49,979 nucleotides of DNA from Allosphingosinicella sp. (GTDB lineage Bacteria > Pseudomonadota > Alphaproteobacteria > Sphingomonadales > Sphingomonadaceae). A program made the translations under genes and the position numbers. Position 1 is the stretch's first letter. Each line of letters opens with the position of its first letter. The stretch covers positions 1-49,979 of the forward strand of contig DASVUW010000348.1 of assembly GCA_036386845.1 (NCBI GenBank), read 5' to 3'. Positions 1-49,979 of this stretch are shown here, piece by piece. Under the pieces are notes generated by a model, which made no database searches, had not been told where the DNA came from, and worked only from the letters and a program-made list of their open reading frames with translations.

Positions 1-5
1 GCGCC

Positions 6-1358
6 ATGAGCAGGCCGCTTGCCGCCGTGATCCTTGCCGCCGGCAAGGGGACGCGGATGAAATCCGACCTTCACAAGGTGCTGCACCCGATTGCGGGGCG
101 GCCGATGATCGAGCATCTGCTCGAGAGCGTGAAGTCCCTGGAGCCGCAGCGGACCGTGATCGTCGTCGGCAACCAGCGCGGGCAGCTCGAGGCCCGGCTC
201 GCGGGCCCCGGAATAGACTTCGCCGTCCAGGAGCCGCAGCTGGGCACCGCCCACGCCGTCCGGCAGGCCGAAGCGGCGCTTGCGGACTTCGAGGGCGACG
301 TCCTGATCCTTTCCGGAGACGCCCCGTTCATTCGAGCCCGGACCATGCAGCTGATGCTCGGAGCGCTCCAGTCGGAGCCGGAAGCGGCCATGGTCGCGCT
401 CGGGTTCCGCCCCGCCGACGCCGCGGCCTATGGGCGGATCGTCGCTGGAGAGGACGGCAGGGTCTCGAGGATCGTCGAGCACAAGGACGCCTCGGAGGAG
501 GAGCGGGCGATTGGTCTGTGCAACGCCAACATCTTCGCCGTCCGGGCGTCGGAACTCTGGCCGCTCCTCGCGCGGGTGGGCAACGAGAACGTGCAGGCGG
601 AATATTACCTGCCGGACATCGTCAACCTGGCGTCGGCCGACGGCCGTCCGGCGCTGCTCGTCGAGTGCGAGCCCGCGGAGGCGATAGGCCCCAACAGCCG
701 AGGCGAGTTCGCGGCGGCCGAGGCTCTGTGGCAGGCCCGCCGCCGGGCCGAGGCGATGGCCGACGGCGCGACCCTGATCGCGCCCGAGACCGTGTGGTTC
801 GCCTTCGACACCAGGCTCGGCCGGGACGTCACGATCGAGCCCAACGTCTATTTCGGCCCGGGTGTGAGCATTGCCGACGGGGCCCGGATCCGCGCCTTCA
901 GCCATATCGAGGGCGCGACCATCGCCGCCGGCGCCGAGATCGGTCCCTATGCACGCCTCAGGCCCGGAACGGTCATCGGCGAGAAGGCCAAGGTCGGCAA
1001 TTTCGTCGAGACCAAGAAGACGACGCTCGGCGCCGGCGCCAAGGCCAGTCACCTCACCTATCTCGGCGACACCCAGGTGGGCGCCGGGGCCAATATCGGC
1101 GCCGGCACGATCACGTGCAATTACGACGGTTATCTCAAATACGGCACGGTGATCGGCGAGGGCGCCTTCATCGGCTCCAACTCGGCGCTGGTCGCTCCGG
1201 TCAAGATCGGCGCGGGAGCCATCGTGGGCGCGGGTTCGGTGGTGACGAAAGACGTCGAAGCCGACGCCCTGGCGCTCGCGCGGGGAACTCAGCAGGTCAG
1301 ACCCGGCTGGGCGGCCCGCTTCCGCACGGCGATGTTGGCAAAAAAGAAAGCGGGTTGA
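6..1358 (+). CDS. glmU: Bifunctional UDP-N-acetylglucosamine pyrophosphorylase / glucosamine-1-phosphate N-acetyltransferase
   Basis: LAAGKGTRMKS N-terminal motif, EYYLPD, hexapeptide left-handed beta-helix repeats, TCNYDG; directly upstream of glmS. Confidence 0.98.
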   Translation: MSRPLAAVILAAGKGTRMKSDLHKVLHPIAGRPMIEHLLESVKSLEPQRTVIVVGNQRGQLEARLAGPGIDFAVQEPQLGTAHAVRQAEAALADFEGDVLILSGDAPFIRARTMQLMLGALQSEPEAAMVALGFRPADAAAYGRIVAGEDGRVSRIVEHKDASEEERAIGLCNANIFAVRASELWPLLARVGNENVQAEYYLPDIVNLASADGRPALLVECEPAEAIGPNSRGEFAAAEALWQARRRAEAMADGATLIAPETVWFAFDTRLGRDVTIEPNVYFGPGVSIADGARIRAFSHIEGATIAAGAEIGPYARLRPGTVIGEKAKVGNFVETKKTTLGAGAKASHLTYLGDTQVGAGANIGAGTITCNYDGYLKYGTVIGEGAFIGSNSALVAPVKIGAGAIVGAGSVVTKDVEADALALARGTQQVRPGWAARFRTAMLAKKKAG

Positions 1359-1366
1359 TCTAGAGC

Positions 1367-1480
1367 GTCCTTCGATACGCCGGTTCGACAAGCTCACCGG
1401 CTACTCAGGATGAGCGGGTTGTGCACTTCCGCTCATCCTGAGTAGGGACTGAGCGGAGGCGAAGGCCCGTATCGAAGGAC
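1367..1480. repeat. REP/REPIN-like nested palindromic intergenic element
   Basis: Outer 13-bp inverted repeat GTCCTTCGATACG (1367-1379)/CGTATCGAAGGAC (1468-1480); inner 17-bp inverted repeat CTACTCAGGATGAGCGG (1401-1417)/(1429-1445); contains TTCGACAAGCTCA. Confidence 0.8.
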
Positions 1481-1507
1481 AAAGCCCGGTCAGGAGACGC
1501 GTAAAAC

Positions 1508-3334
1508 ATGTGCGGAATCATCGGCATCGTCGGGCGCGAGGAAGTTTCCGACCGGCTCATGAAGGGCCTGAGGCGGCTCGAATATCGCGGCTACGACAGC
1601 GCCGGGATCTGCACGATCCTGGGCGGGGCGCTCGAACGCCGGCGGGCCGAGGGCAAGCTGGACAATCTCGCCGCCGAGCTCGCCTCCAGCCCGCTCGCCG
1701 GGACGATCGGGATCGCCCATACGCGCTGGGCGACCCACGGCGCCCCCACCGTCGGCAACGCCCATCCGCACATCGTGGGGGGGGTGGCTCTGGTCCACAA
1801 CGGGATCATCGAGAATTTCAGGCCGCTTCGCGAGGAGATGCAGTCGGCGGGCCGGACTTTCCAGTCCGAGACCGACAGCGAGGTCGTCGCCCATCTGATC
1901 GATCACCAGCTGGAGCAGGGGAAGTCGCCGAAGGAGGCGGTCGCGGCGGTCCTTCCGCGCCTCCACGGCGCCTTCGCGATCACCATCCTGTTCCGCGACC
2001 ATCCCGAAATGCTGATCGGCGCCCGGATGGGCGCGCCGCTCACCGTCGGCTATGGCGATGGCGAAACCTATCTGGGCTCGGACGCGCTCGCCCTGGCCGG
2101 CCTCACCCAGCGCATCGCCTATCTGGACGAAGGCGACTGGGCGGTGATCACCCATGATGGCGCTAGCATCTTCGACCGGGCCAACGCGCCCGTGACGCGC
2201 GAGACGGTCGAATCGGGCGCGTCCAGCGACGTCGGCGACAAGGGCAACCACGCGCATTTCATGCAAAAGGAGATTTTCGAGCAGCCGATCGTAGTCGCCC
2301 AGACGCTCAGCTCCTACCTGCGCCCGTTCGAGCGCAAGGTCGCGCTGCCGGCGATGGACGAGGATTTCGCGGGCGTCCGGCGAGTCACCATCGTCGCCTG
2401 CGGCACCAGCTTCTACGCCGGAATGGTCGCCAAATATTGGTTCGAGCAATTCGCCCGGGTCCCGGTCGACCTCGATGTCGCCTCCGAGTTCCGATACCGC
2501 CAGCCGGTCCTCGAGCCGGGCGGGCTCGCGCTCTTCATCTCGCAGTCGGGCGAGACCGCCGACACCCTCGCCGCGCTTCGCCACGCCCGCGCCGAGGGCC
2601 AGCGCATCGCCGTCGTCGTCAATGTTCCGACGAGCTCGATGGCGCGCGAGGCGGACCTTCTTCTTCCGACCCATGCCGGGCCTGAGATCGGAGTAGCCTC
2701 CACCAAGGCCTTCACGTGCCAGCTCGCCGTCCTCGCCGCCCTCGCCGCCAAGCTCGCGCGTGACAAGGGGCGGATCAGCGAGGAGGAAGAGCGCGAGATC
2801 GTCGACCATCTCTCCGAGGCGCCGGCGGCGATGAACGCGGCCCTGGGCCACGACGAGGAGATCGCGGCGATGGCGCCGCTGATCGCGCAGGCGCGCGACG
2901 TCCTCTATCTCGGCCGGGGCGCCGATTACCCCCTCGCCATGGAAGGCGCCCTCAAGCTGAAGGAGATCAGCTACATCCACGCCGAAGGCTATGCCGCCGG
3001 CGAGATGAAGCACGGCCCGATCGCCCTCATCGACGATAGCGTCCCCGTCATCGTCCTCGCGCCGAGCGGCCCCCTGTTCGAGAAGACGGTCTCCAACATG
3101 CAGGAAGTCCAGGCCCGAGGCGGCAAGGTCGTCCTGATCTCCGACGCCGAAGGGCTGAAGGCCGCGGCGGATTCACGGCTCCTGGCGACGATCGAGATGC
3201 CGAGGGTCCACCCGCTGATCGCGCCTCTCGTCTACGCCATCCCGGTCCAGCTTCTGGCCTATCACGTGGCGGTGGCGAAGGGGACGGACGTCGATCAGCC
3301 GCGGAACCTGGCGAAGAGCGTTACGGTCGAATAG
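1508..3334 (+). CDS. glmS: Glutamine--fructose-6-phosphate transaminase (isomerizing)
   Basis: MCGIIG N-terminal nucleophile Cys, HTRWATHG, SQSGETADT, C-terminal DQPRNLAKSVTVE. Confidence 0.99.
   Translation: MCGIIGIVGREEVSDRLMKGLRRLEYRGYDSAGICTILGGALERRRAEGKLDNLAAELASSPLAGTIGIAHTRWATHGAPTVGNAHPHIVGGVALVHNGIIENFRPLREEMQSAGRTFQSETDSEVVAHLIDHQLEQGKSPKEAVAAVLPRLHGAFAITILFRDHPEMLIGARMGAPLTVGYGDGETYLGSDALALAGLTQRIAYLDEGDWAVITHDGASIFDRANAPVTRETVESGASSDVGDKGNHAHFMQKEIFEQPIVVAQTLSSYLRPFERKVALPAMDEDFAGVRRVTIVACGTSFYAGMVAKYWFEQFARVPVDLDVASEFRYRQPVLEPGGLALFISQSGETADTLAALRHARAEGQRIAVVVNVPTSSMAREADLLLPTHAGPEIGVASTKAFTCQLAVLAALAAKLARDKGRISEEEEREIVDHLSEAPAAMNAALGHDEEIAAMAPLIAQARDVLYLGRGADYPLAMEGALKLKEISYIHAEGYAAGEMKHGPIALIDDSVPVIVLAPSGPLFEKTVSNMQEVQARGGKVVLISDAEGLKAAADSRLLATIEMPRVHPLIAPLVYAIPVQLLAYHVAVAKGTDVDQPRNLAKSVTVE
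3299..3334 (+). other. attTn7 TnsD recognition region (3' end of glmS)
   Basis: Codons for PRNLAKSVTVE*, the known TnsD-bound sequence; the element begins 24 bp downstream. Confidence 0.85.
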
Positions 3335-3353
3335 CGACTCCCGGCCGGCGCCG

Positions 3354-3358
3354 GACCG
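3354..3358 (+). repeat. 5-bp target site duplication GACCG (left copy)
   Basis: Identical GACCG at 49386-49390 directly after the other terminus. Confidence 0.95.
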
Positions 3359-3424
3359 TGAGGGCGAACAATAAAGTTTTCCTTGGGACAATTTAGTTTT
3401 CCCACGGCCAATAAAGATTTCCGG
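3359..3424 (+). repeat. Transposon end proximal to glmS (Tn7R-like) with three closely spaced TnsB-binding sites
   Basis: 20-bp periodic motifs AACAATAAAGTTTTCC, GACAATTTAGTTTTCC, GCCAATAAAGATTTCC, resembling Tn7 GACAATAAAGT sites. Confidence 0.9.
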
Positions 3425-3460
3425 ATGAGCGTCGAACGGACGGGCGTGTCTCAGTGCCGG

Positions 3461-3808
3461 TCAGGAAGCAGGTTCGCGCAACTCGCCGAGCTGGTCGAGG
3501 AAGGCGACGATGCGTTCGGCATCGGCGTCGGTTCCCTTCCATACCGCCATCACGCCGCTGATCAGTCGCGCGACTGCCGGATCCGCTCGCTCTGCGTCTG
3601 TGAATCCCTCGATCGAGAGGCCAAGCGTCCTGCAAACTCGCACGACGTTCTGGCTGAGTGTCTTGAACTCCCCGCGGCAGATTCGGCTGACCTGGCTTGC
3701 ATGGACAGCAGCCTTTTCACCTATTTCCGAGTAACTTAGGTCAGACGTCGCCTTACGGAGGGCTATCTCCGTGCGAAGCTTGGTAATGGCGTCGGGGTTG
3801 ACGGACAT
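3461..3808 (-). CDS. XRE-family helix-turn-helix regulator (115 aa)
   Basis: LSYSEIGEKAAVHASQVSRICRG HTH; ATG at 3808 chosen within ORF 3461..4153; divergent from NADAR gene. Confidence 0.8.
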   Translation of the reverse strand: MSVNPDAITKLRTEIALRKATSDLSYSEIGEKAAVHASQVSRICRGEFKTLSQNVVRVCRTLGLSIEGFTDAERADPAVARLISGVMAVWKGTDADAERIVAFLDQLGELREPAS

Positions 3809-3842
3809 GCAGATGTGCATAATAAGGATATGCAGATTTGCA
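3808..3842. promoter_or_regulatory. Tandem operator boxes TGCA-N4-TGCA between XRE and NADAR genes
   Basis: TGCAGATGTGCA (3808-3819) and TGCAGATTTGCA (3831-3842), 23-bp period, in a 42-bp divergent gap. Confidence 0.65.
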
Positions 3843-3850
3843 AAGAGGCG

Positions 3851-4360
3851 ATGATGGACGCGACCGATGAGATCCGCTTCTACAGGGCCAGCGAGAAGCC
3901 CTATGGCGCTTTCAGCAACCTGTTCCGCAGGGAGATTGAATTCGAGGGCGACGTTTTCGCGACGTCCGAGCATGCCTATCAGGCTGGGAAGGCACGCAAG
4001 CCGGAGGTCAGGAAGTGGCTGATGGCGGCGCCGTCGCCGGCGCTGCTCGCAATGGCCGCTCATGGCCTCTATTATTGGGACATCGCGCCGGGATGGTCGA
4101 AGACCAAGTTCGACAGGATGCGCCGGGTCCTGCGGGCGAAGTTCGCGCAGCATGCAGATTTGCGGGAGCTGCTTCTGGGCACCGGGAATGCCGTTCTCAT
4201 CGAAAGTGCGACCGTGGATAACCCGGTCAACCGTCTGTGGGGTCAGGTGAACGGCGTCGGCTCGAACATGCTGGGCGTAATGCTCATGGAGCTGAGGTCG
4301 GAGCTTCGGGGTGAAGAGGCGACCGGAGAAACCTGGCCCGAGCTCATCGCGGCCGAGTGA
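3851..4360 (+). CDS. NADAR / YbiA-family N-glycosidase
   Basis: YGAFSN, TSEHAYQAGK, KFAQHADLRELLLGTG..LIE, WG..G.G.NMLG..LMELR motifs; GAGG RBS before ATG 3851. Confidence 0.9.
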   Translation: MMDATDEIRFYRASEKPYGAFSNLFRREIEFEGDVFATSEHAYQAGKARKPEVRKWLMAAPSPALLAMAAHGLYYWDIAPGWSKTKFDRMRRVLRAKFAQHADLRELLLGTGNAVLIESATVDNPVNRLWGQVNGVGSNMLGVMLMELRSELRGEEATGETWPELIAAE

Positions 4361-4363
4361 GTT

Positions 4364-5320
4364 TCAGAACAGGCCGGGCTCGATTTCATCGCCGAGGTCG
4401 GGATCAAGGCCGTCCAGGATGGCCCGGGCGGTGAGCGGCCCGCAGTTCCGGAATAGACCTCTTGCACCTGTAAAGGCGCAGTTTGCGGCGGCCAGGCGCT
4501 GGCCGGCGAGGATTCCCGGAATAAGCGCCTCCAGCGATTTGAGGGCCTCACCGTTGCGGCCCAGGGACAGCAGCCGATCGATGATTCCGACGGTCACCAT
4601 GTCTCCGGATCCGCTCGTGTCCCGAACGACGGATGCTTTGGTCGCGCCGCAGCGGAGGCCGCGACCGTCGCGTCGGACCTCGAGGCCATCGGCACCGTAG
4701 GTGACGATGGAGATGGCGCCTTTGGGGAGGTCGCGTTCCTCGAGCCGAATCGGGAAACGCTCCGACGAGTATTTGAGGATGCTGGTGTGCCGTAGGGCGC
4801 GGCGAAAGAGCTCCGGATCGTCGATTGCTGACGGCTCGAAATAGACGAGGGCGCCGGCCCGATCCGCCATTTCCATTGCCGAAGCGATCGCCTCGGTAAG
4901 ACGATCTGCATAGAAGATGGCGCACTGATCGAGAGCGGATGACGCCCGGCTTACCTCGAGTTGCTCGATCGGAGTGAAGCGAGGGAAATCCTCGTCGGTA
5001 TCGGGGCAAACGAAGGAGAATGCGTGCTGGCCTTGCGCCGTGTTCACGAGTTGAATGAGAATCGGGGACGCTATGTAAGCGCTGCGGAAGATGTAGCTGA
5101 TGTCGGCCCCGGCATCAGCGAACTCGGACGACAGCGTGTCGCCGACGGCGTCGACGCCGAGGGCGATCACGGGTGCTACCCGGCGGTCGAGGAGCGCAAG
5201 CGAGAGGAGCACGTTTCCGCAGGAACCGCCGAGGGCCTCGAAGGCGTCGGCATCATCGGAGTAGATGCGGTCGAGCACCGTGAACCCGGTTCCGGCGACG
5301 TCGATGGCACCCTTAGGCAA
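4364..5320 (-). CDS. PfkB/ribokinase-family carbohydrate or nucleoside kinase
   Basis: GGSCGNV substrate motif, C-terminal DTSGSGD; TTG start with AAGGAG RBS overlapping the upstream stop. Confidence 0.88.
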   Translation of the reverse strand: MPKGAIDVAGTGFTVLDRIYSDDADAFEALGGSCGNVLLSLALLDRRVAPVIALGVDAVGDTLSSEFADAGADISYIFRSAYIASPILIQLVNTAQGQHAFSFVCPDTDEDFPRFTPIEQLEVSRASSALDQCAIFYADRLTEAIASAMEMADRAGALVYFEPSAIDDPELFRRALRHTSILKYSSERFPIRLEERDLPKGAISIVTYGADGLEVRRDGRGLRCGATKASVVRDTSGSGDMVTVGIIDRLLSLGRNGEALKSLEALIPGILAGQRLAAANCAFTGARGLFRNCGPLTARAILDGLDPDLGDEIEPGLF

Positions 5321-7331
5321 CGGCTGCTCCTTTCATATTCGTTCGCTCTTTGTACCACTCGCCTTCCGGAGCGTCTACAAGCCGCGATACCTCGAGTGCA
5401 AAGCCGCCTTCGTTGGATCTGCCCAGAGAACCGAGAATGCGGAGCAATGCGTCCGGGCCGGTACAGTCTGCGCCGAACAGAGACCAGCCGACATGTTCGC
5501 GGCTGCAGACATGGTCGACGCTGACGCCGAATGGCAGGCCGAGCATGATGTGATCGTTGCCGGAGGCATCGCCCCGATCACCGATGCAGAGCACCTCCTG
5601 GTCTGGAGCGATCTTCGACTGCACCGCATTGACGACGTTGGTCTTGCAGGCCTCCATCAGGCACAGATCGTAGGAATGTCGGGACTGGACGATCTTCAGG
5701 TCATGGTGACCTTCGAAGGGCCCTTGGGCGAAGGCGGCGAGGAAAGCCTCCTCCGACGGAATTTGGTTTTTGCCGATCGTTACCTGAAGCGGGCTGTCCT
5801 TGATTTTGCCGGTGAATAGATCGGGGCGCGATCGCATCCACGCAAGGGCGTTGCGGACCGCGGGCCGCATAGGCGGCTGAGCGAGGCTGATATCCTCGGA
5901 AAGCGGCTTTATGTGGGCACCGTTGTAGTAGCCCATGACGACTTCGTCGTGGTGGCGCCTGGGGAGGAGCTCGCGCAGTCGCTCTCCTGCTGAGCCGCCT
6001 CGACCGGTAGCGATGCCAAGGCGCAGACCCTGATCGATCAGTTCCGTGAGCCGCGTGACCATATCGTCTGTGGGCGGTTCGAGACGCTTCTCAGTCGCGA
6101 CGATTGTTCCGTCATAGTCGAGTACAAGTCCCCCGAATCGCGCCGATGAGAGGCGCTCGACCAGCTTTCGGTGGGCGGCGGGCAGATCGCCGTCGTCGAC
6201 CCCGATTTCGTCGTCCAGGGCACGGGTGAAACGCTTCTGGCGAACAGGCGGCGAGAGGTCGCGGGAAAGCCTGGCCAGCCCGTCCGCCTCATAGATCGGC
6301 CGCGCGAACTCGCCGACGCCTGGTTTCCCGGGATCGATGCCGCGTTGCTCGCTCAGCGTCTCGACGATGGCGAAGCCGTCCAGGAGTGCCAGATAGCCGT
6401 CGAGTCGTGAGCACCGGCCGTAGTCGCGGCTGAGACGGGCTATTGTGGGAGGCAAGGGGCCGTCGATCTCGCTCCAGATAGCTTGGGTTTCAGCGCCGGT
6501 GAGCGCCAGGAGGAAGGCGTCCGCACGGTTGGCGAGCCAGACGTGTCTGCCGTGCGCGAAATTCCTGAAATCGGTCGTCTGAACCGGGAGCGCGGCGGTT
6601 TCCCAGAGAGAGGTCTCGACGAGGACGGCCGCAGGTTTGAGGCGAGGATCGTAAAGGACGATCGCAACTGCGGCTGAAGCTGCACCTGCGAGGAGATCCG
6701 TCCAGTGGCTGCGTGCTTCGCGGCCGAGCCGGGCTTCTGTAAGAGTGGCCACGCTCTGCCCCAGTTCGGATGCTTGGCCTTCATGGGCGACGGCGCCGGC
6801 GGCCATGAGGAGGCTGACCAGGGCCCCGACGAGCGAGTGCGTTGCCAGAAAGCCGTCTTTGGGCTCCACTCGAGGGGTGACTACGACCAGCAGGTCGCGA
6901 ACTCCCTCCGCGGCTTCGATGATTCGGGCATCCGGGTTCGATGTGACGATCGTGATGGTTTTCGCCCCTCGGTTCCGAGCCGCGGTCAGCGCTCCGAGGA
7001 TATCGTGATTGTCGCCGCTGGCGCTAAACAGCCAGACGTCCGTGTCGTGGAGATGCGAGAGTTCCATCGTGAAAGCGAGTGGGGTCCTGACCGTGGTTGG
7101 CCCCCGGCCCAGGGTCGAGCGGCAGAGACGCAGGAATTCGGCGGCGACGGCCGATCCCCCTGATCCGATCGCCATGGCATGTCGGCTGCGGCTGTCGCGC
7201 AGGTGCCGAGCGAGGGCGCTGATATCGGTTGCGGCCGCAGCCTCGGCCGTTTGGGGCAGCAGGTCCAGTTTTTCGGAGAAGATGCCCATAGGTCTTTCTG
7301 GGGCGGACGGAGCCGAATTGCTAGGCTGCAT
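5313..7331 (-). CDS. SIS (sugar isomerase) domain - HAD class IIB phosphatase fusion (alternative start 7289)
   Basis: AIGSGGS, FSASG and FRNFAHG SIS-like motifs; LDYDGT (HAD motif I), IATGRG (II), K...IGDRGDASGND (III/IV). Confidence 0.8.
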   Translation of the reverse strand: MQPSNSAPSAPERPMGIFSEKLDLLPQTAEAAAATDISALARHLRDSRSRHAMAIGSGGSAVAAEFLRLCRSTLGRGPTTVRTPLAFTMELSHLHDTDVWLFSASGDNHDILGALTAARNRGAKTITIVTSNPDARIIEAAEGVRDLLVVVTPRVEPKDGFLATHSLVGALVSLLMAAGAVAHEGQASELGQSVATLTEARLGREARSHWTDLLAGAASAAVAIVLYDPRLKPAAVLVETSLWETAALPVQTTDFRNFAHGRHVWLANRADAFLLALTGAETQAIWSEIDGPLPPTIARLSRDYGRCSRLDGYLALLDGFAIVETLSEQRGIDPGKPGVGEFARPIYEADGLARLSRDLSPPVRQKRFTRALDDEIGVDDGDLPAAHRKLVERLSSARFGGLVLDYDGTIVATEKRLEPPTDDMVTRLTELIDQGLRLGIATGRGGSAGERLRELLPRRHHDEVVMGYYNGAHIKPLSEDISLAQPPMRPAVRNALAWMRSRPDLFTGKIKDSPLQVTIGKNQIPSEEAFLAAFAQGPFEGHHDLKIVQSRHSYDLCLMEACKTNVVNAVQSKIAPDQEVLCIGDRGDASGNDHIMLGLPFGVSVDHVCSREHVGWSLFGADCTGPDALLRILGSLGRSNEGGFALEVSRLVDAPEGEWYKERTNMKGAAVA

Positions 7332-8493
7332 GCTGTGGGGCGTTTTGGTCCGGAGACGGGGCCTGCGGGCCGGCGGACGGTGCCTCGGCGCCGGAGGATT
7401 GCGGGCCGGCGATCAAGCCGCCGTAAATCGGTCCGTCCAGCCACACATGGACAATTCGGTCTGGTGAGGGGCCGCCCTCCCCTCCCCCCGGCGACGGAAG
7501 GTCATACCGGACTGTTTCCACGTAGAGGACGGGCAGTTCGTGCTCGATGGCGGCCATCATCGCCCCGACGGCCATGACCTTGCTGCCGACTGGTGAGAGA
7601 ATGAGCTGCGGCTCGTAAACCTCTTCGACGACTTCGTCGTAGCGGCGCTTCAAGGCCGAAATGGTTCGGTAGGAATCGAGCGGATTGTGCTCCGAGGCAT
7701 AGATGAGATCCCCCTCATGGACCTCCCAATCGTCGCTCAGCTGGTTTCCGAACTCGGTGATGAGCTCGTCGGCTCGCCGCGGGTTCTCGGCGGGGAAAGG
7801 GAGCATGGGGCAGGTCCGATAGACCCCATCAAGGGATGCTCGGATGCTCGTCAAGGCGGCGGCGCGCCCATGGGCGAGCTGAGGGAGCCAGATTTGTGAG
7901 ATGGGTAGGATACGTGGCGGGAGAGCGCCGGCATAACCGCGTACGCTCATGACCCGGTCGTCCGGCTCGGAACGGATTGTCTCGTCCAGGGCCGGGTTTG
8001 AGGTGATCATGAGGTGAAAGCTGAGTTCTGGGTTGCGCTCCGAATATTCGAGGAGAAGCCGGGCCGCGGGGAAGCCGATGCCGATCGAGAGTGCGCTCAT
8101 GTCGAGCACGATGTCGGTGAGGTCGGCCGGCATCGAAAATTGCTTGAGCTCCGCCGCGATGCGGGCTCCGCCGACCGGCGCACCGTCGTCGGCGAAGACC
8201 TGGACCTTGATGACCGAGCAGCTGGGTATCAGCGACTTGAGGTCCGCCTCGTTTGTGTCGGCGCGGATCTGAAGGCTTTGGGTTGGATTGCCTCTCTCTT
8301 CGCGGATCATCAAAGCGCTCAGCCGCGGCCCGAGCACGCTTTGGAGAAGCTTCGGGACGTGGAGGGCGCGCGGGTCGAAGCCGGCGCCGCCGACGACGAG
8401 GCAGCGCCTATGTGCCTGGGCGAAATAGTCACTGACGAATTCGTCGACTCGCGCATCTCGATGGGTGATGCAGTTTTGCCAGTGCGGGCGCAT
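7321..8493 (-). CDS. Uncharacterised protein with probable tandem Rossmann/CARF-like domains
   Basis: Tightly coupled in operon; IVLDMSALS and LILSPVGSKVMAVGAMMAA resemble CARF strand-helix motifs; fold call is inference. Confidence 0.55.
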   Translation of the reverse strand: MRPHWQNCITHRDARVDEFVSDYFAQAHRRCLVVGGAGFDPRALHVPKLLQSVLGPRLSALMIREERGNPTQSLQIRADTNEADLKSLIPSCSVIKVQVFADDGAPVGGARIAAELKQFSMPADLTDIVLDMSALSIGIGFPAARLLLEYSERNPELSFHLMITSNPALDETIRSEPDDRVMSVRGYAGALPPRILPISQIWLPQLAHGRAAALTSIRASLDGVYRTCPMLPFPAENPRRADELITEFGNQLSDDWEVHEGDLIYASEHNPLDSYRTISALKRRYDEVVEEVYEPQLILSPVGSKVMAVGAMMAAIEHELPVLYVETVRYDLPSPGGGEGGPSPDRIVHVWLDGPIYGGLIAGPQSSGAEAPSAGPQAPSPDQNAPQHAA

Positions 8494-8496
8494 GGC

Positions 8497-10413
8497 CTAG
8501 ATTTCCTCGTAGCGAGCGAGGAGCTCGTCCACCGAGCTTTCGATGAAGCCGCCGCGCTTGAGGGTCAGGCCGTATTTGAGGCAGACCGGCCCGGAAAGCT
8601 CGAGGAGACACCACAGCGTGCTGCCTTGACCGTAGTTGCGAACCGCGATCAGCGCTCCATAGGCGATGGCGAATTTCAGCACTGATAGGAGCTCTGAATC
8701 GCCGGCGAGGAACGCCGGCATCTCTTTCTCTTCGATCGCGATGGCGTTCGCTCCCTGCCCGAGCGAGGCGTTGCCTGCCTGGGTGCGACGGTCGCACTCC
8801 GCTGCGAGCCAATCGATGAAGTCGCGAACTCGGCGCGCGTAGGGAAAGCCCCAATTATCGATCATCTCGCTGGCTTGGGTGGCGAGCGCGGCCTGCTGCT
8901 GGGCTGGCGTGAGGGCGGGATCGAGGTTGCGGATGGCTTTCGTCTCCATCCTGGCGACGAGCCGGCCGGCCAACTGGAGGAACAGCTCGGCGTTCTCGTT
9001 GCTGGCGTCACAAAGGTCGGAGAAGCCGTAATGGACTGGGCGGCCAAACCTTTTGTGGAGCTGAAGCCGCGCCCCTTCGGCTATGCCCGCATTGGCTTTG
9101 AGGGGTTTGGGCGGCTCAGGATCGGTGTCGAAGAGACTGAGATTCTTCCCTTCGAGCCGCTTTCTGTATCGATGGAGGAGGATACGCTGCATGGCCAGGC
9201 GGACCTCTTCGCCGGTGTCGTTGCCGCGGCCTCCTTTGGCGCTGCGTGCGTAGAGGTCGACGATCTTCGCGATCTTCTCGCGCCTGTTCGGATGAATTTC
9301 GAGCGCCCTCTGCTCGCGGTCGACGAGCTCCTTCAGCTCCTCGAGCTTGCCCGGAGGAAGCTGCGGCGGCTCCTCGGGGAGCAATGGTGCGAATTGCGTA
9401 TAGTGCCGCCCTTGGAGGGACTTTACGAGGGCGAGGTACCGGTTGGCCATGTCGGAGGCCATTTTGCGGAACTGTTTACGTTCGTCCCCGCGCGTGCCTT
9501 GTGACTGCATGAAGATATCGAGATAGTCTCGGCCGGCCTTCATTCCGGGGATGGCTTCGTCGGGCGAGCGGAACGCTGCTGTCGGGGTGAGTGTGTCGAG
9601 CCGCATCATCAACCAGCGGCCGATCCGCATTTCGCGCCGCGCGAGGATTCGGAAGAGCGCGCCCAGCTGGTCCGGATGGAGCGTATGGACGTCGTCGAGG
9701 ATGACGAGCGGCTTGAGGCGGATCCGATTGCCCTCGATCCAGGAAATTTCGATCTCGCGGATTACCTCGAACGGCTGATAGGGCTCTCGAGCTCGGTCGG
9801 AAATTTGGCTAAGGTCCGGCGGGAGAAGGCTCGATCCGATCGGGTAGACCGCCGCTTCGACCTCTCGGGCGCGCTCATATATGCCTTCGGACGTAGCGCC
9901 GCCGATCTGGTCGAGCTGAGCGTCTCCGTCGTCCTTGAGGATGAATTTGATGTCGCCGATCTTTCGGCGCCGTTCCGCCGTGAGGTTGCGGAACAGGCTG
10001 AGGATCGATCTTGCCTGGACGAGCGAGAAGATTAGGCGGGTTCGAACCGATTCGTCGTAGGGCAGCTCCCAGAAATCGCGATATTCCGATTCCATTGGGA
10101 TGCGGACGGCGGCGGTGCTCGGCACTCCGTCTTGGATGAATCCGCATTGGGCGAGAGCGGACGCGAGGGCGCGGTTTCCCTCGCGGTGCTGGTTTCGCAT
10201 GATCGATTCGACGAGCCTGAACTCGGCGAGCATCGCCATCATTGTCTTGCCGCTGCCAGGAGTGCCGATGACTCGGACCGGCAGGTCGAACAGCAGGCCT
10301 TTCTTCGCGTGGGGGGCGATGAAAGTGGTGAGAGGCTCCGGGCTGACAATCGAGAGGAAGGCGGAGTCGTCCCGGATGTATTCGGTCGCGCGGCGGAGGA
10401 AAGGGTTCGTCAT
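8497..10413 (-). CDS. P-loop NTPase, STAND/ORC-CDC6-like AAA+ (638 aa)
   Basis: MTNPF start, Walker A GTPGSGKT, Walker B VILDDVH; ATG 1 bp after the upstream stop. Confidence 0.8.
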   Translation of the reverse strand: MTNPFLRRATEYIRDDSAFLSIVSPEPLTTFIAPHAKKGLLFDLPVRVIGTPGSGKTMMAMLAEFRLVESIMRNQHREGNRALASALAQCGFIQDGVPSTAAVRIPMESEYRDFWELPYDESVRTRLIFSLVQARSILSLFRNLTAERRRKIGDIKFILKDDGDAQLDQIGGATSEGIYERAREVEAAVYPIGSSLLPPDLSQISDRAREPYQPFEVIREIEISWIEGNRIRLKPLVILDDVHTLHPDQLGALFRILARREMRIGRWLMMRLDTLTPTAAFRSPDEAIPGMKAGRDYLDIFMQSQGTRGDERKQFRKMASDMANRYLALVKSLQGRHYTQFAPLLPEEPPQLPPGKLEELKELVDREQRALEIHPNRREKIAKIVDLYARSAKGGRGNDTGEEVRLAMQRILLHRYRKRLEGKNLSLFDTDPEPPKPLKANAGIAEGARLQLHKRFGRPVHYGFSDLCDASNENAELFLQLAGRLVARMETKAIRNLDPALTPAQQQAALATQASEMIDNWGFPYARRVRDFIDWLAAECDRRTQAGNASLGQGANAIAIEEKEMPAFLAGDSELLSVLKFAIAYGALIAVRNYGQGSTLWCLLELSGPVCLKYGLTLKRGGFIESSVDELLARYEEI

Positions 10414-10414
10414 G

Positions 10415-11539
10415 TCAGCCGTGCCTGTCCCGTCGATGGAAGAGGGGGCGCATGCGGTGCCTCCCGGCCTCTCCTGAAGTTTCTGCCCAGAGGAGCGAGA
10501 TGCTGTTGTTGGGCGTATTGTGCTCCATGACCACGGGCAGCGCGCATTCCGCATAGCCGCGCCTCAGGTGGGTCTGCCCTGGACAATGTTTCTGCAGCCG
10601 GTCGAAGAGCGCGCGGTCGTAGTAGCGGTCGCACAGGCCCAGGATCCCCGGATCCGTTGTCGCCGTGAGTTGCGCGCTCGAGGGGAGCAGCAGGCCCTCT
10701 GTGATCGTGTAGCGGCCATAGGACTTTGCTTCCCATTCCGCCTCGGCCTGGGCGAGGCGCTGGTTAAGCGCCTGCCGCGCTTGGTAGCTGGAAATGTAGT
10801 GGTGGATATGGAGGTCGTATCCGTTCGCGATCGGGAAGTCGTCTCCGAGGCGCTTGCCCGCTTTTGCGACCAGCGCGTTGAACTTGGTGAGCTTACCCTT
10901 CCATCTGCCGTCGGCCTCCTTCCGGATGAATGTCGTGCCGGAAGCGGTGAAGTCGTCGATGAGATAGACGTTGTCGAACTTCGCCCCGGCGCCCTCCTCC
11001 GTCGTAAGGTCCTCTTGTAGGCCCCGCCACTTCTCGTCATCGATGTACATCATCGGGACGACCTGCTCCTGGGATATCCTCCGGTCCGCCCGCCTGAGGA
11101 TATCGATGCGGCTTCCATCGCTGAGGCCGACGAGGAGCGTCCGCCGGAGTCGATTGTCGAAGCGCTCGACGCTCTGAGGCGTCGCCCAGACCTCGTAGGG
11201 CTTGATGCCGAGTTCAGCGGCGACCTGGTGCCGAAGCATCGGCGTGACGGTCTCGGGGATGAACGCTTCGATGACTCGTCGCAGTTCGGCCGGAGATATG
11301 TAGATCAGCCGATTTTTGACGAAGTCGTAGGCAGTCTGCCGATCGGCGGGAGCAAATTGCTTCAGCCAGTTGGCCAGGCTCTCGATGAACCTCGCGCCGG
11401 CACGAAAGTCGCCATAGGTATCGTATTTCACCGCGGACATGAGACGCAGCCAGGCATATTCCTGGGTGGCGGTGCTTTCGTCCGACTCCGCCCAACCCAT
11501 GACCTCGGCAATCAGGTTGAGCGCCATCTTGTCGTTCAT
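10415..11539 (-). CDS. Phosphoribosyltransferase-like protein (conflict-system PRTase type, 374 aa)
   Basis: PRPP-binding loop VYLIDDFTASGTT; GLSDGS; C-terminal GY...HNTPNNSI.LLW...PLF.R. Confidence 0.75.
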   Translation of the reverse strand: MNDKMALNLIAEVMGWAESDESTATQEYAWLRLMSAVKYDTYGDFRAGARFIESLANWLKQFAPADRQTAYDFVKNRLIYISPAELRRVIEAFIPETVTPMLRHQVAAELGIKPYEVWATPQSVERFDNRLRRTLLVGLSDGSRIDILRRADRRISQEQVVPMMYIDDEKWRGLQEDLTTEEGAGAKFDNVYLIDDFTASGTTFIRKEADGRWKGKLTKFNALVAKAGKRLGDDFPIANGYDLHIHHYISSYQARQALNQRLAQAEAEWEAKSYGRYTITEGLLLPSSAQLTATTDPGILGLCDRYYDRALFDRLQKHCPGQTHLRRGYAECALPVVMEHNTPNNSISLLWAETSGEAGRHRMRPLFHRRDRHG

Positions 11540-11819
11540 CGGGTTACCCTGGACTCCATCGGACGCGTCTAGGCCCTCGGCACCTGTGGGTCGAGGGGCG
11601 TAAAACCTCGGGTGTGCCTTCGGCGGACGTAGGGGGCAGCGAGTGTTCTCATCTTGGGAAATTGAGCCTCGTTGGGCAGATCGAGTCCGCGATAGAATAA
11701 GTCGGCGCGGGCGGCGAGTATCGACCGGGCGCACCCATTGAGACTAGTCGTTTGCGGACGGCAGGTTACAACGAGCGCAGGGTGCGACGGGGGCAGCATG
11801 ATCGCGCGGGCTTGTACTT

Positions 11820-12377
11820 ATGGCTAGGCGCCGAGCGCAGTCGAAGAACGACCCTAGCGGGTGCGGTTTGCTGGTCCTGATCCTGGTTATCGTATTCGCG
11901 ATCAGCAAATGCAGTGGTGGCGGCGATGGCACGGTTGATCAGGACGCCGCAAGATTGCCTGAAAGGCCTTCGGGATCGACGGAGATGCGGTTCGTTTCGT
12001 CGGATGCTCTGAACTGCCGGAGTGATGCACGTACGTCGGCGAAGGTCGTATCGCGCTTTGCGTTCGGCGACAGCGTTACGGTTCGGCAGGAGAAGGATGG
12101 CTGGTCGGAGGTCGATGCGGCGGGTACCTCGTGCTGGATGGCCAGTCGCTATCTGGTGGATGCCTATCCGATGCGATCGCGCGAGCCCAGGTCATACACG
12201 CCGGCGCCGCGGGCGGCGGTTCGGCCAAAGCGTGAGCGCGGTCTGCAATGCAGCGGCAAACGCACCTGCGGCGAGATGAACAGCTGCGCCGAGGCGAATT
12301 TCTATCTCGATGAATGCGGCGTTTCACGCTTGGACGGCGACGGAGACGGGGTCCCGTGCGAATCGATATGCGGGTAA
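11820..12377 (+). CDS. Membrane-anchored SH3b + excalibur calcium-binding domain protein
   Basis: N-terminal TM; LNCRS...GWSEV..CWMASRYL (SH3b); C-terminal CGEMNSCAEA...LDGDGDGVPCE. Confidence 0.8.
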   Translation: MARRRAQSKNDPSGCGLLVLILVIVFAISKCSGGGDGTVDQDAARLPERPSGSTEMRFVSSDALNCRSDARTSAKVVSRFAFGDSVTVRQEKDGWSEVDAAGTSCWMASRYLVDAYPMRSREPRSYTPAPRAAVRPKRERGLQCSGKRTCGEMNSCAEANFYLDECGVSRLDGDGDGVPCESICG

Positions 12378-12397
12378 CCCGGCGCTTTGAAGGGAGA

Positions 12398-12757
12398 TCA
12401 ATTCGGCAGGTTGCCATGCTCTTGAAGGAGGCGGGTCATTCGGTCGAAGGCAGTCGCCGAAAGCGTGACGATCGCTCGGCTCATCTCGCCTTTGGCATTT
12501 ACCCGTTCAACCAGGCCGTGCTCTTCCAGCAGATCGAGCCAGCGCACGTCGTCAGCCGCCACTGAGGCGGCTATCGAGGTAGCGATGACTGATACCGGTC
12601 GCGGTTCACTGGCGGCGATGTAGAGATCGAGGAGTAGGTCCCACGCCGGTTCCCCGAAGAGTCCGGGGCCGAACGCCTGATCGCGCATGCGCCGCAGTCG
12701 GTAGAGGCGTCGAGCCTCTTCGAAGGCGCCTGCGGAAGCGTTTCTGAGGCGAGACAT
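12398..12757 (-). CDS. Winged-helix (MarR-like) DNA-binding protein
   Basis: RRMRDQAFGPGLFGEPAWDLLLDLY...RWLDLLEEHGLVER, a family common in sphingomonads. Confidence 0.75.
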   Translation of the reverse strand: MSRLRNASAGAFEEARRLYRLRRMRDQAFGPGLFGEPAWDLLLDLYIAASEPRPVSVIATSIAASVAADDVRWLDLLEEHGLVERVNAKGEMSRAIVTLSATAFDRMTRLLQEHGNLPN

Positions 12758-12980
12758 GGGATGGTTCCGGACGAAAGGTCCGTTTTGGATTATACGAATC
12801 CGCAGGGTTGTCGAGTACCAGCCAACGGAAATGCAGTAATCGTATATATGGGCGGTCCAGTGCTGGTCCGCTGCAGATCCAGCCCCTCGATCCTGTTTGA
12901 CGTGGGCCCGCAACGAAGCGGCCGGGACCGGCGATGAAATGCTCTTGGCATTCCGCGCTGGCGCGGCGACATGGGACGGG

Positions 12981-13883
12981 ATGAAGACGAGCCTCGATCA
13001 TCTGCCGGACGGCAAGCAGCGAGAGCTCGCCTCGGTGGTTCGGATTCTCTTTGAGGAGTTCGAGTCGGTCACCGCACGGGCCAGCCAGCAGTGGAAGAAG
13101 GGCGGCCGCATCCTAAAGGTGGTGCTGTATGGCTCCTATGCCCGGGGAGACTGGGTGGACGATCCGGTCGGTGGGTACAGGTCGGACTACGACATCCTGG
13201 TCGTCGTCAGCGACGAGAGATTAACGGACGTCGTGGATTTTTGGTCGATCGCCGACGATCGGCTCCTGCGGGAGACGTCCATCACCGGGAGCCTGACCGC
13301 GCCCGTCAACTTCATCGTCCACTCTCTTTCAGACGTGAATAGCCAGCTCGAGCGGGGCCGCCCCTTCTTCGTTGATATCGTGGAGCATGGAGCGGTGCTC
13401 TACGAGGCGCAGGGCTTCGCTTTCACGACGCCGAGGAAGCTGCCGGAGGAACAGGCTAAGGTCGAAGCTAAGGCCTATTTCAATGAATGGTATCCCAGCG
13501 CTGAGCGCCGTTTCGATCTTGCCCGCACGGCGGCCGACAAGGGATATTGGAAGGAAGCTGCCTTCGACCTCCATCAGACGGCGGAGCGGCTATATCATTG
13601 CCTGCTGCTCGTTCTGACGCTCTACAGCCCGAAGTCGCACAAGCTGAATTTCCTGCGATCCCAAGCCGAGCAGATCGCTCCGGAGTTGATCGGGGCTTGG
13701 CCACGGGAAGCCAAGTTCGAGCGCCGGGCTTTCGAGCTGCTGCGACAGGCCTACGTGAACGCGCGTTACTCGCCGCACTACAGGATCTCTGAGAAGGAGA
13801 TCGCCTGGCTCACCGAGCATATCACCGTGCTCAAGCAGCTGGTTGAGCGCACCTGCCGTGAGAGGCTGGGGCAGAACGGCTAG
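12981..13883 (+). CDS. Nucleotidyltransferase (MNT) - HEPN fusion protein
   Basis: MKTSLDHLP start; LYGSYARGDW...SDYDILVVV; C-terminal AAFDLHQTAE...H.L..L...AYVNARY. Confidence 0.88.
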   Translation: MKTSLDHLPDGKQRELASVVRILFEEFESVTARASQQWKKGGRILKVVLYGSYARGDWVDDPVGGYRSDYDILVVVSDERLTDVVDFWSIADDRLLRETSITGSLTAPVNFIVHSLSDVNSQLERGRPFFVDIVEHGAVLYEAQGFAFTTPRKLPEEQAKVEAKAYFNEWYPSAERRFDLARTAADKGYWKEAAFDLHQTAERLYHCLLLVLTLYSPKSHKLNFLRSQAEQIAPELIGAWPREAKFERRAFELLRQAYVNARYSPHYRISEKEIAWLTEHITVLKQLVERTCRERLGQNG

Positions 13884-13913
13884 AGAGGGTTACAGGCACG
13901 GGATCCAGGTCGC

Positions 13914-13944
13914 TTGACTCTGACATGGTGTCAAACACCATGTG
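13914..13944 (+). promoter_or_regulatory. MerR/CueR-type promoter (19-bp spacer) for the Cu-ATPase-cueR operon
   Basis: TTGACT, 19-bp spacer containing dyad TGACA-TGG-TGTCA, then CATGTG. Confidence 0.75.
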
Positions 13945-13992
13945 AGGTTCCACGGAAGCCGAATCGGCGGCTTCGTCGAGGAGGACCGTGCT

Positions 13993-16346
<2,354 letters not shown>

Positions 16347-16350
<4 letters not shown>

Positions 16351-16742
16351 AGATCGGGCAGGCTTCGGTCGAGAGCGGCGTCAGCCAGCGGATGATCCGC
16401 CACTACGAGTCGATCGGGCTGATCGGCAAGGCGGCGCGGCGGGACTCAGGCTACCGCGACTATGACGAGCGGGACATCCACACCCTCCGCTTCATCCGCC
16501 GCGCGAGGGACCTGGGGTTTCCCATCGAGGAGATCGGCCAGCTGCTGGCGCTCTGGCAGGATCGCGGCCGTGCGAGCGCGGACGTGAAGGCCCTGGCCCT
16601 GGCCTGGGCCGCGGAGCTGAAGCGCAAGGCGAAGGAGCTGGACGCCATGAGGAAGTCGCTCGAGCATCTGGCGGCCAATTGCCACGGCGACGATCGCCCC
16701 GACTGCCCGATCCTGGGCGGCTTGGAGGGGACGGCGTCATGA
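16347..16742 (+). CDS. cueR: Cu(I)-responsive MerR-family regulator
   Basis: MKIGQAS..SGVS..MIRHYE HTH; C-terminal [12 protein letters not shown]. Confidence 0.93.
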
Positions 16743-17215
16743 ACATCCGATTCCGGACCATTGTAACCGGCGGCCTGGCGGCCTATCTGCCCCGCGTGTC
16801 CCTGACGCGTTTCATCCGGTTCCTTACCATCCTTGCGCTGGCCCTGTCGCCGCTCGCCACCTTCGTCGCCGCGCCCGCGTCGGCGACCGCGCATCATGCG
16901 GCGATGGCGGCCCAAGGCCACCAGATGGACGGTCACGAAATGCCTGGCCATGACAAGGTCGGCGATGCCTCGATGGCGGCTATGCAGCTTTGTAAGGACA
17001 TGGGCGACCAGCCGATGGACCAGCCTTGCGGGTCCGGCGATAGTGACTGCGTCAAGGCCTGTGCCGCCGTTCCCGCGATCCCGGCCGTTGGCGGCCAGCT
17101 CGAACCACAGGTCCTGAACCATGGTCCCCAGCGGATGCCGGCTCTGGTATCCGTGCCCCACGGCCTCGTGCCCGAGGCGGCGACTCCCCCTCCCCGAGGA
17201 CTCCTGAAGATCTGA
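16739..17215 (+). CDS. CutF/CopL-like exported leader protein with CxxxC and C-terminal PPPR motif
   Basis: Signal peptide (LTILALALSPLATFVAAPASA), His/Met-rich middle, DCVKAC, PEAATPPPRG near stop; start ATG 16739 (or GTG 16796). Confidence 0.7.
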   Translation: MNIRFRTIVTGGLAAYLPRVSLTRFIRFLTILALALSPLATFVAAPASATAHHAAMAAQGHQMDGHEMPGHDKVGDASMAAMQLCKDMGDQPMDQPCGSGDSDCVKACAAVPAIPAVGGQLEPQVLNHGPQRMPALVSVPHGLVPEAATPPPRGLLKI

Positions 17216-17239
17216 GACCTTTCTCGATTTTCCAGGAGT
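17200..17239 (+). promoter_or_regulatory. Hairpin sequestering the Shine-Dalgarno of the next gene
   Basis: ACTCCTG (17200-17206) pairs with CAGGAGT (17233-17239); inner AAGATC/GATTTT and GAGA/TCTC stems; spans the stop of the leader ORF. Confidence 0.7.
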
Positions 17240-17245
17240 GACACC

Positions 17246-17479
17246 ATGAAGAAGATGTTGGCCGCGCTCGCGCTTGCGATCGCTCTCCCCGCCGTTGCCC
17301 ATGCTCAGGCAGCTCCCGCTCCCGCTCCCGCGCCGGAGAAGAAGATGGAGTGCTGCTGCGAGAAGATGGGCATGAAGATGGACTGCTGCGACAAGCACGG
17401 CAAAGCCGCTGCTGGTCACGATGAGCATGCCGGCCACGACATGAGCCAGCATCAGCAGCACCAGAAGCCCCAGCAGTAA
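17246..17479 (+). CDS. Small secreted Cys/Met/His-rich metal-binding protein
   Basis: Signal peptide AVAHA; MECCCEKMGMKMDCCDKH, HDEHAGHDMS; AGGAG RBS. Confidence 0.8.
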   Translation: MKKMLAALALAIALPAVAHAQAAPAPAPAPEKKMECCCEKMGMKMDCCDKHGKAAAGHDEHAGHDMSQHQQHQKPQQ

Positions 17480-17487
17480 TTGATGTC

Positions 17488-17511
17488 GCGAGGCGGCAGC
17501 TGCCGCCTCGC
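17488..17511. terminator. GC-rich perfect palindrome (hairpin; terminator or mRNA-stability element)
   Basis: GCGAGGCGGCAG/CTGCCGCCTCGC directly after the stop; no strong U-tract. Confidence 0.5.
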
Positions 17512-17565
17512 ACTCGGCTGACGGCCTGCGCGCGTCTTCGAAGGCGCTCGCGAGTGAGGATTATC

Positions 17566-19386
17566 ATGGATCAGTTTTCAGTAGACCGCCGGACGCTGCT
17601 CCGCGCCGGAGCCTTGGGTACCATTGGCGTCGGCATGCCGGGCCTGTTCCCCGCCTGGGCGCAAAGCGGGACGAGTGGCCTTGCGCCGACCCTGCCGACG
17701 CTTTCGGGCGAGAACATCGCGCTGGAGATCGGCAAGACTCCCTTCAAAGTGCGCGGCCGAAGCGTCCATGCGGTGACGATCAACGGCACCGTGCCGGGCC
17801 CGCTGCTGCGGTTGCGGGAGGGTCAGAACGTCCGGATCACGGTGAACAACCGCCTGGACGAGGATACCTCAATCCATTGGCACGGCTTCATCCTGCCGTT
17901 CCAGATGGACGGCGTGCCCGGCGTCAGCTTTCCCGGGATCAAGGCGAAGTCGACGTTCGTCTATGAGTTCCCAATCCGGCAGTCGGGCACCTACTGGTAT
18001 CACAGCCATTCCGGGCTTCAGGAGCAGCTCGGCCATTACGGGCCGATCGTGATCGATCCCGCTGGCGCCGACCCGGTCGGCTACGACCGCGAGCATGTGA
18101 TCGTGCTCTCCGACTGGACCTTCCGGCACCCGCACGAGCTCATCACGAAGCTGAAGAAGGAAGGCGGCTATTTCAACCGGCAGAAGATGACCCTGCTTGG
18201 GCGCCTTAGCGGCGATCCCGAGCAGCAGATGCCGGCCGCCGACCGGAAGATGTTCGCCAAGATGCGGATGGACCCGGCCGACATCCTCGACGTGACCGCC
18301 GCCGCCTACACCTATCTGATCAACGGCCATGGCCCGGCCGACAATTGGACCGGCCTGTTCAGGCCCGGCGAGCGGGTTCGGCTGCGGATCATCAACGCCG
18401 CCGCGATGACGATCTTCAATATCCGGATTCCGGGTTTGGACATGAAGGTGGTCGCCACCGACGGCCAGAACGTGGTGCCGGTCGAGGTCCATGAGCTTCA
18501 GATCGGCAATGCCGAGACCTATGACGTGATCGTCGAGCCTCGGGACCAGGCTTACACCTTCGTCGCCGAGGCGATGGACCGCTCAGGGATGGGCTTGGCG
18601 ACCCTTGCGCCCCGGATGGGGATGACCGCCGCAATCCCCCCACTCAGGCAGCGTCCCGTCCTGACGATGAAGGACATGGGCATGGGCGGCATGGACCACG
18701 GCTCGATGGGTCACGGTGCTGGCGGCCGCGCGGCCGCGGGCGGCGCCATGGCTGGGATGGATCATGGAAGCCACTCCGCCTCGTCGAGCGGCGGCGGGTC
18801 TTCGCCGACCTCGATGGACATGAGCGGCATGAACATGCGCGACAAGTCAAAGGTGCCGCCGCACGTCAAGGTCGGGGTCGGCGTCGACTCAATCGCGATG
18901 GCGCCCGTCGACCGCACCGGAGACCCGGGCCTCGGCTTGGACGGGGTCGGGCACAAGGTGCTGACCTACCGCGATCTGCGGGCTCTGACCCCGAGCACGG
19001 ACACCAGAGTTCCCGCGAGGACCGTCGAGATTCACCTGACCGGCAACATGGAGCGCTTCATGTGGTCGATCGACGGGGAGAAGTTCAGCGAGAATCCCGA
19101 GCCGATCCGCTTCGAGCGGAACGAGCGGGTCCGGGTGACGATGATCAACCACTCGATGATGACTCACCCGATGCACATCCACGGCCATTTCTTCGAGGTC
19201 GTGAACGGGCAGGAGGCGAAGCCGATCAAGCACACGGTGATGGTGCTGCCCGGGGCGAAGCTGAGTTTCGACATGACCGCCGACGCGCCCGGCGACTGGG
19301 CGTTCCACTGCCACCTCCTGCTCCACATGCACGCCGGGATGATGCGTGTCGTGACGGTGCGGCCCCTCGATGGAGACGCGGCATGA
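17566..19386 (+). CDS. copA: Copper-resistance multicopper oxidase
   Basis: Tat signal DRRTLL; HWHG, WYHSH, HPMHIHGH, HCHLLLHM copper ligands; Met-rich insert. Confidence 0.96.
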   Translation: MDQFSVDRRTLLRAGALGTIGVGMPGLFPAWAQSGTSGLAPTLPTLSGENIALEIGKTPFKVRGRSVHAVTINGTVPGPLLRLREGQNVRITVNNRLDEDTSIHWHGFILPFQMDGVPGVSFPGIKAKSTFVYEFPIRQSGTYWYHSHSGLQEQLGHYGPIVIDPAGADPVGYDREHVIVLSDWTFRHPHELITKLKKEGGYFNRQKMTLLGRLSGDPEQQMPAADRKMFAKMRMDPADILDVTAAAYTYLINGHGPADNWTGLFRPGERVRLRIINAAAMTIFNIRIPGLDMKVVATDGQNVVPVEVHELQIGNAETYDVIVEPRDQAYTFVAEAMDRSGMGLATLAPRMGMTAAIPPLRQRPVLTMKDMGMGGMDHGSMGHGAGGRAAAGGAMAGMDHGSHSASSSGGGSSPTSMDMSGMNMRDKSKVPPHVKVGVGVDSIAMAPVDRTGDPGLGLDGVGHKVLTYRDLRALTPSTDTRVPARTVEIHLTGNMERFMWSIDGEKFSENPEPIRFERNERVRVTMINHSMMTHPMHIHGHFFEVVNGQEAKPIKHTVMVLPGAKLSFDMTADAPGDWAFHCHLLLHMHAGMMRVVTVRPLDGDAA

Positions 19387-20624
19387 AGCGGTTGATCCCC
19401 TTTCTCCTCGCCACGGGTTTGGCTAGCCCGGCGCTGGCCCAGCATACGGGGCACGGGGCGCCGGCGGCAAATCAGGCGTCTGCCTCGCCGGCACCGGCGG
19501 CGACATGCACGCCCGAGCACGCGGCGATGGGCCACTGCAAGGTGCCTACTCCGGCTCCGGCTGCGACTCCGGCTCCGGCCGCGACACCAGCGCAGACATG
19601 TTCGCCTGAGCATGCTGCGATGGGCCACTGCAAGGTGCCCGCTGCGGCTCCCGCCCCCGCGCCCGCTCCTACTCCGGCGCCAGCCCAGGCTTGCTCGCCC
19701 GAGCACGCTGCTTTGGGCCATTGCACCCTGCCATCGCCTGCGCCCGCGGCTGCGCCAGCGTCGACCTGCTCGCCTGAGCATGCGGCCATGGGTCATTGCA
19801 GGCTGCCTACCGGGCCCGCGCCTGCGGCCTCCGATCCCCATGCGGGCCACGCGACGGGCGAGCAGATGCCCGATCCTCCGGTCACGCCCACGCCGCCTGG
19901 CGCGCTTTCAGGCCCGGCCCATGCCGCCGACGCGGTCTTCGGCCGCGAGTCGATGGCCGAGGCGCGTGAAGAGCTTCGCCGGGAGCATGGTTCGATCGTC
20001 ACCTCGAAGGTGATGCTCGACCAGGTCGAGGCGCGGATCAGGAAGGGTCGCGACGGCTACCTGGTCGAAGGCGAGGCCTGGTATGGCGGCGACATCAACA
20101 AGCTCTGGGTGAAGACCGAGCTGGAGGGCGAGTTCGGCCGCAGCCCGGAGCATGCCGAGGTCCAGGCGCTCTGGAGCCGGGCCATCAACCCGTGGTGGAA
20201 TCTGCAGGCGGGCGTTCGCTACGATGTCCGGCCGGATCCGGAGCGTGCGCACCTGGTGCTGGGGATAGAGGGGCTTGCTCCCTACTGGTTCGAGATCGAT
20301 GCCGCGGCGTTCATCTCGCACAAGGGCGACGTCACGGCCCGCTTCGAGGCCGAGTACGACCAGCGGCTGACCCAGAAACTCATCCTCCAGCCGCGGATCG
20401 AGTTCGACCTCGCCGCCCAGGACATCCCGGAGCTCGGCATCGGCTCGGGCCTCTCCACTGCCGAGCTCGGCCTTCGCCTCCGCTACGAGATCGTGCCCGA
20501 GATCGCTCCCTATGTCGGCGTCGCTTACGAGCGCGCCTTCGGGAACACCGCCGACTTCCGGCGCGCGGCCGGCGACCGGGCCGGAGGCTTGAACTTCCTG
20601 GTGGGAGTGAGGGCATGGTTCTGA
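19383..20624 (+). CDS. copB: Copper resistance outer-membrane protein B
   Basis: ATGA overlap with copA; signal peptide; WYGGDINKLWVK, GIEGLAPYWFE, GLRLRYEI, GVRAWF terminus. Confidence 0.93.
   Translation: MKRLIPFLLATGLASPALAQHTGHGAPAANQASASPAPAATCTPEHAAMGHCKVPTPAPAATPAPAATPAQTCSPEHAAMGHCKVPAAAPAPAPAPTPAPAQACSPEHAALGHCTLPSPAPAAAPASTCSPEHAAMGHCRLPTGPAPAASDPHAGHATGEQMPDPPVTPTPPGALSGPAHAADAVFGRESMAEAREELRREHGSIVTSKVMLDQVEARIRKGRDGYLVEGEAWYGGDINKLWVKTELEGEFGRSPEHAEVQALWSRAINPWWNLQAGVRYDVRPDPERAHLVLGIEGLAPYWFEIDAAAFISHKGDVTARFEAEYDQRLTQKLILQPRIEFDLAAQDIPELGIGSGLSTAELGLRLRYEIVPEIAPYVGVAYERAFGNTADFRRAAGDRAGGLNFLVGVRAWF
19506..19800 (+). repeat. Four intragenic repeats encoding C(T/S)PEHAA(M/L)GHC in CopB
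   Basis: CTPEHAAMGHC, CSPEHAAMGHC, CSPEHAALGHC, CSPEHAAMGHC separated by Pro/Ala linkers. Confidence 0.9.
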
Positions 20625-21259
20625 CCCGCCTGGCGGCGCTGATCGTGCTCTGGGTGGCCGCCCTCGCCCTCGGCGTGTCGCCGGCCGGCGCTCACAAGAA
20701 GGAGAGGCATGCTCCCCCGGCGGCGGCCCAGCAGGGGTCGGTTCCGGGGACTGCAGTGGCGACAGACGCTCCCATGGCCGGGCACGACATGAGCAGCATG
20801 ATGGAGAAGATGGAAGAGGACCGCGCCGGAATGTCGACGCTGGAGCGGTTCGGCGACTGGCTGGGCCGGCTGCATCCGATCGTCATCCACTTCCCGCTCG
20901 CGTTCTTCCCGGCCGCCTTGTTCACCGCGATTGTCGGCCGAAGGAGACCCGCCTTTGCCGCGCCGGTCCAGTTTCTGGTCGTGGCGGGCGGGATCATCGC
21001 TCCGATCGCAATGGTGCTCGGCTGGCTCACGGGCGGCTTGACCCTGACGGACACGGACCCGTTGCTTCGAGTCCACCGCTGGCTCGGGACCGCCATTGGC
21101 CTATCCGGGTTCGCACTGGCGATATGGGCCTGGAAGCGGCCCGAGGACGACCGCAGCGCGGGAATGATCGCCGCGCTCGGGGGCATCACGGCCGCGATAA
21201 TCGTCCAAGGATGGTTCGGCGGCGCGCTCGTCCACGGCATCGATCACATGGACTGGTGA
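20615..21259 (+). CDS. DUF2231-like membrane protein
   Basis: LHPIVIHFP, H..LG, GWFGGALVHG motifs; signal peptide and Met-rich segment. Confidence 0.75.
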   Translation: MVLTRLAALIVLWVAALALGVSPAGAHKKERHAPPAAAQQGSVPGTAVATDAPMAGHDMSSMMEKMEEDRAGMSTLERFGDWLGRLHPIVIHFPLAFFPAALFTAIVGRRRPAFAAPVQFLVVAGGIIAPIAMVLGWLTGGLTLTDTDPLLRVHRWLGTAIGLSGFALAIWAWKRPEDDRSAGMIAALGGITAAIIVQGWFGGALVHGIDHMDW

Positions 21260-21290
21260 AATCTGAATTTGAGTTGAGAAGGAGAAAGCG

Positions 21291-21686
21291 ATGAAGACCA
21301 TATCAAAGCTGGGACTGGGCGTTGCCCTGCTGGCGCTGACCGCCGGCTGCGGGAGTGAGGCCCCGTCCCACGACAATCATGCCGCAGCGAATGAGCAGAA
21401 CATCGTCGACAACGGCATGATCGTGGATCCGGAAATCCCGAATGCGGCTGCCCAAGCGAACGTCGCCGCCGCGCCCGAGCCGAAGGTCGAACCCGCGGCC
21501 GCCAACGAGCCGGGAGCGGTGAAGATCGCGCCGGTGCTCCCGGCGCCTCCGAAGGCCCCACCCAAGGCGAAGGCCGACGCGCCGAAGGCAAAGGCCGAGG
21601 TCCCGAAGGCGGTGCCGAAGGCTGAGCCGTCTCCCCCGGCGAAAGCGGAATGCTTGCCTGAGCACCGGGCGGCAGGCCACTGCTGA
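21291..21686 (+). CDS. Pro/Ala/Lys-rich lipoprotein with terminal CLPEHRAAGHC motif
   Basis: Lipobox LTAGC; AAGGAG RBS. Confidence 0.75.
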   Translation: MKTISKLGLGVALLALTAGCGSEAPSHDNHAAANEQNIVDNGMIVDPEIPNAAAQANVAAAPEPKVEPAAANEPGAVKIAPVLPAPPKAPPKAKADAPKAKAEVPKAVPKAEPSPPAKAECLPEHRAAGHC

Positions 21687-21761
21687 TGTTCCAGTGAAGG
21701 GCGGTCCGGGGCCGGAGAGGCGGCCCCGGGCTGCGCTGTGTAGGCGGGCAGGAGCTTCAGG

Positions 21762-22472
21762 TTGGCGATATCGGCATCATTGCTGGCGAGACGGACTCAT
21801 AAGTGGCTGGGGCTCTTTGTCGGGCTACAGGCGCTGATCTGGACCCTGACCGGCCTCTACATGACGGTCGTCCACATCGACATCATCCACGGCGACCACT
21901 TCGTCCGACACGCCGCGACCCGCCCGATCGATCCGGCAAGGCTGATCGACCCGCTCGCGGCGGCGCGATCGGTGCTCGGGGCGGACGGCGTTCGGCTCCA
22001 CTGGCTGCTCGACCGGCCGACCTACATCGTCTCGAGGAAGGGAGGAGCTTCGCTGGTCGACGCGACCACAGGCGAGCGGCTGCCGCCGCCGTCGGCGGCG
22101 CAGATCCGCCGGCTTGCCGATCACTGGTTCACTGGGGACGAGCGGCTGGTCCGGGTCGCGCTCATCGACAAGATCCCCGGCGAGATCAGGTCCAGGAAGC
22201 CGCCTTTGTGGCGGGCAGACTTCGACGGCTGGAACAAGCCGACCCTCTATTTTTCGCCCCAGACGGGGGAGTTGGTGTCGCGCCGGCACGAGCTATGGCG
22301 GATCTTCGACTTCGCCTGGATGCTCCACATCATGGATTATGAGACCCGCGACAACGTGAACAACCCGCTGCTTCGGGTATTCACCTGGGCGGCCGCCCTG
22401 CTGGCGCTCTCCGGCGCCTGGCTGCTCGTCTACAGCTTCCCCCGCCGCCAGCGCAGGAAGGCGCGGTCATGA
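21762..22472 (+). CDS. PepSY-associated TM domain protein
   Basis: RRTHKWLGL, WRIFDFAWMLHIMDY; TTG start. Confidence 0.8.
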   Translation: MAISASLLARRTHKWLGLFVGLQALIWTLTGLYMTVVHIDIIHGDHFVRHAATRPIDPARLIDPLAAARSVLGADGVRLHWLLDRPTYIVSRKGGASLVDATTGERLPPPSAAQIRRLADHWFTGDERLVRVALIDKIPGEIRSRKPPLWRADFDGWNKPTLYFSPQTGELVSRRHELWRIFDFAWMLHIMDYETRDNVNNPLLRVFTWAAALLALSGAWLLVYSFPRRQRRKARS

Positions 22473-23203
22473 GCCTTTCAGCGCCTCTCCTGCGCCGAAT
22501 CCACAAGTGGATCGGCCTCATTCTCGGGCTTCAGTTCGTGATCTGGGCAGTAAGCGGCGCCACGATGGCGCTCCTCGACATGGAGGCTGTCGCAGGGGGC
22601 AAGGCACGCCCTGTGGCGGTCGCGCCGCCGCTGCCGGCGAACGTCTCTGCCTGGCCTCAGGTGCAGCGATCCCTCGCTGAGCAGCCGGTCCAGGCCTTGG
22701 CGGTCCGCCCGCTCCTTGATGCGCAAGTGATAGAGGTGACGACACCCAAGGGCGTCCGCCTATTCAACGCCGGGAATGGCCTTCCGATCGTGATCAACGG
22801 CGCTCTGGCCATGAAAGTGGCTCAGGCAAGCTATCCAGGTGCCGGCAAGGTAGAGCGCGTTGGGCGGCTGGCAGAACTGGAGCTCGCCGTGCGCGAGCAC
22901 AAGCTGCCCATCTGGCGGGTAGATTTCGCGGACGGCGCGAACAGCAGCTTCTACGTCTCAGGTGAAACCGGCAAGCTGCTCGAGCGCCGTAACGACACCT
23001 GGCGGATCTGGGACTTCGCGTGGATGCTTCACAACATGGACTATGTGAACCGCACGAGTTTCAACCACCCCCTGATCGTGACGCTCGCCCTCGGAATAAT
23101 CTGGCTGGCGATCTCGGGCTTCTGGCTCTTGTTCAGGACGAAGTGGAGGCCGGATCTGCGCCGGTTGGGGCGCCTGAGACGGGATCGCATGGCCGACCAG
23201 TGA
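22469..23203 (+). CDS. PepSY-associated TM domain protein (paralog of upstream gene)
   Basis: RRIHKWIGL, WRIWDFAWMLHNMDY; ATGA overlap. Confidence 0.8.
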   Translation: MSLSAPLLRRIHKWIGLILGLQFVIWAVSGATMALLDMEAVAGGKARPVAVAPPLPANVSAWPQVQRSLAEQPVQALAVRPLLDAQVIEVTTPKGVRLFNAGNGLPIVINGALAMKVAQASYPGAGKVERVGRLAELELAVREHKLPIWRVDFADGANSSFYVSGETGKLLERRNDTWRIWDFAWMLHNMDYVNRTSFNHPLIVTLALGIIWLAISGFWLLFRTKWRPDLRRLGRLRRDRMADQ

Positions 23204-23355
23204 ATCGAGCTGCCGTTCAGCGCTGGAGCTGGTCGCTTGAGCCTAATGTCTGGATCTAGTCATTGCGGGCCCGGGTCGCTGGTGACACAGAGCGCGCCGC
23301 CATCTGCCGGCCCTTCAAGTCGTACGGGGGGCGGCCTATTCTTTGGAGAGGGCGC

Positions 23356-23532
23356 ATGACCACGCCGGCCGCAATGCGGGAACGGGCTTCGAACATTCGA
23401 GTGGCCGCGCGTGGATTCACGGACGAGGTTTCCCGCACGCTGCTCGAGCTGGCCGAAGGGCTTGAGACTGAAGCCCAGAGGCTCGAGGCAGAGAAGGCTG
23501 CGGGCGCTGACGGGCAAGCCGCCGCCGGCTAG
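23356..23532 (+). CDS. Small helical hypothetical protein (58 aa)
   Basis: GGAGAGG RBS before ATG; amphipathic sequence MTTPAAMRERA...LLELAEGLETEAQRLE. Confidence 0.45.
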   Translation: MTTPAAMRERASNIRVAARGFTDEVSRTLLELAEGLETEAQRLEAEKAAGADGQAAAG

Positions 23533-23572
23533 ACGCCTGCGAGATGGACGATACCCCGCGCCTCACGGAGAT

Positions 23573-25030
23573 TCACTCAACCCGCTCCGCCACGTTGCTT
23601 CCACCCCCGAAGCTTAACTCCAGCGTCATTGCCCTGGCTGTCGGCGAAGATACGCTCAGGCTCATCTGGCTATCGGGCGAGAAGAGTGTCGTAGCGGTCG
23701 CAGGGAGCAGGTCACGGCCGATATGGCCGTCTCTGGCCCAGTAAAGGCCGCCATCGGGCTTGAGCGAAACGGTGAAACGCTCGGAGGGAAAGTCCTTGAG
23801 GCGATATTTGCCGACAAATCGTAGAGATATTTTTTCCGTAAGGGGGATCGCGGCCTGGACGGGGAATGGTTTCTGGCCTGGCCAGGCATATGCCCGGGCG
23901 ATCGAACGCATCATCTCCTGGACCAGCCAGCCTCCCTCGTCGGCATTCGTCATGATTGCTGCACCCTGACAGGTGTCGGGATACATGATGAACATGGACT
24001 GGTAGCCGGTGGTGTGCCCGGTATGGCTGAATCGACGCGGCTCGCTAGGCTTGCCGAGGTCGACGCCCAGGCCCCAGTCGCCAAGCCCCCTCGTGATCAT
24101 GTGTGCAGCTGCCTCACGGCCGAGCAAGGGGTTGCTCTCGCCTCGAACCGCCCGGGCCAGAGCGACTGCGAATGCCGCGAGATCGCGTGGAGTGGTCCAC
24201 AGGCCCGCCGCCGCCATTTCCGGATAGATGAGCCAGTTGTCCGGCAGCGGTGTCCCATCCGGTCCTACGCCGGCTGCGGCGTGCCTCGCCCGGCCAGGAT
24301 CCATGGGTTGCTGGAAGCTGCTGTTCGTCATCCCCGTCGGCTTAAGCACCAGTCGCTGCATCAGCTGCGGGAAGGCCCGCTTGGTGGTGCCCATCATTAG
24401 CGCCTGCGCCACGACGTAGCCGCCACCGGAATACTTCCACTGGGCTCCGGGGGCCACCTCGATCCGGATGGCCCCTGTATTGGCGGGAGCAAGGCCGTTC
24501 AGTGTCTGCTCGAGTATCGGCAAGGGCGCGCCGGGCGCGTACCCCTTCATGCCCGCCACGCCGATGCCTGCGCTATGTCCGAGCAATCCGCGCAGGGTCA
24601 CTGGCTGATCGCTCACCTGAGACTGTTTTGAATCGGCCCAGCTGTGCAGCTGAGGCCTCACGTCGGAATCGAGGCCGAGTTTCCCCCGCTCAACCAGCTT
24701 CAGTGCGCCCACTGCAGTCACTGTCTTGCTGATCGATCCAGCCTGGAAGAGAGTGTCGGGAACTACGGGAGGCCCATTCACCGCGGTTCTGCCAAATCCC
24801 CTTACGTCGACGATCCGGCAATTTTCTATGACCGCGACACTGATGCCGGGGACACGATAATGGGCCATTCTCTCTTTGAGCGTGAATCGCTCGGGGGCCC
24901 CGGGGACCGAGATGCTCCGGATCAGGCCCAGCTCTATGGGCTTGGGTGAGGCGGCGGGCGCTGCCAGGGCCGGCCCGCCATGCAGCAAGGAGATCCAGGC
25001 CGCCATGGCGACAGGGGGTCTCATTCGCAT
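23573..25030 (-). CDS. Serine hydrolase, beta-lactamase class C-related family
   Basis: FQAGSISK (SxxK), YSGGGY, HTG; signal peptide; start overlaps dmeF stop. Confidence 0.88.
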   Translation of the reverse strand: MRMRPPVAMAAWISLLHGGPALAAPAASPKPIELGLIRSISVPGAPERFTLKERMAHYRVPGISVAVIENCRIVDVRGFGRTAVNGPPVVPDTLFQAGSISKTVTAVGALKLVERGKLGLDSDVRPQLHSWADSKQSQVSDQPVTLRGLLGHSAGIGVAGMKGYAPGAPLPILEQTLNGLAPANTGAIRIEVAPGAQWKYSGGGYVVAQALMMGTTKRAFPQLMQRLVLKPTGMTNSSFQQPMDPGRARHAAAGVGPDGTPLPDNWLIYPEMAAAGLWTTPRDLAAFAVALARAVRGESNPLLGREAAAHMITRGLGDWGLGVDLGKPSEPRRFSHTGHTTGYQSMFIMYPDTCQGAAIMTNADEGGWLVQEMMRSIARAYAWPGQKPFPVQAAIPLTEKISLRFVGKYRLKDFPSERFTVSLKPDGGLYWARDGHIGRDLLPATATTLFSPDSQMSLSVSSPTARAMTLELSFGGGSNVAERVE

Positions 25031-25968
25031 GTCCGTCCGTCCTCTCTCATGCGATGAATCCTCTCGGAGTCGTGCACCTCCACGGTAAGATGGCACAAGG
25101 CTGAAAGGTGCAGGAGGCGTGCCTTGTATTCGCCCGAGGTACAGGGCCGCTCGGTCAGCACCGAAAGAATGGCTGCATGATGGCCAGGCCCGACCCGCCA
25201 GACATGAAGATCGAGAACGCGATCGCCGTCCTTTTCTACTGCGGCGCGCACCTGACCGCTGAGGTCCGCCCTGGAAGCATCCAGCAGAACCGCGCCTGAG
25301 TCCTTCATCAGGCCGATGGACCAGCGGCCGATCACGATCGCGCCGACTAATCCGACTGCCGGATCGAGCCACGTCCATCCGTAGAAGGCGCCGGCGAGCA
25401 ATGCGGCGATGGCGAGAACCGACGTCAGGGCGTCGGCCAGGACGTGGAGGTAGGCGCCGCGCAGATTGTGGTCGTGGTGATGGTGCGAGGCACCGTGCTC
25501 GTGACTGTGTTCCGTAGGGTGGAGCAGCCAGGCGCTGACGAGGTTCACCAAGAGGCCGGCAATGGCTACCGCCGTGGCCTCGGAATAGTCGACGGCCGTA
25601 GGCGCGGCCAATCGCTCGAGGCTCTCCCAGCCGATAAGCAGCGCAACGGTCGCTAAGATGACGGCACTCGCGAAGGCGGCGAGGTCGCCGACCTTCCCGG
25701 TTCCGAACGCGAAGCGCGGATTGTTCGCGTTCCGCCTGGCGTAGGCATAGGCTGCTCCGGCGAGGGTAAGCGCGCCGGCGTGGGTCGCCATGTGCAGCCC
25801 GTCGGCGAGGAGCGCCATTGAGCCGAAGGCGAGGCCGGCGCCCACCTCCGCGACCATGGCGACGAGGGTGACCCCGACGACGATCCAGGTGCGCCGTTCG
25901 TGGCCTTGGGCATTCTGGCCTAGAAAGACGTGGTCGTGGTGCCAGGGGCCCGCTGAGTGCGAGTGCAT
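25021..25968 (-). CDS. dmeF: CDF-family Co/Ni efflux transporter
   Basis: HDHVFLG, GSMALLADGLHMATH, His-rich loop, DHNLRGAYLHVLADALTS. Confidence 0.9.
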   Translation of the reverse strand: MHSHSAGPWHHDHVFLGQNAQGHERRTWIVVGVTLVAMVAEVGAGLAFGSMALLADGLHMATHAGALTLAGAAYAYARRNANNPRFAFGTGKVGDLAAFASAVILATVALLIGWESLERLAAPTAVDYSEATAVAIAGLLVNLVSAWLLHPTEHSHEHGASHHHHDHNLRGAYLHVLADALTSVLAIAALLAGAFYGWTWLDPAVGLVGAIVIGRWSIGLMKDSGAVLLDASRADLSGQVRAAVEKDGDRVLDLHVWRVGPGHHAAILSVLTERPCTSGEYKARLLHLSALCHLTVEVHDSERIHRMREDGRTCE

Positions 25969-26043
25969 TGGCGATGCTCCTTGGGAGGGCGTTTCATGTG
26001 TCGGGCGAGGGCCGGCGCTGGGCCACCGGCCCTCTCGAACCGG

Positions 26044-26247
26044 TCAGGCCGGCTCGCGTTCGACCTTGTAGCCGGCATCCTCGATCGCGGTGGCGATCGC
26101 TGCAGCGTCGGCTCCCGACTCGATGTCGACCAGCTTGGTCTCGAGGTCGATCTCGACCTTGGCGTCCGGATCGACCCTGTGGACCGCATTCGTCACGGCC
26201 CGGGTGCATGGACCGCAGCTCATTCCTCGAACGGTAAGTTGCAACAT
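26044..26247 (-). CDS. copZ: Heavy-metal chaperone (HMA domain)
   Basis: GMSCGPC, IEDAGY; 67 aa. Confidence 0.85.
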   Translation of the reverse strand: MLQLTVRGMSCGPCTRAVTNAVHRVDPDAKVEIDLETKLVDIESGADAAAIATAIEDAGYKVEREPA

Positions 26248-26279
26248 GTTCGTACTCCAATTCAGGTTGCGAGAACGAT

Positions 26280-26310
26280 CATGTCGGATTTGACACAGTG
26301 TAAGGGTCAA
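26280..26310 (-). promoter_or_regulatory. MerR/CueR-type promoter for copZ-dmeF
   Basis: On minus strand TTGACC, 19-bp spacer CTTACACTGTGTCAAATCC, then GACATG. Confidence 0.7.
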
Positions 26311-26365
26311 GAGGGCGACGAAAAAGTTTTGTGAGTGGGCAGATTCCACCTCACGATTTGGCCCC

Positions 26366-26396
26366 TTGACCCTCTCATGATGTCAAGCACCAGATG
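26366..26396 (+). promoter_or_regulatory. MerR/CueR-type promoter for the second Cu-ATPase
   Basis: TTGACC, 19-bp spacer CTCTCATGATGTCAAGCAC, then CAGATG; same layout as the 13914 site. Confidence 0.7.
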
Positions 26397-26426
26397 TGCT
26401 GTCGACTCATTGCGAGGAGACGCAAA

Positions 26427-28874
26427 ATGGACTTGGCAACACTGGAACGAGGGACTTCGGGCGAGGCGGGTAACACACTCGAGATCCCGATCGAGGGCAT
26501 GACCTGCGCCTCGTGCGTGGGCCGAGTGGAGAAGGCTATAAGCGCTGTTCCAGGGGTGAGCGGTGTTTCGGTCAATCTCGCGACGGAGAGGGCCTCGGTG
26601 AGCTTCGGCGGCGGCCGCGCCGACGCCGGCGCGGTCGCTGAGGCGATATTCAAGGCTGGCTATGTGCCAGGCCGCCAGACGACCAAGCTTTCGATTGAAG
26701 GGATGACCTGCGCTTCCTGCGTCGGCCGGGTTGAGAAGGCGCTTGGTGCCGTTCCCGGAGTGCAGAAGGCGCAAGTGAATCTCGCGACCGAAACGGCGCA
26801 GATCGAGGCGATTGCGACCGTGAGGCCCGCGGATCTCATCGCCGCCGTCGAAAAGGCTGGCTATTCGTCCAGCCTGCGGCTGCCGTCGGCTGCCGCCAGG
26901 TCCGGGGAAGAGGAGGCGAAGCGCGACGCCGCGAGTAGCCGCGACCTCTATCACGTTCTCATCGCCGCGGCCCTTTCGATACCGCTGGTCGCGCCGATGC
27001 TGCTCTCTCCGTTCGGCATTGAGCTCGCCATCCCGGGCTGGCTGCAGCTGCTGCTCGCCACTCCGGTCCAGTTCTGGCTGGGCGCACGCTTTTATCGGGC
27101 CGGGTGGAAAGCGGCGCGGGCCGGAGCCGGCAATATGGACCTGCTCGTCGCGATCGGCACGTCGGCGGCGTACGGCATGAGCATCTATCAGCTGCTTCAG
27201 CCGGCGCACCATGGGGCGATGCAGCATTATTATTTCGAGGCTTCGGCGATGGTCGTCACGCTCGTCCTTCTGGGCAAGTGGCTGGAAGGCCGCGCCAAGC
27301 GGCAGACGGGCGCGGCGATCAGGGCTCTGATGGCGCTTCGGCCGGAGCGGGCCCGCCTGGTGAAGAACGGCGCCGAAACCGAGGTTCCGGTCGAGCAGGT
27401 TGGGGTCGGCGATCTGGTGCGCGTCCGGCCGGGGGAACGCATCCCGGTCGACGGTGAGCTCATCGAGGGCATGACCAGCGTCGATGAGTCCATGCTTACC
27501 GGCGAGAGTCTGCCCGTTCGCAAAGGCGTCGGCGACAAGCTCACCGGTGGCTCCATCAACGGCGAAGGCCTGGTTCTGATCGAAACGACTGCGGTAGGCG
27601 CGGAAACGACGCTGGCCCGGATCGTCCGCTTGGTGGAGAATGCCCAGGGCGCCAAGGCTCCGATCCAGCGTCTGGTCGACAAGGTCAGCGCGGTGTTCGT
27701 TCCCGTCGTCCTCGGCATCGCGGCGTTGACCTTCGCGGGCTGGCTGGTCGCGGGCGCAGGTGTCGAGGTGGCGATCCTCAACGCGGTGGCGGTGATGGTG
27801 ATCGCCTGCCCCTGCGCCTTGGGCCTGGCCACGCCGACCGCGATCATGGCCGGTACCGGGGTCGCTGCCCGAGCCGGAGTGCTGATCAAGGATGCGGAGG
27901 CGCTGGAGACGGCGCACCGCATCGATACCGTGGCCTTCGACAAGACCGGCACTCTGACCGAGGGTAAGCCGTCGCTCATCGGCCTGGTGCCGACCGAGGG
28001 CATCGATGCTGGACGGCTTCTTCAGATCGCGGCCGGTCTCCAGAGCGGAAGCGAGCATCCGCTCGCCAAGGCGGTCATGGCGGCCGCGGCGGCCCAGGAC
28101 GTTCGCCCGCTTCAAGTCCGGGACATGCAGGCTCTGCCGGGCCGCGGAGTTTCTGCCACTTTTGAGGACTGGCGGCTGGTTCTGGGTAGCTCCCGTCTGA
28201 TGGAGGAGGAGGGTATCGACGTCTCCTCGCTGGCGGAGGCGGCGGACGCGTTCGAAAAGCAGGGCCGTTCCGTGTCGTGGATCGCCGAACTGATGCCGAG
28301 TGCCGGGCTCCTCGGCCTGGTTGCCTTCGGTGACGAGGTAAAGGTAGCAAGCAAGGAGGCGGTCGAGGCGCTCCATCGCCGGGGTATCCGCACCGTCATG
28401 CTGACCGGCGACAATCTCGGCAGCGCCAATGTGGCGGCCACGACGCTCGGCATCGACCATGTCGTCGCCAATGTCCTTCCCGAAGGGAAGGCTGAGGCAG
28501 TGGCCGCCCTGAAGGACGGTGGTCGCACGGTTGCGATGGTGGGAGATGGGGTGAACGATGCGCCGGCGCTGGCCGCGGCCGACGTTGGTATCGCGATGTC
28601 GACCGGGACCGACGTGGCGATGCATGCGGCTGGGATCACGCTGATGAGGGGCGATCCGCGTCTGGTCGCCGACGCCATCGACATCTCCCGCCGTACCTAT
28701 TCGAAGATCCGGCAGGGACTGTTCTGGGCGTTTATCTATAACGTCGTTGGAGTGCCCCTAGCGGCGCTGGGATATCTCAGCCCCGTGCTCGCGGGAGGCG
28801 CGATGGCGCTCTCGAGCGTGAGCGTGGTGGCCAATGCGCTCATGCTTCGGCGCTGGCGCCCTTCGGCAGCTTGA
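26427..28874 (+). CDS. Cu(I)-translocating P1B-1 ATPase with two HMA domains (CopA/ActP-like)
   Basis: Two GMTCASC, TGES, CPC, DKTGT, SEHP, YN, MALSS; GAGGAG RBS. Confidence 0.96.
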
Positions 28875-28944
28875 ATGCGGATTCGTGGACGCCCGCAAAC
28901 GGTCGGGCGGCCATCGATCGCACCTGCCTAGAAAGTGACTGGCG

Positions 28945-29080
28945 GCGAATTCCTCGCGCGTGGTGCCGGTGGTCCCGCTGGTGGTGATCACGCCTTTGAT
29001 CCGGGTGTTGGTGTAGCCGGCTTCGCCGTGGGCCAGCACCCGCTCGCCGAGCTTGGAGCCGAGCCGCGCGAGATCTCCAC
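28945..29080 (-). pseudogene. Possible fragment of an outer-membrane beta-barrel (porin-like) gene
   Basis: Reads DLARLGSKLGERVLAHGEAGYTNTRIK, similar to the RLG...L.Y.K.GYTN.R strand pattern of alphaproteobacterial Omp proteins; no intact start. Confidence 0.35.
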
Positions 29081-29466
29081 CTCTCGCCCCGTGCTGCAGG
29101 GTCCGGCATGAACTCGCGTTTTCTTGGCGGCCATCTGGAACGGTTTTCAGAGTGGCTCGCAGCGAGTGGCGACGTCTGCGGCGCTTGTGTTTCTCCTGCG
29201 GAAATGGCTTATTCGCCGGGCCTGCCGTTCGCGGCGGGCCGAGGCGTGGAAACCTCGCAACTAGGAGTCGGCAGTCGGCACCCGGTTCGAAGGTCCCTTG
29301 ATGGACCTGCGACCGGATGGCGGCCGCGTATGTCCAAGGCTTCGGCCTAAAGGCGTCCGCGCCTGTCTAGTTGCAGGTTTCCAACATCCGGTTCTCGGGC
29401 CGGCATCGCCTCGATCCAGAGGCGATGCCGCCGGCTTTTCGCCGTTCGGCGATGAAGGGGACCGTG

Positions 29467-30138
29467 ATGAAGATGAGATTTGCAGGGCTGGCTCTGCTGG
29501 CGGGTGTCTACGGGGCGCCGATTGTTCCAGACCAGGCGGCGGCGAAGCCGCAATTGTACGAGCCTTCGGTGCTGGCGATCGCCGGAATCCGGGTCGGCAT
29601 GACATCGGCGCAGGTGTCCTCGACATTGAAGGCGGCGGGATATGTTCGCGATCACTTGGTGACGAACAAGTCCTGGGAGGAGAAGATCGTGCGGGAGCTC
29701 GCCAGCACGCGCGGGGTCCCGCTGACCAGGGCCTTTCGGGAGGTCGCCTGGCACGAGACCTGGCGCAAGCGCGAGGAGCGGGTTGAGGTCTACTACCGGC
29801 CGATGCCATCTGGTCCGTTCGTGAGCGGCGTCGACTATGGGATGGGCAATGCCGCCATGAGCGAAGAGGCGTTCCGGGCGGCGGCGCGCGCTCGCTATGG
29901 CGTCCAGTCGGCGGGCGGTTCGTTGGAGATGATCTACTGCAGTGTCGGTGAGGCGATCTGCAGTGTGCTGGATTTCCAGAATCCCAAGCAGCTGCCTTAC
30001 ATCATCGTCCGTCCCATCGGCGGCGCCGAACGCTCGATTGATCTCCGCTCGGGCGCTAGGGCGCAGAAGGACTATGACGCGGCCTTCAAGGCCGAGTTGG
30101 CGAGGCGGGTGCCGGCAATGAAGCGCCCGACCTTCTGA
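29467..30138 (+). CDS. Secreted hypothetical protein
   Basis: Signal-like MKMRFAGLALLAG; IAGIRVGMTSAQV motif; start uncertain (29452/29467/29473). Confidence 0.65.
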   Translation: MKMRFAGLALLAGVYGAPIVPDQAAAKPQLYEPSVLAIAGIRVGMTSAQVSSTLKAAGYVRDHLVTNKSWEEKIVRELASTRGVPLTRAFREVAWHETWRKREERVEVYYRPMPSGPFVSGVDYGMGNAAMSEEAFRAAARARYGVQSAGGSLEMIYCSVGEAICSVLDFQNPKQLPYIIVRPIGGAERSIDLRSGARAQKDYDAAFKAELARRVPAMKRPTF

Positions 30139-30153
30139 TCCCGGGGAGCCTAA

Positions 30154-30336
30154 GTGGCGGCCTTGGCCAATTCGGCGGAAATCGCGGCGCTTCGCGCGGA
30201 GACGACATCCTTGTTGGTCGCGCTCGATGAGATGGAGCTGTGCGAGGCTGCCGCTCTCCTTTCAATGGCTGTCGACGCCTTGGACCTCAGCGCGAATGAT
30301 CTGCGCGGAGACACCTGTCCGCGAGCCGATCAGTGA
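30154..30336 (+). CDS. Small hypothetical protein
   Basis: GGGGAG RBS, GTG start; LD...AAALLSMAVDAL helical pattern. Confidence 0.45.
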   Translation: MAALANSAEIAALRAETTSLLVALDEMELCEAAALLSMAVDALDLSANDLRGDTCPRADQ

Positions 30337-30600
30337 GGATACCCCTGCCACCACTTGGTGGGGGACGGGACCGGAGCATGGACAACACAGGGGCTCCGGT
30401 CCCCGACTGAATTGCGTAGACAGGCCCATTTAGTGCGCCTGACGACGGCCCCGGGCGCAATCGCGGGTCATCAGACGTTACACCTTGGACATTTCCGCAG
30501 GCGCTCGGAGGCACGCAGTCCGAAGCATCACATGCCATGACGCGTGCACATTGCTGGTGTAGGCTACCCGCATAGATTCATATTTGGAAAACTGGGTAGA

Positions 30601-31299
30601 ATGGGCGTCGCCGACGACATCAAAAAGAACTCAAAGGATGCCTTTGGCTCCCAGTGGGCGACGCGGGACGGCCTTGTCGTTCCCGACGCGAGTGACCTGA
30701 AGCTGTCCAACGATGCAGTTCGTTTTGAAACGGCCACCGTCCTGTACGCCGATCTCGACGGATCGACAGGCCTTGTCGAGGACCATCGCTGGGATTTCGC
30801 TGGAGAGGTTTATAAGGCATTCCTCTACGCCGCCTCGCGGCTTATCCGGTATCATGGGGGGTCGATCGTGTCCTACGACGGCGATCGGGTGATGGGGATA
30901 TTCATCTCGGACAGTCAGCGTAACAGCGCCGTCGCGTGCGCCTTGGAAATCAATTACGCTGTCAGGAACATAGTCCAAGCTGAGCTTAAGCAAATCTGGA
31001 AAACAGATTTTGAGATCCGGCATGTCGTAGGGATCGACACATCTGAAATTCGTGCGGCAAGAACCGGTGTGCGTGGTGACAACGATCTTGTCTGGATTGG
31101 GAACGCCGCCAACCTAGCCGCGAAGTTGACCGCGCTCAGCTCCGACAATCCTACCTGGATTACGAAACGGATCTACGACTATCTCCAGAATGACCAAAAG
31201 CTTGGCTCCGCCGGGGAAAACATCTGGCGGGAGTGGCTCTGGAACGAGCACGACAACCAGACCATATATTCGTCGAGCTACTGGAGAGAGCTGGCTTGA
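30601..31299 (+). CDS. pycC: Pycsar-type class III pyrimidine nucleotide cyclase (single domain)
   Basis: TVLYADLDGST, SYDGDRVMGIF, VGIDT, DLVWIGNAANLAAKL, C-terminal IYSSSYW; adjacent cNMP-TIR effector. Confidence 0.88.
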   Translation: MGVADDIKKNSKDAFGSQWATRDGLVVPDASDLKLSNDAVRFETATVLYADLDGSTGLVEDHRWDFAGEVYKAFLYAASRLIRYHGGSIVSYDGDRVMGIFISDSQRNSAVACALEINYAVRNIVQAELKQIWKTDFEIRHVVGIDTSEIRAARTGVRGDNDLVWIGNAANLAAKLTALSSDNPTWITKRIYDYLQNDQKLGSAGENIWREWLWNEHDNQTIYSSSYWRELA

Positions 31300-32216
31300 G
31301 CACGATGATCGACCGCTTCAAAGGCGACCCAGGCCGCAGCAACCTGATGGACGCGGTGATGCAGCAGGCGATCGCCGGCGGCAATCGCGATTTGGCAACC
31401 GAGCTTGCGGACCGGCTCGAGCTTATTGAGGTCGCCGAGGGTGAAGCTCTCATCACTCAAGGTGCCGACGATAACGACCTGTTCCTCATAATAGCGGGAG
31501 CATTTAGCATCATCGTGAACGGGCGCGGCGTGGCAGTGCGCGGCAGGGGGGATCACGTCGGTGAGATGGCTCTGATCGAGCCCACCCAGCTTCGGTCGGC
31601 AAGCGTCGTCGCGATGCAAGCCTCTATCGTAGGTAAGCTCTCATATGCTGACGTAACCGACTTGGCCGGGCGCCATCCCGAGATCTATCGAGCCTTGGCC
31701 AAGGCGCTCGCGCGACGCCTGCTCGAGCGGAACAAGCTCGTCGGGCAACACCGCGAAGAGATCCGCGTCTTCATCATATCGTCCGCTGAAGCGCTCCCCG
31801 TCGCCCGCATCATTCAAAATGCGCTCGCCCATGATTTCCTCGTGACCCTGTGGACCGACGGTGTGTTCAGGGCCACAAGCTATGCACTCGAGTCACTCGA
31901 AAGCGCGGTCGACGAGTCCGACTTCGCGATTGCCGTAGCTCATAGCGATGACCTGACACTTTTCCGTGGCGCTGATTGGCCGACTCCCCGTGACAACGTC
32001 GTCTTCGAACTCGGACTTTTCATGGGGAGGCTCGGTCGGAAACGAGCAATCCTGATGGAGCCGCGTGAGGACAAGGTAAAGCTGCCCAGCGACCTCAGCG
32101 GCATCACCACGATCCCATACAGTTACCAACCGGGGAAAGATGCGGCTGCGCGGATGGCGCCCGCCTGCAATCTCCTTCGCGATCACATCAACGAGTGGGG
32201 CGCATTCAACGGCTAG
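31296..32216 (+). CDS. pycTIR: Pycsar effector: cyclic-nucleotide-binding domain + TIR NADase
   Basis: GDHVGEMAL...RSASV (cNMP-binding); VFIISSAE, DFAIAV, PRDNVVFELGLFMG, LPSDLSG (TIR); TTGA overlap (alternative ATG 31305). Confidence 0.92.
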   Translation: MSTMIDRFKGDPGRSNLMDAVMQQAIAGGNRDLATELADRLELIEVAEGEALITQGADDNDLFLIIAGAFSIIVNGRGVAVRGRGDHVGEMALIEPTQLRSASVVAMQASIVGKLSYADVTDLAGRHPEIYRALAKALARRLLERNKLVGQHREEIRVFIISSAEALPVARIIQNALAHDFLVTLWTDGVFRATSYALESLESAVDESDFAIAVAHSDDLTLFRGADWPTPRDNVVFELGLFMGRLGRKRAILMEPREDKVKLPSDLSGITTIPYSYQPGKDAAARMAPACNLLRDHINEWGAFNG

Positions 32217-32314
32217 ATCCCTTCCTAGCCAACAGCCCCATGTTCTGCTAAAGTTCCGGTCCATCATTCGGTCGCAGCCTCTCGGTGATTCGCGATCAAC
32301 AGAGAGGCTGCAAA

Positions 32315-33907
32315 ATGGCATGGAGTGAAGATCGCGCCAGGAAGCGCATCCGGGGTTTCATGGATAGCGTTCCTCAGGGGAACATTAAGGTCGAGGACTT
32401 TCGGACCTTCCTCACCGAAACGCGAATGCAAAAGGGCTTCGCGGTCGAAGCGTCGGTCCAGGCTGCGCTGGTAGACATTCCCCGCAATCGGGCGATCACC
32501 ACCGATGCGGTTCACGTTTATGCCAACCTCATTGCCTTCAATGACGTCCTGACAGAGGCGGGACGGGAAACTGAGGCGAGCCACGGACGTGCGCTGGAAT
32601 TTCTGCATGCGCACTATGGGGGCTGCGATGCGCTTATCGACGAGTTCGAGATGCAGCGGGTCGATTTTCATGGATCCAGGTTGCACGCGGTAGTGCTGGC
32701 TCCGGATGGAGCGGAGAACGAAGGTGAGCGCGTCCGTGTCGCTGTGGCCTTCGCGGCGGCCTTTCGCGAAATGGTTGAGCGTCTTGGCCGCGATCATCCC
32801 AACTTCAAGACGGAGGTTTGCATCGGTATCGACAGCGGTCCCGCTGTCGCGATCGATTCAGGTCGGCGAGGCGAGCGTGAACCCCTCTTCATCGGCAGTC
32901 CTGCCAACCATGCCGCAAAGCTGGCCAATGGTGATCACGAAAGCCTGAATCTCAGTCCTCGGGCCGCTGCCGCCCTTGGCCAAAATGCTGACCCGCTGAC
33001 CAAAAGCCTCATTCTCACCGAGGATGTCGGACGCCGGTATCTTGGCGACGAGGTGACCACGGCCAGCGTCCAGCGGAGCGGCACCGCCAGGCTCGAGAAG
33101 GCCTACGCCTCGATCGTGGAGAGTCTCGATGAGCGGGCAAGCTCAGGCTCCAGTGAGGCGGTGTTCAGGTTCCACCACAAGGAACCGCCGCTGAAGGATC
33201 TGGTCTATGCCGACCATCCTCCCAGCAACGCCGTCCGCATGGACCTCGCGTCGATCTTTGCCGACGTCGACAATTTCACCCCTTATATCGACAGGGCGAT
33301 CGCTACTGGACAGATCGCGGAGGCGGTAGCCAACCTTCACGTGATTCGCGCAGAAATGGGTGCTGTCCTGCGTGACGATTTCGGGGGCCGAAAGGTCCGC
33401 TATATCGGTGACTGCATCCATGGGCTGCTCGCCGAAGGCGACAGGATTAAAACGGATCCCATCGCGACGATGAAGAAAGCAGTCGGCGCGGCCGCCGCGT
33501 TGCGTTCGTCCTTCGAGCTCTGCCAAGAAATGCTCCCGGGAGTGGAAGGCCTCGGTCTCGCTATCGGGATCGACTACGGGACCACTCCCATCTGCCGGCT
33601 CGGTTTACGGGGGGCGGCCAGCGTTCGCGCAGCGGCGAGCCGGGCAACGTGCGTTTCCGAGGCAGAGCAGAGGCGATGCAGCGGCACTGAAACCGCTCTG
33701 GGAGAGAGCGGGTACAAGGCGTCACCGGCGAGCATTCGCGAAGCCTTCTCCACCGACCGCGTGATCCAAAATCTGGACGCCGATACAGCGGAGGTGCTGC
33801 TGGGCACCATGCAGTCTCCCTACATCGCCAGCGGGGCAGAGCCAGATCCTATGCGCGCCCATGAGCCGGAAGCGGCTGCTCCCATGCGTGCCCATGACCG
33901 AAGTTGA
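32315..33907 (+). CDS. Pycsar-type cyclase with two fused class III cyclase domains (530 aa)
   Basis: Domain 1: VYANL/FHGSRL/IGIDSG/GSPANHAAKL; domain 2: IFADVDNFT/YIGDC/IGIDYG. Confidence 0.8.
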   Translation: MAWSEDRARKRIRGFMDSVPQGNIKVEDFRTFLTETRMQKGFAVEASVQAALVDIPRNRAITTDAVHVYANLIAFNDVLTEAGRETEASHGRALEFLHAHYGGCDALIDEFEMQRVDFHGSRLHAVVLAPDGAENEGERVRVAVAFAAAFREMVERLGRDHPNFKTEVCIGIDSGPAVAIDSGRRGEREPLFIGSPANHAAKLANGDHESLNLSPRAAAALGQNADPLTKSLILTEDVGRRYLGDEVTTASVQRSGTARLEKAYASIVESLDERASSGSSEAVFRFHHKEPPLKDLVYADHPPSNAVRMDLASIFADVDNFTPYIDRAIATGQIAEAVANLHVIRAEMGAVLRDDFGGRKVRYIGDCIHGLLAEGDRIKTDPIATMKKAVGAAAALRSSFELCQEMLPGVEGLGLAIGIDYGTTPICRLGLRGAASVRAAASRATCVSEAEQRRCSGTETALGESGYKASPASIREAFSTDRVIQNLDADTAEVLLGTMQSPYIASGAEPDPMRAHEPEAAAPMRAHDRS

Positions 33908-34677
33908 GATCTGCTACTCGTTACCTGGCTGATGCCGCTCCAGTCTGGTTTTCAGTCGATGCGGTCGATAGCCAATCGCTGACCGGACGTGCCCGCGCAC
34001 CTAAGACGCCTTGGGTCGCAAACGGCCTGCGCCTTCGCATATTCGGGCACCCCAAGCCGAGGGTGGGCGAGGAAGTGCCGGGGACCGACCTGCCGGCTCG
34101 ATGCCCGGAACGTCATATCCAGGGGGACAAAACCTTCTGTCTTGGGCTTAGATATATCGACGTTCGTTCGCCAGGAGACGCCGCGCAATGGTGGGAGCAG
34201 TTACGTCAGTTCTTGACCTGCCAGGCGGTTGCTGAACGTACACGGATCTGGCCGCCGGGGCATGCGCTCGACCACGGCGAGGCGGGAGAGCATCACGAAC
34301 GAGCCTTGGCCTTGGCCGCCGAGGCAGGCATGGAAGAAGAATATGCTGCGGCGCGGCTGAATGAAGAGAGCTGGCTGACGGATCCCAAGCTTCGCCTGTT
34401 CGACAAGAAGGGGAAGCCAATCAACAGCCGGTCCGTCTGCCCGCGCGGTTGTCGGCGCCGCGCCCGGGGGCGCTTAGTTCCGATCCTCAGGAAGGACTGC
34501 GCGAGGCGTAAGCTAGTCGTCGACCTTGCGTTCACGGAACGACTGCGGCGCAAAGCGTTGGCGGAATACTGGCAGCATGTTTTCAAAGAGGGAACGCGCT
34601 GCTGCAGAACCATGCGTTCATGTCCACTTGGGGAGCATGAAGACAAGTCGAAAATTGCGGGAGGAGACATTCAATGA
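33904..34677 (+). CDS. Prokaryotic E2 (ubiquitin-conjugating-like) protein with Cys-rich C-terminus
   Basis: CPERHIQGDKTFCLG matches the E2 H.N..G.(I/F)CL signature; CPRGC...C...CCRTMRSC; TTGA overlap with cyclase. Confidence 0.7.
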   Translation: MRSATRYLADAAPVWFSVDAVDSQSLTGRARAPKTPWVANGLRLRIFGHPKPRVGEEVPGTDLPARCPERHIQGDKTFCLGLRYIDVRSPGDAAQWWEQLRQFLTCQAVAERTRIWPPGHALDHGEAGEHHERALALAAEAGMEEEYAAARLNEESWLTDPKLRLFDKKGKPINSRSVCPRGCRRRARGRLVPILRKDCARRKLVVDLAFTERLRRKALAEYWQHVFKEGTRCCRTMRSCPLGEHEDKSKIAGGDIQ

Positions 34678-35177
34678 AGGAGATCGACGTGATTCAGCGT
34701 CAGCTGGATCGAGTGCTTAACTTTTTTCCGCGTGTCGAAGCTCGCATCAACGGGCTGTTTGGGGTGAACACGCTGATGTTCGCCCTCACCGCCCTAAACG
34801 TCTCCGTGGCGGACCTCAGGTTGTGGTACGTGACCGTGCCGGGGGCGGCCGTCCTTGCAGGATTGGTGACCTCCTACGCATTCCTATTCAAAGCGAACTT
34901 CCCTGAGGAGAGGGGCGGCGAAGGCAGCCTTATCTACTTCAAGCGGATTCGCGAGCGGACCGAAGCTACTTATCTTTCAGAGCTCCTTGCCTGCAGCGAT
35001 GAGGAGTTCCGCAAGGACCTCATTGGACAAATCTGGCGCAATTCAGATATCCTGTGTTTGAAGTTCGGTTGGGTCAAAAAGGCTATTATAGCGACCGCCC
35101 TGTCGCTGGTGCCATTCATCATTTTCCTGGCGACGACGGCGGCCATTCATGACCGGATCCCAGTCTTCAAAGGGTAA
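34674..35177 (+). CDS. Pycsar transmembrane effector (PycTM/DUF5706-like)
   Basis: Two N-terminal hydrophobic segments, FP....SLIYF..I, DL..QI..NS.I...K followed by a terminal TM; ATGA overlap. Confidence 0.82.
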   Translation: MKEIDVIQRQLDRVLNFFPRVEARINGLFGVNTLMFALTALNVSVADLRLWYVTVPGAAVLAGLVTSYAFLFKANFPEERGGEGSLIYFKRIRERTEATYLSELLACSDEEFRKDLIGQIWRNSDILCLKFGWVKKAIIATALSLVPFIIFLATTAAIHDRIPVFKG

Positions 35178-35288
35178 TGAGTCTGGCAGCAGACTGCCAC
35201 TCGCGCGGCGGCGCGGAGCATCTTCTGGGGGTGTGCCTCTGAGCCGTGCAACTTTCCGGCTTGAAGAGAAGGTTGTGGTGAGGGCGGT

Positions 35289-35840
35289 GTGTCGGAGGCA
35301 GCGGACAGGGTCACTACACGTTTTTGGGAACTGGACCTGTCGCTAGCCGGCAAGGTGCAGACGCCAGCGAAGCGGCCGGCCAAGCGCAAAAGGCAGGCGA
35401 TCGCGCGTTTCGCCGGGCGTGAAGGGACGATTGAGCGCTTCGCGGTGCGCCAGACCATTCCCTATTGTGGATATGAGGTCGAGTGTCCTCCGAGCCAGGC
35501 GCAGTATGGCGCCGTCTGCGACTTCTTCGCCGAGGTGTGCGAGACGCGATATCAGGCCAATACGCTGCTCAGCGCGAGGGATTATGCTGAGGTCGTTGCA
35601 AAAGGCTTCCCCTTCACCGCCGCGCGGAGGCGCTTGATTTGGGTTTGCGCGACGGCGTTCATCCTTTCGGACCGAGAACTTAGATCGCTAGTGCGCTCTT
35701 GGAGCATCGCTTGCTGGTCGAGGGGTTCGTCGGGGGTGTCAGGCGGCATCGTTCATCACAAGCCGTACCGGCGGGTCGCGAAGTTTGCGGCCGGGCTGGT
35801 GGACGACATGCGAGGAGAAGGAGCGGAGATTTTCGGCTGA
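35289..35840 (+). CDS. Hypothetical protein
   Basis: 183-aa ORF with GAGG RBS and GTG start filling the gap; no motif recognised. Confidence 0.5.
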   Translation: MSEAADRVTTRFWELDLSLAGKVQTPAKRPAKRKRQAIARFAGREGTIERFAVRQTIPYCGYEVECPPSQAQYGAVCDFFAEVCETRYQANTLLSARDYAEVVAKGFPFTAARRRLIWVCATAFILSDRELRSLVRSWSIACWSRGSSGVSGGIVHHKPYRRVAKFAAGLVDDMRGEGAEIFG

Positions 35841-35896
35841 CGAATTGGCTGTGCTGGCAGCTCGACGCGTGAGGTGGCCTGCAGCGGCGCACGGCG

Positions 35897-36655
35897 CTAT
35901 CGGCTCGGGCCTTTGTCCCGCTGGCGCGCTGCCAGCGCGAGCTCATAGGCAAGGTCGGCCCGATATTCGTCCACTTTCTCGCGCATGGCCGTGAGCAAAG
36001 ACTCCTTGTCCTGAGGAGCGTTCGGCAGAAGCGCCTTAAAACCGGGATCCGTGAGTTGGAAGGTGGTCGGGGAGAGACGGTCGAGAAGGTGGTCGGTGCT
36101 GAGGTGCCTCTTCCGCTCGTCCATGGCGGTGAGGATATCCTCGATGGAACGGTCGCGGCGGTCGAGGAAGAACCACAGGTCGTAGAGATCGCGACTGGTC
36201 TTGCGGTCGAGGACGAGAGAACTTTTCAGGGCGAAGACGCTGTCGGGATCGAGGATCTTGATCTGCTCGAGCTGAAGAGGGTGGGCCCGATCGTAGACGT
36301 CGAGTTGCGCTTGGCTGAAGGGAGCGAAGAAGGTTACCTTCACCCTTCCGATCTGCCAGTCCTGCTGCGTTTCATTGAGGTCGAAACCGTCGTTTTCGGC
36401 GTCGAGGAGTGCGGCTTGGTCCGTGATGAGCTTGGGCTGGATGTCTCTAGCGAGGCTCTTGAGGAGCTTCTCGATCTGACGTTGCGGCAGTCTGCCTTGA
36501 GTCCAGGCGAGATCGAGGTCCTCGCTCTCTCGGTGCTTCGTTTGGAGGGCAAGCGCGGTGCCACCGATCAGCGTGAAGCCCTGGGCCTCTTCGAGCGTCA
36601 GGAGCCGTCGGAAGAGCTCTGCTGTGCTTTCAGGCAGGGCGTCGAAGTGCAGCAC
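35897..36655 (-). CDS. AbiEii/AbiGii-family nucleotidyltransferase toxin
   Basis: LIGGTALAL..HRESEDLD, K......R...RDLYDL; GTG start at 36655. Confidence 0.88.
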   Translation of the reverse strand: MLHFDALPESTAELFRRLLTLEEAQGFTLIGGTALALQTKHRESEDLDLAWTQGRLPQRQIEKLLKSLARDIQPKLITDQAALLDAENDGFDLNETQQDWQIGRVKVTFFAPFSQAQLDVYDRAHPLQLEQIKILDPDSVFALKSSLVLDRKTSRDLYDLWFFLDRRDRSIEDILTAMDERKRHLSTDHLLDRLSPTTFQLTDPGFKALLPNAPQDKESLLTAMREKVDEYRADLAYELALAARQRDKGPSR

Positions 36656-36938
36656 GCTCGAGTCCTTTGAGAACTGGGTCCCAGATGCGGGCGAGATAGG
36701 TCCGGCGGAACACCGGCAGGTCGGGTTCCAGCCTCGCTTTGACGTCGACGACGGCATCGAGGCCGTAGCTGAGGATTGTTTGCGTGAGATCGTGGGTGGT
36801 GGGCCGCTCGAGCACCATGGCTATGATCGTCATTGGATCATCGAGAGATGGGTTGGACCAGGCGCGATTGATCTCCAGAGCGGGTGCGGCCGGCTCTGGT
36901 GTGGATCTTCTGGTACTGGGACCGCGCGTCTGCCGCAT
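36630..36938 (-). CDS. Putative cognate antitoxin of the AbiEii-like toxin
   Basis: Small upstream gene overlapping the toxin start; WSNP...IIAMVLERP..HDL..YG pattern. Confidence 0.65.
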   Translation of the reverse strand: MRQTRGPSTRRSTPEPAAPALEINRAWSNPSLDDPMTIIAMVLERPTTHDLTQTILSYGLDAVVDVKARLEPDLPVFRRTYLARIWDPVLKGLERAALRRPA

Positions 36939-37064
36939 GTCTGAGCCGTATTCCAATATCCGCAGCTAGTATATGCATTGCCAGTTGCACGGACAATCTA
37001 AGGCAGTCTGCGCGGGGGCTTCGACGCAGTCACGCACCTTGCCTGAGCATAGCATGGCGTTGGG

Positions 37065-37295
37065 TCAGCCAAACATCGTGCCATTCACGATCGCACTGAT
37101 TGCGTGGCCTCGGAAAGATCGCGGCAGCGTCCATTTGCCGTAGCGGGATCGGACGGTCTCCCCGGGAGCGTAGCGTCCGGGAAGCAGCCGCTCCAGTCCG
37201 GGGATCGAGCCTAGGACGACGCTGCGGCGCCGGCTCGTCGTGACTTGTGTGAGCTCCTGGCGGAGCGGTGTCGCTCTTAGGGCTAGATTTTTCAT
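37065..37295 (-). CDS. Small basic hypothetical protein
   Basis: 76-aa ORF downstream of the ArsR gene with AAAGG upstream; no family recognised. Confidence 0.4.
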   Translation of the reverse strand: MKNLALRATPLRQELTQVTTSRRRSVVLGSIPGLERLLPGRYAPGETVRSRYGKWTLPRSFRGHAISAIVNGTMFG

Positions 37296-37367
37296 CGGAC
37301 GAACCTTTCGTCGCCCTCCCCTCCCCTTTTATATTTTTCTCAGGCCCCCTTCGGGCCGGCAGATCGC

Positions 37368-37637
37368 TCAGCCGGCGGAGAGGAAACGATCGACGGCTTC
37401 AGCGGCTTGGGACTCGGCCCGGTAGATGATCGACCGGCTCTGGCGTTCCGAGCTAACCAGGCCGGCTCGGGCGAGGATGCCCATGTGGGTCGACATGGTG
37501 TTTTGCGGAACCTTGAGCCGGGTGGCTATTTCCCCGGAGGACAGGCCGTCGGGTTTTTGCGCCAGGAGGCGGAAGGCGGAGAAGCGGGTCTCCTGGGCGA
37601 GGGCGGCAAACATCGCAATGGCGGTCTTCTCGTCCAC
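37368..37637 (-). CDS. ArsR/SmtB-family regulator (no cysteines)
   Basis: FAALAQETR..AFRLL...GLSSGEIA..L.VPQNTMSTHM..L.RAGLV..ERQSRSIIYRA. Confidence 0.88.
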   Translation of the reverse strand: MDEKTAIAMFAALAQETRFSAFRLLAQKPDGLSSGEIATRLKVPQNTMSTHMGILARAGLVSSERQSRSIIYRAESQAAEAVDRFLSAG

Positions 37638-37660
37638 CCATCCACGATAGTGGATGGGTG
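37635..37660. promoter_or_regulatory. 11-bp perfect inverted repeat over the ArsR start codon (putative operator)
   Basis: CACCCATCCAC-GATA-GTGGATGGGTG. Confidence 0.65.
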
Positions 37661-37796
37661 AGGCTGCGCATACAAAATTCTGTTCCAAAAAACGCTATCC
37701 ACATATCCAGAAGTATTGAATAATCAGAAGACGGCGGCTATATCCGGTGCGCCTTGTCTCCTGTCGATGTGCGGGAGGCCCTCATGGGAGGATTGC

Positions 37797-38516
37797 ATGG
37801 ACCTCGTCGCTGCTGCCGATTCTGTCTCCTTTTCACCGGTATTCCCACTGCAGCCGCTGGCTGCGTGCCCCATATTGTCTGACCTCTTCGATCCCCTGGA
37901 AGCTGACGACCGTGGCGACGCCCCGGTTCTCACGACGGAGCGCCGGCTTCGCCGGCTCGCGATCGTTGCAGCGGACACGGGCGCGCGTTTCGCGCGCGAG
38001 CGGATCGACCACGATCCGATGGCCTGGCTTCTTGCGCCTCGGGCGCTCTTCGGCGGCCGCCGGCCGCTCGAAGCCTGTCAGGATCGTACCGGCTTTCTGA
38101 GAGCCGCGCTTCTGCACGGCCTCTCCCTCGGCCTGGATGCGGATCCCGGGGAGGTGGATGCTCTTGCTGATGACGGCGACGTCGGCGCTTCGGCACCCGA
38201 GGCTGGAGGGCCCGGCGCTCCTCTCCCGTTCAATTTACGCTTCTTCGCCTGCTCGATAGAGGAGCTCGACTGTCTCGCCGGTGGCGGCGTGTTGTGGCTC
38301 ATGACCGCCCCGGACGATAATGCGGCCCGCGCGAGGCTCCGCAGGCGCTATGGACATCCCGCCGACCGGGCGGTGATACGGGAGGTGCCCAGGACGTCAG
38401 ACGGCGTCGCGCCCGGCGACGATTTCCTTTCGCGGCTTCTCGTCGTCCTCCTGGGGGTCGCCGGCGACGCCGCCGAGAGGGTGGAGTTCCGCCTCGAGAT
38501 CGGGCGCTTCGCGTGA
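37797..38516 (+). CDS. Hypothetical protein with MbcA/ParS/Xre-antitoxin-like segment
   Basis: GGAGGA RBS; AWLLAPRALFGGRRPLEA resembles W...P...L.G..P.. of that family. Confidence 0.55.
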   Translation: MDLVAAADSVSFSPVFPLQPLAACPILSDLFDPLEADDRGDAPVLTTERRLRRLAIVAADTGARFARERIDHDPMAWLLAPRALFGGRRPLEACQDRTGFLRAALLHGLSLGLDADPGEVDALADDGDVGASAPEAGGPGAPLPFNLRFFACSIEELDCLAGGGVLWLMTAPDDNAARARLRRRYGHPADRAVIREVPRTSDGVAPGDDFLSRLLVVLLGVAGDAAERVEFRLEIGRFA

Positions 38517-39409
38517 ACCTGGACGACCTGGTCCCGATTCCGGTGCCGGCCACGAGCCTAGCGAGCGCCCTCGCCTCTCACGGCGATTACCGCATCGCGC
38601 GGCGAATTCAGCCGATGGTGCGAGGCGCTGATGGATTCGAGCGCACCGACGAGCTTTCGGTGTGCGTGCTAGACTGCGAGACGACTGGCACGGACCACGA
38701 GACGGACAGGATAATCGAGCTGGCCCTCCAGAGGGTCTATGTCTCGACTGACGGGCGGATCGTACTGACGGGCAAGCCGCGGAGCTGGCTCGAGGACCCT
38801 GGCGTCCCCATCTCGCCGGAGATCACTCGGATCACCGGTCTGACCGACGACGACGTCGAGGGACAGGCTATTGCCGAGGGCGAGGCCAGGTGCATCATCT
38901 CCTCGGCCGACGTGGTTCTGAGCCACAATGCGGGTTTCGATCGCCCTTTCGTCGAGAAGCGTCTCGGCCTCCCGGGCCTGGCGTGGGCATGCAGCCTCAA
39001 CGACATGGACTGGAGAGAAGCGGGCTTCGAGGGCCGATCGCTCTGTCAGTTGCTCTGGCAGTGCGGGTGGTTCTACGAAGCGCATCGCGCCTCCAGCGAT
39101 GTGAACGCTCTCCTTCATCTGCTCGACCACGCTCTTCGCTCGGGTACGACGGTGATGAAGGAGGTGCTTGAGCGCGCCAGGCGGCCGAGTTGGATGATCG
39201 AGGCGGTTGGAGCGCCCTTCTCGGCCCGCGGAGCCTTGAAGGCGAGGAGCTATCGTTGGGACCCGGCGGCGCGGTTCTGGTGGAGGGAGGTGTCGGAAGA
39301 GGTTCTCCAAGACGAGCTCTCTTGGGTTGCGTCTCAAGTCTACGGAGGGATCGACACGCCTCCACATCGCCTGGTCACCTGGTGCGAGCGTTACGGTGCG
39401 CGCTCGTGA
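38513..39409 (+). CDS. DEDDh 3'-5' exonuclease (DnaQ/epsilon-like)
   Basis: LDCETTG (Exo I), HNAGFD (Exo II), HRASSDV (Exo III); GTGA overlap. Confidence 0.9.
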   Translation: MNLDDLVPIPVPATSLASALASHGDYRIARRIQPMVRGADGFERTDELSVCVLDCETTGTDHETDRIIELALQRVYVSTDGRIVLTGKPRSWLEDPGVPISPEITRITGLTDDDVEGQAIAEGEARCIISSADVVLSHNAGFDRPFVEKRLGLPGLAWACSLNDMDWREAGFEGRSLCQLLWQCGWFYEAHRASSDVNALLHLLDHALRSGTTVMKEVLERARRPSWMIEAVGAPFSARGALKARSYRWDPAARFWWREVSEEVLQDELSWVASQVYGGIDTPPHRLVTWCERYGARS

Positions 39410-40110
39410 TCGCCGCTGTCCGGCGCCATTTGAGCGCGCCTCTGCCGCTGCTGGATTGTTACCTTGGACGGTACTGGAAGGCCCGCTGCGAGGCAGCGGC
39501 GTCTGACCTCGTCAATGACTTCACGTTCCTCGGCGGCCGCGCCCAGATCGGCGACTGTCTCTTGAATGAGAGCTTCCACCTCCCGAGGAAGCCTGCGGCC
39601 GGTTCGAGATCGGGTGGGGCCCCGCGCCCCGGGAAACTGTGCCGGGTCTCTGGTCCGCCGCCAGGCGCTGACCAAGTTCTGGAACATCGTCAGGCGGACT
39701 CCGACCTGCGCCATCGCACGAGTGCGGTCCTCGGCCGTCGGGTTCGCGAGCCTCAGGTAGCCATCGATAATTTCGATCCGTCGCCGCACCTCCGCCCGCC
39801 GGCTTTGCGGAACCGACGACCAGTCGAGATCGCCGAGCGGCTGTGGCTCTGGGAAATTGATGGTGGACGCTGGGTTTGGTCCTGCCTTCCACGCACGGGC
39901 GCCGGGCAAATCTCCAGGTTTCTGGCTCCCGAGCCAGGCTTTCAGCAGGAGATAGAACATGGGTCGGGAGACGCCGAGATCGTCGCGTGCTTTCTTCCGA
40001 TCGTGCTTCGTCGGATTCGGGAGCGAGAGGAACCGCTCGAGGATCTCGATGCGTCGCCGCACTTCGGGCCGGCGGTCGGGAGGCACACCGGTCCAGTCGA
40101 AATCTTCCAC
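39391..40110 (-). CDS. TnsB/TniA N-terminal-like DNA-binding protein with duplicated HTH module, no catalytic domain
   Basis: Internal repeat DW..VP..RR.EVRRRIEI...L.L.NPT..DR..A....GV...MF..L..AW; C-terminal LPREVEALI...VRRRC..AGLPVPS..TI. Confidence 0.6.
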   Translation of the reverse strand: MEDFDWTGVPPDRRPEVRRRIEILERFLSLPNPTKHDRKKARDDLGVSRPMFYLLLKAWLGSQKPGDLPGARAWKAGPNPASTINFPEPQPLGDLDWSSVPQSRRAEVRRRIEIIDGYLRLANPTAEDRTRAMAQVGVRLTMFQNLVSAWRRTRDPAQFPGARGPTRSRTGRRLPREVEALIQETVADLGAAAEEREVIDEVRRRCLAAGLPVPSKVTIQQRQRRAQMAPDSGDHERAP

Positions 40111-40146
40111 TCTTTCCTCCGCAAAGGCTCACTGGCCTTCGCGGGA

Positions 40147-41352
40147 TCAATCTTCCTCTTCGACCTCGAAGAGCTGTTTCAGAACGGCGGCAAATTCCTC
40201 TTCGCCATCGTGCGTCAGTCTCGGGTCGTCGTCGAGCCTTCGCTCCGCGACACCGTATCGTTGCGCGTCGACGGCATGCTCGAGCAGATATTCGAGCTCC
40301 TCGTCGGACAACCGCGGCCAGTCCGCAGCGGGTCCTGTCCGCCGAACGGGTTCCGGCGCGCGCCGCAGGCGTTCGAAGCCCGGCCAGAGGACGCTGTCGC
40401 TGAAGCGCCTGGTGTGCCGGCGCAACGCGAACTCGAACTTGATTCCAAGAGCCCCGCACCTTTTCCGAAGGCTGCCTTCCTCCTCCGGCGGCAAGTCACT
40501 GGCCATGCTCAATATCTGCGGCAAGTGCCAAGGGCCAACACCGTGATAAAAGCCCTCCAAGGTCCTGACGGCATTTCTGCCGAGGCTTCTCAAATCGGGG
40601 CGCTGGGTTGCCCCGAGGAGGAAGCCCGTCCTCCAGTCGATCAGCAGCCGCGCCGACGCCGGAACCATATGGCCGTCGGGCGACAAGATCGCGGCCTCGA
40701 AATACTGGTCTATCAGGACCAGCCTTTCGCCTGCCCGGTAGGTGGCTACCTCGGGCCCGGGTGCATCGATTGGCTCTGCATAGGTTGGAGAAGGCAAAGC
40801 TCGCCGCGCGTCCTCCAAGAGGCTGCGCACTGTCATTCTCGCTGGGGGTTTGTGGCCGAGGCGCTCGCAGATCGCGGCGATTCGACGGGATACGCTGGGC
40901 TCGGCGATATACGGATGCTCGGCGAGTGCCTTCTCTATGACCCGCCGCGCGATCTTGTGAGCGGGGAGCGTGGAGCGGGGCGGCGGCTTTCGACCGAGGT
41001 AGGGCACAACCACGGACAGGCTGCGCTGGCGCCGCCACGCCCGCATGAGCGCCTGGAGGCGCGGCAGGCTTATCCCGAGTGCCGCGGCCGCTGCTTCCTG
41101 CTCCGCGCGCGTCGGCGCAGTGGCCCGGGTAGTCAGCTCCTGCAGAGCCTTCACGCGGGCGACGGCGAGCATGCGCTTCTCCCGAGGGAGAGCCAAAAAC
41201 GCCTCGATGTCGATCGCGCGGGCCGTCAGCCACACCCGGTTGAGGTCGTCAGCGTCAGGGGCGTGGCGTGGCGGGTCGTCCTTCACTCCGGTCAACTGCC
41301 CCAAATCAGGGGGTGATGTCGAACTCTTGCATTGGTGGGTCGATCTCCACAT
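40147..41352 (-). CDS. Degenerate TnsB/TniA (Mu-type) transposase-like protein; start uncertain
   Basis: AAAALGISLPRLQALMRAW HTH; IAAICERLGHKPPARMTVRS; LVLIDQ...LLIDWRTGFLLG resembles the start of the DDE core but later acidic residues are not recognisable. Confidence 0.55.
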   Translation of the reverse strand: MWRSTHQCKSSTSPPDLGQLTGVKDDPPRHAPDADDLNRVWLTARAIDIEAFLALPREKRMLAVARVKALQELTTRATAPTRAEQEAAAAALGISLPRLQALMRAWRRQRSLSVVVPYLGRKPPPRSTLPAHKIARRVIEKALAEHPYIAEPSVSRRIAAICERLGHKPPARMTVRSLLEDARRALPSPTYAEPIDAPGPEVATYRAGERLVLIDQYFEAAILSPDGHMVPASARLLIDWRTGFLLGATQRPDLRSLGRNAVRTLEGFYHGVGPWHLPQILSMASDLPPEEEGSLRKRCGALGIKFEFALRRHTRRFSDSVLWPGFERLRRAPEPVRRTGPAADWPRLSDEELEYLLEHAVDAQRYGVAERRLDDDPRLTHDGEEEFAAVLKQLFEVEEED

Positions 41353-41359
41353 ATGTGGA
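41346..41359. promoter_or_regulatory. Perfect 14-bp palindrome upstream of tnsA
   Basis: TCCACATATGTGGA in the divergent tnsA control region. Confidence 0.55.
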
Positions 41360-41389
41360 TTGTGATGAGCTAGACATAAGGCGGTGCAG

Positions 41390-42223
41390 ATGCCTCGAGG
41401 AAAGGTTCGGTGGTCGGAAGAAGAGATCGCGCGCCGCTATGCGCAGGGGCGCGGACAGGGTGACCTCGCCGATTACCATCCATGGTTGGATTTCTATGAT
41501 CTCTCGTCGACTGGCTTGGCCGCCAGGCTTCCCTCGGCGAAGACTGGCCGACTGCATCACCTCATGTCGGGGATCGAGATCGGCGCCTTCCTTGAGCTCA
41601 TCCACTCGCCGGGCGTGATCGATATCCAGGAGCAGTATGCTCTCGACCGCGAGGACACCCGGGCCATCGCTGCCGAGCTGGGCATCCGGCATCCCGTTTA
41701 TCCGGGCACGAAGGTGGACGTCGTCATGACGACGGACCTGGTGGTCTTGCGGCTCGAGGGCGACGTGGTTCGGCGCTACGCCCGCGCCGTGAAGCCGGCC
41801 TCGAAGCTCGAGGATCTGCGTATCCTCGAGAAGCTGGAGATCGAGCGCCGCTTCTGGGCCCTGCGTGACGAGGACTGGGCGATCATTACCGATCAGGAGC
41901 AGTCGCAGCGGCGGCGTGCCTCACTTGAGTGGATGCACGCGAAGGAGGTTCTTCACGAGGAGTCCGAGCCGGATCATTGGACCACTCGCATCGCGGCATT
42001 TGTCGCGGCTGTCCGGTCGGCCCGCCAAGGCGCGACCTTCGAGGACCTCGAGCGCGCGCTACTTGCTCGCGGGTTATTCCAGCCCGACGAGATGGTCACT
42101 GTTATTCGACATCTCTGCGGGACCGGCCGGATGCAGTCCGATCCCGACCAGGGCTTTGACATAACCTGGCCGGTCACGCGGATGCCGCTCGTCGAGCTCA
42201 GTCGCTGGGCGGAAGCCGCCTGA
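41390..42223 (+). CDS. tnsA: Tn7 transposase endonuclease subunit
   Basis: GRGQG...DYHPWL, TGRLHHLMS..E, DIQEQY.L, HPVYP, VMTTDL, AVKP, EKLEIERRFW. Confidence 0.95.
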   Translation: MPRGKVRWSEEEIARRYAQGRGQGDLADYHPWLDFYDLSSTGLAARLPSAKTGRLHHLMSGIEIGAFLELIHSPGVIDIQEQYALDREDTRAIAAELGIRHPVYPGTKVDVVMTTDLVVLRLEGDVVRRYARAVKPASKLEDLRILEKLEIERRFWALRDEDWAIITDQEQSQRRRASLEWMHAKEVLHEESEPDHWTTRIAAFVAAVRSARQGATFEDLERALLARGLFQPDEMVTVIRHLCGTGRMQSDPDQGFDITWPVTRMPLVELSRWAEAA

Positions 42224-44394
42224 TGGCCGACGCCGATCCCCTTCTCCTTCCCGGCGATGTGATCCGCTTCGATGACGATCCGCCGCGGGATTATCGAATT
42301 GTATGGGTGGACCCGGCGGTGGAGCAGGTCGTCCTGTTCGACCTTGCTCAGAAGCGGACGGTCTTCAGCCTCTATGGTTTTGCCGATCTTGCCGACCATC
42401 TACGGGACGGATCGGCTTCAAGGCTGCTGGAGCACGGCTACGACGCCGAGGAGGCGGAACACGCCATCACCAAGGCTCGTCGCGAGCGTCGCGAGCATCT
42501 GATGGCGACGATCCGTCCCTTGTTGGAGATTCAGCCCGAGTTGTTCGACGATCGCAAGCGGGGCTCGGCGATCGCGCAGATCGCGGCTGCGGGTGGGCCG
42601 GATGCCAAGACCATCCATTCGGCCCTGCATCGGTACTTCGCCGGAGGCATGGTTCCCAACGCGATCATGCCCCGCTTCGAGGGATGCGGCGGCCCTGGCA
42701 AGGCCAAGCGGCGCGGGGCGGCCAAACTGGGGCGGAAGCGCAAACACGGCCGCCATCCCGGCACCAATGTGACTCCTTGGCTGGAGCGGATTTTCGAGCA
42801 CGGGATAAGGCTGTACTACGCGCAAAATGGCCGCATCGCCTTCACGAAGGCACGCGCGCTCATGCTGAAGAAGTTCTGCATGAGCACGCGGGTGGATCCG
42901 GTGACCAGGCGCATCGTTCATACGGCTGAACCTCTCTACTCGGACGAGGGTTTCCCGACGGTGCGCCAGATCCGCTATTGGTTCGAGGCCCACGCAGATA
43001 TTTTTGAGTTTCGCCGCCAGCGAATTGGGCGGAAGAAATATGATCGTAATCTGCGCGGAGTGCTCGGCAAGGCGCGCGCCACAACGTTCGGGCCCGGGTC
43101 ACGCTACGAGATCGATGCGACGATTGCCAACGTGTACATCGTCTCGAGCATCGAGGACGGCGTCGTCATTGGCCGGCCGGTCATCTATATCGTCGTCGAC
43201 GTCTTCTCGAAAATGGTGGTCGGCGTTTACGTGGGCCTGGAGGGCCCGTCCTGGCTCGGTGCCATGATGGCTCTGGTCAATGTGGTCACGCCCAAGATCG
43301 AGTTTTGCGCCAAGTACGGCGTGGTCATCGATGAGGCCGACTGGCCCTGCCACTTTCTGCCGGAGAAGATCCTGGGCGACCGCGGAGAGATCGCTGCTCG
43401 TGCGATCGAGAACCTGCAGTCGCGGCACCATATGACGGTTGAGAATGCGGAGTCGCACCGGCCCGACTGGAAGGGGACGGTGGAAAAGCGGTTCGACCTC
43501 GTCGATACTGAATTCAGGCCTTTCGCGACGGGTTACGTTGATCCCGATTTCGGAGAGCGCGGCGTCAAGGATCCGCGCCTGGAAGCGGCCTGGACACTCG
43601 AAGATTTCACGGCCGCGCTCATCATGATCATCCTGTATTTCAACAATCACGTGAAGCTCGATGGGTATCCGCGCGACGGGCAGATGATCCGCGAGGGCGT
43701 GCGGGCAGTGCCGGCAGAGCTGTGGGAGTGGGGTATCGCGAGGCGCCAGGGTGGGCTCCGGCGCGCATCGATCGAGGACGTCCAGTTCTCGGTGATGCCG
43801 GAGGCCGTAGCCAGTGTCCGCCGCGACGGCATCTATTTTCGAGGCCTATATTATTCTTGCTCCAAGGCTGAGGGGGAACGCTGGTTCGACCGAGCGCGGC
43901 AGCAGGGGATCTTCAAGAAGCGGATATCGTTCGACCCGCGCCGCGTGCGGTACATCTACCTGCACGATCCCGGCGAGCCTTGTGGATACATCGTCTGCGA
44001 GCTTCTGGATTGGAATGCGGATATCGCCGACGCATCCTTTGCGGAAGTGATCGAGGCTCGGCGGCGCGACAAGTCGCACACGGCTGATCGATCTGTTTCG
44101 CGCTCGGAAGCCGAGGCGGATCTCGCTGCCTTTCTCGAGGGGTGCGACCTCAGGGCGAGGAACCGGGTCGCAGGGTATGACCGGCGGCCGTGTGATCTCG
44201 AGGACATCCGGGGTGCGCGGGGCCGCGAGCGGGATGAGATCCGGCGGAGGGAAGCCTTCGACCTGGGAGGCGCCGCTACTGATCAGCCGCCGGCGTCAAA
44301 CGTTCATCCCCTGCGCGGAGCCGCGGCTGCCGATGAAGACGACGGCGCGGAGCCGACGCTTTCGCAGGTGTTGGGGAAGGGAAAGACGCCGTGA
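42223..44394 (+). CDS. tnsB: Tn7 DDE transposase subunit
   Basis: GPGSRYEIDAT (D), GDRGE (D), KGTVEKRF (E); TGATG coupling to tnsA. Confidence 0.95.
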   Translation: MADADPLLLPGDVIRFDDDPPRDYRIVWVDPAVEQVVLFDLAQKRTVFSLYGFADLADHLRDGSASRLLEHGYDAEEAEHAITKARRERREHLMATIRPLLEIQPELFDDRKRGSAIAQIAAAGGPDAKTIHSALHRYFAGGMVPNAIMPRFEGCGGPGKAKRRGAAKLGRKRKHGRHPGTNVTPWLERIFEHGIRLYYAQNGRIAFTKARALMLKKFCMSTRVDPVTRRIVHTAEPLYSDEGFPTVRQIRYWFEAHADIFEFRRQRIGRKKYDRNLRGVLGKARATTFGPGSRYEIDATIANVYIVSSIEDGVVIGRPVIYIVVDVFSKMVVGVYVGLEGPSWLGAMMALVNVVTPKIEFCAKYGVVIDEADWPCHFLPEKILGDRGEIAARAIENLQSRHHMTVENAESHRPDWKGTVEKRFDLVDTEFRPFATGYVDPDFGERGVKDPRLEAAWTLEDFTAALIMIILYFNNHVKLDGYPRDGQMIREGVRAVPAELWEWGIARRQGGLRRASIEDVQFSVMPEAVASVRRDGIYFRGLYYSCSKAEGERWFDRARQQGIFKKRISFDPRRVRYIYLHDPGEPCGYIVCELLDWNADIADASFAEVIEARRRDKSHTADRSVSRSEAEADLAAFLEGCDLRARNRVAGYDRRPCDLEDIRGARGRERDEIRRREAFDLGGAATDQPPASNVHPLRGAAAADEDDGAEPTLSQVLGKGKTP

Positions 44395-46049
44395 GCGAAA
44401 ACTTCTACACCTCCGAGTTGCCCCGGCCGGCCGCCGCGGCGGACATGTATGCGAAGCTTGCCGTCCCCCCATTGTTCGACGAGTCTGAGCGTCTGCTTGA
44501 GCCGAGCTTGCGTCGTGTCTGCGTCATGCGCCTGAACCGCTACTTGAAGCCGGGGGTGCGTCATTTGAAGCTCGCCGAGGGGTTCCTCCATTTCCTGATC
44601 GAGGGCTATGACGGACGAGGTCGTGTTCGTGCGGACCACGAGGCACGCATTCGGGCCTTTGCCGCGGAACGTGCCGCCGGTACGCTTCTCGATGTCGATG
44701 TCGGGTCTCAGAGCGCGCGGCCGCGAGCGCTCATGACGTCCAAACCGATTGGGACGAAGAACACCGCGGGCAGCGCGGTGCTGCTTGGGATGGCCGGCAT
44801 GGGGAAGTCCCTGACCGTCGAGGAGATACTGAACCACGTTCCCGAGGTCGTCGAGCATACCTCGCCGCTGACGCTCAGGCAGGTTGTCTGGATGAAGCTG
44901 GACTGTCCGCACAAAGGATCCGTGCGAGCGCTGTGCAGAGACTTCTTCCACGAGATGGATCGCATCCTTGGCGAGCGGCGCTACGTGCGGACTTATGCGG
45001 GCAGCCGCGCGACGGAGGAGAGCATGATGAGCGACATGGCTCTTCTGGCCAATCTTCATGCTCTCGGGGTGCTGGTCATCGACGAGATCCAGCATCTTGC
45101 CCTTACCCGCAGCGATGCGGAGACCCTGCTGGCTTTCCTGGTTACCCTTATCAACAAAATCGGCGTGCCCGTAATGTTGGTCGGGACCAACGATGCCTCG
45201 GACATCATGAGTCGCACGCTCCGGCTGGGTCGGCGCTCGACGGGTATCGGATCCGACACGTGGGAGCGTTATTCGGCGGATGACGACGAATGGATCGCCT
45301 TCATCGAGGATTTGTGGGGGTATCAGTGGACCAACGTCCATACTGATCTCGACGCGGACGGCGAGCTGATGCGCGCGCTCTATGACGAGACGCAGGGTAT
45401 CGTCGATCTCGCCGTCAAGTTGTTCATGCTGGCGCAGATGCGTGCGATCCGCCGTGGCGAGGCGCTCGGCGGCGAGGAGCGGATCACCCCTACCCTGCTC
45501 CGTCGCGTAGCCCGTGAGGAGTTCGCTATCGTGCGGCCTCTGATCGAGGCGCTTCGCTCGGGAGACCGGCGGCGCATCGCCCGTTACGGCGACATGTCGC
45601 CGCTGCGGGACCACTTCACCAGGATCCTGCAGGCGGAGACGGGAAAGACTGATTTGGAGTTGCCGAAGTCCCGCCCTGGATGTCGAGGAACGCAGGTCGA
45701 AGCGGAGGAGGCAAACGACAAGCCCGGGAATGCTCTCTTTAGGGAGGTGTTCCGCCAGCTGGGCGCCGCTGAGGACGTAGGCCGGGAGATTTTGAACGAG
45801 GCACGCTCACAGGATCCGGATGCCGACGTCTGGGCGCTGCTGGAGCTGGTCCGGGCTCGGCTGGGGCCCCGGCCGCCTGCTAAGCCCAGGGCCAGTCGCA
45901 AGGGCCGGACGCTTGGGGCACCCGGTGACTACGAGGAGGGGGATCTGCGCCGCGTCGTTGCCGCTGGGGCGGCAGATGGATTGTCTCCTTACCGCTCCCT
46001 TGCTGACGCTGGGATAACCGGTCCGGGGGCCTTGTTCAGGGCGTCGTGA
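44391..46049 (+). CDS. tnsC: Tn7 AAA+ regulator ATPase
   Basis: Walker A GMAGMGKS, KLDCPHKGS, Walker B LVIDEIQHL, LWGYQW, QGIVDLAVKLF. Confidence 0.95.
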   Translation: MSENFYTSELPRPAAAADMYAKLAVPPLFDESERLLEPSLRRVCVMRLNRYLKPGVRHLKLAEGFLHFLIEGYDGRGRVRADHEARIRAFAAERAAGTLLDVDVGSQSARPRALMTSKPIGTKNTAGSAVLLGMAGMGKSLTVEEILNHVPEVVEHTSPLTLRQVVWMKLDCPHKGSVRALCRDFFHEMDRILGERRYVRTYAGSRATEESMMSDMALLANLHALGVLVIDEIQHLALTRSDAETLLAFLVTLINKIGVPVMLVGTNDASDIMSRTLRLGRRSTGIGSDTWERYSADDDEWIAFIEDLWGYQWTNVHTDLDADGELMRALYDETQGIVDLAVKLFMLAQMRAIRRGEALGGEERITPTLLRRVAREEFAIVRPLIEALRSGDRRRIARYGDMSPLRDHFTRILQAETGKTDLELPKSRPGCRGTQVEAEEANDKPGNALFREVFRQLGAAEDVGREILNEARSQDPDADVWALLELVRARLGPRPPAKPRASRKGRTLGAPGDYEEGDLRRVVAAGAADGLSPYRSLADAGITGPGALFRAS

Positions 46050-47791
46050 TGACGATCGGCTATGTCCCGTCGGAGATGCCGGACGAGCTTCTCTACAGCT
46101 TGCTTGCACGGCTCCGCCGCCATCGCGGAGTCCAGGCCGATGCGGAACCGATGCGCGACCTGTTCGGCCGAAGGCACGCGATTGCTTCTATCGACCTGCC
46201 CGCGGGCCTTGGCGGCCTGGCGGGGAGATTGCCGCTGGAACGTGGCCTCGACGTTCAGTCCATCGTCGATCGGTTGACGCTTTTCCCGTTCTTTACGGCA
46301 TTCCAGGACTCTGCGGTTCGCAGTGAGGTGCGGGCGGCGATGGCGGTATCGACCGCGGGCATTCACGTCCGTTTGGGAATCGCCGCCTTCCGGATTGCGC
46401 CGGTCCGGGAGCTGCGTTTCTGTCTGGAGTGCTTCCGATCGATGCAGGCGTCGGCTGGCGAGCGCTGGTGGAAGCGGTCGCATCAGCTGCCGGGTGTCCT
46501 GGTTTGCCCTGAGCACGGCACGGTCTTGCGCCGGAGCGGGATCGTGTCGGACGGTCGCCGCCGGCACGGTTTCGTCGCGGCCGACGAGGTGGTGGAAGCA
46601 GAGTCTGCTCCCGCCGTCTGCCGGCTGGTCGGCGATCACCAGGCCCAGCGTCTTCGCGAGCTGGCGGTGGCTGCCTTCAATTTGCTCGAGCGGCCGCCGG
46701 CGGCCGCGAGTCCGTTGAACATCGCCGCCGTTTACCGGGACCGGCTTGCCGAGGTCGGGCTCATGCGATCGGCCTGCAAGGTTGATCAGGCGGGGCTCGA
46801 GGTTGCACTGACGGGCCATTGGGGTGAGGTGCTCTCGATAGTTCCTGGTCTTGTGTCGGCTAGCCGCCTGCGCGGTGACTGGCTGGCGTCTCTGGTCCGG
46901 CGCCGGCCGCGCGCGGCTCACCCGATCTGCCACCTGCTCCTTTCGCTGTTGCTGGAATCGCGTGCGAAGGTGGTGGGGCCGTTCGGTCGAGGTCCTTGGG
47001 ACTGCCGCAATCCGCTTTCTGGCCACTTCGGGAGGCCAGTCATCGAGCGGGTTTCCGTCCGCCGGGACGGCAACACGAGATACGGGGATTTCAGATGTGA
47101 TTGCGGCTATGTGTACACCCGCGCAATCGGTCCCGGCGGCAAGCTCGGCTTGCCTCGTTATCGATCGTTCGGGCCGCTCCTGCCGTCGGAGATAAGGCGG
47201 GCTGTGGCTGCGGGGGAAGGGTTGCGGGCGACGTCGAAGCGGGTGGGCCTCGATCCCAAGACCTTGGTGCGCGAAGCTCGCATGTCCGGAATTGAGATTC
47301 CCTGGTCGCTGAGGCCCTCCGGCACGGTCCCTGCGCCGCGGGTTTCCGGGTTGGTTGGCTCCTGCGGTTGGACTCATCGCGCTAAGAGGCGCGTCGGCGC
47401 TCAGCGGATTGACTGGAGCTGGACCGATCGACGGCTGGCTAAGGCCGTCAGTCGCGAGGCATTGAACGTATTGCAGGCCGAGGTCCCGACGCGGGTCACC
47501 TTTGCGGAACTTGAGCGTCGTGTGGCATCGAATGGCTGGATCGCGAAGCGAAGGAGGAAACTGCCACTGACTGTTGCTGCCATAGCGGCTGAAACAGAGG
47601 ATACAGACACTTTCCGGCACCGCCGCTTGCGGCATGTGGTTACGAGCTGGCCTGGCGGCCACCCCGATGTCGCTGCAGCCGTGCTTCGGCGAGCCGGTTT
47701 GCGCAGCGACTGGTTGCCGGCGGTCGAGGCTGAGATACGGAAGGTACGGGAGGCTGAGACCCTGATTCCCGGACGTCGAAGAGCGTCGTAG
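46046..47791 (+). CDS. tnsD: TniQ/TnsD target selector 1 (581 aa)
   Basis: PDELLYSLLAR, LRFCLEC, WKRSHQLPGVLVCPEH, GPFGRGPWDCRNPL, FRCDCGY; extended C-terminus. Confidence 0.9.
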   Translation: MMTIGYVPSEMPDELLYSLLARLRRHRGVQADAEPMRDLFGRRHAIASIDLPAGLGGLAGRLPLERGLDVQSIVDRLTLFPFFTAFQDSAVRSEVRAAMAVSTAGIHVRLGIAAFRIAPVRELRFCLECFRSMQASAGERWWKRSHQLPGVLVCPEHGTVLRRSGIVSDGRRRHGFVAADEVVEAESAPAVCRLVGDHQAQRLRELAVAAFNLLERPPAAASPLNIAAVYRDRLAEVGLMRSACKVDQAGLEVALTGHWGEVLSIVPGLVSASRLRGDWLASLVRRRPRAAHPICHLLLSLLLESRAKVVGPFGRGPWDCRNPLSGHFGRPVIERVSVRRDGNTRYGDFRCDCGYVYTRAIGPGGKLGLPRYRSFGPLLPSEIRRAVAAGEGLRATSKRVGLDPKTLVREARMSGIEIPWSLRPSGTVPAPRVSGLVGSCGWTHRAKRRVGAQRIDWSWTDRRLAKAVSREALNVLQAEVPTRVTFAELERRVASNGWIAKRRRKLPLTVAAIAAETEDTDTFRHRRLRHVVTSWPGGHPDVAAAVLRRAGLRSDWLPAVEAEIRKVREAETLIPGRRRAS

Positions 47792-47921
47792 CCGTTGTAG
47801 TCGGTCAAGAGCGGCTGAAACGGCGCCGGTTTGCGGGGTGATTTCGATCGGGCAGGAATCGACTCTTTGGCCCTCCCCGATGTAGTTGTGATCTCGGCGC
47901 GTTGTCGTCCAGCGGGGTCAC

Positions 47922-49208
47922 GTGCTTCCTTACTTCCCCGAGATCTATGATGACGAGCTCCTCTACAGCGTCCTAGCCCGCGCGATGCATCACCTGGGCG
48001 CACCGCCCTATTGTTCGTTCTCCCAATATGCGTTCGGGCGTCCTGACGTTCGGGCCATTTACGATCTGCCCAGTCATCTGGCGCCGCTAACGTCAGGACT
48101 GCCGCATGGACCGGACCTGCTGGAAAGGCTCATCCATCGGCATACGCTTTTTCCTTACGATGTGGCCTTTGTTGATCCCGAGGTTCGGGGACGCGTAGCC
48201 AGCGCAATGAGGGATCGCGGGAAGCGCCCGGCTCATGCGCTTGGCAAACCTGGCCTTAGAAACGGCTCGATCGATGCTCTTCGTTTCTGTGCGGATTGCC
48301 TTTCCGAGTGGGAGGCCTCGGGGGTCGAGCCGTATTGGCGGCGCGTTCACCAGCTCCCGAGCGCCCTCGTTTGTGTGCATCACGGTTCGGTTCTGCGGAC
48401 CAGTGAAGCGATCGCCAGTATGCATGGGCGCACTATGTGGGTGCGGGTCGACAGCTCGAGTTGTCCCTCGGACGCTCCTCCGGTGGTGGACGTCGACGAT
48501 GATGCAATATTGTCGCGTTTGCGGCGGTTAGCCAGGGACAGCTGGGACCTTCTCAGGGGAGCGGCGTCGGTTGAGAATTTCGATCGGAAGGGGTATTCTT
48601 CGCGCCTGAGGGACGCTGGATTTGTGCGGGGTCGTGTCGCGCGCTTGGACCTCCGGAGCGTTCGGACAGCTGTCCGCGATTACTGGGGCGGCTGCCTGGA
48701 TTTTTGGCCAGGGTTAAAGGACCTGGATGCCGGACGGGACACTTGGGTAGATAAGCTCGTGCGCTCGCCCGGGCACAAGCCACCTCTCAACCATCTGCTG
48801 TTCAGAGGGTGGCTGGACTCGCTGCCGCCGACTGAGCAAGCTGGGCCGCCATTCGGCGAAGGGCCTTGGCTCTGTGCCAACCCGCTCGCGGCTCATTACG
48901 GCGAGCCGGTCGTAACTCAGTTCGATCTGTGTCGGCGTTTCCATGGGGGCAAGGTGGCTGGAAGGTTCACCTGTGCCTGCGGCTTCGTCTATATCCGACG
49001 GCGGATCGCCGATGGAATTGTGTCCGAGCCACGCTTCGAAGAGTACGGGCCGCTCGCGCCACAGATGATACGAAAATGCAATGCGGAGGGTTGGAGCATT
49101 AACGCGATGGCGCGCCGCTTGAAGGTTTCTCGTAATGCCGTCTCGAACATCGCTGCCAAGAATGGCATCGACCTTTCGCATCGCCGCCGAAAGCGTGAGG
49201 GCGAATGA
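47922..49208 (+). CDS. tniQ: TniQ/TnsD target selector 2 (428 aa)
   Basis: DELLYSVLAR, LRFCADC, WRRVHQLP..LVCVHH, PFGEGPWLCANPL, FTCACGF; ends after one HTH (WSINAMARRLKVSRNAVS). Confidence 0.88.
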   Translation: MLPYFPEIYDDELLYSVLARAMHHLGAPPYCSFSQYAFGRPDVRAIYDLPSHLAPLTSGLPHGPDLLERLIHRHTLFPYDVAFVDPEVRGRVASAMRDRGKRPAHALGKPGLRNGSIDALRFCADCLSEWEASGVEPYWRRVHQLPSALVCVHHGSVLRTSEAIASMHGRTMWVRVDSSSCPSDAPPVVDVDDDAILSRLRRLARDSWDLLRGAASVENFDRKGYSSRLRDAGFVRGRVARLDLRSVRTAVRDYWGGCLDFWPGLKDLDAGRDTWVDKLVRSPGHKPPLNHLLFRGWLDSLPPTEQAGPPFGEGPWLCANPLAAHYGEPVVTQFDLCRRFHGGKVAGRFTCACGFVYIRRRIADGIVSEPRFEEYGPLAPQMIRKCNAEGWSINAMARRLKVSRNAVSNIAAKNGIDLSHRRRKREGE

Positions 49209-49237
49209 GCAAACCAACGACTGAGGTGGACGAAAGC

Positions 49238-49385
49238 GGAAATGTATTTTGTCACGCCACCGGCGCGGTCCCCTACCACGAGCTGGATCGTGCGCGATTT
49301 CGACGGAAAAGTTTCCATCTAAAGGCCCAAAATTGGAGGCCCCGCCTTCGAACGCCTCAGGGGAAAACTTTATTGGGACTGCTCA
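49238..49385 (-). repeat. Transposon end distal to glmS (Tn7L-like) with widely spaced TnsB sites
   Basis: Terminal site GGAAAACTTTATTG (49362-49375), inner site GGAAATGTATTTTGTC (49238-49253), possible weak site near 49305; ends ...GCTCA. Confidence 0.85.
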
Positions 49386-49390
49386 GACCG
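49386..49390 (+). repeat. 5-bp target site duplication GACCG (right copy)
   Basis: Matches 3354-3358. Confidence 0.95.
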
Positions 49391-49391
49391 A

Positions 49392-49979
49392 TCAGTTCCG
49401 CGCCGGAGCGAAATCGGCCATCTGGCCGGCCAGCGCCCGCTGGAAGGCGGGCCGGGACTCGCAGCGCGCGAGATAGGCCGCGAGGCCAGCTTCACCCACC
49501 AGTTCGGTATGGCGCAGGATTCTGAGCACCGTCGCCATCATCAGGTCGCCGGCGGTGAAGCGGGGCCCGTCGATGAAGGGTCCGTCGCCAAGCGCCGCCG
49601 CCAGTTCGGCCAGGCGTTTCCTCGCGCCCGCCTCCGCTTCCGGACGCCTGAGCCTGGCCCATTCCTGGTCCGCCGCGAACAGGTCGATCCCGGCCAGGTT
49701 GGCGATCGGCGGCTCGATCGTGTTGAGGGCTGCGAAAAGCCATTCGATCGCCCGGGCTCGAGCGGCGGGGTCGCCCGGGAGTAGATTCTCGCTTCGCTCC
49801 GCGATCCGAAGCACGATCGCGCCCGAGTCGAACAGCTTCAGGCCGTTCTCCTCATAGGCCGGCACCTGGCCGAACGGCTGCCAGGCCCGATAGTCGGCGC
49901 CGTCCTTCTCCCCGTCGGCGAGCAGCTTGACCTCGTAGCGGAGCCCCGCCTCCTCGAGCGCCCATCGCACCCTGAGGTC
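49392..49979 (-). CDS. Glutathione S-transferase family protein (5' end outside window)
   Basis: RVRWALEEAG, QPFGQVP, LFDSGAI, FTAGDLMM, RPAFQRAL. Confidence 0.92.
   Translation of the reverse strand, partial: DLRVRWALEEAGLRYEVKLLADGEKDGADYRAWQPFGQVPAYEENGLKLFDSGAIVLRIAERSENLLPGDPAARARAIEWLFAALNTIEPPIANLAGIDLFAADQEWARLRRPEAEAGARKRLAELAAALGDGPFIDGPRFTAGDLMMATVLRILRHTELVGEAGLAAYLARCESRPAFQRALAGQMADFAPARN

Follow-up and report, generated by a model that had tools for sequence, protein, structure and literature searches.

A mobile two-module cassette of a conflict-type PRTase, an ATPase, a CARF6 protein and sugar-phosphate enzymes with a predicted role in defence

The window analysed here, 49,979 nucleotides of a contig from Allosphingosinicella sp. 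(DASVUW010000348.1), contains a block of minus-strand genes in which a conflict-type phosphoribosyltransferase (PRTase), an ATPase and a tandem-CARF protein stand beside enzymes of sugar-phosphate chemistry. This raises the question of whether the block serves metabolism or conflict, and of what sugar-phosphate enzymes would contribute to the latter. Based on the sequences and their distribution, we suggest that the cassette probably has a role in defence.

Organization of the locus and its carrier element

All five open reading frames described previously as one block were found, and recomputing the intergenic distances gave the same values of 1, 3, -11 and -8 bp (Table 1). The overlap of 11 bp between the CARF and SIS-HAD genes hinges on the start of the latter: in most of the closest homologues the alignment begins only near Met15, and this probable start at 7289 would leave a gap of 31 bp. 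The motifs IDDFTASGTT, NPF/GTPGSGKT/ILDDVH, DYDGT and DTSGSGD are all present and are conserved among homologues. The proposal that the genes form one conserved, mobile and non-catabolic unit, which includes a conflict-type PRTase, an ATPase and a tandem CARF protein, is upheld, but the preliminary description overlooked two genes. The five genes are not the first cargo block, as an XRE-type HTH gene and a NADAR gene precede them and belong to the system. The NADAR gene, with a possible ATG start at 3851/3854, is convergent with the PfkB gene across a 3-bp gap and divergent from the HTH gene. The whole unit spans 8.1 kb with intact reading frames; a promoter scan gave matches at chance level only.

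Table 1. Features of the locus and of the element that carries it
Feature	Position	Strand	Evidence and predicted role
PRTase-CE-type phosphoribosyltransferase, 374 aa	10415..11539	-	Pfam PF24390 E 1.5e-17; predicted toxic effector
ORC/CDC6-like P-loop ATPase, 638 aa	8497..10413	-	Pfam PF24389 E 2.6e-6; predicted switch
Tandem-CARF protein, CARF6 family, stand-alone, 390 aa	7321..8493	-	PADLOC PDLC01910 E 1.9e-97; predicted ligand sensor
SIS-SIS isomerase/deglycase-like domain + HAD-IIB phosphatase fusion, 672 aa	5313..7331	-	Pfam SIS, Hydrolase_3
PfkB-family kinase, 318 aa	4364..5320	-	Pfam PfkB E 1.1e-11
NADAR/YbiA-family N-glycosidase	3815..4360	+	Pfam NADAR E 7.5e-24
XRE-type HTH regulator	3461..3808	-	Pfam HTH_3 E 1.5e-4
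Tn7-like element	3359..49385	.	Both ends; 25 bp past glmS stop
tnsA, tnsB, tnsC, tnsD + second TniQ/TnsD gene	41384..49208	+	Pfam, PADLOC

The Tn7-like element reported earlier is real: it has tns genes and paired ends, and lies just past glmS between copies of a 5-bp target duplication, GACCG, at 3354-3358 and 49386-49390. Repeated end sites are located at 3369, 3389 and 3409, with an inverted copy at 49362, and the carrier transposon keeps both ends; its GC content is 0.638 (genome average, 0.674). The element does carry two Pycsar modules and AbiEii, but they lie 19-25 kb from the operon, past a copper/metal-resistance block, and therefore have the transposon in common with it and are not its neighbours. 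Across homologous loci, defence genes accounted for 24/187 genes within 5 kb versus 7/123 control genes, which is borderline (p=0.052), and a stricter count gave 16 versus 4 (p=0.096).

Two modules with separate inheritance

The cassette consists of two modules, a PRTase-ATPase-CARF triad and a sugar-phosphate kit (SIS-HAD and PfkB) that is swappable between triads. Pairwise-identity correlations are 0.90-0.95 inside the triad, 0.70-0.84 inside the kit and 0.53-0.59 between the two, the PRTase correlating at 0.90-0.91 with ATPase and CARF and at 0.57-0.59 with the kit; swaps of kit and triad are seen in three loci (L099, L100 and L108). Far from co-occurring rarely, the five genes are found together in 34 of the 38 non-redundant flanked loci. 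Among 72,556 plasmid records, 20 have SIS-HAD, including all 19 with CARF and all 18 with ATPase, and the cassette-bearing plasmids come from Alphaproteobacteria, Betaproteobacteria and Actinomycetota. In genomes the cassette is patchy (1/40 relatives, 4/400 phylum genomes), and a search of genome contigs with one protein as query returned only four close loci. The earlier remark that transporter and catabolic genes are missing agrees with the annotated full-cassette loci, in which no transporter is conserved. A NADAR gene is present in 25 and an HTH homologue in 18 of the 38 flanked loci; sorted by gene order, NADAR accompanies 34/37 loci in one order and 2/22 in the other, and this optional presence counts against a role as essential antitoxin.

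Seven sister cassettes with ATPase and CARF6 have as upstream gene a PRTase-CE (three), an HD-CE (one) or a metallophosphoesterase (three), and five of the seven have an adjacent DNA methylase. Neither SIS-HAD nor PfkB was found among the adjacent genes scanned in these cassettes, so that, judging from the three PRTase-bearing ones, a PRTase-CE effector does not always depend on a kit. No DNA methyltransferase lies beside the operon in the window, and only 3 of the 34 five-gene loci (L033, L058, L111) have a methylase match within 5 kb, at no fixed position. CARF6 homologues were found neither in annotated phages nor in viral contigs, the CARF6 protein of L115 as query had no plasmid match, and a search that gives weak evidence returned no longer, fused forms.

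Predicted activities, proposed mechanism and alternatives

The PRTase-CE domain scores 64.7 bits versus a Pfam cut-off of 27 (PF24390), and the protein matches the PADLOC retron profile PRTase_III-A (E 2e-14). In structural comparisons of its predicted model (pLDDT 92) the top ranks are type I PRTases, the best match being HGPRT (Z 8.8, rmsd 4.1, 155 aligned). The PRPP loop is kept in 53/55 homologues and the G-x14-PNN motif in 55/55, the final Pro of Gx14PNNxP in 0/55. Directly after this gene sits that of the ATPase, followed by that of CARF6. At 26.9 bits the ATPase falls marginally below the PF24389 cut-off of 27, which its homologues in the five-gene loci of genomes G696 and G466 exceed; Walker A is kept in 62/64 and Walker B in 64/64 homologues, and a sequence search of solved structures gave no full-length relative. 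The predicted CARF6 model (pLDDT 87.8) has two Rossmann-like domains and a disordered tail, with no effector, nuclease or other output domain. Compared by VIA-align, it best matches Can1 (6sce; Z 14.6, rmsd 4.5, 238 aligned), with other CARF proteins next; Foldseek on the same model gave poor-geometry matches only. Two candidate ligand-loop motifs are kept in 55/57 and 51/57 homologues. Atlas entries for the protein are unnamed clusters only.

The SIS-HAD protein has profile matches to NagB-II/phosphosugar isomerases and to HAD-IIB structures. Its SIS residues E244 and H260, 16 residues apart, are kept in 131/133 and 130/133 homologues; because such a Glu/His pair is common to isomerases, deaminases and deglycases, it does not single out deglycation. 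The HAD residues are kept, too (D405 in 132/133; D407, K563, D585 and D593 in 133/133). For the PfkB protein, the closest solved relatives are fructokinases (E 4e-18), and the DxxGxGD motif is present in 47/47 homologues; one locus (L101) has no PfkB match, and in another (L098) a lone SIS-HAD gene lies behind a sugar ABC transporter operon. Ribulosamine repair proceeds by a phosphatase and then a kinase, and FrlD is a PfkB-family kinase. The NADAR protein matches YbiA (2b3w, E 6e-21); members of this family hydrolyse N-ribosyl bonds and serve as antitoxins. These resemblances to enzymes of de-ribosylation and deglycation suggest that the kit enzymes likely process the PRTase product.

Combining these data, we tentatively suggest, at slightly less than even confidence, that this mobile two-module cassette is an abortive-infection system with a toxic PRTase and a kit that removes or recycles its product. 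The ATPase and the tandem CARF6 protein would detect infection and in response activate the PRTase. This enzyme would use up PRPP to make an aberrant phosphoribosyl product and would thereby be toxic to the cell, and SIS-HAD, PfkB and NADAR would remove or recycle that product. We infer the toxic output by analogy with Retron-Eco11 and ShosT: the activated Retron-Eco11 PRTase cuts PRPP by half (PMC12746101), and ShosT toxicity requires PRPP binding, its acceptor being given as not known (PMC12961424). Moreover, the ATPase-CARF6 pair also occurs with HD-CE or calcineurin, enzymes that likewise attack nucleotides, in the PRTase slot, so that this slot looks like an effector position and the PRTase appears more likely to be a toxic effector than a signal maker. 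The same replacements leave less support for a nucleotide-signalling reading with the PRTase as the source of the CARF ligand. The weakest step is the assignment of the kit to de-ribosylation and repair: NADAR would cut the N-ribosyl bond, the kinase and double SIS domain would act on rearranged (Amadori-type) adducts much like a fructosamine kinase/deglycase pair, and HAD would trim the phosphate, allowing uninfected cells to tolerate or reset PRTase activity. That the kit would act on a PRTase metabolite, as also proposed previously, agrees with the way in which it co-evolves as a module of its own yet remains with PRTase triads; the correlations and the swaps fit coupling via a shared metabolite.

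Alternatively, PRTase and kit may build a ribosylated product, a second messenger or self-mark, that is read by CARF6-ATPase and erased by NADAR, a reading that we consider possible but rather improbable. Here, the PRTase would add ribose-5-phosphate, HAD would strip the phosphate and SIS/PfkB would supply or remodel the sugar, the kit functionally replacing the DNA methylase whose place it occupies relative to most sister cassettes. Ribosyl transfer by a PRTase and then a HAD phosphatase is established for the pair CriT/CrpP (PMC10299916), and in Ter systems PRTase and HAD have been proposed to make a signal (PMC7824862); moreover, the operon has a CARF protein with conserved candidate ligand loops and no cyclase. 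A PRTase acting as writer, however, leaves the operon without an effector, the PRTase co-evolves more closely with ATPase and CARF than with the kit, and the CARF6-ATPase pairs with HD-CE or calcineurin and no PRTase imply that a PRTase product cannot be the ligand of CARF6 in general. It is unlikely, in our view, that PRTase and kit write a ribose-derived mark on DNA or a nucleotide, namely an N-phosphoribosyl or rearranged ribulosamine adduct, instead of methylation, with CARF-ATPase as reader and NADAR as eraser.

Similarly doubtful is a kit that serves as a second effector arm, burning ATP or draining pentose phosphates and so deepening PRPP starvation. HAD phosphatases serve as anti-phage effectors that are activated by CARF and decrease ATP (PMC12715507), the kit is almost never lost and its catalytic residues are all conserved; yet direct control by the switch is difficult to reconcile with swaps of the kit between distant triads, and the family of the kit's NADAR member is known mainly for antitoxins or repair enzymes. 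We see little probability, too, in a toxin-antitoxin-like module for maintenance or exclusion, of benefit to the transposon or plasmid and not directed against phage: a set of five to seven genes with an ATPase and a CARF protein among them far exceeds the needs of addiction, and related PRTase systems are anti-phage, although the cassettes reside on plasmids, in integrase regions and in Tn7-like elements and the enrichment of defence genes is borderline. Salvage or catabolism of an Amadori compound or nucleoside appears very improbable. A kinase with a double SIS domain follows fructoselysine catabolic logic and the SIS-HAD gene of L098 follows a transporter operon, but the annotated full-cassette loci lack a conserved transporter, and the kit is tied to CARF6, an ORC-like ATPase and a conflict-type PRTase in 34/38 loci.

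ATPase-CARF6 cassettes are catalogued and widespread. The variant described here adds three enzymes with recognisable chemistry, i.e. an N-ribosyl hydrolase, a sugar kinase and an isomerase/deglycase-phosphatase. Since the substrate of these enzymes would likely reveal the product of the PRTase, the variant may provide the most tractable entry to the question of what conflict-type PRTases produce. If the reading as a mark were true, glycation-type chemistry would be used deliberately in bacterial immunity, as a self/non-self code replacing methylation.

Relation to known systems

The preliminary description regarded the system as possibly undescribed. This may hold for the gene set, of which we found no account in the literature, but not for its families, as PRTase-CE, ORC-CDC6-like and CARF6 proteins are already catalogued. 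Those literature passages seen that mention the family names hold nothing on this system, and the CARF-classification and PRTase-CE papers (reportedly Makarova 2020 and Nicastro 2023, respectively) or their supplements may already list the neighbourhood.

Several known systems share individual parts with the cassette. Type III-A retrons such as Retron-Eco11 have the PRPP loop and G-x14-PNN in common with the PRTase; the final Pro of their motif is absent here, and the predicted sensor is ATPase-CARF. A retron was rejected, as the 45 window ORFs scanned have no reverse transcriptase match and the window has no Rfam match. DS-32, a validated anti-phage pair of PRTase and NADAR (DefensePredictor), shares this pairing and a weak similarity to both NCBIfam models. 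DS-32 has two genes, whereas the NADAR gene here is an optional one encoded on the other strand, and both DS32_1 and DS32_2 stay below their cut-offs (NADAR versus DS32_2: E 2.4e-16, 59 of 240 bits); 5/55 PRTase members match the DS-32 PRTase model, at best with E 0.0036. ShosTA and Ophion also contain anti-phage PRTases, but their partners, a DprA-like antitoxin and radical SAM and PHP enzymes, respectively, were not detected in the operon. Can1 and other CARF effectors of type III CRISPR carry two CARF domains in one chain, as does the CARF6 protein; a CRISPR-linked CARF effector (Can1, Csm6, Card1) was rejected, as the scanned window ORFs have no match to cas genes, neither to cas10 nor to others of type III, and an output domain is lacking.

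The double SIS domain with Glu and His 16 residues apart is shared with FrlB/FraB deglycases, GlmS and NagB-II, and FrlB/FraB likewise have a sugar kinase beside the double SIS domain. In contrast to these enzymes, the domain is fused here to HAD, lacks a transporter and lies inside a CARF/ATPase cassette; ordinary sugar catabolism was rejected. Finally, the triad and its order are those of the catalogued cassettes in which PRTase-CE (PF24390), HD-CE (PF24391) or calcineurin is combined with a PF24389 ATPase and CARF6 (PADLOC PDLC01910-01924). In comparison to these, the ATPase in the window belongs to a divergent clade, and the methylase that most of them carry gives way to a sugar-phosphate kit and NADAR.

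The operon and its carrier

The five minus-strand genes of the preliminary description were confirmed in the window at the coordinates first assigned to them, with intergenic distances of 1, 3, -11 and -8 bp that match the gaps and overlaps reported there. Their location in a Tn7-like element also holds: the element is inserted 25 bp past glmS, tnsABC/tnsD, paired ends and a 5-bp duplication are all present, and tnsA-D lie at the far end. Further cargo comprises metal-resistance genes, two Pycsar modules and AbiEii; the defence modules, described as sharing the element with the operon, do so at a distance of 19-25 kb. The paired TniQ/TnsD-family genes suggest that the element may have two target pathways. 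Each of the six system proteins tested has a single copy in the genome (89% complete).

Features of the window and of homologous loci (L-numbers)
Sequence	Position	Feature	Remarks
Window	3359-49385	Tn7-like element	both ends flanked by GACCG duplication; repeated end sites; tnsA-D
Window	4364-11539	Five-gene operon	minus strand
Window	12897-13883	Nucleotidyltransferase-HEPN fusion gene	1.4 kb upstream of operon
Window	13942-28874	Metal-resistance block	two heavy-metal P-type ATPases, MerR regulator, multicopper oxidase, CopB, cation efflux protein, beta-lactamase-fold serine hydrolase
Window	30544-35177	Tandem Pycsar modules	PycC + cNMP-TIR, then PycC + E2 + PycTM
Window	35897-36757	AbiEii nucleotidyltransferase	
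Window	37.7-41.3 kb	Several ORFs	no family match in Pfam, PADLOC and further profile searches
Window	38513-39409	DEDDh exonuclease	
Window	44391-49208	Region downstream of tnsC	two TniQ/TnsD-family genes, 46046-47791 and 47922-49208
L099	15408-29681	One NADAR-SIS-HAD-PfkB kit, then two differing PRTase-ATPase-CARF triads	patatin gene between triads
L100	9224-10099	Nucleoside 2-deoxyribosyltransferase-like gene	directly upstream of kit; in L100 alone
L115	2844-14114	C5 methylase-PRTase-ATPase-CARF6 cassette	adjoins GmrSD-domain gene and type III methylase
L141	4345-11027	Sister cassette between dGTPase and dUTPase genes	methylase downstream of CARF6

The first gene encodes a PRTase-CE protein (Pfam) with a predicted structure resembling type I PRTases; the PRPP loop is kept in 53 of 55 PRTase homologues and the G-x14-PNN motif, described for retron-effector PRTases (PMC12746101), in 55/55. 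It is followed by an ATPase of the ORC/CDC6-like type, whose Walker motifs are intact, and by a CARF6 protein (PADLOC), whose predicted model contains no output domain and has as its top structural match the two-CARF protein Can1 (Z 14.6, rmsd 4.5, 238 aligned); two-CARF fusions have been on record since 2014 (PMC4012209). The fourth protein is a HAD-IIB phosphatase fused to a double SIS, in which Glu244 and His260 are near-invariant among homologues and spaced by 16 residues as in GlmS, FrlB and FraB (PMC10285752). The fifth is a PfkB kinase nearest to fructokinases. The PfkB alignment contains a near-invariant H-x-F...C-P insertion (window residues 99-113), which in one clade has the form CPxCG, possibly a zinc site, and of which the window's clade keeps the first Cys alone. 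A NADAR (YbiA-type) gene converges on PfkB and an HTH gene is divergent from NADAR; both are part of the unit beside the five. NADAR is its most conserved protein, with homologues 59-81% identical to the window copy.

Conservation and modular composition

Loci were collected with CARF, SIS-HAD and PRTase queries, and co-occurrence was scored where 2.5 kb or more of sequence flanked the cluster on each side, which left 38 non-redundant loci once shorter and duplicate ones were excluded. The preliminary description had named rare co-occurrence of the homologues as an argument against the unit; all five genes are present in 34 of the 38 loci, NADAR in 25/38 and HTH in 18/38. Of the remaining four, L075 is truncated, L098 has a SIS-HAD standing alone after a sugar ABC operon, L101 has NADAR and no PfkB match, and L115 is a sister cassette. 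Gene order is not constant between loci, and NADAR is found in 34/37 loci with SIS-HAD before PfkB versus 2/22 with CARF before PfkB. The system is rare and patchily distributed, being present in 1 of 40 relatives, with three strong matches in 400 genomes of the class and four matches in 400 of the phylum. Among 72,556 plasmids, SIS-HAD matched 20 records, which include all 19 CARF and all 18 ATPase records; actinobacterial plasmids also carry the system, and one SIS-HAD homologue bears an archaeal label.

Pairwise-identity correlations (25-40 loci per pair), which are descriptive figures since kin are not independent, reach 0.90-0.95 within the PRTase-ATPase-CARF triad and 0.70-0.84 within the SIS-HAD-PfkB-NADAR kit, and 0.53-0.59 between the two groups. 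In three loci (L099, L100, L108) a kit of another clade is joined to a distant triad. Because the kit switches triads yet almost never stands without one, the simplest account is that the two may be coupled through a shared metabolite.

Searching with PF24389 gave matches in 10 of 401 genomes, two of them five-gene loci. Seven matching loci were taken for comparison, one with coordinates identical to another being left out; six of the seven have an ATPase-CARF6 pair, and L115 brings the number of sister cassettes to seven. Upstream of the ATPase, three of these encode PRTase-CE, one HD-CE and three a metallophosphoesterase, and a DNA methylase adjoins five of the seven. SIS, HAD and PfkB had no match among the 39 of 53 called genes scanned in L140-L146, where L144 stops shortly past the CARF gene. 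Based on these gene contents, ATPase-CARF6 is the constant core, the PRTase slot is interchangeable among nucleotide-attacking enzymes, and the kit occupies the place held by the methylase in most sister cassettes.

Proposed function and its main rival

PADLOC (E<=1e-15, one TnsB match removed) was used to compare the genes lying up to 5 kb from 34 loci with those of 14 arbitrary 12-kb regions from five genomes, all called with a home-made gene caller. Defence matches were 24/187 versus 7/123 in the control (Fisher p=0.052), and 16 versus 4 in a stricter count by eye (p=0.096), an enrichment that is suggestive, not decisive; the neighbours include Gabija, Lamassu, type I RM, Septu-like and Mokosh-like genes. 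We consider a defence role of the system probable.

We tentatively propose an abortive-infection model, to which as a whole we give slightly less than an even chance. In this model, the ATPase-CARF6 pair is the predicted infection sensor and the PRTase the likely toxin. Activated Retron-Eco11 PRTase is reported to halve PRPP (PMC12746101), ShosT toxicity to require PRPP binding, with the acceptor described there as not known (PMC12961424), and Ophion to require its PRTase (bioRxiv 2025.09.30.679545). The kit would likely clear or recycle the PRTase product. N-phosphoribosyl amines rearrange to Amadori-type adducts. In bacteria such adducts are undone by a kinase and then a double-SIS enzyme (PMC10285752), NADARs cleave N-ribosyl bonds and serve as antitoxins (PMC11125620, PMC9503650), and PRTase plus NADAR constitute the validated two-gene system DS-32 (bioRxiv 2025.01.08.631726). 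Three points count against the model: NADAR can be absent, no kit is seen among the adjacent genes scanned in three of the sister cassettes with a PRTase, and the Glu/His pair is not specific for deglycation.

The main rival, which we regard as rather unlikely, is that PRTase and HAD write a ribosylated signal or self-mark. Ribosyl writing by PRTase plus HAD has a precedent in CriT/CrpP, which act on glycans (PMC10299916), and signal making by such a pair has been proposed for Ter systems (PMC7824862); writing would also account for the methylase slot; however, it leaves the operon without an effector.

Relation to known systems

Our literature search found no description of this gene set, a claim on which the CARF-classification and PRTase-CE papers, with their supplements, could bear. 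The families of the triad are already catalogued. Retron, DS-32 and CRISPR CARF effector were considered as assignments, and the system belongs to none of them. The system is real, conserved and uncharacterised, with a predicted role in defence.
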